A DNA stretch of 64,000 bases from Candidatus Poribacteria bacterium (GTDB lineage: Bacteria; Poribacteria; WGA-4E; WGA-3G): NCBI GenBank assembly GCA_965205015.1, contig OZ242029.1, positions 1,856,001 through 1,920,000 on the forward strand, in the 5' to 3' direction. The notes beneath the pieces are model-generated. The model did no database searches. It was not told where the DNA came from and worked only from the letters and a program-made list of their open reading frames with translations. Positions 1 to 64,000 of this stretch are shown piece by piece. How positions within the stretch are numbered: position 1 is the stretch's first letter; each line of letters begins with the position of its first letter. The position numbers and the translations under genes are program-made.

Positions 1-329
1 GTAACGCTATCACGATAACAATCTTTAGCTCGGGGTTCTGGACACTGGATACAACAGGGATTTCTGGGATGTCCTATTCTATAATCACCCTATTTTCTGG
101 AATGTTGGTTCCAATTGCGCTATGGCCCGAAGGGTTGGCACACATCGCCAGATGGCTGCCGTTTGAAGGTTTAATTGACCTCCCGTTTAGTATCTATCTG
201 GGTAAGATTACGGGGATTGAGGTCTGGATTGCTATAGGCAAACAAATGGTGTGGAACCTCTTTTTTATTGGGTTGGGACGACTTTTCTTAACCCGTGGTT
301 TTTCGCGACTGGTTATACAAGGCGGGTAG
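1..329 (+). CDS. ABC-2 type permease (DUF990-like), 5' truncated by window edge
   Basis: Hydrophobic ORF with FSGMLVPIALWP...WLPF and C-terminal IQGG; upstream of a second permease and an ABC ATPase. Confidence 0.8.
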   Translation, partial: NAITITIFSSGFWTLDTTGISGMSYSIITLFSGMLVPIALWPEGLAHIARWLPFEGLIDLPFSIYLGKITGIEVWIAIGKQMVWNLFFIGLGRLFLTRGFSRLVIQGG

Positions 330-352
330 GGGCTGGGTAACCCAGCCCCTAC
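326..352. repeat. GTAG-type REP palindrome GTAGGGGCTGGG-TAA-CCCAGCCCCTAC
   Basis: Perfect 12-bp inverted repeat; its TAG is the stop codon of the upstream permease. Confidence 0.8.
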
Positions 353-370
353 GGCGGAATCCCCAAAGAA

Positions 371-1171
371 ATGCACCATCTTTCACTCTACTTCCATTTT
401 GTCAAACTTCGTATCCGATCGCAGATGGAGTACCGGCTCTCGTTCGTCTTTGACGTATGTGCGCAAGCGAGCATTTCTGTCATTGACTTTTTCATGATTG
501 CCCTACTCTTTAACCGTTTTAAAGAGTTAGCGGGATGGAGTCTCTGGGAAGTCGGATTCCTCTACGGCATGATTGGCATCTGCTTTGCCATCGCCGAGAT
601 GGTGGGGAGGGGGTTTGATGTCTTTCAAAGAAATATTGTGCGCGGCGACTTTGACACAGTCCTCATCCGTCCGCTTGGCACTTTCTTTCAAGTGTTTTCG
701 CATGAATTCCTACTCCGTCGATTAGGGAGGATCGCACAAGCCCTCGTTGTGTTTCTCATTGCTAATTCACAGTTAACTGTATCATGGTCGCTTACCAAGG
801 TGGGGTATCTGTTGATTTCGTTGGTAAGCGGGACCTGTTTTTTTGTAGGTCTCTTCGTCATCGGCGCGACAAGTTGCTTTTGGACTGTCCAATCCATTGA
901 GATTATTAATATCTTCACGAACGGCGGCGTTTTCATGGGAAGTTACCCATTTTCCATTTATCGGTGGTGGTTTCGGCATTTTTTCACCTTTATTGTCCCG
1001 TTGGCGTGTGTCAACTATTTTCCGTCCCTTTTTCTGCTCGGAAAAATTGGAGCATCGGGTGTTTCACCGATCGGTGTCCATTTAGCACCCTTCGCGGGGT
1101 TCCTGTTTCTCGGTATCACTGTGCTATTTTGGAGATGGGGTGTCTTACACTACCAAAGCACGGGTTTTTAA
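371..1171 (+). CDS. ABC-2 type permease (DUF990-like)
   Basis: 266 aa, multi-TM; motifs QMEYR, GDFDTVLIRP, YPFSIY, C-terminal YQSTG. Confidence 0.85.
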   Translation: MHHLSLYFHFVKLRIRSQMEYRLSFVFDVCAQASISVIDFFMIALLFNRFKELAGWSLWEVGFLYGMIGICFAIAEMVGRGFDVFQRNIVRGDFDTVLIRPLGTFFQVFSHEFLLRRLGRIAQALVVFLIANSQLTVSWSLTKVGYLLISLVSGTCFFVGLFVIGATSCFWTVQSIEIINIFTNGGVFMGSYPFSIYRWWFRHFFTFIVPLACVNYFPSLFLLGKIGASGVSPIGVHLAPFAGFLFLGITVLFWRWGVLHYQSTGF

Positions 1172-1256
1172 TTTATTGCTTCTGGGCCGCTGCGTCCGTT
1201 GTCCTTGCGGGTTTTCGGTTAATTCGCGACTGGATTTGAGGATTTTGACATTAATT

Positions 1257-1280
1257 GTAGCATAAACTTTTAGTTTGTGC
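1257..1280. repeat. REP-like element GTAGCATAAACTTTTAGTTTGTGC
   Basis: Imperfect palindrome; close to the reverse complement of 11166-11189. Confidence 0.6.
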
Positions 1281-1347
1281 AGTTTTATGGTGGAGCCCAA
1301 AAACAGATAGACCCTTTCCCGTTGAAACCAAAAACGCAGCCTGCAAC

Positions 1348-1374
1348 AATACGCAGAAATGCCCAAGCAAAAAC
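1348..1374. repeat. CCCAAGCAAAAA-module dispersed repeat
   Basis: AATACGCAGAAATGCCCAAGCAAAAAC; related copies at 41018-41055, inverted at about 40961-40983, and inside a CDS at about 15732-15777. Confidence 0.65.
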
Positions 1375-1447
1375 ACGCAGGCGACTCGAACACGAAGACC
1401 ACTAAAGTTCTAAATTCTGCTACTTATCCGCAAGGTAAATTAAAAAT

Positions 1448-2464
1448 ATGATTGAAGTTGACAACCTTAGCAAAATTTTCAAGGTCTATCATCACCGCAA
1501 GGGATTTTTCGGGAGTTTTGTGAACCTCTTTTCCCGTAAACACCGCATTGTCCAAGCGGTAGACGAGATTTCCTTCACCGTCAAACGCGGCGAAATTGTG
1601 GGGTATCTGGGACCAAATGGTGCCGGAAAGTCAACGACTATCAAAATGCTGACGGGCATTTTGGTGCCGACATCAGGCAGCGTGACCGTGAATGGGTATA
1701 TCCCGCATCGGCAGCGAAAGGAGAATGCCAAACACATTGGGGTCGTGTTTGGACAACGCTCACATCTGTGGTTCGATTTGCCCGTTCAAGAGTCGTTTGA
1801 ACTCTTACAACGTATCTATCGGATTCCAGAGACGCAGTATCGCTATAACGTCGAGATGTTTGACGAATTACTCAATCTTGGCGATTTTTTCCGGACCCCT
1901 GTTCGTCAGTTGAGTCTCGGTCAGCGGATGCGTGCCGACATCGCCGCTGCCCTACTCCACAATCCGGATGTTCTATTTCTTGATGAACCCACGATCGGGT
2001 TAGATGTTGTCGCCAAGGCGCGTATCCGACAGTTTATCCAAAAAATCAACGCTGAGCGGCAGGTCACGGTCGTGCTGACAACACACGATTTGGACGATGT
2101 CGAAAAACTCTGTAAGCGTGTCATTCTCATTGACAACGCGCGTCTCTGCTTTGATGGAGAACTCGCTACACTTCGGCGATTACTTTCAACGGAGCGGCTT
2201 TTGACTGTTGATTACGCTGAAGTCTACCCTGACATTAGCATCCCCAACGCACACGTTATCTATCGGGAGGGTGCCCGCGTGCAGTATCGATTCTCTCCTG
2301 AAGAAATCAGCACGGCGGATCTTATCGGGACAATCCTCCAAAGGTTCAGAATTGTAGACATATCCGTCCAGGAACCTGATATTGAGGAGTTAATCAAAAC
2401 CGTTTATGAGGACAACCTCACACTTGAACGTAAATTGACGGCGCCGATATCTCCAGACGCATGA
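1448..2464 (+). CDS. ABC transporter ATP-binding protein
   Basis: Walker A GPNGAGKST, signature LSLGQ, Walker B LFLDEPT, H-loop TTHD. Confidence 0.95.
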   Translation: MIEVDNLSKIFKVYHHRKGFFGSFVNLFSRKHRIVQAVDEISFTVKRGEIVGYLGPNGAGKSTTIKMLTGILVPTSGSVTVNGYIPHRQRKENAKHIGVVFGQRSHLWFDLPVQESFELLQRIYRIPETQYRYNVEMFDELLNLGDFFRTPVRQLSLGQRMRADIAAALLHNPDVLFLDEPTIGLDVVAKARIRQFIQKINAERQVTVVLTTHDLDDVEKLCKRVILIDNARLCFDGELATLRRLLSTERLLTVDYAEVYPDISIPNAHVIYREGARVQYRFSPEEISTADLIGTILQRFRIVDISVQEPDIEELIKTVYEDNLTLERKLTAPISPDA

Positions 2465-2474
2465 GCGGATTGAC

Positions 2475-2504
2475 TTGACAAACCGAAAATCTATAAGGTA
2501 AAAT
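2475..2504 (+). promoter_or_regulatory. Putative sigma70 promoter TTGACA-18-TAAAAT
   Basis: Near-consensus hexamers upstream of the LamG gene, which has an AAGGAG RBS. Confidence 0.5.
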
Positions 2505-2557
2505 ATATGATAGTTTTCACCGACCCTAATTTCTATAACCAAAAGGAGTAATTAAAA

Positions 2558-3322
2558 ATGCGTTTAAGGAATATCAGAATAGTCTGTGTACTCGCTGCAC
2601 TCCTCACGATGTTCTGCTATGTAACAGCGGCTGATGCACAAGATTTCGTAATAGATGGACTCGTTGCCATGTATACGCTCAATGAAGCGGATATCGACGG
2701 TAAAACTGTCAAAGATGTCTTTGGGGGCAAAGATGCGAAGATCGAAGGCACCCTTAAATCCGTCGAAGGTGCGGCTGATGGCACGGGAGAAGCGTTGGAA
2801 TTTGAAGGGGATAGTTACATCGAAATCCCAGCGATGGGTGAGTTTGAGCATGTGAGTATTGAATGCTATGCGCTTGAAGGACAGTTCGGCGGCATTCAAG
2901 GCATCGTATCTACATGGCAGTGGGCGGCGGGCAAAGTCCACTTCAAATTTGAGGGCAACCAAATCCAAGTTCATAAGAACGATGGTGTGAAAATCCGCTT
3001 AAATGCTGAGGAGGATCGGTGGTATCACATCATTTACACCAGCAATACCAAAGACAATGAGTTGAAACTCTATGTTGATGGTGAATTGGTTGACGAAGGG
3101 AACGCCGGCGCAACCCCGGAACTGATGGACGAACGCCGTATCGGTAGCGAACACGACGGTAGATTCCTGATCGGTATGATTGATAACGTCCGTATTTATG
3201 ACCGGATCCTTGACGAAGACGAGGTTGCACAGAATTTTGAGTCCCAAAGCGATCAATTGCCTGTGGAACCCGCTGGAAAACTCTCAGCCACTTGGGGCTA
3301 CCTCAAAGCATTGAGGAATTAA
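2558..3322 (+). CDS. Secreted LamG-like jellyroll (concanavalin A-like) protein
   Basis: Signal peptide; WYHIIYT, LYVDGE, GMIDNVRIYDRIL; C-terminal VEPAGKLSATWGYLK tail. Confidence 0.85.
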   Translation: MRLRNIRIVCVLAALLTMFCYVTAADAQDFVIDGLVAMYTLNEADIDGKTVKDVFGGKDAKIEGTLKSVEGAADGTGEALEFEGDSYIEIPAMGEFEHVSIECYALEGQFGGIQGIVSTWQWAAGKVHFKFEGNQIQVHKNDGVKIRLNAEEDRWYHIIYTSNTKDNELKLYVDGELVDEGNAGATPELMDERRIGSEHDGRFLIGMIDNVRIYDRILDEDEVAQNFESQSDQLPVEPAGKLSATWGYLKALRN

Positions 3323-3333
3323 TAGGAATCCCG

Positions 3334-4257
3334 ATGTCTTTGCGCATTCAGAAGGCAGTTATTCCTATTGCCGGATACGGGACACGCCTTTTCCCCGCAA
3401 CGAAAGCCGTGCCAAAAGCACTCTTTCCAATTATCGCTCAGGATGGTATCGCGAAGCCGATCATTCAGCTGATTATTGAGGAAGCACTAACGGCAGGTGT
3501 GGAGGAGGTGTGTCTCGTTGCTCAACCCCAGCAGGTCGAACCGATTGCCGACTATTTTTCTGGCACCGTCGCGGACGCGATTCACGAAAAGGCGGAATTA
3601 GCTGCACAAGCGGATCGGTTAGCGGAAATAGGCGAACGATTGCATTTCGCGATTCAAGCAGCGCCGGAGGGTTTTGGACACGCCATCTATTGCGCAAAGG
3701 ATTTCGCCGCTGGTGAGCCAGTCATGATTCTGCTCGGGGATCACCTCTATATTTCCGAGTCAAATGTCTCTTGCGCGAAACAATTGGCGGATGTCTACGC
3801 ACGGGTGGGTCAATCTGTCACGAGTCTGGATCTCTGTCATGAGAGTGAACTCTCACGCAACGGCATCGTTCACGGGAGTCCTTCCGCTGAATTCCCGCGG
3901 TGCTTTACATTAGCACAAATCTCCGAAAAACCGACGGTCGAGTTCGCGCAGGAACACCTCCGTGTTGCGGGTCTCCCTAATCAACAATACCTCTGCAACT
4001 TCGGCATCGATCTCCTCAATCCCCTCCTCTTTGATATTCTGGACTACAACTACAGACACCGAATTGTGACGCATGGAGAGATTCAACTGCGGGATGCAAT
4101 GTCGGAAATGATAAAACAGGAAGGCATGTCCGGGTATCGCGTCGCAGGTAAGCGTTACGATACGGGAAACCCACAGGACCTGCTGAAGACCGTAAATGCC
4201 TTTGGATTACAAAGCCCCTATTGGGAAGGGTTTGAAAATCAAAATTATCAAAAATAG
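3334..4257 (+). CDS. Sugar-1-phosphate nucleotidyltransferase (GalU-like)
   Basis: KAVIPIAGYGTRLFPATKAVPK, QAAPEGFGHA, LGDH, EKP, GEIQL, RYDTG; start moved to ATG 3334. Confidence 0.85.
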   Translation: MSLRIQKAVIPIAGYGTRLFPATKAVPKALFPIIAQDGIAKPIIQLIIEEALTAGVEEVCLVAQPQQVEPIADYFSGTVADAIHEKAELAAQADRLAEIGERLHFAIQAAPEGFGHAIYCAKDFAAGEPVMILLGDHLYISESNVSCAKQLADVYARVGQSVTSLDLCHESELSRNGIVHGSPSAEFPRCFTLAQISEKPTVEFAQEHLRVAGLPNQQYLCNFGIDLLNPLLFDILDYNYRHRIVTHGEIQLRDAMSEMIKQEGMSGYRVAGKRYDTGNPQDLLKTVNAFGLQSPYWEGFENQNYQK

Positions 4258-4289
4258 AGTGTCCCTACTATTGGAAACGAGAAAACAGA

Positions 4290-7250
4290 ATGTCAAACAA
4301 AGAAGACCTCATTACATCTGCATTCGTAAATGTACTCCGCCCTATGCGTGCTACATGGACACTTAAACAACGTCCATCGAAACCCTTTATTGAGAATAAT
4401 AAAGAACCCGATGTCATTGTCACCGAGCCAAAGCGAGATCCGATTGCTATTGAGGACAAAGTTGACAACGAGCGTAGTCCAAATCTCAATGGTGAAGGGC
4501 AACTCAAAGATGACTATCTCGGTAAGACGCTTAACACAACAGGGCGGAAGATTCGCATGGGTATTGCCGTTCGATTTCCGTACAAGTTCAGAGAGATAGA
4601 GGAAGCAAATCTTGATGCAGAAATAAAAAAAGAGCATGACATCGCTTATTGCATTCTCAGTACGGATGAACCCTATCGTTTTCCAAGAAAAGGATGGCTA
4701 ACCGGTAGCGTAGCGGACATCGCGACTGCTATCCGCGTCAGAACAATACCTATCGCTAAAATTAATGAAGCAGCGGTAATCTTGGAGCAAGGTGTGGATA
4801 ATGCGGGCGAACTCGTTGATGCAGCTATAGCAGAACGACCTGAGATCGGTAATCAAATAGAAAAAATCCTCTACCAAGAGTCCTGTCCGCAGACGACGCG
4901 GATGGCAATGCTTATTATAGGAAATGCTTTCATCTTTCAAAGTTCCCTTGCAGGAAAACCTGAACTGGAAGCAGTGCCTTCACTTAGCGGACTCCGAGGT
5001 CAAGATGGCTTACTTGATTCTGATTTGGTTTTTGACGCATGGTATACTATTCGGACAATAAACTATCGCTCTATTTATGATGTAGCAATTGGTTTAGTTG
5101 ATGCCATCGCACTTGATGACCAACTTGTCGGAAAGGTACTTTATACACTCCGCAACACCGCACGGAACTTAGAGCAAATGGGACTTGCGAGAGAGCATGA
5201 ACTTGCCGGAATAGTCTTTCAGAAATTGATTACAGACCGGAAATTTATCAAGGCACACTATACACGTCCTGAATCGTCAGCTCTTCTCTCAGCACTCATG
5301 TTACCTGAATTGAAACGCGGTGCTCGGCAGATTAAGGTGGCAGATTTCGCTTGCGGGACTGGGACACTCCTCAACGATATTTACCAGCGTATTCTTGGTT
5401 TTCATGAAAAAGTGGGTGGAAAGGGGCAAGATATCCATCGATATATGCTGAAAAATAATATCGTCGGCTGCGACATTCTGCCCAATGCTGTCCATCTGAC
5501 CGCATCCATTATCGCTAGCACCTACCCAGGCATCAAAATTGGTGACACACGGATCCATACGATGGAATATGGTGTACAGCGTCCCGACGGACAATACGCC
5601 ATTGGTGCTCTAAACCTGCTTCGCAACCCAGAAGAAACTCTGCCGATACCGATGACAACCAGCCGTAGGGTCGGTGGCCAAGGAGATAAAGAAACCGATG
5701 CAAAGCAGGAATTCAGACACAAAGAATTCGATTTCGTGATACAGAACCCACCCTATACCAAGGGAAATACAGACAAAAATTCCGAAGTCCCGAAAACAAC
5801 CTTTGGGGATAAAGATCCCAAAGTCGAAAAGGCAATGAAAAAGTCGCTTAAGGCACAGAAGGAGAAAGACAGTGTTGCCGATGGGAATGCTGGTATCGCT
5901 TCATACTTTGTTGAACTCGCTGATAAAATGCTGAAGTCCAACGGCAGAATGGGAATAGTCTTGCCTATAAACGCCATGGCAGGCGCGAGTTGGCGAAAGG
6001 TGCGGCACCTTTGGGCGAAAGGATACCGCGATGTCATTATTGTCACGATTGCGGATGCCGAAATTGAAAATAGTACCTTTTCTGCGGACACGGGCATAGC
6101 GGAGTGTCTTGTTATTGCAACCAAAGGAAAATCCAAAACCACGGGTCGAGGCACTTTTGTCTGCCTACATCGCTGCCCTGCAAGCGTACTGGAGGCACTT
6201 GAAATAGCGAGCCAGGTTCACAGGAAATCTGACGACATCCGCCAACTTGAAAGCGGCATCACTGGCGGCGATCCTATCAAGGTAGGGGCAGAGACTGTGG
6301 GCTATGTAATGGATGCCCCGCTCCCAGACTTTGAAGAAGGCTGGGCAGTTTGTCGTGTCAAGGATATGGGATTACTCCAATCGGCATATCAACTCGCTAA
6401 TGGACAGCTGAGACTACCTCGACAAACAGAACCGCTCCCGATACCAATTTGTCGGTTGTCCGATATTGCTAAAACCAGCCCCGGCCCCTTAGACATATAT
6501 GGTGATGGTGGACGTGGTGGTTTTGATGTTGAAGAGGGTTGTCCTGACACTGCGGATTATCCCTGTTTATGGCATGTTGATTCTCGGATTCAGCAGACGA
6601 TGCTTGTTTCACCTGATTCCCACGCGCTGCCTAGGCCAAACAAGGAGTCCAAAATCGCAGACATAATGGGCGTTAATAGCCGAATACATTACAGTGAAAG
6701 CATACAGTTTAACGCCGGCTCTATGTTAGTAATGTTTACCGATCAAAAATCGATCGGTGTAAATACGCTTCCAAACATTGCCTTTGCTAACGAAATCTAT
6801 GAATACGCGTGGGTATTATGGGGAAATTCAACATTTGGGCTGCTCTGTCATTGGATGCAGTGTGGCAAACAGCAGCAGGGGCGCGGTATACTCCGAAAAA
6901 CGACCTTGCGTTCTCTGCCGACCTTGGATGTCACTCAGTTGAGTCCATCTCAACTTAAGGCTGCAGAACAGATTTTCCATGAGTTAAAACACCAGCAGAT
7001 GCTTCCCTTCAACGAAATGATGGATGATCCAGTCCGGCAGAAACTGGATCGGCTACTGTTATCAAAGGTACTGGATTTAGGAGAGGACACGCACCCGCAG
7101 GTGCATGAAGGGCTTGATCTGCTCCGCAAAAAACTCTGCGCGGAACCAAGCATCCACGGCGGAAAATTGGATGCTTGTGATTTAGAGGAAGGAACACCAG
7201 AACTTATCCGTAAGGATTCAAACGAGACACAAATAGAGCTGCTTTTGTAA
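4290..7250 (+). CDS. Type IIG-like restriction-modification fusion (PD-(D/E)xK nuclease, N6-adenine MTase, target recognition region)
   Basis: N-terminal PDVIV...IEDK; motif I DFACGTG before motif IV QNPPY (gamma class); 986 aa. Confidence 0.8.
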   Translation: MSNKEDLITSAFVNVLRPMRATWTLKQRPSKPFIENNKEPDVIVTEPKRDPIAIEDKVDNERSPNLNGEGQLKDDYLGKTLNTTGRKIRMGIAVRFPYKFREIEEANLDAEIKKEHDIAYCILSTDEPYRFPRKGWLTGSVADIATAIRVRTIPIAKINEAAVILEQGVDNAGELVDAAIAERPEIGNQIEKILYQESCPQTTRMAMLIIGNAFIFQSSLAGKPELEAVPSLSGLRGQDGLLDSDLVFDAWYTIRTINYRSIYDVAIGLVDAIALDDQLVGKVLYTLRNTARNLEQMGLAREHELAGIVFQKLITDRKFIKAHYTRPESSALLSALMLPELKRGARQIKVADFACGTGTLLNDIYQRILGFHEKVGGKGQDIHRYMLKNNIVGCDILPNAVHLTASIIASTYPGIKIGDTRIHTMEYGVQRPDGQYAIGALNLLRNPEETLPIPMTTSRRVGGQGDKETDAKQEFRHKEFDFVIQNPPYTKGNTDKNSEVPKTTFGDKDPKVEKAMKKSLKAQKEKDSVADGNAGIASYFVELADKMLKSNGRMGIVLPINAMAGASWRKVRHLWAKGYRDVIIVTIADAEIENSTFSADTGIAECLVIATKGKSKTTGRGTFVCLHRCPASVLEALEIASQVHRKSDDIRQLESGITGGDPIKVGAETVGYVMDAPLPDFEEGWAVCRVKDMGLLQSAYQLANGQLRLPRQTEPLPIPICRLSDIAKTSPGPLDIYGDGGRGGFDVEEGCPDTADYPCLWHVDSRIQQTMLVSPDSHALPRPNKESKIADIMGVNSRIHYSESIQFNAGSMLVMFTDQKSIGVNTLPNIAFANEIYEYAWVLWGNSTFGLLCHWMQCGKQQQGRGILRKTTLRSLPTLDVTQLSPSQLKAAEQIFHELKHQQMLPFNEMMDDPVRQKLDRLLLSKVLDLGEDTHPQVHEGLDLLRKKLCAEPSIHGGKLDACDLEEGTPELIRKDSNETQIELLL

Positions 7251-7256
7251 ATGCTC

Positions 7257-7285
7257 TTGACGGGGAAGGCTATCTATGGTATCCT
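7257..7285 (+). promoter_or_regulatory. Putative promoter TTGACG-17-TATCCT with extended -10 TG
   Basis: Hexamers and spacing read directly, about 30 nt upstream of the STAND gene. Confidence 0.5.
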
Positions 7286-7316
7286 ACTCGTATCTTGAAT
7301 TGTTTGGAGTTATCCA

Positions 7317-10300
7317 ATGAATAGCGCAACAATTTTCACTGTGAGAAACGAAGACCTTAACCGGCTTGATCAGTACACATCGGTTGAATTCTTTCGACGG
7401 TTGCTTTGGGCGGAAGCACGTCGACTCGGTATAGAAATTAACAAGGTCAATGTGTCCCTCCAAGTAAATGTCAAAGATGGTGGTGTTGATGCGACCGTCA
7501 CAGATAATGACCTTGATGTAGTCGTTGTTAAAAACAGGACTTCAACAGTGAGTGGTCTGATTAAAGTAGGACATACTAGTTATCAGATCAAGTCGGGGAA
7601 GACGAAGCCTAATATCAAAACGGAACTTTTCAAGGATGAGGAAAACCTTAAGGAAGGTGTGCAAGCCTGCCTTGATGCTGATGGGACTTACGTCTTAGTT
7701 TGCACCGGTATAGACCTTGATGCTCGCCGGCACAAGGAACTCCTTTCTCAGATTAAGGGCTGCCTAGAGCCGTATAGTACGCAGCCCCCCAAAGTTGAAG
7801 TGTGGAGTCAGAACACCCTGATAGGTATGCTTGAGTCATTTCCATCGTTGGCGTTGTTGATTAATGGGTACAGTCATGCCGAATTTCAAACGCATCAGAG
7901 TTGGTCGAACAATGCGGATATGCAAGTTCCATTTATTGCTGCGGCAGCACAGAACGAATTAATTGAAAAGATCCAAGGTGGGTTGCGGGAAAAAGTGAAC
8001 GCGGTTCACGTGCGAGTGTTAGGTGAACCCGGCATCGGCAAGACAAAACTCGTTTTTGAAGCTACGAAGGCAGACGATTTAGCACCCCTTGTTATTTATT
8101 GTACGCCTGCTGAGTTTCGTGCTAGCGGTCTGAGACGTGAAATCCTCCGTGAGGATAGCCACTTTTCGGCTGTTTTGATAGTTGATGAGTGCGATCCAAG
8201 CAACCGGTATGATATCTGGAATGAGCTGCAGAATCAGGGGCCTCGGATTAAACTGATTAGCATCTATAACGATTACGATCAGGTTCCCGGTAGTGATATT
8301 TCTGAATTAGAAACGTTGCGGTTGGCGGACGATCAGGTTTCCACTATTATTCAAGGATATGGAATCTCCGAAGAACAAGCGGAACAGTACATAGAATTCT
8401 GTGACGGTTCTCCACGTATGGCACATCATACGGGTAAAGTTTTAGTGAGTCATCCAGGAGATCCATCGCAGCTCCTGAGCGATGATTATCTCTACAAGAA
8501 GTTCTATGATTTTGGAGATAGTCAAGAAGAGGTTCAACAGAGAGAATTAGTCCTGCAGTACATCGCGCTTTTTAAGCGATTTGGCTTTGGGGGGGCTGTT
8601 ATCGCTGATGCACAAGCAATTGCCGAGAAGGTGCGAGAGGCAAACCCATTAGTTACCTGGAGCAAATTTCAGAAAATTGTCAATGACCTCAAGAAACGCA
8701 AGATTCTTCAAGGTCAGTCTACGCTCTACATTACACCGAAAGCACTCCATATCAAGTTATGGGTAGAATGGTGGTGGATTTACGGGGCCTCGTTTGATCT
8801 TGAAACCTTCACACAAGGTTTACCGTCTAAATCTAAATTGATTACGTGGTTCCATGAAATGTTTCAATACGCCGCTGAATCAGAGCCCGCATCAAGAGTA
8901 GTCAAGAAACTTCTCGGCCCGAATGGCCCCTTTCAGGATGGTGAATATCTGAATACAAGGCTGGGTAGCCGTTTTTTTCTCGCATTAACTGAAGCGGAGC
9001 CGAAGGCAGCCCTAAAATGCCTGATGTGCACGATAGGGACATGGGATAAGGATGCCCTTTTGAAATTCACAGATGGGCGAAGGGATGTAGTATGGGCACT
9101 TGAAAAGATTGCTATGCAACGCGATCTGTTTGTTGATGCTGCGCGTTTGCTCCTTGCCCTCGGCGAAGCGGAAAATGAAGGTTGGTCGAACAATGCCAGT
9201 GGTGTATTTGCTAGGCTCTTTTCACACGGACGTGGGAGAGTCGCACCGACCGAAGCCTCCCCGGCAGAACGCTTGCCTGTTTTGAAAGAGGCATTTGAAT
9301 CAGGATCAAGAGAACAACACCTCCTTGCATTGAAGGCTTGCAATGAAGGTCTAGAGTTTGACCGTTTCTCGCGGGTGCCCGGTGCAGAGTATCGTGGATT
9401 ACATAAGAATGCTGACTTTTGGGATCCGAAAACGTACGGTGAACTTTTTGATGCTTACCGTCAGATATGGCAGCTTCTATCTGAGCAGTTAGAAAGTTTG
9501 TCAGAAGATGAACAGGTAGAAGCAGTTACTATTTTACTGCAACGCGCTTCCAGGATTGCGAGAAGGCCCAACCTAAGCAATATGGTCGCTGATACAATAC
9601 AGATACTCTCAGAAAAAACTTACGTTGATAATAAATGGCTTATCAAAACTGTTGTTGAGTTTCTTCGTCATAATGGCAAGGATCTGCCCGACGGCATAAG
9701 ACACCGCTGGGAACAACTTAGGGATGAATTGGTTGGCTCCGATTTTCATGCCATGATGCAACGGTATGTTGGAATGAATTTGCTTGAGGATGCCTTTGAC
9801 GAGAACGAAAATTATCTTGATCAAGGCCATCCACAGATTCATGCCCTCGCTCAGCAATCCGTTGAAAATCCACGCCTTTTGCAATCAGAGTTACCGTGGC
9901 TCGTCACAACCGAAGCACACAATGGATACGCGTTTGGGAATCAACTCGGGAAAAGAGACGATGGTTTTGTTATTCTACCAACCCTTCTTGAGGCACAACG
10001 AAACGCGGAGGATAATGCAAGTGTGTATTTCCTTGGTGGCTATTTCCGAGCACTTTTTGAAGGCAACATAGCAGAATGGGAGAAACAACTTGATGTGTTG
10101 GTTGAAGATACCACGCTAAATGTGCTAATTCCAGAAATTACACACCTTTCTGGAATGACAAAGCCGGCGGGGTTGCGTCTTCTCAAACTTGCCAAAGATG
10201 GGGTTATGGACATCAAATTCTTCGCCTCTTTCTTTCGCAAGCATGTGATAGACAACTTATCGGATGAAGTCTTCGCTGAGTGGATCGAGTTTCTTCTCAA

Positions 10301-11132
10301 TTCTTCAGACGATTTAGCTGTACCAATTGCACTCAAGTTGTATTATTTCTACTATGTTTACGACAAGCAAGGGTTGGTTTTACCGCGTGATCTGACGTTC
10401 CAACTGATCATCCGTTCCCCCTTATTTGAAAACGTGCCAGTATTATATCAACATTTCCAACAGGGAAATTCAATGACAGATAGTTATTGGGTAGAGATCA
10501 CAAAAGCGTTCCTAGATCTCTACCCAGAAAAGGGTTTGGAATTTATTGAGCGGGTACTCCCTCATTTTGGGAAGGGAGGTACCATTTTTGGGGCATTCAA
10601 CACGGAAACAGTTTCTGTGATAACTGAATTGACAAAACGGTATCCAGACCAAGTGTGGAAGCACGTTAGCAAACGCCTGGAAGAACGTGATTTTTTCTTA
10701 GAAAGTTGGCTTAAAGAGGGAGATCCCGAAGAGTCTTTCTCAACGGCGGATGAAAAGGGAGCGTTAACCTTCATTCCGCGTGAAAAAATTTGGGAGTGGA
10801 TTGATGGAGATGTAGAAGATCGGGCATGGTATTTTGCCTACAGACTCGTCTCTAAAACCCTCTCGGTAGAGGAATGGCACAATTCTTTGGTGCGTGCTTT
10901 CCTTATTCGATACGGTGGACGTGAAGATGTCCGCAGAAATCTATGTGCGAACTATTCGACAGAGGGATGGACTGGTGAGCGAAGTTTGCACCTTGAGAAG
11001 AAAAAAGAAAAACTACTTCGCATTAAGGAAAGCGAAGAGAACACGAACGTCAAACGTTGGCTTGATGAATATATAGAGCAATTAGAAGAGGGCATTGAGC
11101 AGGCAAGGGTTGAGGAGGAGAGAAAATTTTAG
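7317..11132 (+). CDS. Nuclease-STAND NTPase with long helical C-terminus (Avs/NLR-like candidate defence protein)
   Basis: N-terminal DGGVDA...YQIKSG (D...QxK, Mrr-like); Walker A GEPGIGKT; Walker B LIVDEC; GSP motif; roughly 800-aa helical tail. Confidence 0.7.
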   Translation: MNSATIFTVRNEDLNRLDQYTSVEFFRRLLWAEARRLGIEINKVNVSLQVNVKDGGVDATVTDNDLDVVVVKNRTSTVSGLIKVGHTSYQIKSGKTKPNIKTELFKDEENLKEGVQACLDADGTYVLVCTGIDLDARRHKELLSQIKGCLEPYSTQPPKVEVWSQNTLIGMLESFPSLALLINGYSHAEFQTHQSWSNNADMQVPFIAAAAQNELIEKIQGGLREKVNAVHVRVLGEPGIGKTKLVFEATKADDLAPLVIYCTPAEFRASGLRREILREDSHFSAVLIVDECDPSNRYDIWNELQNQGPRIKLISIYNDYDQVPGSDISELETLRLADDQVSTIIQGYGISEEQAEQYIEFCDGSPRMAHHTGKVLVSHPGDPSQLLSDDYLYKKFYDFGDSQEEVQQRELVLQYIALFKRFGFGGAVIADAQAIAEKVREANPLVTWSKFQKIVNDLKKRKILQGQSTLYITPKALHIKLWVEWWWIYGASFDLETFTQGLPSKSKLITWFHEMFQYAAESEPASRVVKKLLGPNGPFQDGEYLNTRLGSRFFLALTEAEPKAALKCLMCTIGTWDKDALLKFTDGRRDVVWALEKIAMQRDLFVDAARLLLALGEAENEGWSNNASGVFARLFSHGRGRVAPTEASPAERLPVLKEAFESGSREQHLLALKACNEGLEFDRFSRVPGAEYRGLHKNADFWDPKTYGELFDAYRQIWQLLSEQLESLSEDEQVEAVTILLQRASRIARRPNLSNMVADTIQILSEKTYVDNKWLIKTVVEFLRHNGKDLPDGIRHRWEQLRDELVGSDFHAMMQRYVGMNLLEDAFDENENYLDQGHPQIHALAQQSVENPRLLQSELPWLVTTEAHNGYAFGNQLGKRDDGFVILPTLLEAQRNAEDNASVYFLGGYFRALFEGNIAEWEKQLDVLVEDTTLNVLIPEITHLSGMTKPAGLRLLKLAKDGVMDIKFFASFFRKHVIDNLSDEVFAEWIEFLLNSSDDLAVPIALKLYYFYYVYDKQGLVLPRDLTFQLIIRSPLFENVPVLYQHFQQGNSMTDSYWVEITKAFLDLYPEKGLEFIERVLPHFGKGGTIFGAFNTETVSVITELTKRYPDQVWKHVSKRLEERDFFLESWLKEGDPEESFSTADEKGALTFIPREKIWEWIDGDVEDRAWYFAYRLVSKTLSVEEWHNSLVRAFLIRYGGREDVRRNLCANYSTEGWTGERSLHLEKKKEKLLRIKESEENTNVKRWLDEYIEQLEEGIEQARVEEERKF

Positions 11133-11160
11133 GAGCGATCTTTCCTCACTATGCTATCTC

Positions 11161-11189
11161 GTAGGGCACAAGCTAACAGTTTGTGCTAC
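11161..11189. repeat. GTAG-type REP between convergent genes
   Basis: GTAGGGCACAAGCTAACAGTTTGTGCTAC palindrome, related to 1257-1280. Confidence 0.6.
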
Positions 11190-11200
11190 AAAAAATTGCT

Positions 11201-11911
11201 TCAGTCTAATGTCTCCCCAACCGCTAACGAAACAATTTCTACATTCTGGGATGCTGTCAATTGTCGGAGTTCTTCGGGCGTTCCTGTCAAGAGTGGGAAA
11301 GTGCCGTAATGGATGGGCAGAATCGCTGGCACATTGAGCAATTGTGCGGCATAGGCGGCTTCACGCGGTCCCATCGTGAAATGGTCACCGATAGGGAGCA
11401 GTGCCAGATCAGGTTGGTAAATCTCGCCGATAATTCGCATGTCTCCGAAGACATTGGTATCCCCAGCGTGGTAGATTTTATAGCCATTCGTAAATTCAAT
11501 AACATAACCCGCGGGTTCACCGAGATAAACTGTGGTACCGTCTTCCTCTGTGAAACTGCTACTATGGTTTGCTGAGACCATCGTTGCCTTTATACCCCCA
11601 ACAGTAACAGTGCCACCTTTGTTCATACCGATCGTGTTCTCGACCCCCTGATTACCGAGCCATCCTGCAATTTCAACGATAGACACAACTGTTGATCCAT
11701 GTTTTTTCGCCAGTGGCACTGCATCGCTAATGTGATCCGCGTGTCCGTGCGTGATGAGGATAGCATCAAGGCGATCAAAAGTCTTGAGCGCATGGGGACA
11801 TACTGGGTTGTTGGTTACCCATGGATCTATAAGAAGTGTTTGTCCATCTGTTTCGATTTTAAAGGTGGAGTGTCCAAGCCATGTCAGGCGTATACCGTTG
11901 TCAAGTTTCAT
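11201..11911 (-). CDS. Metal-dependent hydrolase, metallo-beta-lactamase fold (UPF0173)
   Basis: LTWLGHS, THGHADH, YHAGDT, PIHYGTFP; start at MKLDNG preceded by AAAGGA. Confidence 0.9.
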   Translation of the reverse strand: MKLDNGIRLTWLGHSTFKIETDGQTLLIDPWVTNNPVCPHALKTFDRLDAILITHGHADHISDAVPLAKKHGSTVVSIVEIAGWLGNQGVENTIGMNKGGTVTVGGIKATMVSANHSSSFTEEDGTTVYLGEPAGYVIEFTNGYKIYHAGDTNVFGDMRIIGEIYQPDLALLPIGDHFTMGPREAAYAAQLLNVPAILPIHYGTFPLLTGTPEELRQLTASQNVEIVSLAVGETLD

Positions 11912-12060
11912 TGGATCTGTTCCTTTATTTTTACTCGTAGAACGAGATAAATTCATTGGCAAATATTCATCTCTTACCATGGTTCTTTACGCTGTAAGAC
12001 TTTTTGAATACTGAGGTTGTACCATGCTATGTCCTAAATATCGAATGCTTTTGTCCTACT

Positions 12061-12627
12061 TTAAATCATACCCCTAAGATCGGTTATAATCATTGACTCC
12101 CCATTTTCTTCCGTAATCTCCCAATATTTTTTTTGAAGCGGAATAACCTTTCCTGCGTCCGCTGTATATCCCCAAATTTCCTTTTCAATAATGACAAGTC
12201 TTTCAATGTTCGATTGTGCTAATTTCTCAAAATCAATTGTCTTCACCTTAGGATTCATATGATGAATGTCATTCCGGTAGCTGCGATAGATAGCTAAGGA
12301 GGCATTAGCACAATTTTCTGTGATAATATTTTGTTTCTTAAGTTCTGATATAAGTTGTTCCTTATTTTCAAAATTTGCCGTGTTGATATTGTTTTCAACA
12401 GCAACAAACTTTAGAATCCCTTCGTTTACTGCCTGGACCATCATGACGGTTGCAATAAAATGCCCTGCGAAATAGCATTCTAGACATTCTGTTGATGCTG
12501 CCGAAAAATATGTGTGGCCAATAAGGGTGTGATGTTCCAAATCAATACGGCGCTTTATTCTCTCGTCAAAAGTGGAGTTATCTTGTTTTTTTAAGAAGTC
12601 ACGTAACATTGATTCAGGTATAGACAT
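12061..12627 (-). CDS. HEPN-like (DUF4145-like) protein
   Basis: Helical N-part ECYFAGHFIATVMMVQAVNEG and Rx4H motif RNDIHH; visibly AT-rich compared with neighbours. Confidence 0.55.
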   Translation of the reverse strand: MSIPESMLRDFLKKQDNSTFDERIKRRIDLEHHTLIGHTYFSAASTECLECYFAGHFIATVMMVQAVNEGILKFVAVENNINTANFENKEQLISELKKQNIITENCANASLAIYRSYRNDIHHMNPKVKTIDFEKLAQSNIERLVIIEKEIWGYTADAGKVIPLQKKYWEITEENGESMIITDLRGMI

Positions 12628-12630
12628 GTG

Positions 12631-13752
12631 TTATTTCCTCTTGTTTAAAATTTGTCGTAGACTCTGGGCGATGATTTCTACCTCTCCGGGCATTAGCGTT
12701 TGTCCATTGATAATAATACCGTTTTCTCCTGCGCTTGGAAGGTCAATCGAGGGCTCACCGTCTGCGAGTTGCTGAAGGATTTCGTTCCGTGTGATACCGA
12801 GGTGTTCTGCATCAAATCGGATTTCAGTGCGGGGCATCGGTTGTCCGGCTTCGGAAGGGAAGATACGATGGACGGTAACGCCTTGGATATCCGAGAACGC
12901 TTCGTCGTAGTAGGTAACCTGATCCTCGTAGGATTGCTGTAATTTGTCGTGGTCTTGATCCAGATACCATTCAACAGCGGTAAGGAGTCCTACCAACTCT
13001 TCTTTCCCCACCTTCATTCCCCTGCCGATGAAAGGATGTGGGGGTCCGTTGAAAGCGATAGCCTCAATCAACGATTTTTTTCCCACAATTAACCCACTAC
13101 TCTGCGGTCCGTGCAACCCTTTCCCGCCGCTAAAGAGTGCCAAATCAGCACCCATCTGCGTGAAACGCCATAAGTTTTCAGGGGGTGGTAATTGTGCTGC
13201 GGCATCAACGATGAGGGGAATATTATGCCTTTTCGCAATCGAGATGGCTTCCTCATAAGGCACCCAGAGGTGTTCTCTACTGGGGTTTGCGAAGTAGAAG
13301 ATCGCAGCGGTCTTTTCCGTAATGGCGTTCTCTAACGCATCGGGGGTTGTTCCCTTTTCATCACCTATCTCTACGAAAGTGACACCAACCTGCCGAACGG
13401 CGTAATCGTATCCGACCCGACCGTGACGATGCACAATGACTTCACTTTTCATTGAGGGATCAAGGTGCGGCAATTTTTCGCGTTTATCTGAGTCAAGTCC
13501 GGTGATACACGCCGCAGTGCTGAGGGTCAAAGCAGCGGCAGCACCGCAGGAGACATACGCCGCTTCGTTGTGGGTGAGTTTCGCAATCTCTTCCCCGACC
13601 CGTTTTTGGAGTTCAATGATGTCTACAAAATGCTTGGCAGCGTCCGCCATCGCCGCTATGACCTCGGGGGGCATGATCGAACCACCGAGCCGTGTGAGCG
13701 TCGCATTACCGTTGATGACTGTGCGAATACCTAAGCGTTTGTAAATGCTCAT
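12631..13752 (-). CDS. SelA-like PLP-dependent enzyme (DgaE-like family)
   Basis: VINGNATLTRLGGS, VDAAA, FSGGK (PLP lysine), GRGMKVGKEE; 373 aa. Confidence 0.85.
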   Translation of the reverse strand: MSIYKRLGIRTVINGNATLTRLGGSIMPPEVIAAMADAAKHFVDIIELQKRVGEEIAKLTHNEAAYVSCGAAAALTLSTAACITGLDSDKREKLPHLDPSMKSEVIVHRHGRVGYDYAVRQVGVTFVEIGDEKGTTPDALENAITEKTAAIFYFANPSREHLWVPYEEAISIAKRHNIPLIVDAAAQLPPPENLWRFTQMGADLALFSGGKGLHGPQSSGLIVGKKSLIEAIAFNGPPHPFIGRGMKVGKEELVGLLTAVEWYLDQDHDKLQQSYEDQVTYYDEAFSDIQGVTVHRIFPSEAGQPMPRTEIRFDAEHLGITRNEILQQLADGEPSIDLPSAGENGIIINGQTLMPGEVEIIAQSLRQILNKRK

Positions 13753-13756
13753 TTGA

Positions 13757-13860
13757 ATGGTTATCGGAAACTATCAGTTTTCAGCAAAAGGATCTTGCGG
13801 CAGTTATGCAACTTTTATATGCTACACACTGGCTGCCGACTGCCGACTGCTGATAACTAT
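13757..13860. repeat. Heptamer-repeat inverted-repeat element
   Basis: ATGGTTATCGG...CTGATAACTAT ends with internal (A/G)TC(A/G)G-type and CTGCCGA heptamers. Confidence 0.6.
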
Positions 13861-14673
13861 CTATCCAACCTCTTCACCATCTAATTTGCCGACGTGGAGA
13901 TCGATCTCATCGCGCGACTCAATCTTGTCGACCTTACCGTCTGCCATGTGGAAAATACGGTCAGAGACATCTAACATCTTGTGATCGTGTGTTGCGGTGA
14001 TGATGGTTACGCCGTTTTCAGCATTGAGTCGACGGAGGAGGGCGATGATTTCGAGTCCGGTTTTGGTGTCCAAGTTTCCAGTCGGTTCATCGGCGAGAAC
14101 GATTGCGGGATCGTTTGCGAGCGAGCGTGCAATCGCAACACGCTGTTGTTGTCCACCGGAGAGTTCTAACGGCTTGTGTTGCACGCGGTCACCGAGTCCG
14201 ACGAGTGTAAGGAGGTCAACGCCTTTCTCTCTGCTTTCGTCGGCACTCATACCCGCGAAGATCATCGGAAGTGAAACGTTTTCGAGTGCCGTCATAACTG
14301 GGATGAGATTGAACGATTGAAAGATATAGCCGATCTTCCGGCAGCGAAGCCATGCGAGTTCATACGCGTCAAGTTGTGCGATGTCCACCTCATCAATGTA
14401 GACTCTGCCCTCGGTCGGTTTGTCTAAACCACCAATCATGTTGAAAAGTGTCGATTTCCCTGAACCGGAGGGACCCATAATAGAGATGTACTCGCCGCGC
14501 TGGATTTGGAAATTGACGCCACGGAGGGCATCGACGGTCTGTGTTCCCATCTCATATCGCTTGATAAGGTTCCGGACGCGAACCGTATTTTCCTTAGGGA
14601 GAACGCGTTGAAACTTTTCCGGAGTTTCGGAGAGAATGGCATTAACATCGCCGATTTCTGTTGGTATATTCAT
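13861..14673 (-). CDS. ABC ATPase, LolD/MacB family
   Basis: GPSGSGKST, IGYIFQSFNL, LSGGQQQRVAIAR, LADEPTGNLD, ATHD. Confidence 0.95.
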   Translation of the reverse strand: MNIPTEIGDVNAILSETPEKFQRVLPKENTVRVRNLIKRYEMGTQTVDALRGVNFQIQRGEYISIMGPSGSGKSTLFNMIGGLDKPTEGRVYIDEVDIAQLDAYELAWLRCRKIGYIFQSFNLIPVMTALENVSLPMIFAGMSADESREKGVDLLTLVGLGDRVQHKPLELSGGQQQRVAIARSLANDPAIVLADEPTGNLDTKTGLEIIALLRRLNAENGVTIITATHDHKMLDVSDRIFHMADGKVDKIESRDEIDLHVGKLDGEEVG

Positions 14674-14685
14674 TTTTTTCTCCTT

Positions 14686-14772
14686 TAGTGGTTATTGGCA
14701 GTCGGCTATCGAAAACCATCAGCCAGAGGGACTTGTGGTAGGGGAGAGCGTTTGCAGCTGCGCTGACCACTA
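14686..14772. repeat. Heptamer-repeat inverted-repeat element
   Basis: TAGTGGTTA...TGACCACTA ends with GTCGGCT/ATCAGCC heptamers. Confidence 0.55.
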
Positions 14773-14788
14773 ATCGTCATTGCGTTAC

Positions 14789-15256
14789 TTACCGTCTCTG
14801 TAGGAATCCAAAAATACCCTGTTTTTCAGGTTCGGGTTCGGGCGTTACGGGAGCGTTCTGTTGAGGGTTCGGAATGGCGAACCCGATGAAATTCCGTTTG
14901 CCAAGCTGCTGCATAAATGTAAACAGGGACGTTTCCGCTTCTTTCCGGGTCAACTGGTACTGGTTTTGGACCCCCTTTATAATCTGTGAGATGGTATGCT
15001 TACCGTCGCACATCTGCCACACATAAGTTCCGATGGAATCTAATACGATAACCCTTTTATTGGGGAGCATAAAAAGTTTACTGGCGAGTCGGATCCAGAG
15101 TTTGTCTTTCTGGGGAACAACGAGTGAGGCTTCGCCTTTGTCGTCTAGCTCCCAATTTATCAACTGGTTCCGAACAGGAAACGACTTCATGATCCGAGTC
15201 CGATCCATATCCGGACGTTTCTTAAGTTTGAGAGCGTATAAAATTCTGTTTAGCAT
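14789..15256 (-). CDS. PqqD family (RiPP recognition element-like) protein
   Basis: LDSIGTYVWQMCDGKHTISQII...EAETSLFTFMQQLGKRNFI fits the PqqD winged-helix pattern. Confidence 0.8.
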   Translation of the reverse strand: MLNRILYALKLKKRPDMDRTRIMKSFPVRNQLINWELDDKGEASLVVPQKDKLWIRLASKLFMLPNKRVIVLDSIGTYVWQMCDGKHTISQIIKGVQNQYQLTRKEAETSLFTFMQQLGKRNFIGFAIPNPQQNAPVTPEPEPEKQGIFGFLQRR

Positions 15257-15338
15257 AATGGTTGTCAGTGCGGATTTTTTTTCGCAAGAAAAACCCGGTG
15301 AATGCCACACGGCATTCATACCGTTGATTCACCGAAAA

Positions 15339-16436
15339 CTATCCGTGGTATTGAATACTTTCAGCAACTTTTTGCACGGTCGAACGCGCATCGGTACTGC
15401 CGATCGACTGGATAACATAGATACGATTAGACTGATTGCATCGCCATAGATGGAACACAAGGGCTGTTCTCTTGGATAACTTATCAAGCATCAGCACGGG
15501 ACTGAATGGCACACCATCATAGAGCCGTGTTTGTTCCCCAATGAGTGTCAAACGCTCATTATCTGAATCTGTCTCGGATGTTACTTCAAACCCGTAGCCA
15601 CGAATCGCTTTTGCGTATTTGGTACGAAACCATGCCTCTAATGGGTTTGGGGCATCTTTATAGTCGCTCAGCATCACTTCTGCGGGTCCGTATCGCTCCA
15701 CACTCAGTCGTCCTTTGTCGGGGGGTAGGGGGTTTTTGCTTGGGGTTTTTGCTTGGGTATTTTCTGCGGATTTCCCCAAGGTTATCTCACCCCTACCATC
15801 TTCTACAGAACCATTATTCTTTAGACGATTGCTTGCCAGTTTCGCCAGCCGTACTGCACTCTGAAAGGGAACAGGCTTGGCAACGAAGGCAAACAACAGG
15901 TAGCCGCTGAGCAGTTTCTGACGTTCCAACTTGTATTCTTTTGGAACCCCTAACTTAAGCCCGTAGGCACTCCACAATGTCAATGGGGCATCCCCGCGGT
16001 CTGTAATTGATTCAAAAATCCGAAGAACTGTAGGTCGCCAATTCTCCTTGAGCCGTCCCATCACCTGCACGATCGTAATTCGCTTCCCAGTGTGAAAAAT
16101 CAGCCCATTCGCACGAATGCTCCCTTTCCAACTAAAACCGAGAACCGTCCGTCCCTTAAAGAATTCCTCTTCTTTGATGAGATTAACGTTCCGACGAAAG
16201 GAGAGCTCGGTGCCTTTCTTATACGTCTTGCGAATCAGCTTGAAATATTCGTCAAGCGTTGCGTGGAGATCCGGCTTTTTGCGTCGGGTATGCGCCCATT
16301 TGAGTTCAAGGCGAGGCATCTCTGGATCGTCAAGCCGGAGATATCCTGTTTTCTGATCTCCGCTGAGTCCACTCAGTTCCCACGTCGTGGGGATTTCCAG
16401 TTCTATGCCTGCCCACCCAAAAACAGTCCATTCCAT
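15339..16436 (-). CDS. Hypothetical protein with two similar halves and an in-frame REP-derived insertion
   Basis: FGWAGIELEIPTTW...GYLRL versus WSAYGLKLGVPKEY...GYLLF; co-oriented within the operon. Confidence 0.75.
   Translation of the reverse strand: MEWTVFGWAGIELEIPTTWELSGLSGDQKTGYLRLDDPEMPRLELKWAHTRRKKPDLHATLDEYFKLIRKTYKKGTELSFRRNVNLIKEEEFFKGRTVLGFSWKGSIRANGLIFHTGKRITIVQVMGRLKENWRPTVLRIFESITDRGDAPLTLWSAYGLKLGVPKEYKLERQKLLSGYLLFAFVAKPVPFQSAVRLAKLASNRLKNNGSVEDGRGEITLGKSAENTQAKTPSKNPLPPDKGRLSVERYGPAEVMLSDYKDAPNPLEAWFRTKYAKAIRGYGFEVTSETDSDNERLTLIGEQTRLYDGVPFSPVLMLDKLSKRTALVFHLWRCNQSNRIYVIQSIGSTDARSTVQKVAESIQYHG
15725..15796. repeat. 72-bp composite REP inside a CDS
   Basis: GTAGGGG...CCCCTAC arms enclosing two TTTTTGCTTGGG modules; length equals 24 codons. 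Confidence 0.7.
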
Positions 16437-16443
16437 TTTTTTA

Positions 16444-16761
16444 TAGTTGTCAGTTATCAGTTGTCAGTTATCAGTTAAGAGAAGGTCCTGTTAAACGAAA
16501 ACTAATGGCTATTCCTAAGTTCTGAGTTTTTTCAGCAAGGCGGTTAACATTTTCTTCACATTGATATTCAAATGAATGATTATCGGTTTTAATAGTTGTT
16601 GGTTCGGTTTTTTCTTGCGAAAAAACCTTTTAGTTGTCAACTGTCAATCCAGAGGGTATCTTGTAACAATCTTCCCGGGTGTTGGAATATTCCAAGTTTT
16701 CGGTGAATTGTTACCCAACACCTCTTGTAACTGACAACTGACAACTGATAACTGACAACTA
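16444..16761. mobile_element. MITE-like element with about 33-bp heptameric terminal inverted repeats
   Basis: TAGTTGTCAGTTATCAGTTGTCAGTT(A/G)TCAGTTA at both ends in inverted orientation; TTA on both flanks. Confidence 0.55.
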
Positions 16762-18750
16762 TTAAAACGGTTTGACGATTACGGCTTTAGAGACAAGCGC
16801 AATAGCCACGGTTCCCATACCAATGAGACCGACACCGCAGGCAAATCCTGCTGCAAGTACCGGGTTGTACATATACCAACGCCGCATCCCAAATCGCTTG
16901 ATCATGTAAAACCGTCCAATAACTGCACCGAGCAGCCGTGTAACCATACTTCCTGGATCCGCGCCGATGCCACCAACAATACCGTAGAACCACATGGAGG
17001 GGAGTTTAAATACCCACAACATCCCGTAGATTGCAAGGCTTCCGGTAAACCCGGCGGCCACATAATCCCCTCGAATTGCTTGCAGCATTTGGCTGTTTCC
17101 ATCCCGCAGCGACGTTTTCCAGAGACACTCATTTGTGGCGTTAATCGGCCACATCATCTGTGCGAATGGATACTGCGCACTGGGGATCGGTGCAATCTTC
17201 CAGATAAAGTGCAGCACCACAATTCCACTGACGACCAGAATCGGCATAATCAACAGTGTACCGGCGAGATTTGACGTGAAGGTCGTTCCTGTCAATTCAA
17301 GGACTCGCCAACTCTGTGTGCCGCGCCCGTAATCTTCGTCGGGTAATGGTGCGAACCAGATATCGACCTCTTCATAGCGACTCAAAATGAAGGTAATTTC
17401 GTGTAGATACGGTATCTCAAAGAGGTCGCGTCCCAGCACACCGAAGGTCCGTGCGGTAATATACGAATTGATCGGTGTATACAGGAAAGCGTAACCTAAC
17501 AGGAAACTCAGCGGGAAATTCGGGACCATCCAGTGAATAAGCCATACAAATCCACCCATACCGATGAGCCACATTAATCCCATCAACCATATCGGGAAAT
17601 CACCACGGTTCGGAGGCGGAGCGAAGGTGCCGCGCTCGCCTGCGGTTTTCTGAGCCCTCCGCATTTTAAAGAGCATCGGAATTGAAGCCGCCATCCCTAC
17701 GATTGCGAAACTAAAGGATTTCCCCATGCCGCAACTAATCCAGAAATCCAGTCCGTTGAACAAGCCGACACCCCGGACATCCAAACCCGGCGTCCACTGA
17801 TGGAGAATCTCATACCGGTACAGAATTTGTGGGTTCAAGATAAATTGCGTTGCCATTGCGGCAATGAATTCTGTCATCACAATCGGGAACGGCAACACGA
17901 ACCCGAAGAGCATTTGTCCAAAATCGGTTCGGAACGCGAAAACACCCGTCGGCGCGAAACCTTCGATACTCTGTGTGAAATCTATCCACGGGATCTTCAG
18001 AATCTGAATCGGTTGGCTCATCATCACACCGGTGAGTGAAGGCACACCGATATAGAGGAACCCCCAAATGAGTCCTGCCATAGAGCCGATAGAGAAGACC
18101 CGCCATCGCCAGGTTTCTTCTTTACCTGTCGTTTCTGCAAGCGCCGTTGCCCCCTGCGCACTAATCGGTGCCATCGGATAGGGGAGGCGTTCAAGGTCTG
18201 CCGTAAGTCGGAACAGAATATACTGCCCACTGACAAAACGCAGGGTTCCCAGTAGTTTTCCTGCCAGGTAGATACCGATAGGCAGAAACCAGTCTGGATG
18301 TATAAGACTTCGCGTGAGCACGCCAACGGAATCGCCTGCCGGCACAATCCAATCTGGGATTTTGTCGGCGATTTCGTAGGAAGCTGCCTGTGGCGTGTTA
18401 ACAAAATAGGCGTACCAGATAAAATTCCGGTATTGGAGCCCACTTCCGACAGCCGCACCTGTTAACCCGAGGAGCATATAAAGCTCCTGTCGTCGGGCAG
18501 TTGTAAAGGAACGCCGCGCGAGTTCGGTGAATAGAATAACGGCAACCCAAGGTGCTGCACCAGCACCGGATTCACCGGATACATAACTGAGATAAATGGA
18601 ACCCGGCATCATCAGCAAGCCAACGAAAAGTGCTCCAACAAACACTTTAACTGTTAGTCCCGACTCAAAGGTACGAATACCGCCTTCAATGTCATATCGC
18701 TGTGCCCAAGCTTGCCATTCATCTGCTTGTGATACTCTTTCTCTCGCCAA
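16762..18750 (-). CDS. OPT-like (oligopeptide transporter superfamily) membrane protein
   Basis: About 660 aa with many TM helices, ERLPYPMAP motif; TTG start after AAGGAG. Confidence 0.75.
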   Translation of the reverse strand: MARERVSQADEWQAWAQRYDIEGGIRTFESGLTVKVFVGALFVGLLMMPGSIYLSYVSGESGAGAAPWVAVILFTELARRSFTTARRQELYMLLGLTGAAVGSGLQYRNFIWYAYFVNTPQAASYEIADKIPDWIVPAGDSVGVLTRSLIHPDWFLPIGIYLAGKLLGTLRFVSGQYILFRLTADLERLPYPMAPISAQGATALAETTGKEETWRWRVFSIGSMAGLIWGFLYIGVPSLTGVMMSQPIQILKIPWIDFTQSIEGFAPTGVFAFRTDFGQMLFGFVLPFPIVMTEFIAAMATQFILNPQILYRYEILHQWTPGLDVRGVGLFNGLDFWISCGMGKSFSFAIVGMAASIPMLFKMRRAQKTAGERGTFAPPPNRGDFPIWLMGLMWLIGMGGFVWLIHWMVPNFPLSFLLGYAFLYTPINSYITARTFGVLGRDLFEIPYLHEITFILSRYEEVDIWFAPLPDEDYGRGTQSWRVLELTGTTFTSNLAGTLLIMPILVVSGIVVLHFIWKIAPIPSAQYPFAQMMWPINATNECLWKTSLRDGNSQMLQAIRGDYVAAGFTGSLAIYGMLWVFKLPSMWFYGIVGGIGADPGSMVTRLLGAVIGRFYMIKRFGMRRWYMYNPVLAAGFACGVGLIGMGTVAIALVSKAVIVKPF

Positions 18751-18770
18751 ATTGAATGTTCTCCTTTCTT

Positions 18771-18934
18771 GACTGTCGGCTATCGGCATATTGGCTGTCG
18801 GCTATCGGCTTTCAGCGAAGAAGGTTTTCGTTTAACGATACCCTCTTAACTGACTGCTGAAAGGGTTTTCGTAGAAAACCCGACCCGACGGCTGATTGCC
18901 AATTGCTGACAGCCATCCTGCTGACTGCTGATGC
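18771..18934. repeat. Heptamer-repeat inverted-repeat element
   Basis: GTCGGCT/ATCGGC repeats facing CTGACTG/CTGACAG repeats; internal GGGTTTTC-GTA-GAAAACCC hairpin. Confidence 0.6.
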
Positions 18935-19123
18935 TCACTCTTCGCCTGATTCTTCGGTGTCGTCGGTGCTTCGTAGTTCTTCCCAGAAATGCGCACAGAA
19001 AATACCAACTATCAGCACAAGAGCTGAGAACATCTGCCATTGCCAACGCCCTTCAAGGGCGAGAACGCTGAACAGCCATAAGAAGGTGCCAATGATAATA
19101 ATAAGACTTGCTACTTTTTCCAT
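18935..19123 (-). CDS. Small two-TM membrane protein with acidic tail
   Basis: 62 aa, two hydrophobic helices, DDTEESGEE end, GGGGA upstream; lies inside the operon. Confidence 0.6.
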   Translation of the reverse strand: MEKVASLIIIIGTFLWLFSVLALEGRWQWQMFSALVLIVGIFCAHFWEELRSTDDTEESGEE

Positions 19124-19245
19124 TATTTTAACTATGATCCCCCAAATAGGGTTCTAAAGTCCGAGTGTAAAGTCTGTAAAGTGTAACGAAAGTGAACTAA
19201 AATTATATTAAACCCAACAACTTTAGTACACTTGTGAACTTTAAT

Positions 19246-22200
19246 TTAATCTGCCGGTGTCGGTACAGGCTCCATCTGTCCTGCTTCTTCTGCCGACGGG
19301 TCCATACCTTCGGTTCTACCGCGTTCATGGAACTCTGCTCGGATATCGACGCTGAATGTCCGCCAAATCAGGAGTTGTTTCCGCAGCAGATTCAGGAAAC
19401 GTCGATTGACCCGCTTCCAAGAGGCGATCTCACCACTCTCACGATGTACATCCAACGTGATTTTGTAGAGATCCTCTTCTTCACCACCGACTGGGGATGT
19501 AACGAACTGAATAGACTGGCTCACACCTAAGTCATAAGGCGCCAACCATACCATCATCCCGATCTGATAGGAGTCTTCGGCTTCTTCTTGGCTGAACGCA
19601 ACCTGGTCCGTATAAAAGTCGCTGGCGGATTCGTCTGCATGTGCCTCAAAATAGTCCCGCATAAAGACGTTCAACCCGAGTGATTCTTCTTCAAGGACGG
19701 TAAAGGGTAAATTAAAGTGCCATACGTCCCCTTCGGGTTCTGGGAGTTTCCATTTACGTTCGATATCAGGGACTGCCATCCGTGAAGCCTTGATTGCCGG
19801 ATACATGGTACTGAGTAAAACGACAAGCATGACAATAATTGTTGCGACGACCGTTGACATTGACGAATAGTTAAGCGTCAATCCAGCGAGCCAACCGAAA
19901 TGCACGAGGGTTGTCGCGATTGCTTGTCCCATGAGATAGCCTAACACCGCACCGACGATGGCGTATACGCATGCCTCCGCAAGGAAGAGGAAGGCGATAT
20001 GCACAGGCGCGAGTCCAACGGAACTGTAGATGCCGATTTCACGGACCCGTTCATAAACGGCGCCAAGCATGGTGTTAAGAACGATAAGCGCGGCGATCAA
20101 GATCGGTACGAATAGGTTACCCATGCCGCTGAAACTCGTCATGCCAATACTACTGTAGAGATATGTGTCTTTATCACGTCCGACAAAGAAGTCAAGAGCG
20201 ATACGGTTCATGAGCGGTGCCATGATAAGGTCTAACTTATCTATTGCGCCTAACAACTGCGGATCATCCTCTCGCGGTTCCATGTTAACAGCAACACTTC
20301 GGAGGGTGCCCCCTTGATTCATAACGACTTGATAAGGGAGAATAGCGACACTGTCTGGCGTGAGATGGAGGTATTTCTGTAATTCGCCTTCAAGCGTCTC
20401 ATCACCAGTGGCACCCCGGCTCCGCTGCTGTTGCATCAGCTGATAATCGACAGGCGTAAGTTCTTCGCCATCGTTATCAGTAAGATCCTTGAAGCCGATA
20501 CCGAGGACACCAACGACAGTAAAATCGGCACCGTAAACAGAGACGGTGGCTTTCCCCATATCGCTTTCGGTGATCTTGAGCAATTCTGCCATTCCTTTGG
20601 GCAGCACAATGGCGTAGGGCCACTCCGTCGGCCATTCATTGGCATCTGCCGGGTCAAACCATTTGCCGTATTGGAGGTATCTATCAATACCGCTAACACC
20701 GGGTTCTGATTCATTCATGCCCACGAGCATGTTTGCCGCGAAGGTCAATGCTTCGCCTGTGAGTGGGTGCGTTGGAGGCGATGTATCTGCTGTGTTTTCC
20801 GTGCGTGTGAGTTGGACAAACGATTGGTCGCCGGTTCCTGAGGATTGATACCATGCGCGCGGTGCGACGACGTTCCGAACGAATAAGACGGATTCTGCGT
20901 CTACCTGTTCAATGAAACCCCCTTCTTTTAAAGTGCTACGCGCTTCCGCAAGGTCAAGCGGTTGTTCGCCTTGCTTGACCAAGAGTTCGTTTTTACGTTC
21001 CAAAAGTCGTTCTAAGGCGGTCAATGTGATTTGCGTCTTTTGCATGTCGTTCAGTACGGAGGTAAGCACCGGTTCCTCAAGTGGACGCCAATACTGGTCA
21101 CGGATGAGGAGACCGGTATAGCGCGGTGTCACTTGTGGAAGGCTCGTTCTGTTCGGGTGCATAAACGTCCGCACAGAGGTAAACGATATAACAGTAAAGG
21201 TAAGGATGACCAACGTACAACACGTCAGGATCGTCCGTCCTTTCCGTTTCCGCATGTTGGAAATACCTAAACTAAATGCAGCAGCACTCGCACTCAACCT
21301 GCCGACATCGGCTTTATAAACTTTACTGCCCTCTTGTCGGATCTTTTCGAGTTGCTCCTCGAATTTCCGGACAATAATACTGATGACGATAACCGTCAAG
21401 GCAAGTACAACAAACGCGATCAGAATAATCACAGGTGTGGTCGTAATCTGGAATGCGGGGTGAACTTGGCTGAGGAAGAAAAATACAAGTAAAAAGATGC
21501 CGAATGAACCCAAAATCTGTTTGTGGATGTTCGGGAAGCCGAAAATGAGCCGTTCCATAAAGTAGGCGAACGGCATCAGTAAGGCGAGGTAGAACATCAC
21601 ACCGTTGACGACATCGTTACCGGTCTGTTTGACGTCTGGGTATGCGCGTGATTCATAACCCCACGCGGCGCGGGCGAGTTTGAGTGCCTGTTGATAGTCG
21701 CTTTGGAGTAATTCGGTCTCCGCACGTGCAAGGTAATCGTTCGCAAATTGGTGGAGTTTGTCAAGCCGGTCACTGGAGATACCAAACCGTTTGTAAAGTC
21801 GTGAGCGGTTCTCATCGAGCCACCACATATCTCGGACAACGACGTACGGCGTGAGACGAATTTGTCCGTTTTCGCGGACGACGAAACCCTCACCGGTATA
21901 AAGCGTCGGGTTCTTCATACCGCTTTTCGTTGCTTTGATGAGAAGGAGACGTTTACCAATCTGTCCGTATGCCATTCCAACTTTGATGCGCGTGTTGGGT
22001 TCGCTATACACGAGTGCAATAGGTTCGGCTGCGGACACACCTTCCTGCTGCCACGGTTTGGACATCCCGAACTTCTCCGGCGCACTATCCGTGAGCGCAT
22101 CATAAACTTCGAGTTCCCGCAAGGTTCGCAGGTACCGTTGATCCACTAAGTCGTAGATCGTTGTAGATACACACGGAAATGTAACAACACGGCAACCGCG

Positions 22201-25200
22201 CCTACGGGTGTTGATCGGAATTTTGTTCGGAAGTAGTTTCGCACCGTAATTCCCGAGATCAGGGGCATAGACGATGTCGCCTGAATCCTTGTCAAGAATG
22301 TATGCTTCAACCTCTTGTGCACCACCGAGACGCCGTGTAGCTCTACCTTCCATTGCTAATCCGGCGACCTCAAAGTTACCCTTGTTATCGCCCATCACAA
22401 ACAGGTCTCCACGGACCCCCATCATGGTTTTGTGTTTCCTGCGGAGCGTCAAAATCGGGTAAGGCACCGGTTTATTCGGTAGTGCGGATTCACGTGCGTC
22501 AAATTCAACAACATCACCGAAGAGGTTGCAGTAGAAATTCCCGACACGTGCCGCGGTGGGCATCTCTTCATCTCGAAGGGCTTGGATGAGTAACGATGCC
22601 AATGTCTGTGCTTGCTGATGGAGGTTACCACCTTCGCGCAAATCAACGCGTTCAATCGTATCGAGGGGGGTGTCCGTTAAGACGCGGGCATCTTCAATGG
22701 TTGCAAAAGCGATGCCAGTCTTTCCGACAAGCGTGGCGACCTCGCTATCAAAAGCAATTTTACCTGGGATATAAGTCTTCCACGTCTTTCCACCGCTTGC
22801 GGAGATGGCGTTAACGAAATTTGACTCACCGCCGAGACCCGCAATCGAAATGAGAGTTTTAATATCCTCAATTTCTTCATCGGAGAAGGTGTCCGGATCT
22901 TCATGACGAAGTCGGAGCATGGCGTCCAACTGTTCACGTGTACGGATGTTATTCTTTCGATTCTTCTTTGCAGTGCGGACATCATTTCGGATGAAACGCT
23001 CGACCTCTTTACGGATGTAATCCATATCTTTGAGCATATCCTCAGAGGGTTCACCTTGATTGCGCCACTGTTCAAACTGCATCTTCATCAGTCGGCTCAC
23101 TCCGCTGAGGCCGGTGAGTTTATTGAAGTGCGAACTCAATAGCGTTTCAAGCGTCTTTCCTTCGAGTGCCGCTTTATCAGATATCCCGTTTGCAACCGTC
23201 CATTGACGTGCCATAACGGCTTGGCGAATTTGATCGTCTGTCCACTGCCAAAGTTTCCTGACACGGACACCAAAATCGGCATCTTCAGCGTAAGAGGCAA
23301 GTTTATTGCCGATGCTCGCAAACTCGCGACGTAATACAAATTCGGGTTGCTGATCGTAGAACCATCCCTTGTTGAACACCCCGAACTGATTCGACTGTGA
23401 GGAGAGGTCAATGCTAATATAGAGAGAGGTATAATACCGGTTGAATAGGTCTTGTAGGGCGATTGCCGCCTCGATCTGTCCGAGTTTTCGGTTGTATTCA
23501 TCGGTATCAATACGCAACATCTTTTCAATACGACTCTGGATGTTACGGAAACGTGCGTTGCGAAGCGTTAACATGTTATCGCGTAGAAGCACTTTGGTCT
23601 CTGCATCCAAATCGGTGTCTAATGTGGGTAACCGTTCAATGAGGTTTTCGAGTGCTACGATATCCGTATCGGCGCGATTTTTAACGATCGTTAACAATTC
23701 TTTTTCGCTAATCTGTGATGCGATGCGTAAGCGCAACGAAAGTGCTTGTTCAACTTCATCATCCGATAGGTAGTTTTCCAAAATGAGACGTTCTTCATCC
23801 AAGTATTCCCGACCTAACGTCCCCGATGTTGCGATCAAAGTCTGAATACGCGTGCGTTCCAATCGGGCATTCCGGAGTGCAATTTCAAAGATACCTTGTT
23901 TATCTTTAAGAAGATCTGCTATCAATACGGCAACATCAGTTGTATCTCCAGATTCGGCTAATCTCTGTCGCAGCTGGGTATCGATCGTGTTGAGACGTTC
24001 TATCCCGGCTTTCGACAAAAATTGACCGCCATAAATCAAAGAATCACCGCCCGATTTTCCCATCGGCGTTTCCTTGAGTCGGCGAATGCTCGCTTTAACC
24101 TCATTTTCAACGGGTTGGCTATCAGGTATTTGTGCCAGAACCTTTTCAAGGAGCTGAACCTCTCGCTGAATCGCTGCTGCTTGGGTGTCGTTGGCATCGC
24201 GTAAAACACTGCGTGCCTCTTTCGCTGTATTGAGTGAGTGTAGGTCGAGATGCCGGTCAAGTATCTTCTCAGGTGTCCACATCAGTGCAAATTTGCGTTT
24301 GTCGCTCATCTCCCAGTTTGCGAGGGTTTTGTTAAGCATCTCGATATCAGCGATGAGTTCTTGCGGAAGATCATTCGGTATTGGGATGTGCCAGTCTGAG
24401 CCCTGTTGCACCGGAATAAGATAGGCGTCATTCGGGTGCGTATTGTATTCGTCGGTACTGCCGGTCTCCACCGCGTGAATGAGTTTCTCAACCGCCCATA
24501 TATCAAGACGCGCAATCGGCAGTCCAAGCGTTTCAATCAATTCGCGCTGTGCGGATCGGCTCGTATTGAGGGCAACACCACGAACCTCAGCTAACCTACC
24601 GACAATATCTCGGAGGAAATGTGTCGTTTGCAAAGCTTCTTTCTTCGAGCGGGCAAGATTTGCTAATAAACGGCTCTTCTCTTCACCTGTGAAGCCTTGC
24701 TTTTCGCGTTTTCGATTCCTGTCTGCCTGCTTCTTCTGGCGTTCTGAAAAGTCACGCTGTTGCTCCGTAAGAGATTCAATCTCAGATCGTGTTTTTGACA
24801 AGCCGTCCAGTGTAGTTGCGAGAGAGTCTAAGTCAGACTTTACGTTGTGTATACCGTGGAAAAAGTCAGCCGGGAGATCGACAAGAACGCTCCGGTCAAT
24901 GGAGAGCAAAAGCCTTCTGCCCAACTCTTCAAATTCAAGGACATCTGTAGAAAGACCACGGCGAAGTCCGTGCATTGTGGGGGTGCCGGGTGAATCGGTG
25001 TCGGAACCGACGATATCTTGTCCAATACCTTCCATAAAGGCACGCATGCCGGCAAGCCCTTGGAAGTGTCCATCGACTGCAACAAAGAGGACAGAATAGC
25101 CGGGCCGATATTGGGGCTGACTAAAAAGACGCGCGAGTTCCATGAGGGTCGCGATACCACACGTTGGATCAGCACCGGGTGCCATGGCGGGAACGACCGA

Positions 25201-26574
25201 CATTGAGTCGTAATAAGCTGTGAGAACAATCAGTTCATCGCGTAAAGTTGGGTCTCCGCCTTCCAAAAATCCGCGTATATTTTGCCCGACACGGCGCTCC
25301 CACGTCATCTTCCCTCTTATACGAACATTAACTTGACTCCCTTCCGCCTGTTGTGCCGTCATCAAATTGGTGAGGACAGCAGCATCTTCTTTAGAAATCC
25401 AAAATCGCGGTATATTAGCGGGGACGGTACCGAACTTATTTTCTGCTTCTCCTCGAATGGTTGTGTCGGGTTCGATAAAGATGACAGCAGTGCCACCGAG
25501 CATTGCCGCATTGATATAACGAGTGCTGGAGTTAAAATCAAGAAGAACGATTGCCCCTTTCGGGATAAATATGTGTGATTCACTCGCAGCAACAAACTCG
25601 CCGGACTCATCGACTTGTCCATCGTTGTTGTTATCGATGCCATCAGTGTCATCCCCTGGGATTTCATCTGTCCAGCCATCGGCATCGTTATCAATGCCAT
25701 CTGTTGCCCATCCTAAGATTTCAGAGAGCAGAGGGATTTCACCGTACTCATCAATAGTGCCATCCTCGTCATTGTCGATGCCATCGGATGCTTTTTGTAG
25801 GTGTTCATTAAGTATATCATCGGTGATACTGGCGTCGGTGATACGATAACGTCGGGCGAGTGTTGTGAGTGTGTCCCCATCTTGGAGTTTATGCCAAAAT
25901 CCACCAATATTCGTGCCGTTGAAATCAGCAAGTTCGGCATCATCGCCGTAAAGGAGGGGACCAGATAAACCTCCTGTCGGAATAAACACCGTGCTTCCTT
26001 CGACAACTGGCGTCGCCAGAAATTGGTTCCGCTCGTCTGCAAGGATAGTCGTCTCGTCAATATGGTAACTTTCTGCGATGTCTTTGAGTGTTTCTCCTGC
26101 CAATACAGTGTGTTTAATGCCGTCTGCTAATAGAGAGGTCCGCACAAGGTTGGGCCAGAGGGGAGTGAGTTTAAAGGCGTGTAGCACATTGGCTTCCGGT
26201 GAGAGGACTTCAATGATGCTATCACCGTGGTCGATCGGCACGGTGACGGAAAATTCGCGACTTTCCACGTTCTGCAAACCGGTTTCGACGAAACGATCAA
26301 AAATGTATTTGCTTCCACTCGCAGCTTGAGGATAACCCGTTACACGACTGTCGAGACTTGAGAGGCGTGCAAGGTCCTTTCGAATGTTGCCGATAGAGAG
26401 GTCATCCCGAATCTGGATGGCTGCAGATTGCATGCCGGTACTGGGAATTGCTTGTGCGTATGCAGTATCGGATAGTTGCCCAGCGACGAGCAAAACCGAA
26501 AGAAAAAACATTAATACATTTGTGAACGCACTGAAGAGCCGCTCGCGGCACTCGGGTCTACTATGAATTTTCAT
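19246..26574 (-). CDS. Giant LysM/PA/M28-like domain protein fused to a MacB/FtsX permease
   Basis: Signal-like N-terminus; SRVTGYP; two LysM-like repeats; three DGIDNxxDG repeats; M28-like LTAYYDS...PGAD; TM bundle; FtsX motif ERVREIGIYSSVGLAP...FLAEA. Confidence 0.85.
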   Translation of the reverse strand: MKIHSRPECRERLFSAFTNVLMFFLSVLLVAGQLSDTAYAQAIPSTGMQSAAIQIRDDLSIGNIRKDLARLSSLDSRVTGYPQAASGSKYIFDRFVETGLQNVESREFSVTVPIDHGDSIIEVLSPEANVLHAFKLTPLWPNLVRTSLLADGIKHTVLAGETLKDIAESYHIDETTILADERNQFLATPVVEGSTVFIPTGGLSGPLLYGDDAELADFNGTNIGGFWHKLQDGDTLTTLARRYRITDASITDDILNEHLQKASDGIDNDEDGTIDEYGEIPLLSEILGWATDGIDNDADGWTDEIPGDDTDGIDNNNDGQVDESGEFVAASESHIFIPKGAIVLLDFNSSTRYINAAMLGGTAVIFIEPDTTIRGEAENKFGTVPANIPRFWISKEDAAVLTNLMTAQQAEGSQVNVRIRGKMTWERRVGQNIRGFLEGGDPTLRDELIVLTAYYDSMSVVPAMAPGADPTCGIATLMELARLFSQPQYRPGYSVLFVAVDGHFQGLAGMRAFMEGIGQDIVGSDTDSPGTPTMHGLRRGLSTDVLEFEELGRRLLLSIDRSVLVDLPADFFHGIHNVKSDLDSLATTLDGLSKTRSEIESLTEQQRDFSERQKKQADRNRKREKQGFTGEEKSRLLANLARSKKEALQTTHFLRDIVGRLAEVRGVALNTSRSAQRELIETLGLPIARLDIWAVEKLIHAVETGSTDEYNTHPNDAYLIPVQQGSDWHIPIPNDLPQELIADIEMLNKTLANWEMSDKRKFALMWTPEKILDRHLDLHSLNTAKEARSVLRDANDTQAAAIQREVQLLEKVLAQIPDSQPVENEVKASIRRLKETPMGKSGGDSLIYGGQFLSKAGIERLNTIDTQLRQRLAESGDTTDVAVLIADLLKDKQGIFEIALRNARLERTRIQTLIATSGTLGREYLDEERLILENYLSDDEVEQALSLRLRIASQISEKELLTIVKNRADTDIVALENLIERLPTLDTDLDAETKVLLRDNMLTLRNARFRNIQSRIEKMLRIDTDEYNRKLGQIEAAIALQDLFNRYYTSLYISIDLSSQSNQFGVFNKGWFYDQQPEFVLRREFASIGNKLASYAEDADFGVRVRKLWQWTDDQIRQAVMARQWTVANGISDKAALEGKTLETLLSSHFNKLTGLSGVSRLMKMQFEQWRNQGEPSEDMLKDMDYIRKEVERFIRNDVRTAKKNRKNNIRTREQLDAMLRLRHEDPDTFSDEEIEDIKTLISIAGLGGESNFVNAISASGGKTWKTYIPGKIAFDSEVATLVGKTGIAFATIEDARVLTDTPLDTIERVDLREGGNLHQQAQTLASLLIQALRDEEMPTAARVGNFYCNLFGDVVEFDARESALPNKPVPYPILTLRRKHKTMMGVRGDLFVMGDNKGNFEVAGLAMEGRATRRLGGAQEVEAYILDKDSGDIVYAPDLGNYGAKLLPNKIPINTRRRGCRVVTFPCVSTTIYDLVDQRYLRTLRELEVYDALTDSAPEKFGMSKPWQQEGVSAAEPIALVYSEPNTRIKVGMAYGQIGKRLLLIKATKSGMKNPTLYTGEGFVVRENGQIRLTPYVVVRDMWWLDENRSRLYKRFGISSDRLDKLHQFANDYLARAETELLQSDYQQALKLARAAWGYESRAYPDVKQTGNDVVNGVMFYLALLMPFAYFMERLIFGFPNIHKQILGSFGIFLLVFFFLSQVHPAFQITTTPVIILIAFVVLALTVIVISIIVRKFEEQLEKIRQEGSKVYKADVGRLSASAAAFSLGISNMRKRKGRTILTCCTLVILTFTVISFTSVRTFMHPNRTSLPQVTPRYTGLLIRDQYWRPLEEPVLTSVLNDMQKTQITLTALERLLERKNELLVKQGEQPLDLAEARSTLKEGGFIEQVDAESVLFVRNVVAPRAWYQSSGTGDQSFVQLTRTENTADTSPPTHPLTGEALTFAANMLVGMNESEPGVSGIDRYLQYGKWFDPADANEWPTEWPYAIVLPKGMAELLKITESDMGKATVSVYGADFTVVGVLGIGFKDLTDNDGEELTPVDYQLMQQQRSRGATGDETLEGELQKYLHLTPDSVAILPYQVVMNQGGTLRSVAVNMEPREDDPQLLGAIDKLDLIMAPLMNRIALDFFVGRDKDTYLYSSIGMTSFSGMGNLFVPILIAALIVLNTMLGAVYERVREIGIYSSVGLAPVHIAFLFLAEACVYAIVGAVLGYLMGQAIATTLVHFGWLAGLTLNYSSMSTVVATIIVMLVVLLSTMYPAIKASRMAVPDIERKWKLPEPEGDVWHFNLPFTVLEEESLGLNVFMRDYFEAHADESASDFYTDQVAFSQEEAEDSYQIGMMVWLAPYDLGVSQSIQFVTSPVGGEEEDLYKITLDVHRESGEIASWKRVNRRFLNLLRKQLLIWRTFSVDIRAEFHERGRTEGMDPSAEEAGQMEPVPTPAD

Positions 26575-26678
26575 GTTGTGAAGTCTCCCGCCTTTTTCTG
26601 GTTTTTCAGATTTTCTCCCCGCCGCATAGATTCCTATGTTCGGAGCCTACTGGCGTAGTTTTGGGAGGCAATATTTAT

Positions 26679-26748
26679 ATTGTATACTATTATTGCAATT
26701 TTTGTCAAATTAAAAAAATTTGCATTTAAGGCTTTTTTAGGTTAAAAT
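26679..26748. promoter_or_regulatory. Back-to-back promoters: minus TTGACA-18-TACAAT and plus TTGCAT-17-TAAAAT
   Basis: AT-rich spacer between divergent genes with palindromes ATTGCAAT and CAAATT...AATTTG. Confidence 0.45.
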
Positions 26749-26878
26749 ATATTTCACGCTTTTGCCTCTCATTGAAGCAGAATCCTCTTCAAACTACATT
26801 TCACTGCAATACTAAAAAATTTCAAAAAAAATCAGCAGCAGTCCAACCCTAATCTTGCTGCCTGATAAGGAGCCAAAC

Positions 26879-27238
26879 GTGGGCAAAGAATCAAGAGACT
26901 CAAATACAGACAAAGTCGTCTCACGTATAAAACTACGTCGCCACGAACTGAAGTTGACACAAACAGAACTTGCGAAAGTGGCGAATCTAACACCTGCGGC
27001 GATCTCCCAATTTGAATCAGGAGCCCGGAAACCGTCGTTTAAAACACTTTCAAGTCTTTCCGATGCTCTAAAAGTCACTACCGATTACCTACTTGGAAAA
27101 GCCGACAAAAGTTACGATGATCTTTTAGCCGACCCAAAGATTAGTGCTATGTTCAAGGGGATGATGGAATTTACGGAAAAAGATAAGGAAACGCTCTACG
27201 AGTTCTATGAATTTCTTAAGGTGAAAGCCAACCAGTGA
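26879..27238 (+). CDS. XRE-family HTH transcriptional regulator
   Basis: LTQTELAKVANLTPAAISQFESGARKPS...TTDYLLG; GTG start after AAGGAG. Confidence 0.9.
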   Translation: MGKESRDSNTDKVVSRIKLRRHELKLTQTELAKVANLTPAAISQFESGARKPSFKTLSSLSDALKVTTDYLLGKADKSYDDLLADPKISAMFKGMMEFTEKDKETLYEFYEFLKVKANQ

Positions 27239-27316
27239 TTATTGTGATTTACTATGATGATGCGGCCTCCGAGAATCAAGGTAAATCAGATAATCCGTTA
27301 AATCATAGTTCAGACT

Positions 27317-28378
27317 TTAATCGTCAGTTATTCTTGGACAGAGGCAGATTTTTCCGAAATTTTGGCGGTTCTCTAATAGCAGGTGTGCCTCACCCGCACG
27401 ATGGAGCGGTAAAACTCTGTCAATAATAGGTTCCAATTTTCCCTGTCCAGCGAGATAGACAAGCGTTCGGAGTTCAGCGACTGTCCCGAGGGCAGAGCCC
27501 ATCAGTGTTAACTGCTTTTGATACATCTTTCGGATGTTAATTGTGCCAATGTTGCCTGTTGTCACACCACACGAAACAAGTCTCCCATTTTTAGCAAGAC
27601 TCGCAATGCTCTGATCCCATGTTGCAGCCCCGACATGCTCAAGGACAACATCCACACCGCGTCCGTTGGTTATATTAAGCACGATCTCCGAAAAATCTCT
27701 GTCTTTATAGTTAATTGTAACATCTGCACCCATCTGCCGGGCACGTTCAAGTTTCTCATCACTGCTCGCTGTCGCAAAAACTCTGGCACCCGTTAATTTT
27801 GCGATTTGTAGTCCTGCACTTCCGACACCGCCCCCTACACCGAGAATTAAAACATCGTCCTCTGGACGAAGTTGTGCACGCGTCATGAGCATATGCCATG
27901 CGGTGAGATACGCTATCGGTATCGCAGCGGCGTTAACGAATGACAGGGTTTCTGATGGGAGCTGAATAGCGTTTTGGGCAGGGGCTTTTACGTATTCTGC
28001 GTATCCGCCATTTGTTTGGAAACCGATGAGTTCTTGCGTGTCACACAAGTTTTCGGCACCGCGATAACAGTCGCTACAGATGCCACACGGGATGCAGGGT
28101 GCGAGAACGACTCGATCCCCGACCGCAACACCGCGGACTGCAGCCCCAATTTCGGCGATTGTTCCAGCGATGTCGGAACCGAGTATATGGGGCGTATCCC
28201 CTCGACGGAGTTTTGCTTCTATCTCAGGCCGGTTCCGCCGGGCATGGATGTCCAGATAGTTCACCGCACAGGCTTCGACTTTAACCAGCACCTCATCGGT
28301 ATCAAGCGTTGGTTTAGGGACATCCGTGTACTGAAGAACCTCCGCACTGCCTTGTTCTGAGAAAACGATTGCTTGCAT
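27317..28378 (-). CDS. Zinc-binding MDR-family dehydrogenase / quinone oxidoreductase
   Basis: PHILGSDIAG, CGICSDC...C structural Zn site, GVGGGVG, FGKICL. Confidence 0.9.
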   Translation of the reverse strand: MQAIVFSEQGSAEVLQYTDVPKPTLDTDEVLVKVEACAVNYLDIHARRNRPEIEAKLRRGDTPHILGSDIAGTIAEIGAAVRGVAVGDRVVLAPCIPCGICSDCYRGAENLCDTQELIGFQTNGGYAEYVKAPAQNAIQLPSETLSFVNAAAIPIAYLTAWHMLMTRAQLRPEDDVLILGVGGGVGSAGLQIAKLTGARVFATASSDEKLERARQMGADVTINYKDRDFSEIVLNITNGRGVDVVLEHVGAATWDQSIASLAKNGRLVSCGVTTGNIGTINIRKMYQKQLTLMGSALGTVAELRTLVYLAGQGKLEPIIDRVLPLHRAGEAHLLLENRQNFGKICLCPRITDD

Positions 28379-28523
28379 TTTTCTAATGATTAACTCTCGG
28401 CATCGTTGCACGATGATTTCTGGTGAATTCCAACCGGGTTGGGCAGCTTGAGAACTTTTTTCAAGCACACAGGAAAGCGGCAGTAGATAGAGCAACTTCC
28501 TGATTCACGCTATGGTTGGTAGT

Positions 28524-29351
28524 TTAGAGCCGATGTAACTCGTCTAAGCAATCAGAAAACCCTAATAACTGTAATTCTCTGGAGATATAACTAAGGACGG
28601 CTTTTTCCAGTGCCAACGGATAAACGACACCGTGCTGTTTGGCAATATCGGGTCCGTGCCGTTGCATAATCGCTATTAACCGGAAATGTGCTTTGGCAAT
28701 GCCTTCTCTATCAATAGTCTGCATTGTTAGAGCATCTTCGATTTCTTTTCTGAGAGTTTGCGGTACAAAAGCATTAATATTTTTTACACCTCTGTCTCTT
28801 TGTTTCCCACTTCCTATGATGAGGACTTCTGTCAGCGACATCACAGCAAATGTAGTGCCCATAAATCCTGCAATGCGTTCCTCACGTCCCAAAACTGTAG
28901 GAAGGATAGAGAGCACCCGCCAAAACTCATTGAAATGCTGCTTTAGTACCGAACTAACACCTTCTAATTCTTTGTCGCTACACGTTTCCTTAAGTTGAAT
29001 GCATCCTTCGGCAGCAGACAACACGCGAACCTTAGTCCGTTCAAGGCTGATTGTGTCCCCAGCATGTATCCAAACATCAACTCGCAAGCCTTCGCTTGTG
29101 AGGCAGGTTATCATCTGTCCAGGAAACGTGTCTTTGAAGAGAACCAACGACTGAATATCGGATAACCAAGATTCTAATCCGTGTTGGAAAGTTTCTTTAT
29201 TTTCTTCGGCGACCAGTAGATGAAGGTCAATGTCTGAATATCTGTCAGCGGTGCCTGTTGCGAAACTCCCTTCAAGCCACGTCCCTAATACGCGCACGTC
29301 CGATGCTACCTTATCGGCAAATGCTTTCAGATATTCTTGATGCATTTCCAA
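28524..29351 (-). CDS. Pol-beta-like nucleotidyltransferase with C-terminal helical domain
   Basis: GSFATGTADRYSDIDL and a third acidic residue in RVDVW. Confidence 0.75.
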   Translation of the reverse strand: MEMHQEYLKAFADKVASDVRVLGTWLEGSFATGTADRYSDIDLHLLVAEENKETFQHGLESWLSDIQSLVLFKDTFPGQMITCLTSEGLRVDVWIHAGDTISLERTKVRVLSAAEGCIQLKETCSDKELEGVSSVLKQHFNEFWRVLSILPTVLGREERIAGFMGTTFAVMSLTEVLIIGSGKQRDRGVKNINAFVPQTLRKEIEDALTMQTIDREGIAKAHFRLIAIMQRHGPDIAKQHGVVYPLALEKAVLSYISRELQLLGFSDCLDELHRL

Positions 29352-29405
29352 TCCCTTGCAACAAATTGCGTAGGCACGTTATGTTTGTCGGCACAGCACG
29401 AAAAT

Positions 29406-30215
29406 CTACCCGTAAGCACCATGGTTGAGGAAACCGAGCAGTCGACGCAGACGCGGACTCGCATCTTTGTAAACAGACTCCGGCATACTGTAATTCATAA
29501 ACGGATAGTATTTATGCCCAACAAGACGGCGTCCATAAGTCACCTGTGTGATATATCGGATGCGCTCGGTCTGGTTCGGACCCCCGCGATGCCAGACCTG
29601 ATTGTTGAACATGATAACACTTCCGGCTTTTCCGAGATTATACTGAACTTTGTCTTCCCACTCTGTTCCCTCTATCGGGTTCGGAGGCGATGCACCGAAA
29701 AGATGTGAGCCTGGAACAACCTCTGTGCCACCGTGTTCAATTTCGGTGACATCGGTGAGGTAATAATTTGCTGTGAAGAGTAGGACCGGCAACCGAACGT
29801 TCTTTGGGGGGTCCCCCTCGGTCACGATATAGTGTGGAGCATCGTCTTGATGCCACGATGTGATTCCGCCACCGGGAAAGGTCTGGAAAGAGTTGTTGTG
29901 AATCACATGACAATTTTCCGCGACGAGTGCTTCAGCGAAGGAAACAATAGGTTCCAGGTCGAACAATCGACGATTCGCTTCGCTGTGTTCAAACATGCGA
30001 TGGCTTAAGTGCATACGACCTGTGGGGCTCCCACCATTTAAGCCATTCGGATCGTTTTCGAGTGCCCACTCTAAATCTTGTCGCAATTGCGCACATAGAT
30101 CAGGGGGTAGGACGTTTTGCAGAAACAGACAGCCTCGCTCGTGGAATGTCTCTACCCATTCTTGGATTTGTGCCTCGCTAACAACCTGATCTGCCAAGTA
30201 AGTTGTTTGTGCCAT
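29406..30215 (-). CDS. Phytanoyl-CoA dioxygenase (PhyH) family protein
   Basis: WHQD, GGTEVVPGSH, WHRGGPN...R: 2OG-Fe(II) motifs. Confidence 0.9.
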   Translation of the reverse strand: MAQTTYLADQVVSEAQIQEWVETFHERGCLFLQNVLPPDLCAQLRQDLEWALENDPNGLNGGSPTGRMHLSHRMFEHSEANRRLFDLEPIVSFAEALVAENCHVIHNNSFQTFPGGGITSWHQDDAPHYIVTEGDPPKNVRLPVLLFTANYYLTDVTEIEHGGTEVVPGSHLFGASPPNPIEGTEWEDKVQYNLGKAGSVIMFNNQVWHRGGPNQTERIRYITQVTYGRRLVGHKYYPFMNYSMPESVYKDASPRLRRLLGFLNHGAYG

Positions 30216-30219
30216 TTTT

Positions 30220-31086
30220 CTACGCCCCCTCAGTCAAAGTTGGTAGATTCATCGAAAAAATAAGAAAATTTCCGTTAAAATGGTGTTGAAGAACAAAAAC
30301 TTCCATTTGAGAAAATAGCCTTGTGCAGTTCATTTCCTTAAATACAATTTTCATTTGACTATGCAGACGATTCCGCTCGGTCTCATTATGACATGGAACA
30401 CCGAAGTTCAATGTATTATCTCGGATTTGAGGATATTGATTCGGATTCAGAATATTTGCGCCAGCTTTAACTTCTGTCATAATACGAAAACGTAACCGTA
30501 CTGAGGCATCGTCTACGTTTCTTGTTTTACTGAAGGTTTGTTGTTCGCTAAACAGATCCAGCAATTTCTGTTTCATTGATACGGACAAAGTTTCTCCAAG
30601 TTCGTTTAGCCGCTCTTCTAAAGCTTGAGCAAATGACCCTGAAATTAGTGTTGAAACCGGGACTGTCTCGAAAAACTTTCCGTGAGTCAAGCAGACTTTC
30701 ACGTTTGACTGTTTTCTACCTCGAATTAGATAAAAAACCTGGCGAATAGGTAAGGAAAGTATGTCGTTGCCTGCCTTTTGCATCTGTGTTCGGATGATGT
30801 TTTTTCGGCCTGCCGTTAACTTTTCGATAGCCTTTTCACCTGTTGGGATTGTTGAATTGAAAGAAGCCACCTCATAAGCTTTGCTATCTTTAAGTTCAAT
30901 CAATTCCCCGCCCGTAAACTGTGAATCACCACGATTGAGTTTAATGGCTAAATCGGGAAATTTTCCCTTGTTAATACAAGAAAGCATTTGCTCATCAAAC
31001 GGAAAACTTTCAAGTTTATTTGCCGAGAGAAATTCCTCTTTTTTTTGGCATAAATCGGCGAAGAAATGGTAAATTGAATAAGCCAT
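30220..31086 (-). CDS. Putative type II restriction endonuclease
   Basis: FPDLAIK...ELIELKDSK PD-(D/E)xK motif; abuts the methyltransferase gene. Confidence 0.65.
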   Translation of the reverse strand: MAYSIYHFFADLCQKKEEFLSANKLESFPFDEQMLSCINKGKFPDLAIKLNRGDSQFTGGELIELKDSKAYEVASFNSTIPTGEKAIEKLTAGRKNIIRTQMQKAGNDILSLPIRQVFYLIRGRKQSNVKVCLTHGKFFETVPVSTLISGSFAQALEERLNELGETLSVSMKQKLLDLFSEQQTFSKTRNVDDASVRLRFRIMTEVKAGANILNPNQYPQIRDNTLNFGVPCHNETERNRLHSQMKIVFKEMNCTRLFSQMEVFVLQHHFNGNFLIFSMNLPTLTEGA

Positions 31087-32004
31087 CTATTGGTTTGATT
31101 TAAGAAAAGCCATCTGTTTGGTACCGGTTTCGTCGAAGGAGACGCATTTTTTGTTTAGCCCACGGTCTCCCCAAATGGTGTCTAAATCCGGGGTACAGGC
31201 ATAATCCTTGAAAAAGCGCGAGACATCATCTGATTTTCTCTGATCGGCAAGTCTATTTTGAATAAGCGCGACGTTGTGCGAGTCGAGCTCGATTCCTATG
31301 GAGCGGCGCCTTAATTGTTCTGCGACAACGAGCGTTGTTCCCGAACCTGCGAACGGATCGAGGACGACATCCCCTGGATTTGTAGAAGAAAGGATAATCC
31401 GGAGGAGCAATTGAATAGGGGTCTGTTGTTTGTGCAGGCGGTTTCCTTCTGCATCGCGCAAAGCCTCATCACCTGCAAAGTAACCAGCGGTTAATTCACG
31501 GATATCATCCCACACATCCGTCACAAACATACCGTTCTCTCGCGCGTGCTTGTAGCCTACCGGCAGTGGTGGATCAATGCGCAGTCGATGGAAAACACGC
31601 GGGGTCTTCCCCTTCGTTGCAAACGTAATGACTTGATAGTGTTTGCCAAAACGTTTCAACCCCGGTACTGCTGAGGTTTTCTTTTTCCAAATAATCAGGT
31701 TTTGGAAACTCCATCCGGTATCGCGTAAACACCGCAACACGAATTCCGTATTTTTTTCTCGTTGCATGAAGTAAATTGCACCGCCATCGGAAGTCAAAGC
31801 GTACACCTTCGCGCAGACCTCATGCATCCACCCCCAATATTTCGCTGGAGACAAATTGTCGTCCCACATATTATATGCCTTGTCCTGATTGAAAGGTGGA
31901 TCGAGGAAGGATAGATCTATTTTGGATTCAACGCGCCTGCTATCTAACGCAGTCGCACAATTTTCGTGGAGGACGATGCAGTTTTTTCTTACTGAGGTGT
32001 CCAT
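31087..32004 (-). CDS. DNA methyltransferase, beta class (N4-C or N6-A)
   Basis: Motif IV DPPF near N-terminus, TDVW, HKQQTP, motif I DPFAGSGTT. Confidence 0.92.
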   Translation of the reverse strand: MDTSVRKNCIVLHENCATALDSRRVESKIDLSFLDPPFNQDKAYNMWDDNLSPAKYWGWMHEVCAKVYALTSDGGAIYFMQREKNTEFVLRCLRDTGWSFQNLIIWKKKTSAVPGLKRFGKHYQVITFATKGKTPRVFHRLRIDPPLPVGYKHARENGMFVTDVWDDIRELTAGYFAGDEALRDAEGNRLHKQQTPIQLLLRIILSSTNPGDVVLDPFAGSGTTLVVAEQLRRRSIGIELDSHNVALIQNRLADQRKSDDVSRFFKDYACTPDLDTIWGDRGLNKKCVSFDETGTKQMAFLKSNQ

Positions 32005-32164
32005 GATATTTACGCGTTCCCGAAGTTATACGATTAAGAGTGGGCTCTCGCAGGCACATTTGGATAGAAGGAAGACTGGAAGGTCAGAAGCGGAAAAAAC
32101 GCTGCGCCAACCTTTCAGTCTTCTCATCATCCAGTAAAGGCAACGTGAGTTCAACGAATAGCAT

Positions 32165-32503
32165 TTAACCCATCGCGGCGGCGACAATAATACCGAGCGA
32201 GATGAGGACACCCGCAACTGCAATGCCCGCAGCGGTGTTGTTCTCTTCGGCGATCTGACGGTTTAAGTCATAGGGGGTCGCCATATCGAAGACTTTGTAA
32301 CCTACCATCAAAATGATTAAACCGACGATACTGAAGACAATGCCTTCAATGATAAAACCCCCCAAGATTTTGAAATCTATCATCGGGGCATCTCCAGCCG
32401 CAGCCGCGTCGGATTGGGCAACGGCGTTATGTGAAAATAGGACGAAGGCAGTAAGTGCTACAGTAACCAGGATAAGCGTGGTGAATACAATTTTTTTAGC
32501 CAT
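32165..32503 (-). CDS. DUF350 family membrane protein
   Basis: GYKVFDMATPYDLNRQIAEENNTAAGIAVAGVLISLGII; AAGGAG RBS. Confidence 0.8.
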   Translation of the reverse strand: MAKKIVFTTLILVTVALTAFVLFSHNAVAQSDAAAAGDAPMIDFKILGGFIIEGIVFSIVGLIILMVGYKVFDMATPYDLNRQIAEENNTAAGIAVAGVLISLGIIVAAAMG

Positions 32504-32562
32504 TTTAAAATCTCCTTATTTTTCAGGACCGGTTTATGGGAAATCCCTGTGCAATGACTCAG

Positions 32563-35500
32563 TTAAACAATCTCGAATTGCACATCCGTGGCGGCGTGCA
32601 GATACTTTATCAATATAGCGTCCTTATCTTCGATATAAAGCCATCCAGATTCGACATCTTCAAGCGTTTGCACACCCGCGATCTCGATCTCTGCATATTT
32701 GTCCGGTATGTTAACAGATTCAGAATCGTCATCGGATGTATCCGCATCGGTAATTGCCGATGCGTCCGTTGATGAGAACTGATAGCGTGCCCGAAGTGCT
32801 TGTGGCGCGCGTCCGTAACCAACAATAAGGGCATAACTTGTTTCGTTGTCGGCATAGCTGAGTTGCCAGTTGAGTTGACCGTTATCGGTTAGGGTAAGTC
32901 CATCTACCATCGCACCAGAACTGAGGTGTATCTCCCCGGTGATAGCGGTTTTAATTCCGGGATCAAGCCCTCGGAGCGTATAAACGTTCACCATAATATC
33001 TTCAGGGTTCAAATGTGGTCCCTTGCCTTCGGTGCAGAAGCCGTAAAATCCATCGGGATAGGTGCCTTTGAGTTCACCATCTTCCCACTGTTGATACATC
33101 GCACTTACCGTGATACCCTCAGCGATTTGAAGCCATCTGTCATCTGCAGTGTGTCGGTTCAAGCGTTGTAAGTAATAGGCGAGAACCAATCCGTTCCATT
33201 GAACAGGGACACCGAACCATGGATGCGTGTAGAAAGATGTTCCGAAAACGGGTATGGAGGCGAACCGCATACCGGGTCGGTCGGAGAGATGCCAATGGTA
33301 GAGGAATGGTAACGCTGTTGCCGCCCAGTACGTTGCGCGTTTGAGATATTCTTTTTTCGTTGTCAATTCGTAAGCCTCAACATAGGCACCGATGGCATGC
33401 GCAGCCGCAAGGATATCTGGTTGATACATCGGGCATTCCCACATTTGTGCCCCGCGTGGCACGGAAAATTGCTGAATGAATTCAAGTGCTTTCAGACCGG
33501 CTTCACGCGAGGTTTTATTTCCGGTAATCCGAGCGTGTTTAAGGAGTAAAAGTGTTGATTCAGCACAAGTGCCGAGCACCGCTTCACCCGCCGTTCCGAG
33601 AGCAGCAGTTTTCGCGTCTGTTGGGTGCCATCGCCAACTTCCATCCGACGCTTGTGTCGCAATCCGTTGTTGTATTTCTTCCTCCATATAGGATAATCCA
33701 GCATTGACATGACCGATGTAGAATGGGAATTCCCATCTTAAAATGTGGCACGAACCGCGTGCCGCCAAGCCGCCTGCTCCGGATTCTGTTATGGTGTTTT
33801 TGGCAATTTCTAACACCCGTTCCTTCACGTGTTCATCTTTTGTAGCAAGATAGTCGTACCAAAGTAGAGTACCGAACCCCGGTTCATTGTGCGGTGCCCA
33901 GTCTACACAGTGACGGGATTTTCGAGTCGTTTCGTCCCAGGTCGTCTGCATAAACCCGTGCCGAGAAAGTAAGACCTCATCTGCGTCACTACGGGGTGGT
34001 TGCAACGGTTCAGGGGCACCGTAAGCGTCATTCCAGTGCGCTATAGCATCTAAGGTAGAGGCATTCTCATCCACGATGATTTCAGTTTTGATGGACACCG
34101 GACGCGAGGGTGTTAGTGGATACGGGATAGAAGCCTCTGTTTGGTTTTCTGGGACCCATGTTGGCACAGTCGGGATGAATACACCGAGGGCGTGATTTTT
34201 CTGGTACTGATGCCAATTGGGTGAAGCGAATACCGCAGAGAGCATCTGATTCTCACCATCCCAAGTGTCCAGAGGATTCCAGATGATGCCGACTATTGAT
34301 TTCTGCATCTCTACTGCCATAACTGGCACTGTGATTTTATACGGATGTGGGACAAGGCGGTTGTCGAACGGCGGGGCTGCGTCGCGTGTACTTGAGGAAC
34401 GTTCATCGTTTTCCAAGAATTCGAGCCCGGGGAAAAGTGCTGTCGTTTTCTTCTCGCGATGTCGTCCTTGCCCCGCATAAAGCATCGGGCCCCGAAAGGC
34501 AAGGAGTTCTCTGTTACCATCCGTTTGCAACTGATATTCCGTTTTCACCCGCGTCGCATTTTCGCTGAGCGTCCACTGCATCCCATACGTCCACGTAACG
34601 CCATCTGCATCCGTATCCGAACCGCTTAGACGGACAATTGACTCCCCTTGATTGTTCCCAGAAAGTTGATAGGCTGTAGGGGCAAGTTGCGACGTTTGGC
34701 GATTTTGTGATGCATCTAAATAGACAACCTCAGAGAGGGACGGACAGGTCGCTACCTGCTGGTAGTTCCCCCCTTTTGTGGCAAAGATTATGCAATACGC
34801 AAATCCTCCGTCATCCCCCTTTTTGTTAGAGATGACAGTCTCTTGATTGTTTTCATTATTGATTTCTGACGTTGCTTCGGATCCATGAACGAAAACGATA
34901 CGAAGGTGTTTGTTCCCCAGCACGACGCTACCATTTTCCGTATAGGTGTGCAGTTCTTTCACCACCTTGGCAGCGAGTTTAGGAGGTTCAGGGCGAATCA
35001 CAACGTTTTCTTGGGCTGTTTGACGTTCTTCGCCTGCTGAGGTTTGACATTTGAGCGAGACAGAAATAGAAACTACAGTCGGATTTGGGAAGCGGCGCGC
35101 GATCCAGAAGACGGAGACTTCTTCACCCGGTTCAATTTCTTTAATGGTTTGTCTGGGACGCCCACGCCGGAGTTTCATGCCGTTGATAGAGATTCGCGCC
35201 GTATCCGCTTTACCGAGTGGCGCGGTGCCGGTATTCCGAAGTGTACATTGCACTTCAAAATCTTCACCTGCAGTCACAACTGCAGCCGTCGCACCTACGT
35301 TCACGATTTCTAATGTCGGTTGTGCCGCGTAAAGCGATATTTTGACAGGAGACGCTTCGGGGTCGTGCGCCTCGAGACAAATCTTTGCTAAATCGGAAGC
35401 CCTTGTTGATGTGGATTGACTGAACTCCCGCAACCGCATCGTATCGTCTTTGAAGTGTAGAATAGCAATGCCACATCGTAGTTCCGGTTCGGGGTCTCTT

Positions 35501-36693
35501 TTTCCTTTCCGAAGGCGCGTCTGTTTGAGTTTGCGTAACTGCGGCTTACCCCACAAAGCCCACGCGTAGTTACTATTGCCACCTATGTTGCATTCCGTTA
35601 GGAATGAGATGACGACCTCTTTACCAGCGTAGGAGGTGAGTTCGATGCTTTCTTCTACCCAAAGACATTCGGTTGATACGGATTCAAAGCATCTTTCCGG
35701 TGTAGCTTCTAAGTCTGTATTAAGTAGATCGAAAATTTCGATGGCAAACTTCACGCCGCCGGGTGGTCGCTCCGCATCGTCAAAAACGACGCCATCCCGT
35801 AATCCGATGGAAAAATGTAGAAAGAGTTTCTCTTTTTTATCAACATCTGGAAGGGACAGCGTGTAGTCGATTTTTGCGGTTTCTGTTGGGGTCGGATGTT
35901 CAAAGATAGCGGGCTTTGTCACACCACCTGAACAATCCATTCCGCTGACGGATGCTTGATCTGTCCCGGAAATAGTGCTTTGTTCGAACATCTCCACGAA
36001 GTCATAAATCTCTTCAATAATGCCGAGTTCTAACGGTATTTTTTCCTCTTCTGCTTCGGGGGTTGTTGCTTCTGTTTCGGTATCGTCGCTTCCGTCTGCT
36101 TCCTGTGCTTCAGGTGTTGTGGTTTCAACATCAGAAACCTGTGCGTGCTGCGCTATAGCATCCTCACTTTCCTGTTCAGATATTACAATCTCCGTTGCAG
36201 CTTCTGTCTCGTCTTCGGGGACGGGATCGGTGTCTTCCGATGACGCAATCGCTTCATCATCCGACGGCGAGAGGTTGGTGATCTCAACGACAGGTGTTTC
36301 TTCTGCACTGGATGTGTCGGGAGTGTCGTCCTCACTGGCGTAAGCCTCTTCGTCTATAGAGATAGGTAAGACCTCGCTGTCGGGTTGTGTTTGAGGACTG
36401 TCATCATCTTCTATCGCCACAAACGGAGACCCATCGTCTTCGGAGGGGATTTCCGCCGACTCAGACGGCGTGTCAGCGTTTTCGATTTCCGGCGGTTCAG
36501 AAACCGGGGGCTCGGAGGCATCTGATGCTTCAGATTCAGCATCGTTCGTGGAATTATCGTCAGTTGTGGATTCCAATTCCGTTTGGTGTTCGTCACACTG
36601 CTCTGTTTCGGAAACCGATGGATCGGTCTCGTCCTCCGTATTTCCGATACAAGCGGCTAAAAATTGTTGCACGATATAGGGGGTGGTGAGCAT
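32563..36693 (-). CDS. Large hypothetical multidomain protein (acidic disordered N-terminus, beta-sandwich/CARDB-like domains, probable alpha/alpha toroid)
   Basis: 1376 aa; first ~220 aa D/E/S/T/P-rich; VTAGEDFEVQCTLRNTG...EIEPGEE; Trp/Tyr-rich helical repeats in the C-half. Confidence 0.7.
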   Translation of the reverse strand: MLTTPYIVQQFLAACIGNTEDETDPSVSETEQCDEHQTELESTTDDNSTNDAESEASDASEPPVSEPPEIENADTPSESAEIPSEDDGSPFVAIEDDDSPQTQPDSEVLPISIDEEAYASEDDTPDTSSAEETPVVEITNLSPSDDEAIASSEDTDPVPEDETEAATEIVISEQESEDAIAQHAQVSDVETTTPEAQEADGSDDTETEATTPEAEEEKIPLELGIIEEIYDFVEMFEQSTISGTDQASVSGMDCSGGVTKPAIFEHPTPTETAKIDYTLSLPDVDKKEKLFLHFSIGLRDGVVFDDAERPPGGVKFAIEIFDLLNTDLEATPERCFESVSTECLWVEESIELTSYAGKEVVISFLTECNIGGNSNYAWALWGKPQLRKLKQTRLRKGKRDPEPELRCGIAILHFKDDTMRLREFSQSTSTRASDLAKICLEAHDPEASPVKISLYAAQPTLEIVNVGATAAVVTAGEDFEVQCTLRNTGTAPLGKADTARISINGMKLRRGRPRQTIKEIEPGEEVSVFWIARRFPNPTVVSISVSLKCQTSAGEERQTAQENVVIRPEPPKLAAKVVKELHTYTENGSVVLGNKHLRIVFVHGSEATSEINNENNQETVISNKKGDDGGFAYCIIFATKGGNYQQVATCPSLSEVVYLDASQNRQTSQLAPTAYQLSGNNQGESIVRLSGSDTDADGVTWTYGMQWTLSENATRVKTEYQLQTDGNRELLAFRGPMLYAGQGRHREKKTTALFPGLEFLENDERSSSTRDAAPPFDNRLVPHPYKITVPVMAVEMQKSIVGIIWNPLDTWDGENQMLSAVFASPNWHQYQKNHALGVFIPTVPTWVPENQTEASIPYPLTPSRPVSIKTEIIVDENASTLDAIAHWNDAYGAPEPLQPPRSDADEVLLSRHGFMQTTWDETTRKSRHCVDWAPHNEPGFGTLLWYDYLATKDEHVKERVLEIAKNTITESGAGGLAARGSCHILRWEFPFYIGHVNAGLSYMEEEIQQRIATQASDGSWRWHPTDAKTAALGTAGEAVLGTCAESTLLLLKHARITGNKTSREAGLKALEFIQQFSVPRGAQMWECPMYQPDILAAAHAIGAYVEAYELTTKKEYLKRATYWAATALPFLYHWHLSDRPGMRFASIPVFGTSFYTHPWFGVPVQWNGLVLAYYLQRLNRHTADDRWLQIAEGITVSAMYQQWEDGELKGTYPDGFYGFCTEGKGPHLNPEDIMVNVYTLRGLDPGIKTAITGEIHLSSGAMVDGLTLTDNGQLNWQLSYADNETSYALIVGYGRAPQALRARYQFSSTDASAITDADTSDDDSESVNIPDKYAEIEIAGVQTLEDVESGWLYIEDKDAILIKYLHAATDVQFEIV

Positions 36694-37842
36694 TTATTCC
36701 TTCTCACTCCATTTCTTTTTCATCTGCTGCATTTCATCGTTGAGCACGATTTCTACTGAAGGCGTTTGTGCGGAAGCCTCAATCTGCCACGCACCGGATT
36801 CGTCCTTCAGTACGGGTTTGCGTTGCGCAACAGGTAGCACACCGAAAGGCGTATGCGGTTCAATTTGATACCAGTATGCCACAGAGGATGTCTCATTACT
36901 GAGATGGTTCCCGTGTCCGTGCTCTATTGTAACCCGGATCTCTTTCTCGAAACGGATCGGGTTTTCAATGTGATAGACGTAAGAGGTCTGGTAACCGTCG
37001 GTATTGTTTTCGTGGATGGAGGAACCGTTGTGAGCAAAAGCGTTCTCCTGCATGCCCCACGCTTGGTTGAGGTAGTCCTCTGAACCCGTGCCGTGCAGAT
37101 CTGGGGGCCACTTATAGCCATCAACCCAGATCATATCGTCGCCTTCACCCCACCACGTGCCTTGAAAGTTGGTAACCGACAGGTTGCAACCGATATAGTG
37201 TCCTCTGCCTTCAGCGGACAGAATCAGGTAATTGGTGTCCCACGCGAGCCGTTCGGCGTTGATAATATTGGCTTCCGGCGTATTCACGCGAATTTCGTGT
37301 CCCCACCCGTCACACGGGTTTTCACGATGGAATTGGGCATGGAAATAGGCGATATCATCGTCGAGGGGCTCAGGGTACTGCTCGTAGTCGATATAGAAGT
37401 ATTGACGGTGGGTTGTATCACCTTCGTTGACGAGTTCGATTCTCGCACTGCGGTTAAAGGGCATCTGCAAATAGCAGTTAAGCGCACATCCTGTATTGAA
37501 CTGGTTGTTCTGGTGCGTGGAGGCAGAGAAAGCGATGGAATCATAAGAATTAACAATTTCGTTGCCGAGTCCAAAGAAGTCGCCTAACGGACAGAGGACA
37601 CTCGGGTGCTCCTCATCGTCCCAAAACATCCGGATCAGTACATTTCGATACCCGTTTGGCTGTGTCATCCAGATGTGATTGATACAACCGGGTCCTTGAA
37701 GCTCTGCGATAACACGAGTTTCGCCGGGTTCGACATTCCAAGCATCGTTGTTCCTGCCTGTTGTATCCCATGAAGAAGCGCGTAACGAGCGCGCTTTTCT
37801 AACGCGCGTCAGCGATGACAATAATCCATCAACGTAAGTCAT
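36694..37842 (-). CDS. DUF2961 / GH172-like glycoside hydrolase
   Basis: SSWDTTGRNND, GPGCINHIWMT, WWGEGDDM, GTGSEDY, IEHGHGN, VAYWYQ. Confidence 0.88.
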   Translation of the reverse strand: MTYVDGLLSSLTRVRKARSLRASSWDTTGRNNDAWNVEPGETRVIAELQGPGCINHIWMTQPNGYRNVLIRMFWDDEEHPSVLCPLGDFFGLGNEIVNSYDSIAFSASTHQNNQFNTGCALNCYLQMPFNRSARIELVNEGDTTHRQYFYIDYEQYPEPLDDDIAYFHAQFHRENPCDGWGHEIRVNTPEANIINAERLAWDTNYLILSAEGRGHYIGCNLSVTNFQGTWWGEGDDMIWVDGYKWPPDLHGTGSEDYLNQAWGMQENAFAHNGSSIHENNTDGYQTSYVYHIENPIRFEKEIRVTIEHGHGNHLSNETSSVAYWYQIEPHTPFGVLPVAQRKPVLKDESGAWQIEASAQTPSVEIVLNDEMQQMKKKWSEKE

Positions 37843-37977
37843 TCAATCTTCCTTGTTAATTTTTTAAAAGTTCCTCGCTCAGAAGCGCGGGGAGACATAT
37901 AAGATGTTCTTACTATTATACCACATACGCGTGGAAAATCAATACGCTTTTTGGCTTTTGTGTTTTTTGACGCCCGA

Positions 37978-38793
37978 CTAAGCATCGGATAGAACGGCTT
38001 TCATCTTCTCTAATCCGATGCGTGCGACTTCTGCCGGGTCTTGCTCCCAATAACTTGGATTGAACAATTCCAATGAGATGACGCCTGTGTATCCCACATC
38101 TTTTACGATGGTGATCATCTGCCCGAGGTCAAGGATACCATCGCCGGGATAAACCCTGTCAGCATCTGTTTGTTCCGCTCGCGCCGGTTCCGCAGGCGCG
38201 TCGTTGAAATGGAAAACGGCGATTTTATCCCCGGGAATGCCTTGCATGTCGTCTATTTCCCCACCGCCGCGATAGATGTGGAACGGATCGAGGACAATCG
38301 TACTGTCCGGATGATCTGCCACTTCCATCACTTCCCACGCATGCTTGACTTGATTGACACCATCGACGAAACCGAGAAATTCCATAGCAGGTTTAACCCC
38401 GAATTCGCGGCCGAGCTCAAGCAGTTCACGGTAATTCTCGCCACCTAATTCGAGGTCTGCGACTTCACGCGGTGGGCTTGAGACGATGTAGGTGGATCCG
38501 ACAGCGGCGGCTTGTGCCATTCGCCGTTTTGCCTCTTCGATCGCTTCCTGATGTTCTTCACCTGTCGTGTTGAGCCAACCGTGCAAGGCGATAACGGAAG
38601 GCACTGAAAGCCCGTGGTCATCGAGTGCTTTTTTGACATCCGTAAGCGAACCGCCTTGTCCCTCGTAAGCCGTTAAATCGTCGTTCCATAACTCGATCGC
38701 TGTATAGCCGGTTTCAGAAGCGATCTGAATCTTATCCATTAATCCGGCGGGCCGAATTGTGCTTGTATTCAAGCCTAATTGAAATTGTGTCAT
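37978..38793 (-). CDS. Sugar phosphate isomerase/epimerase (xylose isomerase-like TIM barrel)
   Basis: AMEFLG, LDPFH, FHFND, RVYPGDG, ISLELFN. Confidence 0.88.
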   Translation of the reverse strand: MTQFQLGLNTSTIRPAGLMDKIQIASETGYTAIELWNDDLTAYEGQGGSLTDVKKALDDHGLSVPSVIALHGWLNTTGEEHQEAIEEAKRRMAQAAAVGSTYIVSSPPREVADLELGGENYRELLELGREFGVKPAMEFLGFVDGVNQVKHAWEVMEVADHPDSTIVLDPFHIYRGGGEIDDMQGIPGDKIAVFHFNDAPAEPARAEQTDADRVYPGDGILDLGQMITIVKDVGYTGVISLELFNPSYWEQDPAEVARIGLEKMKAVLSDA

Positions 38794-38833
38794 TCTATTT
38801 TTCCTTGGACGGGCAATAATGCACGTCGCATTT

Positions 38834-38864
38834 GGGCGAGTACGCCGCAGAATTGCCCTACTAC
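38834..38864. repeat. GTAG-type REP overlapping a stop codon
   Basis: Minus strand GTAGTAGGGCAA...TCGCCC; supplies the TAG of the upstream isomerase. Confidence 0.5.
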
Positions 38865-39670
38865 GCACCAGATTTCTTCAATAAACCCTGAATGAACCGT
38901 ACATCTATACGCGCAAGGTCAATAACGGTGTCCACAGGCTCTCCGCTGTATTCACTGTGAAAACTCACAGGACCCGAAAAACCGATTGTTTGTAGCGTAT
39001 GGACCGCCGTTTCCCAATCGACGAAGCCTTTTCCCATCCGGACGACGCTCCCGCCTCGCATACCGGGTGAACGCGCCAGATCCTTGAAGGCGATAACTGC
39101 GAGGTGCGATTTGACGATATCCAGTGCCATGTTAATCGGTTCCCCGACGATGGACAGATGTCCTGTATCGGCAAAAACACCGACGTGCTGCGCGTCGAAA
39201 CCCTTTACGAGGTTCATCACTGCACACGAATTCAGTCCCATGGAGGTCCCGGAATGGTTATGGATGCATGTCCGAGGTCCATACTGCTCGGAGAGTTTCG
39301 CGAACCCATCCAATTGCGTGCGGATAAAATCGACCTGTGCCCAGTAGCCGCCATCCGCTGCGTGCCAGTGCCAGTATCCGAGTTTGATGTTTTCAACACC
39401 TGCTTCACCCGCAGCGGCGTAGACGCGGCGTGTCTCTTCCTGTCCAGGGTCGAGGAAATCACCCGGTGTTGTGACAAGTGGGATGGATAAGCCTGCAGCG
39501 GCGAACTGCTTTGCGGCGGCGGGCAATGCTTCCGTTGCATTTTCTGGGTTCACTGGATAGCCTGGACGCACACATAGATCGGCACCGCTCACGCCGACCG
39601 ATTGTAACGCGGTAATAATATCTGGAATCTCTAAGCCTTCCAGATGTTTCGTGAACATAATAAATTTCAT
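38861..39670 (-). CDS. Sugar phosphate isomerase/epimerase (TIM barrel)
   Basis: IHNHSG, ADTGH, AFKD, GKGFVDW, SFHSEY. Confidence 0.85.
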   Translation of the reverse strand: MKFIMFTKHLEGLEIPDIITALQSVGVSGADLCVRPGYPVNPENATEALPAAAKQFAAAGLSIPLVTTPGDFLDPGQEETRRVYAAAGEAGVENIKLGYWHWHAADGGYWAQVDFIRTQLDGFAKLSEQYGPRTCIHNHSGTSMGLNSCAVMNLVKGFDAQHVGVFADTGHLSIVGEPINMALDIVKSHLAVIAFKDLARSPGMRGGSVVRMGKGFVDWETAVHTLQTIGFSGPVSFHSEYSGEPVDTVIDLARIDVRFIQGLLKKSGA

Positions 39671-39823
39671 ATTTTTCTAACTATGGCCTCTTGGACACCG
39701 CTCCATTTCATTACGCGGTGGTGTCTGGTTAACCCGCGACTGAAATAAGGATCTGTACGGTTTTAAAGATTTGAGCCACTCTTTTCCATCGGGTTTGTGG
39801 CACATCGGAGCGTGCCTACTACT

Positions 39824-40927
39824 TTACCAATCCACGACAGAACCGTCATCGGGATGGTATGTCACGGGATTCTGCCAATCGTGGTCAATCTTATCTTCGA
39901 GGGCGTCTTCATCGAGTTCGATGCCGAGTCCGGGACCGGTGGGCAATTCAACGAATCCGTCTTTGAAGACGAAGGGATTCTTGAGATAGCCTTCACCGAG
40001 GGTCGTGTGCTCCTGCATCAAAAAGTTTGGGATCGAGGCATCTAACTGAATGCACGCCGCTAAAGAGATGGGACCGAGCGGATTATGCGGAGCAATACCC
40101 CCATAGTAGGCTTCCGCCATACCGGCAATAATACGCACCTCGTTGATACCGCCAGCATGACAGAGGTCGGGTTGGAGAATAGATGCTGCCTGTTTCTCTA
40201 AAATCTCACGGAAACCCCACTTTGTAAACACCCGCTCACCTGTCGCAATCGGAATGTGGGTGCTCCGCGCGATTTCAGCGAGGGTGTCCACATTTTGGCA
40301 CTGAATTGGCTCTTCAATGAACATGGGTTGGTAGGGTTCTAACGCTTTAATCAGAACTTTTGCGGTTTGCGGGCTGATTGCACCGTGGAAGTCAATCGCG
40401 AGGTCAACCTCTGTGCCTGCGGCTTCGCGCAACGCTGCGAAGTGGTCCACGGCTCTGTCGATGAAGGCTTTGTTTTCGATAATACGTGCGGGTCTGCCCC
40501 CTGCAGGACCTGTTTTAAATGCAGTAAACCCTTTGTCAATCCACTCTTTGATGCCGTCTGGGTCCCCGCCACCTTTATAGAGTCTGATGCGATCGCGTGT
40601 CGGTCCACCGAAGAGTTGATAAACGGGAACACCGAGCGACTTCCCTGCGAGATCCCAGAGGGCTTGTTCTACACCGCTCAATGCGCTTGTGAGAATGGGA
40701 CCCCCGCGGTAGAATGCGTGGCGATACATCGCTTGCCAATGGTGGACAACGCGTCTCGGATCTTGACCGATAAGGTAGGGTGCGAGTTCGTCGACGGCTT
40801 GTGCACACGTTTTCGCGCGTCCTTCCAGAATAGGTTCGCCGAGTCCGACTAAACCCTCATCCGTATGGATTTTAAGAAAAAGCCAGCGCGGTTGGACCAG
40901 GAAAGTTTCCAATTTTGTTATCTTCAT
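39824..40927 (-). CDS. dgoD: Galactonate dehydratase
   Basis: PRWLFLKIHTDEG, FYRGGPILTSALSG, IDFHG, FIEEP, ATGER, APHNPLGP, DGSVVDW. Confidence 0.9.
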   Translation of the reverse strand: MKITKLETFLVQPRWLFLKIHTDEGLVGLGEPILEGRAKTCAQAVDELAPYLIGQDPRRVVHHWQAMYRHAFYRGGPILTSALSGVEQALWDLAGKSLGVPVYQLFGGPTRDRIRLYKGGGDPDGIKEWIDKGFTAFKTGPAGGRPARIIENKAFIDRAVDHFAALREAAGTEVDLAIDFHGAISPQTAKVLIKALEPYQPMFIEEPIQCQNVDTLAEIARSTHIPIATGERVFTKWGFREILEKQAASILQPDLCHAGGINEVRIIAGMAEAYYGGIAPHNPLGPISLAACIQLDASIPNFLMQEHTTLGEGYLKNPFVFKDGFVELPTGPGLGIELDEDALEDKIDHDWQNPVTYHPDDGSVVDW

Positions 40928-41183
40928 TTTTAAATGATTCCTTGCGGTTAAATGACGCGGGTGTTTTGCTTGGGGGTTTCCCCTGGGACGTTAACGATCC
41001 TTTCTCGAATCCGAAAAAATACGCAAAAATACCCAAGCAATACGCAGAAATGTCCTATCAAAAATACCTCTCTATTTCATGACAAGCTACGGTTTTCTAT
41101 TTTACGGACACCTTGAAAATTAATAGGGACTTGCAAGCAGCAATTCCCCGCTTGAAACGGTTTGCTTTGTGGATTTTGATGTT

Positions 41184-41212
41184 ACATTACCATTTTCCGT
41201 AAATTTTGTCAA
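41184..41212 (-). promoter_or_regulatory. Putative promoter TTGACA-17-TAATGT for the dgoD run
   Basis: Consensus -35, weak -10. Confidence 0.35.
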
Positions 41213-41657
41213 CAATTACACGGTAGGAATCCTTTCGTTTTCACGGAGACTTCACGGAGGTCTTTATCGTCGTAGGTGGTCCGCGGGTTCCCAAGGTTCA
41301 CTATAACCTTTCTCCGTGAAGAAACGAATGTGAAATTATATTTAACTTATGGTATCTGTTTTTATTCTTTACAAAATTATGCACCAGTTTTCCATCTAAT
41401 GAGCGTCACTATAGGACAATCGGAGATGATGGCAGGAATTGAGTCGTAAACTGATATTTTAAATCTACCGTTTAAAGGAATTGTATTAGGTCCTTGACCT
41501 ATATATCTGCGAGATTGACACAAGCCTTTGGACGTGTTATTATTTTTTTTAAATGAGTTGGTTCGGTGCAGCGCGGTTAAAGTCATTTTCCGTGCGTTTT
41601 TTGCACAATAGCCTTTTTGAGAAAAACCCTTAAAATTCACAAAAGGAGACCTGCACA

Positions 41658-42908
41658 ATGAACCGTTCTTATGTCCTTTCCCCAACTTTTATCGCCGGTA
41701 TCATGCTTCTGTTTTCACTGTCTCTCCAGAGTGCTGCGACGACATTTTCTGGTCGTGTTGTTGATGAAGCAGGAAACCCCGTTTCTGGCGTTGAGGTAGT
41801 CCTGCCTGGATTCAGAGTGACCACACCTCAGGACCAAGATGAACCCGTGTTTTTCGCCTCTCAACAAGCTAAGACGGATGAGGCTGGCAAGTTCTCGATT
41901 CGTGAGATTACTTCACCTTCAGTTCAATTGGTATTGCTTCCCTTCCGTGCGGCAGCCTATGAAATTCGCGCTGCCAAAATTGAGGGGGTATCTTTCTATA
42001 TTGATAAGCACCGGAGTCGTTATAGTGGGCTCACGTTCGCTATTGCACCGGGAGCAGATGTCGAAAATGTAGAGATAATTGTTCGTCCAAGAATGCGGAT
42101 TCGTGGACGTGTTCTTTCTGCCGACGGCACCCCGCTTCGCAATGAACGAATCGGCTTCAGAATAGAACACCGCGGCATAGATGGTAGAGGGGGTGGCAGT
42201 GGTGGAAGCACGAGGGACCTTGATGCCGATGGTTACTTTGTGGAGTACGTGGAAGAGTCTGCCTATTATACTATCTCCGTAGGATATCAGGGACAATCCG
42301 CAACGTCGGAGGAAATATTGCTTGAAGACGGAGAACGTCACGATAAACTCGTCTTAACGCTCGACGATAAACCGCCGCTGAAGCCCGACCGAGCGGTCGC
42401 TCGTGCCCCCGACAGAGAACGATTTGAAGCCGCGTGGAACCGTGATCGTCAAGGTATGTGGGCGATTAATCCTGAAAATCGGCATGCCTACAAAAGGATT
42501 TATTGCGAAACCCGTGAGGAGGCACGCACTCGCGCTGTTGAGCAAGGGGCACATCTCGTGGCTATCAACGATGCAGCAGAACAGGAGTGGCTCCTTGAAG
42601 TCTTTGGACGTGAAAATTATTGGATTGGACTCACCGACGCTTCAAAAGCGGAGAACCCACACTGGGATAACGGTGAACCTGTTACATATACCAGTTGGAG
42701 TGCGTCAGAGAAAACTGCTGGCGATGAAGCGACTGGTCAAGCCGATGACACAAGTCCGGATTACACTGTTCTCATTGGATTGACAGGGAAATGGCAAGAG
42801 ACGCGTCTGGGCAACCCTCTCGCACGCTTGACACAACGAGCGATTCTGGAGCAAGAGCATTTCACTGTTGGAGCCCCTGAATTAGACGATAATATTGAAA
42901 GGCGTTAA
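41658..42908 (+). CDS. Secreted protein: two carboxypeptidase-regulatory-like beta domains plus C-type lectin domain (paralogue 1)
   Basis: Signal peptide; SGRVVDEAGNPV; IRGRVLSADGTPL; NPENRHAYK, AHLVAIND, YWIGLTD, WDNGEPVTY. Confidence 0.85.
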   Translation: MNRSYVLSPTFIAGIMLLFSLSLQSAATTFSGRVVDEAGNPVSGVEVVLPGFRVTTPQDQDEPVFFASQQAKTDEAGKFSIREITSPSVQLVLLPFRAAAYEIRAAKIEGVSFYIDKHRSRYSGLTFAIAPGADVENVEIIVRPRMRIRGRVLSADGTPLRNERIGFRIEHRGIDGRGGGSGGSTRDLDADGYFVEYVEESAYYTISVGYQGQSATSEEILLEDGERHDKLVLTLDDKPPLKPDRAVARAPDRERFEAAWNRDRQGMWAINPENRHAYKRIYCETREEARTRAVEQGAHLVAINDAAEQEWLLEVFGRENYWIGLTDASKAENPHWDNGEPVTYTSWSASEKTAGDEATGQADDTSPDYTVLIGLTGKWQETRLGNPLARLTQRAILEQEHFTVGAPELDDNIERR

Positions 42909-42937
42909 AGCACAGCGAGACACGAGGAGGTATTGAC

Positions 42938-44260
42938 ATGAAACCGACCTATGTTACACCAAAGTTAGTCGTACTTGCATTGATATTTTCGTTTGTTGGG
43001 ACAAGTATTGAGACAGGCGCAGAGGAGTTTAGCGGACTTTCGGGGAAAGTCGTCGATTTAGAGGGAAACGCCGTCGCTGGCTTCACATTTGCCATTCGAC
43101 CCGTCCAACTACACGACGGTTTTCTGGAACCCGAGCACGGTGACCCAGCCTCTTTACCCCAGGCGGAAACGGATTCGGCGGGAACTTTCACTATCAGCGA
43201 TATCCAGCCGGGGCTTATTCAATTAATCGCGCTTCCAGCCCCCTTGCTTGATGCTTTTGAGATGTTTGATCCAGAACGATTCCCTCCAGAAGGGGCGATT
43301 CCACCGGAATTGATGAGCCGTGGCGGACTTCATCCAGATAAGAAGATTCTCTCTATTCAAGTTGGAAAAGTTACCTTTTTCAATGTGGGAGACCACTTCT
43401 TTTCTGAGGGACTCACGTTCGCACTCGAACCCGGTGTGATTATTGCAGGTGTCAAAGTTACCATTAAATCGCGGCTTCGGATTCGCGGACGCGTTGTTTA
43501 CAACGATGGTACACCTCTTGCCAACGCCGAAGCGGATCTCACGATGGAACAGAGTCATGAGACCCGTCCGAATCACGGTGGCAGCCATAGCACCAACTTT
43601 TTTACGGATGCCGGTGGTTACTTTACGGAATATGTAGAGGAACCTGGGTTCTATACGCTCTCTGTGGAATATAACGACCTTTCTGCGGGAGTGGGTCCCT
43701 TTCTGCTTAAAGATGGCGTGCAACCTGAAGAGGTTGTCTTAACGCTTGAGGGCAAACCGGATCCTGTTACACCCCCCGCTGATAACATTCCAGTCCCCGG
43801 TGACATTAAGTTCCATCAGCCCCCCGCACCGCCGCCAGTAAAAAGCGTGTGGATCATTAATCCTACAAACGGACACGCTTACAAGAAGGTTCTTTGTGAA
43901 GACTGGCAGGATGCCCAACGCAAGGCTGTTGAGGAAGGCGCGCACCTCGTCTCTATCAACGACGAAGCCGAACAACATTGGCTTGAGGTAATCTTTACAC
44001 ACAAACCCTTTTGGATCGGACTCACCGATGCAGAAAATGAGGGAGAATGGCAGTGGGATAGCGGTGAACCTGTCACTTATACCAATTGGGCGACCCATCC
44101 AAGTTTCCCTGATAGACTTCCAGATGCCGAAAAGGACTATGTCGTGGTCACCTTTAGACAGGGCGGGTGGCAGGCTGCGGGTCCTGAGAGTCCACTCTGG
44201 CGCATGGCACGATGGGCAGTCATCGAAAAAGACGGATTGGTTTCTACCATTGATAAATAG
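42938..44260 (+). CDS. C-type lectin domain protein (paralogue 2)
   Basis: Same architecture; FWIGLTDAENEGEWQWDSGEPVTYTNW. Confidence 0.85.
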   Translation: MKPTYVTPKLVVLALIFSFVGTSIETGAEEFSGLSGKVVDLEGNAVAGFTFAIRPVQLHDGFLEPEHGDPASLPQAETDSAGTFTISDIQPGLIQLIALPAPLLDAFEMFDPERFPPEGAIPPELMSRGGLHPDKKILSIQVGKVTFFNVGDHFFSEGLTFALEPGVIIAGVKVTIKSRLRIRGRVVYNDGTPLANAEADLTMEQSHETRPNHGGSHSTNFFTDAGGYFTEYVEEPGFYTLSVEYNDLSAGVGPFLLKDGVQPEEVVLTLEGKPDPVTPPADNIPVPGDIKFHQPPAPPPVKSVWIINPTNGHAYKKVLCEDWQDAQRKAVEEGAHLVSINDEAEQHWLEVIFTHKPFWIGLTDAENEGEWQWDSGEPVTYTNWATHPSFPDRLPDAEKDYVVVTFRQGGWQAAGPESPLWRMARWAVIEKDGLVSTIDK

Positions 44261-44281
44261 GGTGTCCTTGTACCTTTAAAA

Positions 44282-44305
44282 GTAGTAGGCACACTCCGTG
44301 TGCCG
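44282..44305. repeat. GTAG-type REP GTAGTAGGCACAC-TCC-GTGTGCCG
   Basis: 7-bp stem preceded by GTAG. Confidence 0.6.
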
Positions 44306-44335
44306 TAACAGGTCGGTTTCAGAGGAGATAGAAAA

Positions 44336-45565
44336 ATGACACATCTATATTTCGGAAAGAAAATCCTTATATTTTTTTTCGGAATTGTAGCATTTTTACT
44401 TACGGATGTGTGGGTGATGCGCGCGGAGGAGAATACATTAACCGAGTTCTCCGGTCGCGTCGTTGATAAAGCAGGGCATCCGATTGCTGGACTTACGGTG
44501 GTCCTCGTTCCCGTTGAGGATGGACACGGGGCGTGGTTTCCGATTAAGGTGGAGGGTCGTAAGTGGCCAGACGATCCTATGGCGTTCCAAGCGGAAACCG
44601 ATGCAGAGGGGCGTTTCGCCATTACCGATGCCAGTGTCGGTCCCGTGTTATTAGCATTGTTTCCGTATCATAAGCCAGAGGCACATATCTTAAAGGTCCA
44701 AATCGGCGATATGTTTCTCTATGCCCCTGAAGAATCGTGGGGACGTGGCATCGTGTTTTCTGTGGAACCGGGGGAGTCCATTAAGGATGTTGGGGTCACG
44801 GTACGGCGGTTTCTACAACTCCGAGGAACAGTGCTGAAGATGGACGGACGACCGCTCGTCAATGCACAACGGGTCAAGTTCAGGGTGAAGCAACTCAGTT
44901 TAGATGGGGCATACGATGGTAGAACGTCATGGACCACAGAAACGGATGCCGAGGGGAATTTCGTGCAGTACATTCCGCCTGATGTAGATGGACCTATGTT
45001 TTACTTCATGTCTCTCACATGTGGGGACGGAAGCGCACAATTGGATCCAATTGTGGTTAAACCTGGAGATCTCATGCATGAGGCGGTCTTCACGTTCGAG
45101 ACCCCACTCATCCCTGAGAGGCCCGGGAACGCTGTCCCTCGTTTTCATGGTGGGCTTGACGCGACGGGTGTATGGATCGTCAATCCCGAAAATGGGCACG
45201 CCTACAAAAAGATCCGTTTTAGCGGCGTAGAAGATGCTATCGCGCAAGCAGCGAAAGAAGACGCTCATCTCGTCGCGATTAACGATGCAACAGAGCAGCA
45301 GTGGTTAGAGCAAGCCTTTTCCCCGATGCGAACCTTGATTGGACTCAACGATATCGAGGAAGAGGGACAATGGCAGTGGCACAGCGGCGAACCCGTCACA
45401 TATACCAATTGGGCACAGTATGAACCGCAGGATACTGACAACGGTGATGAAGATTACGTTGTTATGATGGGCGATAGATGGATAGATATTGGGCCTGGAG
45501 ACATCCGATGGCGTTTTATTCAGACAGTGCTTTTTGAGAAGGAAAAACCTCCTGTGAAGAAGTGA
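44336..45565 (+). CDS. C-type lectin domain protein (paralogue 3)
   Basis: Same architecture; IGLNDIEEEGQWQW...NWAQYEPQD...EDYV...WID. Confidence 0.85.
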   Translation: MTHLYFGKKILIFFFGIVAFLLTDVWVMRAEENTLTEFSGRVVDKAGHPIAGLTVVLVPVEDGHGAWFPIKVEGRKWPDDPMAFQAETDAEGRFAITDASVGPVLLALFPYHKPEAHILKVQIGDMFLYAPEESWGRGIVFSVEPGESIKDVGVTVRRFLQLRGTVLKMDGRPLVNAQRVKFRVKQLSLDGAYDGRTSWTTETDAEGNFVQYIPPDVDGPMFYFMSLTCGDGSAQLDPIVVKPGDLMHEAVFTFETPLIPERPGNAVPRFHGGLDATGVWIVNPENGHAYKKIRFSGVEDAIAQAAKEDAHLVAINDATEQQWLEQAFSPMRTLIGLNDIEEEGQWQWHSGEPVTYTNWAQYEPQDTDNGDEDYVVMMGDRWIDIGPGDIRWRFIQTVLFEKEKPPVKK

Positions 45566-45606
45566 GCATTGTGCGTTCACAACGGATGTTTTGTGGAGAG
45601 AAAACG

Positions 45607-47031
45607 ATGAAATACACAAATTCCAAAAGAAAAATTCGGATTTGCCGAATGATGGCGGCTACGTTTCTCATCAGTTTTGTTTGGATGGGTGTTGCTCAGG
45701 AAGATACGGGGACTGTTACCGGACGCGTTGTTGATCCGGATGGGAAGCCGGTTACCGAGTTGCCGATATTTATTGCACCTCTTGATGATGATGGCGATGG
45801 ATATATGTCGCCGGTGCTTTTACCGAATGAGCACGAGCAGTTGCGTCGGGCACGCACAGACCGAGAAGGTCGGTTTTCTATAACAGGTGTCCCCTCAGGT
45901 CCGCTACACATCGGTGCACTTCCTTACGACATAGATACACGCCTACCCAAGGACTTTGAAAACATTGTAGACGAGTTCACATCGAAAGATTGGACGGAAC
46001 TTACACAAAACGATATAGATGCGTTCGTTTCCAACTTCGGTATGGATCCAGGGGACTTTGCGCCAGATGTTGAAATTTTGTCCCTCCGTATCCGAGGGAT
46101 AACCTTATACCCGCGCCACGATTATGATGAAATCGCGTTCGGTCTCAAACCCGGCGCGCTTATAAAGAACGTGGAGGTCACGGTGCAGCCGCGGATGCGA
46201 ATTCGCGGACGTATCCTTTTCAAGGACGGAACGCCACTTGTCAATACACGTATCAGTCTCTACACTCGCTCTCGTAATGTGGATAATGCTGGTTCCAGCA
46301 GCGGCGGCGGTGACGTGTGGGTAGACACTGACGGATACTTTACCTACCATATAGCTGAAAAAAATGATGCCGCAGTCTACACGTTTTCTTTTGAATATCA
46401 AGATCTTTCTGTGGAGGCTGAACCAATTCGCCTTGACCCCGGGGACCGATTTGACGGACTGACATTGACTTTTGACAGCGCGCCAATTCCCCCTAAACGT
46501 CCCCCTCAAAAAACGGAAACTGACGCGTTTGAACCGCCTCCGCCCGTAGCAGAATCACCGTCGATACCAACGTCTTCTGATGACGTGTGGGTCGTCAATC
46601 CCGAAAATGGACACGCCTATAAAAGAATTCACTGCGAAACGCGCGAGGATGCCAGTGCCCAAGCCACCGAAGAAAAAGCACATCTCGTCGTGATTAACGA
46701 CGCGGCAGAACAAGCATGGGTGGAAGCAGTTTTCGGTCATAAATTCTATTGGATAGGACTCCAGCGCGTCCCCACGACAGGCTCGCTTTCTAAACGGGCA
46801 AAAGAGTGGTGGCAATGGGATAACGGTGATCCTATCGCCTATGCAAACTGGGTAACCAACGATTTCTTTGCTGAATCTTTGGATGCCAGCGAAAGAGACT
46901 ATGTCGTTATGACCCTTCCGAATGGCAAGTGGTATGCCGTGAGTCCTGACAGTGTTATTTGGCGTATGACAGAAATGGCGATCCTCGAAAAAACAGATAT
47001 ATTTGATAGTTCCCCTGTCCAAGAAGAATGA
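45607..47031 (+). CDS. C-type lectin domain protein (paralogue 4)
   Basis: Same architecture; NPENGHAYK, YWIGL, WQWDNGDPIAYANW; start after GGAGAG. Confidence 0.85.
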   Translation: MKYTNSKRKIRICRMMAATFLISFVWMGVAQEDTGTVTGRVVDPDGKPVTELPIFIAPLDDDGDGYMSPVLLPNEHEQLRRARTDREGRFSITGVPSGPLHIGALPYDIDTRLPKDFENIVDEFTSKDWTELTQNDIDAFVSNFGMDPGDFAPDVEILSLRIRGITLYPRHDYDEIAFGLKPGALIKNVEVTVQPRMRIRGRILFKDGTPLVNTRISLYTRSRNVDNAGSSSGGGDVWVDTDGYFTYHIAEKNDAAVYTFSFEYQDLSVEAEPIRLDPGDRFDGLTLTFDSAPIPPKRPPQKTETDAFEPPPPVAESPSIPTSSDDVWVVNPENGHAYKRIHCETREDASAQATEEKAHLVVINDAAEQAWVEAVFGHKFYWIGLQRVPTTGSLSKRAKEWWQWDNGDPIAYANWVTNDFFAESLDASERDYVVMTLPNGKWYAVSPDSVIWRMTEMAILEKTDIFDSSPVQEE

Positions 47032-47072
47032 AAAGGTCAGAACAAAAAACGTGTAAATTGCGTGTGGTCGTG

Positions 47073-48152
47073 TTAAAAAAGCAGGTTTCCGCAGTAGGCA
47101 CAGGCGTGCAATTGGACATCCCCCTTAAACGTTTCACGTTCAGGCGTTAGGTAGGTCTCGTGATTCGTGACGCAGTTTGTGTTTTCACAAGTATGTGTAG
47201 AAGCGGCAATGTCCCGCTCTGGGGGTTGGGTCAAGATGAGCTGCTCCAATCCAACAAGGCTGGCGATCAGTGCCATCCGCACAGGCACTGCGTTCGCGGA
47301 TTGCTCGAAATAGGCAGCACGTGGATCGTCGTCTAACTCATAAGCGAGTTCATTGACGCGTGGGAGTGGATGCATAATCATCGCATCCGACTTCGCGTTC
47401 TTCATGACTTCTGCATTTAGCAGATAACTACCGCGCACGGCGGCTGGATCCATGTTCGATGGCAGTCGTTCCTCCTGAAGTCGGTTCACATAGATAACAT
47501 CCAGCCTCTCGATCACTTCTGTGATATTTTCTACTTCAAGTGGTATCTGTCCATGACACTGTTCCAGTTGCGCAAGCACCCACGGTGGCATCTGTAACGG
47601 CTTTGGCGCGATGTGAATCAGATTCCCTCCGAATCGTGCGACTGAAAGGGCAAAGGAGTGTGCCGATCGTCCGAACTGAAGATCCCCGCAAATACCGACA
47701 GTTAACCCTTCTATCTTGGATTTTCGCTGTATAATGGTATAAAGGTCCGCGAGTGCCTGCGTCGGATGTGTATGACTCCCGTCACCACCGTTGATGACCG
47801 GAATATGTGCGTGCTGTGCAATGACGCGCGCTGCACCTGCCCAGTTATGCCTCACGACAATGAGATCGGCATAGTTCGTCACCATCCGTGCGGTGTCGGC
47901 GAGAGTTTCTCCTTTGGTGACAGAAGTCGCCTGTGGGTCGGCGAAGCCGAGGGTGCCGCCATTGAGGCGTCCCATCGCACTTTCAAACGAAAGCCGGGTC
48001 CGGGTGCTGGGTTCAAAAAAGAGAGTTGCCAGCAGTTTACTTCGGCAGATCCCCGCCCATGTCTCCAGTTGCGACTGCATGCCTGCCGCGAGTCGAAAGA
48101 TTTGTTCAATCTCAAAATTCGACAAATCGTCGAGGGTTATCAGATGCCGCAT
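47073..48152 (-). CDS. pyrB: Aspartate carbamoyltransferase with C-terminal PyrI-like zinc domain
   Basis: FFEPSTRTRLSF, HPTQ, RLQEER, MHPLPR; tail CENTNC...CAYC. Confidence 0.92.
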   Translation of the reverse strand: MRHLITLDDLSNFEIEQIFRLAAGMQSQLETWAGICRSKLLATLFFEPSTRTRLSFESAMGRLNGGTLGFADPQATSVTKGETLADTARMVTNYADLIVVRHNWAGAARVIAQHAHIPVINGGDGSHTHPTQALADLYTIIQRKSKIEGLTVGICGDLQFGRSAHSFALSVARFGGNLIHIAPKPLQMPPWVLAQLEQCHGQIPLEVENITEVIERLDVIYVNRLQEERLPSNMDPAAVRGSYLLNAEVMKNAKSDAMIMHPLPRVNELAYELDDDPRAAYFEQSANAVPVRMALIASLVGLEQLILTQPPERDIAASTHTCENTNCVTNHETYLTPERETFKGDVQLHACAYCGNLLF

Positions 48153-48221
48153 GTGCCTCCTCTGAGGATCTGTTATGAATCCACCTTATCCTTATCATGT
48201 ACCAGTTTTTTTCAAAAACGA

Positions 48222-49151
48222 TTACGAATCGACTTGCAAACTACCAACCAATTCCGCAATTGACACCATATCTGCATTTTTGAGGTAGATGTCAAGGCCT
48301 TTCACGATCTCCATCGATGCCTGTGGATTGACGAAGTTCGCTGTTCCGACCGCTACGGCGGATGATCCAGCGATGAAGAATTCCACAGCGTCTGTGGCCG
48401 TCATGATGCCCCCCATTCCAACGATGGGAATAGAGACGCTCTTATAAACCTCCCAAACCAATCTTAATGCCACCGGCTTTATCGCGGGACCTGAGAGTCC
48501 GCCTGTTACATTTGCGAGTTCTGGTTTCCGGGTTTCCGCGTTAATCGCCATGCCGAGCAGTGTGTTGATCGCAGAGAGCGCGTTCGCACCGGCATCCTCG
48601 ACAGCACGAGCAATCACCGTAATATCTGTAACGTTTGGGGATAATTTCACCAATATCGGTAAGTGGGTCTTCGCTCGGACCTCTTTGACGAGTTGGTGCG
48701 CCAATGTCGCATCAACACCGAAACTCATACCACCGCAGTCTAAGTTCGGGCAGGAAATATTGAGTTCTATACCGGCGACCCCCTCTGCGGTGTTCAGTTT
48801 CTCTGTTACGATGAGGTATTCCTCGACTGTTTTGCCACAGACATTGACAATCACGGGTACATCAAAATCACGCAGGTAGGGGAGTTTCTCCGAGATAAAA
48901 CCGTCTACGCCGACGTTTTGGAGTCCGATCGCATTCAGCATGCCGGACGGGGTTTCCATGATGCGTTGCATCGGATTGCCGGGCCACGGTACGCTCGTAA
49001 CGCCCTTAACAACGACCGCACCGAGGCGGTTCAGGTCCACGAAATCCGCATATTCACTGCCGTAGCCGAATGTGCCAGATGCCGTCAGGACAGGGTTTCG
49101 CATCTGAATCCCGCCGATATTCACACTGAGGGACAAATCTGTTGCATCCAT
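48222..49151 (-). CDS. pyrD: Dihydroorotate dehydrogenase, family 1
   Basis: ASGTFGYG, NAIGLQN, ELNISCPN, KLSPN, GGLSGPAIKP. Confidence 0.95.
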   Translation of the reverse strand: MDATDLSLSVNIGGIQMRNPVLTASGTFGYGSEYADFVDLNRLGAVVVKGVTSVPWPGNPMQRIMETPSGMLNAIGLQNVGVDGFISEKLPYLRDFDVPVIVNVCGKTVEEYLIVTEKLNTAEGVAGIELNISCPNLDCGGMSFGVDATLAHQLVKEVRAKTHLPILVKLSPNVTDITVIARAVEDAGANALSAINTLLGMAINAETRKPELANVTGGLSGPAIKPVALRLVWEVYKSVSIPIVGMGGIMTATDAVEFFIAGSSAVAVGTANFVNPQASMEIVKGLDIYLKNADMVSIAELVGSLQVDS

Positions 49152-49196
49152 TATGAAAAATGATAGCAGATTGACGTGGAAATTTCAAGAATTTTC

Positions 49197-49226
49197 TTGA
49201 CCGAATGGCTCAATCTGTGCTATAAT
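49197..49226 (+). promoter_or_regulatory. Putative promoter TTGACC-18-TATAAT with extended -10
   Basis: Consensus -10 with TGn. Confidence 0.55.
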
Positions 49227-49291
49227 TCCTTAGATAACGCACATCAAATTTAAATTTGTCTTTGCTTGGCATGCGTTGGAGGTGTTGCGGC

Positions 49292-49903
49292 ATGGCGTTC
49301 AGTGATTTCAAGACAATCCCTGAAGTGCAGGAAAAATTTCACATTCGACACGTGGAAAATGACTTTCTTAATGTTGAGGAAACCGTCGGGTTCCCTTCGA
49401 AACAATTTCTACAGGAATTGGAATTTAGTCGAGAATATATTGATATTTTTGCATCAGAGGCATCGCGGTGCGAAGCAATTATCTACCCTATTTTGCGGGA
49501 AGTCTATAAAGGGTATGCCGATGGCTATGCGCTTTGGATAAAAAAAACTATCGCCTACGATGAGACCCTCAACGGCACGCCGGATTACCTCGTCTCTACA
49601 CGATCGGAATTAGGAAAACGGGTTGTTGGAACACCTTTGATCATCCTCGTAGAGGCGAAGAAAAACGACTTTGAACACGGGTGGGGGCAATGTTTGTCCG
49701 AGTTAGTGGCGGCACAAAAGATAAATGACGATCCAGATATCCCTGTGTACGGTATTGTCAGCGACGGAACATGGTGGCAATTTGGATACCTTATTGCGGA
49801 TGCTTTCACCCAAAACAGAACGAGTTTTAGCGTAGATAATTTGCCACGCCTCTTTAGTGCTGTGAATACTATATTCAAATCAGCAAGTGAGGTTTCTGTA
49901 TAA
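49292..49903 (+). CDS. PD-(D/E)xK fold hypothetical protein (HsdR N-terminal-like)
   Basis: GTPDY...VEAKK...GWGQC...YGIVSDG..WQF; GGAGG RBS. Confidence 0.7.
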   Translation: MAFSDFKTIPEVQEKFHIRHVENDFLNVEETVGFPSKQFLQELEFSREYIDIFASEASRCEAIIYPILREVYKGYADGYALWIKKTIAYDETLNGTPDYLVSTRSELGKRVVGTPLIILVEAKKNDFEHGWGQCLSELVAAQKINDDPDIPVYGIVSDGTWWQFGYLIADAFTQNRTSFSVDNLPRLFSAVNTIFKSASEVSV

Positions 49904-49912
49904 AGTGATCGT

Positions 49913-50177
49913 CCTCTCGGCGTACCTTCCGACGAGGTGAAGAATCTTCGCTCCCGCAGATGCTTCTGTTTCGGAGGGACATCCCGTTGCGGGCTATTAT
50001 GGAACCCTATATTCCGTCCGTCCGCACCCCGACACCCACCCGAGCGACTTCACTTGGGGACCCTTGCGAAACTTTTTCATAGCCACGAGTTGGTTTCCCC
50101 AAGTCGCTTCAGTAGGTCCCTCAGCTTAACGTCTCAACACTCTCACGTAAGTCCCCATGTATTTATGCGAGATTCGC
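49913..50177 (+). ncRNA. Candidate structured non-coding RNA or transposon-end remnant
   Basis: Three successive stems (49913-49937, 49953-49993, 50042-50110); G-U pairs favour the plus strand. Confidence 0.35.
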
Positions 50178-50236
50178 AATTTTTATGGAAATAATTTGTT
50201 TTTTCGTGAAACTGTTATATACTTATAGTTAGATGC

Positions 50237-50389
50237 CAGGGCTATTTAGTTTATATATTTAGTTCATATTTGTGAATATTTTTGGCACTTTTGGGCCCCT
50301 CAAATCCCGCTGGCGAGGTTTCCTAACCTCGCCATATTGGAAAAGAAGGTGAAAACTCTCAAATAAATTCTTAAAACTAAATGACCCTG
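50237..50389. mobile_element. MITE-like element with CAGGG termini and an internal REP
   Basis: CAGGGCTATTTAGTTT...AAACTAAATGACCCTG (14 of 16 match); internal TGGCGAGGTT-TCCT-AACCTCGCCA at 50311-50334. Confidence 0.5.
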
Positions 50390-50419
50390 TGGCTGCCTTG
50401 ACGGGTCAGACAGGAGCCA

Positions 50420-52363
50420 TCACCAACTCAGGTAGACGACGCGAAAATCGAAGATCAACCCCAGAATACTAATGATGGATGCAACGATCACGTCCCCGAT
50501 AACCAAGCCGATGAAAAAGGGAATCGAACGTCTATACAACCGAACACCACCTGTTGAAAGCAGAATCCGTTTCACGATCCAGCTGATGAGGAGCGGAAAC
50601 CAGAGTCCAGTAAACGTCCACCAACTTGAAACCACGTAACCGACAGGGTGTAGAGGCCACTGAACGAATCGCCATCGCAGGAGCAAAAGGCTGACGGCAA
50701 AAGCAAATCCACCGGTGGTATAGAGCATACCGCTGATGCTCGTTTCGCTCGGATTGTAGAGCCATCCCGCGAGCCTGTTGAAAGCGGCGCGGGCATACCA
50801 CGAGCGTGCTTGTTCTAAGCCGACTTGGTAGGAGAGATGCAGATGTCCCCAAGCCGCGGAGAGCGCGCCTACGAAAATCGCGATCGCCAATACCCATAAC
50901 AGTTGGGTAGGATTGAAACGGGTTTGATGTGCGAGTTTCAATCCCTCCAATTGGTGCGGCATCGGATGCGCGCGATAGGAGAGATGGTTCAACCAAAAAA
51001 AGAGCGACATCACCGAGAGATTCCGGTTTCCGATGCGCCGTGTACCGAGAGCATCTGTCAAGAGCAAGTCTGGACCGGCGTTGTAAAGGTCATGTGCCGG
51101 TGGTCCCAGTTCGGCGCGAATACGGGTGATTGTGACCGACATCGCGAAATAGAGCACGAAAAATAGACCCGCAAACCAGAGCGACATTCCTGCCTTGAGA
51201 CAGAAGACCATAATTAAAATAAATCCGACAAGCACGCCGATTCCCGCTGTTCTGTAGCGTAACGCTTCACCTTCATCATGAGTCGTAGGAGATCGGTTAC
51301 TGAAAATCGTCTGTAACACTACTTTGACATGTGCGCGTCCCATCCACAAGGTCCAGAGAAAGAGTGCTATCCATACGCCCCGAATTTGTGCCATCTCTCG
51401 CGGAAATCCGATAGCACCTCGCCAACCGAACATTTCACCGACGATCCGTTGGAAGTGCCAAAACAGATGAAAGAACCAGCAGGAGAACCCCAAATCCAGC
51501 GGAATCAGGAAACCTACGCCAATCGCAAACGGGAAGAAACTGATACGGAACCCAGGATTGTTCATCGCGCTCCACGGCTTATCGGGAAGTCGGAAGCCGC
51601 GATACAGCGGAATTGTAGGGAAAACAGGATCGATTTGGTGTAGACTATAAAGAATGTTCAGAACAGCAGCAATACTTAATCCGACAACCATCATCCGTTT
51701 ATTGAAAAATAGGTGAGACGTCGTTCGCGCGGAGTTTCCTATATTTGAAGCGGCTCGTGTGATTTCGTAAGGGAGTTGTGCGATCGGATAGGTGAGCCGT
51801 TCATGTTCCTGCCACTGCTTTCGTAAAAGCACGTTGAGGCAGAGCATTGTCACCCCGATGACGAGGCAGAAGCCCACCCATATCAGGGTCGGCGGCAGCC
51901 ATGCCTCTATGTTTGTTTGAAGATAGAATGTGGATTCGCCTTTGTAGAAGCCTTGCAGTACCTCTTGTTTTCCGACGACAAGCCATTCGGGAAGGTGTTG
52001 ATGGAAGAGGTGTGCCCATTCGTTTTCGGTAGTTGCGTACCAGAAACCGTTACCCATTAACGGTACCAAAACCTGTAGCATATCGCGCCCTGCGAAAACA
52101 GAGGCTTGACATAGCATTGCATAAATGGTTAACAACTCGCTCTGTGTAAACGCCAGTGTAGGACGTAAACGCCGCAGAACCGCACTGAATCCAATAAGCA
52201 CAAGCAACGTAAATAGAACGTTAAACAGTAATGCCAAACTCGTGGGTCGATTGGAATCCCAGATATAACTGAGATGTAGAACCCAGTAACTATTAAAGGG
52301 GATGAGAAGGATACCGATCAGCGTTGCGCGTAGCGTAATAGGACTTTTTGAAGGGTGTTTCAT
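50420..52363 (-). CDS. OPT-related polytopic membrane protein (DUF6785/DUF6784-like)
   Basis: 647 aa; ELLTIYAM, RKQWQEHERLTYPIAQLP, RIRAELG, WPLHPVGY, PFFIGLVIGD. Confidence 0.75.
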   Translation of the reverse strand: MKHPSKSPITLRATLIGILLIPFNSYWVLHLSYIWDSNRPTSLALLFNVLFTLLVLIGFSAVLRRLRPTLAFTQSELLTIYAMLCQASVFAGRDMLQVLVPLMGNGFWYATTENEWAHLFHQHLPEWLVVGKQEVLQGFYKGESTFYLQTNIEAWLPPTLIWVGFCLVIGVTMLCLNVLLRKQWQEHERLTYPIAQLPYEITRAASNIGNSARTTSHLFFNKRMMVVGLSIAAVLNILYSLHQIDPVFPTIPLYRGFRLPDKPWSAMNNPGFRISFFPFAIGVGFLIPLDLGFSCWFFHLFWHFQRIVGEMFGWRGAIGFPREMAQIRGVWIALFLWTLWMGRAHVKVVLQTIFSNRSPTTHDEGEALRYRTAGIGVLVGFILIMVFCLKAGMSLWFAGLFFVLYFAMSVTITRIRAELGPPAHDLYNAGPDLLLTDALGTRRIGNRNLSVMSLFFWLNHLSYRAHPMPHQLEGLKLAHQTRFNPTQLLWVLAIAIFVGALSAAWGHLHLSYQVGLEQARSWYARAAFNRLAGWLYNPSETSISGMLYTTGGFAFAVSLLLLRWRFVQWPLHPVGYVVSSWWTFTGLWFPLLISWIVKRILLSTGGVRLYRRSIPFFIGLVIGDVIVASIISILGLIFDFRVVYLSW

Positions 52364-52418
52364 GTTTTTTAATAATGTACATTGCTATGGTCTGACAGAT
52401 GGGAGGAGATAACAGGAA

Positions 52419-52640
52419 ATGGCGATGATGGCGGTATTTGGTTTTGTTGTTATAGTTATGATATGTGGCGGTGTGCTATTGGCACGCTTGGCAACGGTTG
52501 CCAAATCTAAGAGGTCGTGGATATGGGGATTTTTCATTCTCATCGTGCTTATCTGCGTGCCACTTTTTCTATTGGGTCTCGGCGTGTGGTTTCTCCACTT
52601 TAGTGGAATATCGTCGGGACAATTTAGTCCATTTGGTTAA
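52419..52640 (+). CDS. Small two-TM membrane protein
   Basis: 73 aa hydrophobic; GGAGGAG upstream. Confidence 0.55.
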   Translation: MAMMAVFGFVVIVMICGGVLLARLATVAKSKRSWIWGFFILIVLICVPLFLLGLGVWFLHFSGISSGQFSPFG

Positions 52641-52655
52641 TAGCGCATTGCAAAA

Positions 52656-53348
52656 TCAGAGGTCTTCCTCCGCAGATGTTTCTTCTTGGGCAACTGGCGT
52701 TTTGCCTGCCAGATAAAGAAACCATATCGTAAGCGCGATTGCGATGAGAATCCACAACACTCCCCAAATCTCAGTCGCGATGCCTGTTATCTCCGAGAGC
52801 ATTCGGGCATCCGAACGGAGGTTGGATCTGTCCAAGACATCGCTTTTAATGTCGAGAATCGCGTAGAGACAACTCGTCACGCCGATAATACGTAATACCC
52901 AATCGTTGACAGCTTCTGGGAGATAAAAGCCGATGGCGATCAGCGCAACGCCAAAGCCGATGCCGAACAGATAGGTAAATGTGCTCTCGCCAAACCCTAT
53001 GGAGATAGCCACCATGCCGATGCCGATAAGGATACTAATCGCTTTATCGAAGCGGGTCCTCGCTGCCAAGAGTAGGATGAGTCCACCCCACAGCAGGCTC
53101 CCAAGATAGCCAGCAGTTAACGTCAAAAACCGAGAACCCCCTTGTGTCAGGGCATGCCCGCCTTGCTGCGGGTTAATTTGAATTTCTACAATACGCCCTC
53201 CAGTTGCGATTGCCGCAAGCCCGTGGCTCACTTCATGCATAAAGACAACGAAGATTTTGAGGGGATACACAAACGGCGTGTTCCATAAAAACCCAATACC
53301 GATGAAAATCAGGAGCAGCGCAATATAACGTTTAAAAATTGATAGCAT
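52656..53348 (-). CDS. M50B family membrane metallopeptidase
   Basis: HEVSHG, AGYLG, SDA; several TM helices. Confidence 0.85.
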   Translation of the reverse strand: MLSIFKRYIALLLIFIGIGFLWNTPFVYPLKIFVVFMHEVSHGLAAIATGGRIVEIQINPQQGGHALTQGGSRFLTLTAGYLGSLLWGGLILLLAARTRFDKAISILIGIGMVAISIGFGESTFTYLFGIGFGVALIAIGFYLPEAVNDWVLRIIGVTSCLYAILDIKSDVLDRSNLRSDARMLSEITGIATEIWGVLWILIAIALTIWFLYLAGKTPVAQEETSAEEDL

Positions 53349-53366
53349 ATTTTAATTTTTCCTACC

Positions 53367-53391
53367 GTAGGGGTAGGTCTTGTGCCTACCC
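53367..53391. repeat. GTAG-type REP
   Basis: GTAGGGGTAGG-TCTTGTG-CCTACCC. Confidence 0.55.
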
Positions 53392-53432
53392 GCACATTAC
53401 CGAATTAAATTCTTAATCTTCATTAAAAATGC

Positions 53433-53461
53433 TTGCTTTTTGCCACGGAATTTGATATAGT
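53433..53461 (+). promoter_or_regulatory. Putative aroC promoter TTGCTT-17-TATAGT with extended -10
   Basis: Hexamers and spacing read directly. Confidence 0.5.
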
Positions 53462-53517
53462 ATACCATAAGACGTTCAAAACATACAATTCTAAGTATGA
53501 GTTATCAGTAAAAATAA

Positions 53518-54624
53518 ATGAATACCTTCGGTCATCTTTTTCGGATTACAACCTGGGGCGAATCGCACGGCGGAGCTGTTGGCGTTGTCGTTGACGGGTG
53601 TCCACCGCAAATCGACCTGGATATATCCACAATACAATTTGAACTGGATCGGCGGAGACCGGGTCAAAGCCGACTCACAACACCGCGTCAGGAGAGCGAT
53701 GTCGTTGAAATACTTTCCGGTGTTTTTGAGGGAAAGACGCTCGGAACGCCTATCTCCATGTTGGTCTGGAATAAGGACGCGCGTCCGTCAGCCTATGAAC
53801 ACCTGAAAGACCTTTACAGACCTTCGCACGCCGATTTTACCTACCAACAGAAGTACGGTATCCGAAACTGGCAGGGGGGTGGTAGAGCAAGCGCACGGGA
53901 AACCATTGGGCGTGTCGCTGCTGGAGCGATCGCCAAGCAAGTCTTGCGCGAAATGTCCGGAACCGAAACACTCGCTTACGTCAAACAGATTCATACATTG
54001 GAAGCCGAAGTCGATGCAGACACGGTGACGCTCGAAGATATAGAGGCGAGTCCTGTCCGGTGTCCCGACCCGATTGTTGGTCCGAAAATGACGGAACGCA
54101 TTGATCAGGCGCGGCGGGATCTCGACTCTCTGGGGGGTATCATCGAATCGGTTGCTCGTCCTGTGCCTGTGGGACTCGGCGAACCGGTGTTTGACAAACT
54201 CAAAGCGGATTTGGCGAAGGCAATGATGTCTCTCCCCGCAACGATGGGATTCCAAATCGGATCCGGCTTTGCGGGTGTTACGATGACAGGGTCTGAGCAT
54301 AACGATCCTTTTTATCTCGAAAAGGACGATCAAACAGAGCGTATTCGGACGCGCACAAATAACTCCGGCGGCACACAGGGCGGTATTTCAAACGGCGAAA
54401 ATATTCTGTTCCAAGTCGCTTTCAAGCCGACAGCGACAATCGGTAAACCGCAACAAACTGTTGATATGCACGGGAATGAGGTGACGTTAGAAGCAAGCGG
54501 ACGACACGATCCCTGTGTTTTAGTGCGAGCCCCTGCTATTGTCGAAGCGATGGCAGCACTTGTCCTCACGGATCATCTACTCCGCCAGCGCGCTCGGAGA
54601 TCACACGATCCCGAAAAATTCTGA
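53518..54624 (+). CDS. aroC: Chorismate synthase
   Basis: [38 protein letters not shown]. Confidence 0.97.
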
Positions 54625-54986
54625 TGCAGGGCCAAACAATCATAACCACACACGATGTCGATGAACTGTTTATTTCTACAGTGATTCGACTGATCCAGCG
54701 GCGCGCCTTCCCGAACCTCCGGAATATTATTGCCAAAACCCACTCAGCTGACATCGCTCGCTGGTTTCCGCACTTTCGGGTGTATGCATGGAAGTTACCG
54801 CTTGTTGTTACACTCGCTATTTTTCTCAATATGATCATTGCAGCGACGGTTGGCACGCTGATTCCGATGTTCTTCAAGCGGGTTCGCATTGATCCAGCTA
54901 TTGCGACGGGACCTTTCGTTACGACAGCGATTGATGTGGTTGGTATTTTCGCCTATTTTTTGTTGGCGAAAGCTTTACTCTTCTAA
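54624..54986 (+). pseudogene. mgtE: Internally deleted magnesium transporter MgtE
   Basis: MgtE-like N-terminus (HSADIA) joined in frame to the last TM helices (IDPAIATGPFVTTAIDVVG); 120 aa versus about 450 aa typical. Confidence 0.7.
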
Positions 54987-54999
54987 CTGGAACGGGACA

Positions 55000-55479
55000 A
55001 TGGCTACAGAACCGGAAATTAAAGGAATATCGCCTGACGAAACCTTAGAAACCTGCGCTCGACAGATAATCGTGAGTTACTTTTACGAAATGATGTCCTA
55101 CAAAGAGGGGGCTAAAGCGGGGATTGATATAGAGTTTGTCCACAATATGCGCGTTACCTCGCGTCGCTTACGAGCCGCAATGGACAATTTCGCTGACTGC
55201 TTTCCAAAGGGGTCCCCGTTCAAAAAACATTACAAAAAGATAAAGGCAATAACCCGAACGATGGGAGCCGTTCGGGATCTGGATGTCCTCATCGTCCGTT
55301 TTCAGAACGAATTGGTGAATCTGACTGCAGCGGAGCAGCCAGACATCCGAGGGTTGATTGCGCATCTACAGCGGAAACGGAAGGACGCGCGGAAACCGAT
55401 GCTGACACTCTTTGAGGAACTCGAAGAAACCAATTTTGAAACTGAGTTTTTGGAATTCTTTGGGGGAAACTATAATTAA
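55000..55479 (+). CDS. CHAD domain protein, N-terminal half
   Basis: DIEFVHNMRVTSRRLRA and MGAVRDLDV. Confidence 0.85.
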   Translation: MATEPEIKGISPDETLETCARQIIVSYFYEMMSYKEGAKAGIDIEFVHNMRVTSRRLRAAMDNFADCFPKGSPFKKHYKKIKAITRTMGAVRDLDVLIVRFQNELVNLTAAEQPDIRGLIAHLQRKRKDARKPMLTLFEELEETNFETEFLEFFGGNYN

Positions 55480-55482
55480 AGA

Positions 55483-56028
55483 ATGGCGAAAGCGCATAAA
55501 ATTACCGGTGTTGCACCGCTGCGGAGTTATCAGGAGAACGCACGCATCCTTCTTCCACAAAGGCTTGAAGAGGTTTATACGTGGGAATCGTTCATTCGGG
55601 ACGAGACGAAGCGTGAAGAACTCCACAATATGCGAATTTCCATTAAACGCCTCCGCTATACGATGGAACTTTTTCGCGTAGTTTATGGATTGCCGACTGC
55701 TGACAGTCAGTACGCTGAATTTCTCGCCGTAATCGTTGATTTACAAGAGATACTCGGCGATATTCACGACGCTGATGTCGTCTTAGAGGTTTTAGGGGAT
55801 TATACATCTCAATCCAAAAATCAAGGAGGACAGATGGAGGTTCCTCCGGGTATTTCTACACTCATTACTCGGACGGCGGAAACCCGCAAAACGGATTATG
55901 AAACGTTTTTAAAAAAGTGGGATCACCTCTCCGCTGCAGGTTTCAAACAGAAGTTGTTATCCATTTTTACTAGAATAGAAAAACCAAACATGCAAGCCCG
56001 TAACGTAGTGGAGGGCGGATCTACGTAA
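55483..56028 (+). CDS. CHAD domain protein, C-terminal half
   Basis: LHNMRISIKRLRYTMELF and LQEILGDIHDADV. Confidence 0.85.
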   Translation: MAKAHKITGVAPLRSYQENARILLPQRLEEVYTWESFIRDETKREELHNMRISIKRLRYTMELFRVVYGLPTADSQYAEFLAVIVDLQEILGDIHDADVVLEVLGDYTSQSKNQGGQMEVPPGISTLITRTAETRKTDYETFLKKWDHLSAAGFKQKLLSIFTRIEKPNMQARNVVEGGST

Positions 56029-56081
56029 AGGCAGATCATAGACTAAACCCGCCTCAACGAACCGCAAGGAAAGTTAAAAAT

Positions 56082-57056
56082 ATGAGTGCTAATGTTATCG
56101 GTGTGGATATGGGCGGCACCAAGATTCTGTCCGCTGTCATTGATGCAGAGGGGAATATCTTAGCCACAGCCAAAGTCCCAACGAAGGCGGACAGAGGCGT
56201 ATCCGAAGTGATTGATCGGATCGCAGGCTCTGTCCAAAAAGCGGTTGACAAATCAGGCGTTGCCTCCGATTCAATTCAAGCGATCGGCATTGGTGCTCCA
56301 GGACCGCTTGACCCTGCAACAGGTGTTGTCATTTTCGCACCGAATCTCGGATGGAGGGATGTTCCACTGAAAACAGAATTGGAAACACGTACCGGCTTTC
56401 CAACCTTTGTTGACAATGATGTGAACGTCGGAACGCTCGGGGAACACGTATTTGGTGCGGGGAGAGGCGTCCAGAACGTCGTCGGGATTTTTGTAGGCAC
56501 GGGTATTGGCGGGGGCATCATTCTAAACGGTAAACTGTTCCACGGTGCGAGCAAGACAGCCGGTGAAATCGGACACATCATCGTCAAAGCAGGGGGGCCA
56601 CGCTGCGGCTGTGGCACGCGCGGGTGTTTGGAAGCAATCGCCAGTCGCACGGCGATGACAAAGCAATTCCGAAAGGCAATTCTCAAAAAGGGAAAGAAAA
56701 GTGTGATTTCCGAGCTTACCGGCGGGGACCTCGATGCTATTCGGAGTGGGGTCTTGGCGAAAGCGATCCGCGCAAACGATAAGTTAACCCTCAAAGTTTT
56801 CAAAAAAGTAACGAAATACCTGGGAATTGGCATCGGTTCTATTGTAAATTTCTTAAATCCAGAGATGATTGTGCTCGGTGGCGGTGTTGTTGAAGCACTC
56901 GACGATACGTTCTTGGACGATATCCGTGCCGCCGCTGAAAAATACGCGCTGCCCAATACACTGAGCGGGGTTCAAATTGTACCGGCAAAACTGGGCGATA
57001 ATTCCGCTATTCTTGGCGCAGCTGCCTTGGCACGACAGCGATCCGAAGCGGCGTAG
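56082..57056 (+). CDS. ROK family sugar kinase (glucokinase-like)
   Basis: GVDMGGTK, DNDVN, GTGIGGG, GEIGH, CGCGTRGCLE. Confidence 0.93.
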   Translation: MSANVIGVDMGGTKILSAVIDAEGNILATAKVPTKADRGVSEVIDRIAGSVQKAVDKSGVASDSIQAIGIGAPGPLDPATGVVIFAPNLGWRDVPLKTELETRTGFPTFVDNDVNVGTLGEHVFGAGRGVQNVVGIFVGTGIGGGIILNGKLFHGASKTAGEIGHIIVKAGGPRCGCGTRGCLEAIASRTAMTKQFRKAILKKGKKSVISELTGGDLDAIRSGVLAKAIRANDKLTLKVFKKVTKYLGIGIGSIVNFLNPEMIVLGGGVVEALDDTFLDDIRAAAEKYALPNTLSGVQIVPAKLGDNSAILGAAALARQRSEAA

Positions 57057-57107
57057 CGAAACTGAGACCCGACGGTATCGTTTTATAAGTGCGGGGAGGG
57101 TAAATCC

Positions 57108-58787
57108 ATGTTAGTTGATGATAACAGAGAAGAACATCGGATGATGATTTTCGGCAACGATAGCCGCCTCGTTCAAGAGCGGTTAATCGTGGAAAAAGAT
57201 GCAAAGCGGGACGGAATTTTGGCACAGAAGGTTCATGCCGATTCCTACACCGTCACGCTGTATGTGTTGCTGAAGGATTATGGACTTACGCCGGTCTTTC
57301 GCATCAAGCCACGTATCCGCTTCCATCGCTCTAACTACGATAACCTCTCTTCGAGTGCACCCCTAAAGTATCGTCTTGATGACATCATCCATTTCGCTGA
57401 GTTAAAACGCGGCATTGATTTGACAGAAAAGATTGATGATGTCAAACTCGCAGAAATCCTCGGAGACGCCCCCGCACTCAAGGACGTAACGGATGATCCT
57501 GCGTTACAGCTCGTCTCACAGCGCGATGTATCCCTCAGCAACCCGCCTTTTAAAACCAAAACCAAGGTTTTTGGAAAAAATGAAGATGAAGGTGTAGAAG
57601 AAGGAGGGATTCAGATTGGAACGTTCCTTGACGCCCTCAATCAACCGAAACAGACTGAGCAGATTTTCAAACGTTTTGCACGCGGAAAAGAATTTGCCCG
57701 TGATTTGCGCGAAGCCTTAGCACCTTACGAAGATTTTGAATTTCAGTTTGGACTCTATTCTCGGTATGAACGGCGAGATTGCATATTAGCGGATGGGGAT
57801 GCGGAAACCAGCGGGAACTACCGAGCAACATTCGATCCGTGGACAGCACTCGGATATATCCGAACTGCCGGCGACGCGCAGCAATTCCAAATTTTAATGC
57901 ATGAACGCGGCACCCGATGGGAGCATAAAGTTATGTTGGAGCAGTTGGATGCCCCAACGCTTGAACGACTTGCTACGGAGATCCCTGGACTCCGCCGCCA
58001 ATATCTGATCGGACGCGTTTTGTCGAAAAGCCAGACGGCGCTGACCCGATTGGCTGAACTTCGCCAATCCCAGCTGAATCTCACAACCGATTTGCATACC
58101 GGATATACGCTCCAGTTAGAGATACCAGTCCCTAAAAAGCGATTTTCTGTCATAGAACATCGTCGAAAATTGCGGACTATTTTTAACGGTGGCGGTGCTT
58201 ATCGTCTGCATTCACTGAACGGGGAGTTTGTTGAGCGGCATCATAACATGGCGAAGGGCATCCGAGATGGCATCGTCTGGACGTTGGATTCCGTTGAGTT
58301 GTTTACGGGACAACCGCCATTAAAGGACCAGGATGAAGAGTTTCTTATCATCAAAACGCCGCATCAGAACAAATTCGTGGTCCGCTCCGCCGAAGAACTT
58401 CGCGAACGCCTTCCCAAAAACGGGTTTGAAAAGTGTTGGAATGAAGCCATCGATGTCGGTGGGTATACCATCCTCAGCCGGATGACCGGGAGGGTCTATC
58501 TCGTGAGCTACGGACGGAGGAATATCGGCAGCATCCGTGAAGGCAACGTTACCCAGGACGATGTTGCGCATTATCTCTCAATTGAATACTTAGGACTGGA
58601 TGCTAACCGTATTGGAAATTCACGTTTCGGCGTGCCGCTCCATGTCCAGCAGGGCTTCTTTGAAAGAATCTTCAGCAGGCGACCTGTCCCGCCCATCTTT
58701 AGCCAGTTGATGCAAATCGAGGCACAGGTCATCGCAGAAATGAAAACCCTCGCTCGGCACTGCAAAGAAAAACTGGAGATTCCATAG
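57108..58787 (+). CDS. Hypothetical protein with a putative VTC/CYTH-like triphosphate tunnel domain
   Basis: Ordered motifs REEHR, YTVTLY, KPRIRF, AELKRG, YERR, RATFD, EHK resemble VTC-domain motifs; GGGGAGG RBS. Confidence 0.55.
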   Translation: MLVDDNREEHRMMIFGNDSRLVQERLIVEKDAKRDGILAQKVHADSYTVTLYVLLKDYGLTPVFRIKPRIRFHRSNYDNLSSSAPLKYRLDDIIHFAELKRGIDLTEKIDDVKLAEILGDAPALKDVTDDPALQLVSQRDVSLSNPPFKTKTKVFGKNEDEGVEEGGIQIGTFLDALNQPKQTEQIFKRFARGKEFARDLREALAPYEDFEFQFGLYSRYERRDCILADGDAETSGNYRATFDPWTALGYIRTAGDAQQFQILMHERGTRWEHKVMLEQLDAPTLERLATEIPGLRRQYLIGRVLSKSQTALTRLAELRQSQLNLTTDLHTGYTLQLEIPVPKKRFSVIEHRRKLRTIFNGGGAYRLHSLNGEFVERHHNMAKGIRDGIVWTLDSVELFTGQPPLKDQDEEFLIIKTPHQNKFVVRSAEELRERLPKNGFEKCWNEAIDVGGYTILSRMTGRVYLVSYGRRNIGSIREGNVTQDDVAHYLSIEYLGLDANRIGNSRFGVPLHVQQGFFERIFSRRPVPPIFSQLMQIEAQVIAEMKTLARHCKEKLEIP

Positions 58788-58831
58788 ACATTCAGGTTTG
58801 ATGTTGGGGACTCTCTCTGTGAGGTAAACAG

Positions 58832-60013
58832 ATGATACAATACCTTAAAGTTAAGGGACTCAATAATCGTCTTGACGGTGAATTTGAGTTCAATGAAGAC
58901 CTAAACATTTTTACTGGTGCCAACGGTTCGTGTAAAACGACCCTGCTGAAACTGATATGGTACTTCATAAGTGGCAATTTACAGCAAATTGTGCTTGAAA
59001 TTCCGTTTCATACTATTTCAATTCAAACGGATCTCTTTGATTTCAGTATGAAACGCGTTGAACCCGACGAAATTATATTTGATTACAGATTCGGTAAAGA
59101 AGATGGCGTGTACGAACCTATTGACATAGATACAGAAACAGGAAAAGTCAACCGGACAGATATGGATAGAGTGAATTCGCTTGAAAAGCGGATTGTTCAA
59201 ACAACCAAACGAAGTCTATTCTTCCCAACCTTTAGAAGAATTGAAGGTGGTTTTTCGAGAGTTACCACAGAGACCGATAGTTTAGCGATGATACTTCTCA
59301 CTTCCACGCCAGAAATGCTTCAATCCGCAATATTGGGATTTTCTAATAAGGTGTCAATCAACGGACACAAGTTCATCGCTTCGATCTCAACAGAAGATCT
59401 CGGTGAACTACTCACGCAGAAATACGCTGATATTTATGAAGAAATTAGCACACGCCAGTCGCGGGTATTGGAAGAGATTTTAAGAGAGGTGCAAAACAAT
59501 CCAGATAAGAAAAAAGTTTCTGAGATTATTCAAGATCCTTTGGCTGTTTTGAATGCTATTCAGAAAGTTAATGCGGAACGAGAACAGTTGGGTAAGCCGT
59601 TTTCTGTGTTGTCTGAGTTATCTCGGAAGATTCTACGATATAATGCAATTCATGTTACCGGACGGGTTATTGGTGGAGAAACTACCGAGGGGATTACTTT
59701 AGAAGAAGGAGGAGACGGAATTACTGTTGGAGAAGCAAAAGATGCTATTTCCTCTGACAAACTCTCTTCTGGTGAAAAGCAGATGCTTAGCTTTCTTTGT
59801 TACAACGCTTTTAGCGAAGACACTGCTATTTTCATTGATGAGCCCGAGTTAAGTCTGCATGTGGACTGGGAAGGGATCCTCTTGCCTACTCTGCTTGAAC
59901 AAGCAACGACTAACCAGTTTTTTGTCGCGACACATTCACCTTTCATCTATACTATGTATCCTGACAAGGAATTTATGTTGGATGATACTCGGGGATATCA
60001 GGGAGCAGTTTAG
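58832..60013 (+). CDS. ABC-like ATPase (AAA_15/AAA_21), AriA-like
   Basis: GANGSCKT, LSSGEKQ, FIDEPELSLH, ATHSP. Confidence 0.85.
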   Translation: MIQYLKVKGLNNRLDGEFEFNEDLNIFTGANGSCKTTLLKLIWYFISGNLQQIVLEIPFHTISIQTDLFDFSMKRVEPDEIIFDYRFGKEDGVYEPIDIDTETGKVNRTDMDRVNSLEKRIVQTTKRSLFFPTFRRIEGGFSRVTTETDSLAMILLTSTPEMLQSAILGFSNKVSINGHKFIASISTEDLGELLTQKYADIYEEISTRQSRVLEEILREVQNNPDKKKVSEIIQDPLAVLNAIQKVNAEREQLGKPFSVLSELSRKILRYNAIHVTGRVIGGETTEGITLEEGGDGITVGEAKDAISSDKLSSGEKQMLSFLCYNAFSEDTAIFIDEPELSLHVDWEGILLPTLLEQATTNQFFVATHSPFIYTMYPDKEFMLDDTRGYQGAV

Positions 60014-60783
60014 TGCCGACACCAAATCCTATGACAGTGGAGCATTTAGTCGGTGTTTTGCGCCGCACTCGAAAACCTAATATTGTCGTTGAGGGGGACG
60101 ATGATGTAATCATCTATCGGGAATTAACCAGACGAATTGGAATACTTGAAGTCGTTTTACTGCCTTCTGGTGGAAGAGACAAATTACTCCAAGTTTATGA
60201 ACGGAGAAGCGAATTCGCCCATATTCCTGTTGTTTTTATCGCGGATCAGGATATGTGGTTGTTTTCAGGAATTGACCAAGGTTATGATGATGTTATTTGG
60301 ACACACGGGTATAGTATTGAGAACGACTTATATTCAGATGCGGCCTTAGAACGCCTTCTGGATGAAAATGACACTGCTGAACATCGGCAAGTCTTGGATG
60401 CAATCAGCACATGGTTTGCTTTTGCTGTTGAAGCGTATTTAGCGGGAGATGGTCCCGATCTTGATCTCCATTGTGACGAAATGGTTCCGCTTGGTAAAAC
60501 CGAGTTGGACGCAGATTTCTGTGTGCGCCGCGGCTTTCGCATGCCTAAAGTGGAGTTAGTTCAACAAATAAGAGGCGAATATCAACTTCGACTTAGAGGC
60601 AAACAGCTTTTCCAATTGTTAATTCGTTTTCTTAGTAGATCTGCCCATGGCTTTGTGAGGGCTAGTCTTAACGATTATGCTCTGTACAACTTAGCACTTA
60701 GAATGCCTGAGGATCATCCACTCTTAGACAGATTAATGGAACAGGTAAAGCAAAAAATCGCAGTGCAAACTTCCGCTTCCTGA
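60013..60783 (+). CDS. DUF4435 TOPRIM-like protein, AriB-like
   Basis: IVVEGDDD, GG, ADQD, GYSIEN, LRGK; GTG start overlaps the ATPase stop. Confidence 0.75.
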   Translation: MPTPNPMTVEHLVGVLRRTRKPNIVVEGDDDVIIYRELTRRIGILEVVLLPSGGRDKLLQVYERRSEFAHIPVVFIADQDMWLFSGIDQGYDDVIWTHGYSIENDLYSDAALERLLDENDTAEHRQVLDAISTWFAFAVEAYLAGDGPDLDLHCDEMVPLGKTELDADFCVRRGFRMPKVELVQQIRGEYQLRLRGKQLFQLLIRFLSRSAHGFVRASLNDYALYNLALRMPEDHPLLDRLMEQVKQKIAVQTSAS

Positions 60784-60816
60784 ATATCCCCTTGAAATAA
60801 CGTTAAAGGGAGACAC

Positions 60817-61650
60817 ATGAAAATGCAAAACCGTAGAAAAGTCCTTATCACCGGGGCATCCGGCTATATCGCTGGACGGATGCTCCCCGAATTTCGCCAA
60901 CGCTATGAACTCGTCCTTTTAGATGTGAAAACCACGAATCGGCAAGGAGAGGAAGTCGAAGGTGTTCAAATTGCTGAACTGACCGACCCCAATCGCGACG
61001 CATACCGACACCATTTTGAAGGCGTTGACGCAGTCGTCCACTGTGCATTTAAGGGCGGTAGTTTCGAGAATGAGCTCGCCAACGTCCAGATGGCATACAA
61101 CCTTTATCAGACCTGTATTGAGACCGATGTCCGGCGTGTTGTTGTCTGTAGTTCCAACCACGCCGCCGACTATTACGAGCGTCTCATCTGGTCAGATAAA
61201 TGGGATGTGGTGACACCAGAGACGCGTCCGCTCTCCGATAACTTCTACGGGTGGGCAAAAGAGGCGTATGAGCACCTCGGTTTTGTCTTTGCGACGGGAC
61301 ACGTTGAGGGTAAGAAATTACAGAACGTTCAGCTGCGTATCGGTGGACCGCGCGAGACGGATATGGCGAATTCCTCAGCCGACGATCTGAAGGCGATGCA
61401 CCGAGGACTCGGCGCGTATTTGAGCATCCGAGATCAGGTCCAACTCTTCGTCAAGAGCATTGAGACAGAGGACATAGCGGACGAAAACGGGATCCCGTTC
61501 CAGATCTTCTACGGCATCAGCGACAATTCGCATAAATTCTGGAGTATCGTCAACGCACGAAAAGTAATAGGTTATGCCCCTGAGGACGACAGTCAACGCC
61601 GTTTTGCCGACCGATTGGCAGAACTGTTGAAGGAAGCGGAAGGAGCCTAA
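60817..61650 (+). CDS. NAD-dependent epimerase/dehydratase (uronate dehydrogenase-like)
   Basis: ITGASGYIA, SSNHA, YGWAK, LRIG, IGYAPED. Confidence 0.88.
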   Translation: MKMQNRRKVLITGASGYIAGRMLPEFRQRYELVLLDVKTTNRQGEEVEGVQIAELTDPNRDAYRHHFEGVDAVVHCAFKGGSFENELANVQMAYNLYQTCIETDVRRVVVCSSNHAADYYERLIWSDKWDVVTPETRPLSDNFYGWAKEAYEHLGFVFATGHVEGKKLQNVQLRIGGPRETDMANSSADDLKAMHRGLGAYLSIRDQVQLFVKSIETEDIADENGIPFQIFYGISDNSHKFWSIVNARKVIGYAPEDDSQRRFADRLAELLKEAEGA

Positions 61651-61692
61651 CATACCGTCTTTAGTTTGTGCTTAGGTTGATTTCATCTCTGT

Positions 61693-61775
61693 TAAGAATT
61701 ATACACCTTTTTCTCAATTTTTTTCAAAAGAAAGAGCGGTATTTCGGTCTGATCTCCTGTTTTGTTGTGATGACA
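61693..61775. repeat. 83-bp direct repeat, copy 1
   Basis: Identical to 63918-64000 except one base. Confidence 0.9.
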
Positions 61776-61812
61776 TAGAAAGTGCCATATTGTGACATGA
61801 GATACGCCTCAT

Positions 61813-62802
61813 TTATTCGTCATGGATAGACTGCTTCAGTCTGCCCCAGAGTGTTGTTTCTGTCTCCGCAGTCGGAGAAACAGAGAAATAACCCACAGGC
61901 ACCCACGTCGGATGCGTATCCTCCGCCGGATGACGCGTCAATCTGACCTCATGCCGCGAGCGCACGTCTTTTATAAGATAAATGTCAGTTTTCTGATTCC
62001 ACTTGGAAAAGTAAACAATCGATCGTCCATCAGGACTCCAGACAGGAGCGAAACCCATCGCCGGATGGCGTGTCATCTGCCTGAGACCACTCCCGTCAAC
62101 GTTTAGGGTGTAGATTTCCCTATTCCTCCGTAAAACCCTATCACAAAAGGCGATCCGTTTCCCATCTGGAGACCATGAGGGCATGCTTCCTGCGAGCGGT
62201 TGGTTTGCGAGGCGTCTCGGATTTCCGCCATCCGCATCCATGATATAAATACCACTATTGCCACCTTCACCAGGCGCATGGACGAAAACAAAAGCGATGG
62301 ATTGGCTATCAGGCGACCAAGCCGCGTTGTAGTTTCTATTCCCTGCCCCGTGCGTCAAGCGTTGGAGATTCTCACCGTCCGGTTCGATTTTATAGATGTG
62401 ATGCGTCCCTTCTCTATTAGAGTCAAACGCAATCCATCGTCCGTCTGGGGACCATGCGGGATTACTGTCATGTTTCGGATGGTGCGTCAACCGGCGGGAT
62501 ACCTTCGTATTGAGATTCATCACATAAATTTCCATATAGCCATCATGTTGAGAGGAGACATAAGCCATCCGTTGTCCGTCCGGCGAAAACGCTGGCTTAA
62601 ACTCATTCGCTGGATGGTCTGTCAGCTGCTGGAGATTCTCTCCTTTTATATCCATCATGTAGATGTTGTAATTCCAATTCCGCTTGGAACTGAAAGCGAT
62701 ATACGGAACATCGGATGCGTAGGCATATAGGTTTACCGAAAACAAGAAGCACATGAATATCGCTGGAATCGCTAACTCTATATAGGTAAATTTTCGTCTC
62801 AT
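61813..62802 (-). CDS. Secreted TolB-like PD40 beta-propeller protein
   Basis: Repeated PAWSPDG..IAF motifs; signal peptide; tail VSPTAETETTLWGRLKQ. Confidence 0.9.
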   Translation of the reverse strand: MRRKFTYIELAIPAIFMCFLFSVNLYAYASDVPYIAFSSKRNWNYNIYMMDIKGENLQQLTDHPANEFKPAFSPDGQRMAYVSSQHDGYMEIYVMNLNTKVSRRLTHHPKHDSNPAWSPDGRWIAFDSNREGTHHIYKIEPDGENLQRLTHGAGNRNYNAAWSPDSQSIAFVFVHAPGEGGNSGIYIMDADGGNPRRLANQPLAGSMPSWSPDGKRIAFCDRVLRRNREIYTLNVDGSGLRQMTRHPAMGFAPVWSPDGRSIVYFSKWNQKTDIYLIKDVRSRHEVRLTRHPAEDTHPTWVPVGYFSVSPTAETETTLWGRLKQSIHDE

Positions 62803-62868
62803 TTTTACACTCCCACGGATGCCATTCAGAAATGACTATATCACTTGGTCCACTCAGATGAACTTGAC

Positions 62869-63837
62869 TTAGTCACCGACAGACTGCTTGAGCCTACCCC
62901 ACACGGTTGCTTGTGTGTTGACCGTCGGAGAGACAGAAAGCGCACCCGTTGGCACCCACGTCGGAGTTATATCCATTGCCAAATGGCGTGTCAATCTGCG
63001 GCGATTCCCTCTGATGCCATTGACATCCATCAAATAGATATCAGCAGTTCTCTCCCACCAGGACAGGAAAGCAATCGAGTGTCCATCTGGAGACCAAGCA
63101 GGCGATCCCTCACCCACCAGATGGCGGGTAATCCGTCTGAGGTTCCCCCCGTCAACGTTTACGATGTAGATATCCCAATTTCTTCCTAAATTTGCACTAA
63201 CGGCAATACGTTTCCCATCCGGAGACCACGCCGGTGTATATGCCTGATTGGGTTGGTTTTTGAGCCTGCTCGGATTTCCACCATCCGCATCCATTATAGA
63301 GATGCCAGCCGGGTCTTCGAAAGAACGAAAAGCGATGAATTGACTATCAGGGGACCAAGCCGGGGCGTTGTTCCTCTCATCCCCATGCGTCAACTGTTGG
63401 AGATTCGCACCACTGGGTTCGATTTTATAGATGTGCCCCGTCCCCGTTCTCTCGGAGACAAACGCAATCCATTGACCATCTGGAGACCATGCCGGACTAA
63501 AGTCACGTGCCAGATGGTTCGTCAACTGGTCGGATACCTTTGTCTTGAGGTGCATCACATAAATGTCCCAATTGCCATGCTGAGAGGAAACGTAAGCCAT
63601 CCGCTGTCCGTCCGGCGAAAACGTTGGATGAGATTCATTCACTGGATGATCTGTCAGCTGCTGGAGATTCTTGCCGTTTATATCCATCATGTAGATGTCG
63701 TAATTCCAATTCCGTTTGGAACTGAAAGCAATACAGGGAACATCGGATGCATAGACATAAAGGTTCGCCGCGAGCAAGAAATGCGCGAATAGTAGGGGCG
63801 TCCCCAATACAACAATATAGGCGAGTTTTCCTTTCAT
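62869..63837 (-). CDS. Secreted TolB-like PD40 beta-propeller protein (paralogue)
   Basis: Same repeats; tail VSPTVNTQATVWGRLKQ; start after GGAGGAGG. Confidence 0.9.
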   Translation of the reverse strand: MKGKLAYIVVLGTPLLFAHFLLAANLYVYASDVPCIAFSSKRNWNYDIYMMDINGKNLQQLTDHPVNESHPTFSPDGQRMAYVSSQHGNWDIYVMHLKTKVSDQLTNHLARDFSPAWSPDGQWIAFVSERTGTGHIYKIEPSGANLQQLTHGDERNNAPAWSPDSQFIAFRSFEDPAGISIMDADGGNPSRLKNQPNQAYTPAWSPDGKRIAVSANLGRNWDIYIVNVDGGNLRRITRHLVGEGSPAWSPDGHSIAFLSWWERTADIYLMDVNGIRGNRRRLTRHLAMDITPTWVPTGALSVSPTVNTQATVWGRLKQSVGD

Positions 63838-63917
63838 TTTCCTATCCTCCTCCATTGATGTTATTGAGATTTTCCAGTTTCAGAGGCATTCAGTTCTCGG
63901 TTCTCCCTTAGCAGTCA

Positions 63918-64000
63918 TAAGAATTATACACCTTTTTCTCAATTTTTTTCAAAAGAAAGAGCGGTATTTCGGTCTGACCTCCTGTTTTGTTGTGATGACA
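63918..64000. repeat. 83-bp direct repeat, copy 2 (may extend past window end), carrying a minus-strand TTGAAA-18-TATAAT promoter
   Basis: Matches 61693-61775; the promoter faces the TolB-like gene. Confidence 0.85.

Follow-up and report, generated by a model that had tools for sequence, protein, structure and literature searches.

Gene content and surroundings of the cluster

The window analysed here is a stretch of 64,000 nucleotides of DNA from sponge-symbiont Poribacteria. ORF calling confirmed the six co-oriented minus-strand genes described in an initial annotation of this sequence, and their domain labels hold. The cluster and its neighbouring features are as follows:

13861..14673, minus strand: MacB/LolD/FtsE-type ABC ATPase, 270 aa (ABC_tran, NCBIfam, motifs)
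14789..15319, minus strand: PqqD/RRE-like protein, predicted cytoplasmic, 176-aa ORF (PF05402)
15339..16436, minus strand: 365-aa protein of an unnamed family, predicted cytoplasmic (no TM segment, homologue survey)
16762..18789, minus strand: predicted OPT/YSL-fold polytopic membrane protein, 675 aa (AF2/Foldseek, co-occurrence)
18935..19123, minus strand: two-TM protein, 62 aa (ORF, hydropathy, locus survey)
19246..26574, minus strand: giant subunit, 2442 aa (ORF, Pfam, PDB matches, TM map, regional conservation)
26679..26708, minus strand: candidate sigma-70-like promoter, TTGACA-18-TACAAT, 11/12 (best match), 105 nt upstream of the start codon of the giant
26855..27238, plus strand: divergent XRE/HTH_3 regulator (Pfam)

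The total of promoter-like sites was not above that in shuffles, and the listed match is a candidate only. All six genes are covered by contigs of 4/4 sponge metatranscriptome libraries (2 studies), which provides weak evidence of expression. No riboswitch or other regulatory RNA hinting at a ligand was found. The cluster was compared across 44 Poribacteria loci and 35 non-Poribacteria loci. The divergent XRE regulator noted earlier is indeed present in the window, but such a neighbour is kept upstream in only 17 of the 44 Poribacteria loci and in 0/35 of the others; it is a local neighbour, outside the conserved part of the system. Kilobase insertions between the cluster genes were seen in related Poribacteria loci.

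Predicted architecture of the subunits

The giant begins with a signal/anchor segment, which is followed by a PA+M28-fold ectodomain, a beta-rich domain with a helical stalk, three extra TM helices, one FtsX/MacB-type module and a cytoplasmic C-terminal domain:

24895..26424, minus strand: N-terminal part of the PA/M28-like domain, residues 51-560 (Pfam, AAP alignment)
23425..24894, minus strand: charged, Leu-rich, coiled-coil-like segment, residues 561-1050 (composition)
21613..23424, minus strand: C-terminal half of the M28 fold, beta-rich domain and 3-helix stalk, residues 1051-1654 (conservation, AF2 model of a homologue)
21373..21612, minus strand: three extra TM helices, residues 1655-1734 (hydropathy)
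19804..21234, minus strand: FtsX/MacB-type module, residues 1781-2257 (Pfam FtsX, weak MacB_PCD, PDB, TM map)
19249..19803, minus strand: cytoplasmic C-terminal domain, residues 2258-2442 (conservation)

Pfam matches in this protein included FtsX (PF02687, E 1.6e-12, residues 2156-2266), a partial Peptidase_M28 (E 6.6e-8, residues 432-515) and a weak LysM (25.8 bits, profile positions 1-25 of 43), while PA (17.5 bits) and MacB_PCD (18.4 bits) stayed below their cut-offs. The PDB sequence matches were MacB (5lil, E 8.8e-9), LolC (7arh, E 4.5e-8), YtrF (9o9x) and Nicalin (7tm3), and LolF was also among those to the FtsX module. This module consists of TM1, a periplasmic domain of ~355 aa and TM2-4; the three extra helices precede it, lie outside the canonical 4-TM FtsX fold and are 50–55% identical across phyla. 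The C-terminal domain shows 40–54% identity across phyla over residues 2251-2400 and 22% over the last 42 residues, and no Pfam family reached E <= 0.01 there (the closest was DUF6242 at E 0.1, with 12.8 bits vs the cut-off of 29).

For the ectodomain fold, the L054 homologue of this region was modelled with AF2 (pLDDT 90.1); residues 10-496 of it are predicted to adopt a PA+M28 fold, ~500-730 a beta-rich domain and 733-802 helices. Its structural matches included the PA-M28 aminopeptidase 2ek8 (E 1.9e-25) and the transferrin receptor, TfR (Foldseek E 6e-23; VIA Z 27.7), and it superimposes on AAP with Z 30.3 and an rmsd of 2.4 over 270 residues. In the giant itself, Nicalin was the best sequence match for the M28 core (E 1.8e-5). 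The M28-like domain had been labelled a pseudo-peptidase, and the alignment with AAP bears this out: all four catalytic/zinc positions in the aligned stretch are replaced in the window protein (H97->Y, D117->P, E151->H, E152->F), and the canonical residue is kept at these positions in 0/20 giants compared. The Glu151 position is His in 20/20 giants, the equivalent of His256 aligns to Asp in the family consensus, and the family motif vDTPlDT lies opposite YHTPnDT in the alignment with active enzymes. Canonical residues for catalysis and zinc binding have been lost; since the replacing residues (His at Glu151, Asp at His256) are themselves conserved, the former active site may be re-tooled rather than dead.

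As to the LysM domain reported earlier for the giant, weak LysM-like stretches are present, but they belong to an insert specific to Poribacteria. This insert (residues 151-350) carries two such stretches and three DxDxDG Ca-like motifs (residues 267, 295 and 314), and its occupancy in other phyla is 0–0.46. The ~550-aa coiled-coil segment, which splits the M28 fold, is likewise Poribacteria-specific (occupancy 0.01–0.31 in 15 non-Poribacteria giants). Residues 1051-1654 are among the best-conserved parts of the giant, with a lineage-specific insert at residues 1101-1250. The LysM-like and coiled-coil segments, as lineage-specific inserts by sequence comparison, therefore cannot define the core function.

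The 675-aa protein had no match in Pfam or NCBIfam even at E 10, and PF03169 was carried by 5 of its 120 listed homologues, some of which are named “peptide transporter.” However, its AF2 model (pLDDT 81.8) matched only barley Yellow Stripe 1 (YS1; 7wst/7wsr) in Foldseek at E<=0.001, with E 1e-9, probability 1.00 and TM 0.58/0.64. Because YS1 is a member of the OPT/YSL family, the earlier label “OPT-like” stands at the level of the predicted fold.

The 270-aa ATPase (ABC_tran, E 8e-35) has intact motifs in translation: Walker A GPSGSGKST, signature LSGGQQQR, Walker B LADEPT and H-loop ATHD. Its best NCBIfam match was LolD (236 bits, below the cut-off of 307.75), with further matches to DarD, DevA, YbbA, MacB and FtsE (212 bits vs 264.85 for the last), and it is 64–74% identical to the ATPase of the system in other phyla. 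The system also has a second, small permease of the FtsX type, whose periplasmic loop is almost absent; it was missed earlier and is not encoded in the window cluster. Its gene adjoins that of the ATPase in 10/10 non-Poribacteria loci containing the latter, whereas 5/5 Poribacteria genomes have a single orthologue at an unlinked position (E 1e-68 to 1e-73), followed by a paralogous ATPase gene; the ATPase is duplicated in Poribacteria. Because these two proteins are encoded elsewhere, the cluster is not the whole machine, contrary to the initial annotation.

The 176-aa ORF scored 44.6 bits with PqqD PF05402 (cut-off 23.4), while its NCBIfam PqqD-family scores were all below their cut-offs. Its true start is probably Met22 at 15256, which gives 155 aa, as in homologues (138–157 aa). 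The protein had been regarded as an orphan PqqD, but in L066 it forms the N-terminal part of a fusion with the small FtsX, and in many Armatimonadota genomes it adjoins this permease. It is predicted to be cytoplasmic, because of this fusion and the absence of a TM segment, and appears to be a core subunit that goes with the small FtsX. The 365-aa protein had no family match in Pfam, NCBIfam or PDB. Its family (about 310–365 aa) comprises 1804 representatives at E<=1e-3 and lacks invariant residues of a catalytic type; the window copy is without the CxxC and C-terminal Cys motifs that are common among its relatives. The 62-aa protein, with two hydrophobic segments in the TM map, is a Poribacteria-specific accessory found in 40/44 Poribacteria loci and 0/35 others.

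Conservation of the system across phyla

The initial annotation had proposed that these genes belong together, and the gene-neighbourhood survey agreed decisively. The giant, OPT-like, 365-aa, PqqD and ATPase genes occur together in conserved order in 41/44 Poribacteria loci, the remaining 3 being cut by contig ends. Outside Poribacteria, 31 loci had sufficient sequence upstream of the OPT-like gene; in 22 of them, a giant gene in the same orientation ends <=1.2 kb before it, typically at a distance of 16–120 nt. Of 151 Armatimonadota genomes, 127 have the OPT-like gene and 126 the PqqD-like protein (strong hits); the giant and the small FtsX are each present in 124, and the 365-aa protein is present in 123. 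All positives for the other components, counting strong PqqD hits, lie in OPT-positive genomes, and the 24 OPT-negative ones contain none of these components except one weak generic PqqD hit. The giant is present in 99/101 Poribacteria genomes. Copy numbers of the giant and OPT-like genes were equal in the five genomes checked (4/4, 3/3, 3/3, 1/1, 1/1); together with the co-occurrence, this marks the OPT-fold protein as the obligate partner of the giant. The 365-aa protein, a single-copy core component, had exactly one match in all 123 positive Armatimonadota genomes, and a single match was likewise obtained for the small FtsX in 122/124.

The conserved order in Poribacteria and the phylum-wide co-occurrence place the arrangement far beyond chance, and the cluster genes form a conserved system. 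That the six genes are unrelated neighbours which merely share a strand could be argued from several intergenic gaps that are not small (115–325 nt) and from the putative status of a single transcript; this explanation has a negligible probability, being contradicted by the gene order, the cross-phylum adjacency and the near-perfect co-occurrence of five families in Armatimonadota. In the 35 non-Poribacteria loci, no recurring gene for a precursor peptide, modifying enzyme, membrane-fusion protein, outer-membrane factor or hydrolase was found.

Proposed machine and alternative roles

Of the six core components conserved in what is an uncharacterised inner-membrane machine, the window cluster encodes five, together with one Poribacteria-specific small protein. 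On the basis of sequences and models, this machine very probably consists of a type VII (MacB/FtsX-type) ABC motor with an asymmetric permease pair, namely the giant with its single FtsX module and ectodomain of ~800 conserved residues, and the small FtsX; the LolD/MacB-type ATPase; an obligate OPT/YSL-fold, secondary-transporter-like protein; and the cytoplasmic PqqD/RRE-like and ~310–365-aa proteins. The initial annotation knew of no characterised equivalent, and this is upheld, as none was found in the literature searched and the scores stay below the curated Lol and FtsEX family cut-offs.

Several known systems share part of this organization. As in LolCDE, an asymmetric FtsX-type permease pair would share one ATPase of the LolD type; in NCBIfam the ATPase matches LolD best, and LolC is a significant PDB match of the giant's FtsX module. 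However, the LolD score and the lolCE scores (17–50 vs the cut-off of 362) are far below the equivalog cut-offs, one permease is almost devoid of a periplasmic domain, while the other has an additional ectodomain of ~800–1650 aa and three extra TM helices, and LolCDE has nothing that corresponds to the obligate OPT-fold, PqqD-like and 365-aa proteins. The MacB fold (5lil) is the best PDB match of the FtsX module, and YbbAP-TesA is reported to exemplify a type VII ABC working in complex with a periplasmic enzyme (PMC12646458). In contrast to MacAB-TolC and YbbAP-TesA, the system described here has no recurrent membrane-fusion protein or outer-membrane factor, its ATPase is a separate protein, and its periplasmic partner is fused and lacks canonical catalytic residues; no precedent for a secondary-transporter-fold partner of such systems was found in the literature searched.

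The individual parts also have relatives. The match to barley YS1 (7wst) extends over the whole protein fold, but at 14% identity, and the protein is always paired here with the giant. The ectodomain shares its PA+M28 fold and the loss of catalytic residues with the transferrin receptor and Nicalin, inactive binding or scaffold proteins, GCPII being an active relative; unlike them, it is bacterial and fused to an ABC permease, with the beta-rich domain and helical stalk in place of the TfR-type helical dimerisation domain. The PqqD-like protein resembles PqqD and RiPP recognition elements; however, a radical-SAM enzyme, cyclase, protease and precursor gene are all missing from the cluster, and the protein appears to be a transporter subunit.

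Our leading guess, by analogy and still tentative, is that the machine captures and takes up, or recycles, a peptide-like ligand. The non-catalytic M28/PA head would bind the ligand in the periplasm or cell wall, similar to the transferrin receptor, in which the same fold is put to binding. ATP-driven mechanotransmission through the FtsX pair would move the head, so that the ligand is released or extracted, and the adjacent OPT-fold permease would take it up. On the cytoplasmic side of the ABC half, the PqqD-like and 365-aa proteins would take over the cargo or regulate the cycle. The initial annotation had proposed a similar putative route, from capture via the OPT channel to a PqqD chaperone. 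In genomes with more than one giant/OPT cassette, a single small FtsX, a single PqqD-like protein and a single 365-aa protein would be common to all of the cassettes, as if several receptors were served by one motor. The import direction is suggested solely by the characterised OPT/YSL members, which are proton-coupled importers, and by the receptor precedent of non-catalytic PA-M28 folds. We know of no type VII ABC system that feeds an importer. The absence of a Pfam OPT score in the window protein and of a ligand-hinting regulatory RNA also counts against uptake, as does the outward action (extrusion, extraction, activation of periplasmic partners) of the type VII ABC systems characterised so far.

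This outward action also favors an export or surface-assembly machine, in which the PqqD/RRE-like and 365-aa proteins would recruit a peptide or protein, the OPT-fold protein would form its path across the inner membrane, and the FtsX pair and head would push the product into the envelope using ATP, as MacB handles periplasmic substrates. PqqD-like proteins are peptide-binding domains in biosynthetic and export pathways, and an RRE-like domain on the ABC half, linked with the small FtsX at its cytoplasmic N-terminus, suits the export of a peptide recruited from the cytoplasm no less than it suits the receipt of imported cargo. In addition, the near-universal, mostly single-copy presence in two phyla (99/101 and 124/151 genomes for the giant) is more in keeping with a housekeeping role in the envelope than with optional nutrient uptake. 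Nevertheless, we regard export as somewhat unlikely, given the importers among characterised OPT/YSL members, the lack of recurrent precursor-peptide, modifying-enzyme, membrane-fusion and outer-membrane genes, and the lack of invariant catalytic-type residues in the 365-aa family.

A controller of cell-wall remodelling of the FtsEX-EnvC type, in which an ATP-driven dead-peptidase domain would activate or position hydrolases and the OPT-fold partner would recycle released (muro)peptides, is unlikely. FtsEX with EnvC, PcsB or RipC is a comparable type VII ABC thought to pass ATP-driven movement to a non-hydrolase periplasmic effector, and the FtsE score of the ATPase agrees with this. EnvC has a degenerate peptidase domain (LytM/M23), and its coiled-coil plus peptidase-like logic is echoed by the coiled-coil-like insert and LysM-like stretches of the giant, in the Poribacteria version only; EnvC is reported to be a coiled-coil regulator of amidases under FtsEX control. 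However, these segments are missing outside Poribacteria, the domain here has an M28 fold and is fused to the permease, and the scores fall below the FtsE and FtsX cut-offs (FtsX scores 14.5–30 vs 255). Moreover, 4/5 genomes checked encode a separate full-length FtsX candidate (94–188 bits vs ~27–35 for small-FtsX loci), no hydrolase gene recurs at the loci, and multiple paralogous giant/OPT pairs per genome would be unusual for a division machine. Quite improbable is a sensor or regulator, in which the head would sense a periplasmic ligand and the FtsX pair would relay this to the PqqD-like and 365-aa proteins, with the OPT-fold protein as the regulated transporter, as in the flux sensing of BceAB, an FtsX-type ABC system acting in signalling. 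Two conserved, non-enzymatic cytoplasmic proteins and the conserved cytoplasmic C-terminal domain of the giant are consistent with it, but neither a kinase nor a conserved transcription factor goes along with these genes: the distribution of the XRE gene is limited, as given above, and nothing else is recurrent.

Overall, whether capture and uptake or another role applies, the cluster points to a machine that is widely conserved yet unstudied.

Gene content and setting of the cluster

The six same-strand open reading frames (ORFs) described in the initial annotation were recovered with identical coordinates, all on the minus strand. These genes and their neighbors are as follows:

7317-11132, plus strand, 1271-aa ORF without a family above threshold
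12631-13752, minus strand, DgaE-family (SelA-like) PLP enzyme, lying downstream of the ATPase gene at a distance of 108 nt
13861-14673, minus strand, ABC ATPase of 270 aa
14789-15319, minus strand, PqqD-like protein of 176 aa
15339-16436, minus strand, 365-aa protein
16762-18789, minus strand, OPT-like protein of 675 aa
18935-19123, minus strand, 62-aa protein
19246-26574, minus strand, giant FtsX subunit of 2442 aa
27317-28495, minus strand, zinc-type alcohol dehydrogenase, adjoining the nucleotidyltransferase gene
28524-29351, minus strand, nucleotidyltransferase with a match to the streptomycin-adenylyltransferase family (PF04439, E 8e-8), just past the XRE gene

From the giant to the ATPase, the cluster genes are separated by gaps of 122, 145, 325, 19, and 115 nt. 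Two hydrophobic segments were detected in the 62-aa protein and none in the 365-aa or 176-aa proteins. The PqqD assignment of the 176-aa protein was confirmed by Pfam (PF05402, 44.6 bits vs. a cut-off of 23.4, residues 84-145); its NCBIfam PqqD-family scores were all under their cut-offs, and genes for RiPP/PQQ maturation enzymes or a precursor were found neither in the window cluster nor recurring in related loci. The ATPase matches ABC_tran (Pfam, E 8e-35), and in its translation none of the Walker A, signature, Walker B, and H-loop motifs is disrupted. Its description as LolD-like stands as far as the ranking is concerned, with LolD, DarD, DevA, YbbA, MacB, and FtsE at the top of the NCBIfam matches, but all equivalog cut-offs were missed.

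The regulator gene divergent from the cluster indeed has an HTH_3/XRE match in Pfam; among the loci surveyed, an XRE gene lies upstream in 17 of 44 from Poribacteria and 0 of 35 from elsewhere. The DgaE-like gene was found downstream in 25/44 Poribacteria loci and not in other loci, and because it is kept only in Poribacteria, it represents lineage-specific synteny. Both genes are outside the system. The 1271-aa ORF, with faint P-loop/NB-ARC/AAA_22 hints around residues 213-284, is possibly a STAND-type NTPase.

No Rfam match was obtained at E ≤ 1 over 11000-29000, and thus there is no riboswitch clue to the ligand. The promoter scan returned 14 sites, compared to 15.9 ± 3.6 in shuffles, and the terminator scan 27, compared to 15.2 ± 4.7; the only noteworthy promoter-like match was an 11-of-12 site upstream of the giant. 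Between the OPT-like gene and the 365-aa gene lies a spacer of 325 nt (16437-16761), in which many contigs of related strains diverge or stop, with loose ends on both sides, and which has a hairpin followed by a T-run on the plus strand at 16606-16627. This spacer could hold an internal promoter or terminator.

The close homologues of the cluster proteins belong to Candidatus Poribacteria, and the DNA matching the window stretch comes mostly from sponge metagenomes. Four sponge metatranscriptome libraries (two studies) contain contigs, in most cases with 90-99% identity to the window, that cover the genes of the ATPase and the OPT-like protein and all of the giant, and one contig spans the 62-aa gene and the 3' end of the giant; the uncovered bin 12000-12516 is not taken as a finding. 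These data, being assembled contigs that are mute on strand, level, and single transcript and that may include DNA carry-over, give weak support to the transcription of close relatives of the cluster.

The giant subunit, the OPT-like protein, and the 365-aa protein

According to Pfam, the giant contains FtsX (E 1.6e-12), a partial M28 domain (E 6.6e-8), and weak LysM, PA, and MacB_PCD matches, the last at 22.8 bits. In the transmembrane (TM) map, the long ectodomain follows a signal or anchor (residues 13-31) and gives way to three additional TM helices (1655-1734) and a short cytoplasmic linker; the FtsX module then comprises TM1 (1781-1799), about 355 aa of periplasmic domain (1800-2154), and TM2-4 (2155-2257), and is followed by a 185-aa cytoplasmic tail. 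The layout of the module, with four TM helices and a large periplasmic domain after the first, is that of an FtsX-type permease. The PDB sequence search related this part to MacB (5lil, E 8.8e-9), LolC (E 4.5e-8), YtrF, and LolF, and the M28 core to Nicalin and a bacterial leucyl aminopeptidase. The LysM match (25.8 bits vs. a cut-off of 20.9) covers only profile positions 1-25 of 43, no single stretch passes, and the LysM-like region is missing outside Poribacteria. Comparison of long and short homologues revealed Poribacteria-specific inserts at 151-350, which carries the LysM-like stretches and three DxDxDG motifs, at 501-1050, which is charged and coiled-coil-like, and at 1101-1250 and 1851-1900; the remainder is shared. 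The C-terminal cytoplasmic domain had no Pfam match at E ≤ 0.01 (the best, DUF6242 at E 0.1, was far under its cut-off), the beta/stalk region had none even at E 1, and the other domains had no usable match in the protein atlas. Homologues, whose named source records are all MAGs, are annotated only as "FtsX-like permease family protein," "M28 family peptidase," or "ABC-type antimicrobial peptide transport system permease."

The fold of the ectodomain was assessed with a model of residues 21-826 of an Armatimonadota homologue (locus L054), built from a 36-sequence alignment (pLDDT 90.1). Model residues 10-496 form a complete PA+M28 fold, with the PA domain inserted into the M28 fold; next come a domain rich in beta structure (about 500-730) and a stalk of three helices (733-802). 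M28-domain matches took up the lists of structural neighbors. The model matched 2ek8 (E 1.9e-25), the transferrin receptor (6e-23), and GCPII (about 1e-21), and it aligned with the Aeromonas/Vibrio aminopeptidase (AAP, 1rtq; Z 30.3, rmsd 2.4 over 270 residues) and with a human GPI transamidase chain (Z 19.9). The family profile likewise found 2ek8 (E 1.7e-23).

The proposal that the giant is a pseudo-peptidase was borne out by the comparison with AAP, in which, of the canonical M28 two-zinc and catalytic Glu residues (AAP His97, Asp117, Glu151, Glu152, Asp179, and His256), the first four are all replaced. In the window protein the changes are His97 to Tyr, Asp117 to Pro, Glu151 to His, and Glu152 to Phe; a set of 20 giants spanning several phyla likewise has no canonical residue at these positions, and all 20 have His in place of Glu151. 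In low-scoring stretches of the family alignment, "YHTPnDT" of the active PA-M28 enzymes aligns to "vDTPlDT," and AAP His256 to an Asp of the family consensus. Catalytic residues have thus been lost, and, judged by sequence, the canonical peptidase site is gone family-wide. Since the replacement residues are themselves conserved, a re-tooled site in the ectodomain is possible.

The OPT-like protein had no Pfam or NCBIfam match even at E 10, and the OPT family profile (PF03169/TC 2.A.67) does not match it. Of 8000 candidates scored, 1373 proteins belong to its family at E ≤ 1e-3; PF03169 is present in 5 of the 120 homologues listed, several of which are named "peptide transporter." An AF2 model (59 sequences, pLDDT 81.8, pTM 0.80) matched barley Yellow Stripe 1 (YS1, 7wst_A) with E 1.0e-9, probability 1.00, and TM 0.58/0.64. 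At E ≤ 0.001 only two YS1 entries were matched, and the next matches had TM of about 0.1. The OPT claim is therefore upheld at the fold level: according to the model, the 675-aa protein has an OPT/YSL fold and is too distant for membership in the family profile. A complex prediction of this protein with giant residues 1600-1760 (the end of the stalk and the three extra TM helices), based on locus-matched alignments, gave scores of 0.16 and 0.01 (mark 0.32) and was uninformative either way.

The profile of the 365-aa family found no PDB sequence relative at E ≤ 10, and in the protein atlas the family, with about 1800 representative sequences, falls into unnamed clusters only. The window protein has a single Cys; a CxxC motif occurs in 133/150 and a C-terminal Cys motif in 121/150 family representatives. 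In addition, a low-complexity stretch of about 50 aa (residues 190-245, approximately), missing from homologues, is inserted in the window protein.

Distribution of the components and the small FtsX permease

Scanning genome contigs with the OPT-like alignment yielded 587 confirmed relatives, from which 79 loci were kept, 44 from Poribacteria and 35 from Armatimonadota (including Abditibacteriaceae, Zipacnadia, and Hebobacterum), WS1, Gemmatimonadota, Latescibacterota, Planctomycetota/Brocadiia, Nitrospiraceae, and Hydrogenedentes; genes were detected by tblastn and iterated HMMs. The expectation that the genes belong together was supported, as the giant, OPT-like, 365-aa, PqqD-like, and ATPase genes follow the same order in 41/44 Poribacteria loci, the three exceptions being cuts at contig ends. 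The 62-aa gene was detected in 40/44 loci from Poribacteria and 0/35 from other groups. In those other groups, the giant has about 1500-1900 aa. Upstream sequence of 1.5 kb or more was available for 31 of their loci, and in 22 of these a giant on the same strand as the OPT-like gene ends no more than 1.2 kb upstream of it, mostly at a distance of 16-120 nt; all five genes were found together in 5/35 loci.

Several Poribacteria genomes carry insertions of 1.4-4.9 kb between cluster genes (L017, 13771-17651; L021, 7983-12889; L004, 14103-15540; and, between the giant and OPT genes, L013, L018, L020, and L025), so a strict operon structure is not conserved. Four Poribacteria loci (L027, L028, L029, and L031) have two tandem OPT-like paralogues after the giant (about 7.2-12.0 kb). 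In 10/35 non-Poribacteria loci (L045, L046, L048, L051, L056, L060, L062, L066, L071, and L077), the OPT-like gene has immediately downstream of it genes with a prepilin-type N-terminal methylation motif and DUF1559 (SBP_bac_10). We set these aside as possibly chance neighbors, because genes of this type abound in the phyla concerned and because the 10 loci mostly represent a few closely related arrangements.

A sixth core family is a second, small FtsX permease, which adjoins the ATPase gene in all 10 ATPase-containing non-Poribacteria loci. The free-standing form has 219-280 aa and only a short TM1-TM2 loop. The genes are arranged either as small FtsX-ATPase-giant-OPT or as giant-OPT-365aa-PqqD-small FtsX-ATPase. 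In one Armatimonadota MAG (locus L066, 13388-14524, plus strand), a single 378-aa ORF combines PqqD (residues 89-140) with FtsX (residues 251-369), which places the PqqD-like domain in the cytoplasm. This was the only fusion between components observed: no giant fused to OPT was detected among 7412 longer candidates at E ≤ 1e-10, and none of the 120 listed giant homologues contained an OPT-like, 365-aa, or PqqD segment, which together is weak negative evidence.

The initial annotation proposed a machine made of the six window genes, and this has to be extended, as the cluster holds five of the six core families and the lineage-specific 62-aa protein, and the small FtsX is encoded elsewhere. 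It was absent from all 44 Poribacteria loci, and each of the five Poribacteria genomes searched contained exactly one strong orthologue at another position (E 1.9e-73 to 4.3e-68; next best, 1e-26). In the two neighborhoods annotated (genomes G001 and G004), this gene is followed directly by that of a 244-246-aa ABC ATPase, 61-66% identical to the window ATPase. Both Poribacteria ATPases are 57-74% identical to the ATPase of the system in other phyla, and at most 42% identical to unrelated ABC ATPases. These observations come from closely related Poribacteria genomes (the OPT-like protein is 97% identical in L001/G001). Based on these sequences, the Poribacteria system is split over two loci, with a duplicated ATPase.

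Comparison of complete positive lists across a sample of 151 Armatimonadota genomes agreed with the predicted co-occurrence, with five families tracking each other: OPT-like in 127, giant ectodomain in 124, 365-aa in 123, small FtsX in 124, and PqqD-like in 127. All genomes positive for the giant, 365-aa, or small FtsX families are OPT-positive, and 24 genomes have none of the five families, save one weak, partial-profile PqqD match (G109, E 6.8e-9), the sole match in an OPT-negative genome. The parts list and the obligate co-occurrence of its members are taken as shown. Among OPT-positive genomes, the giant was not matched in G010, G070, and G151, the 365-aa family in G080, G104, G119, and G151, the small FtsX in G052, G120, and G147, and PqqD-like in G052; in G010, a fragmented assembly, a C-terminal fragment of the giant lies at a contig end. 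A divergent Armatimonadota subgroup (G080, G104, G087, G120, G147, and G156) was also observed, in which the giant ectodomain was matched only at about E 1e-50 and the 365-aa family not found (G080 and G104), or the latter was matched only at E 1e-28 to 1e-34 (the other four). PqqD-like directly adjoins the small FtsX in 12/12 genomes compared (G112, G103, G093, G125, G143, G081, G105, G029, G055, G013, G063, and G142); with the other gene order it is distant or on another contig (e.g., G140, G149, G050, G113, G023, and G089).

Copy numbers differ between components. Every one of the 123 genomes positive for the 365-aa family has a single match, as do 122 of the 124 positive for the small FtsX, and 17 Armatimonadota genomes have two or three OPT-like matches, with equal giant counts in most. 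For the five loci with a lone OPT-like gene, the source genomes were searched for giants, and in four the number of giants elsewhere equaled that of OPT-like genes (G006, 4/4; G007, 3/3; G008, 3/3; G009, 1/1); the fifth, G010, had the giant fragment only. The ratio was 1/1 in G001, and some pairs are adjacent among the genomes checked. In Poribacteria, the giant was found in 99/101 genomes, with two copies (about 2480 and 2560 aa) in seven. Paralogues within G006 and within G007 are 34-39% identical in their periplasmic parts and 63% in TM2-4, which fits receptor diversification but is non-discriminating, because the same gradient exists between orthologues. The system was also detected in WS1, Gemmatimonadota, Latescibacterota, Planctomycetota, and others.

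Relation to known systems and possible mechanism

Type VII ABC systems are few, and each has proved central to some process of the envelope, be it the sorting of lipoproteins, cell division, efflux, or membrane clean-up. The system described here is apparently a further, unstudied member, and the earlier view that it has no characterized equivalent is in line with the equivalog scores. For LolCDE, the ATPase scored 236.4 against LolD (cut-off 307.75), and the giant and small FtsX scored 16.9 and 50.5 against lolCE (cut-off 362.45); for FtsEX, the ATPase scored 212.4 against FtsE (cut-off 264.85), and the permeases 14.5 and 30.4, respectively, against FtsX_Gneg (cut-off 255). Its distinguishing parts are the peptidase-like head free of catalytic residues, the obligate partner with a secondary-transporter fold, and the RRE-like subunit. 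The closest recent analogue in print is YbbAP-TesA, a type VII ABC system in complex with a periplasmic hydrolase (PMC12646458). Our literature search, in the portions of text it reached, returned no paper on the combination of FtsX, M28, PqqD, and OPT.

Among the functions considered, we tentatively favor the capture and uptake of a peptide-like ligand. By analogy with type VII ABC biology, the giant and the small FtsX would form a heterodimer with two ATPase subunits, as suggested by the presence of the small FtsX in 124/127 OPT-positive genomes and its adjacency to the ATPase, and ATP-driven movement would be passed to the periplasmic head. OPT/YSL biology, with proton-coupled import of oligopeptides or metal chelates, and the precedent of non-catalytic PA-M28 receptors suggest that the head may bind the ligand and that the OPT-fold partner may import it. 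Alternatively, the complex could be an export or assembly machine, which seems unlikely. Genes for the membrane-fusion protein (MacA/HlyD) and outer-membrane factor of a MacAB-TolC-type tripartite pump are neither present in the window cluster nor recurring in the 35 non-Poribacteria loci, and could lie elsewhere. Nor does any gene for a hydrolase, a RiPP enzyme, or a precursor recur across these 35 loci.

We consider wall remodeling in the manner of FtsEX-EnvC quite improbable. Neither the giant nor the small FtsX was found to be the genome's own FtsX, and in four of five genomes a separate full-length FtsX candidate at another locus scored 94-188 bits, vs. about 27-35 for the small-FtsX loci. 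A sensing role, in which the system would report on a ligand, appears the least probable of these functions.

Several giant/OPT cassettes share single copies of the other subunits, which suggests interchangeable receptor-channel modules on one motor. A more speculative and rather doubtful reading is a hybrid primary/secondary transport machine, in which one ATP-driven FtsX motor (the small FtsX, ATPase, RRE-like protein, and 365-aa protein) would serve one or several cassettes, each pairing a giant FtsX subunit of the pseudo-peptidase type with an OPT-fold permease of its own. Work done mechanically in the periplasm would then drive, by direct coupling, the passage of substrate through a fold of the secondary-transporter type. 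Such a machine would be an inner-membrane analogue of TonB-ExbBD, in which many TonB-dependent receptors share one motor, and would be of a kind not yet described.

If ATP-driven mechanics do feed or gate an OPT-type permease, this would represent a new coupling of primary and secondary transport, and bacterial OPT-like proteins, like the 365-aa family, would for the first time be placed in a functional context. Since it is near-universal in Poribacteria, common in Armatimonadota (124/151), and present in further phyla, the system probably does something basic for these little-known bacteria.
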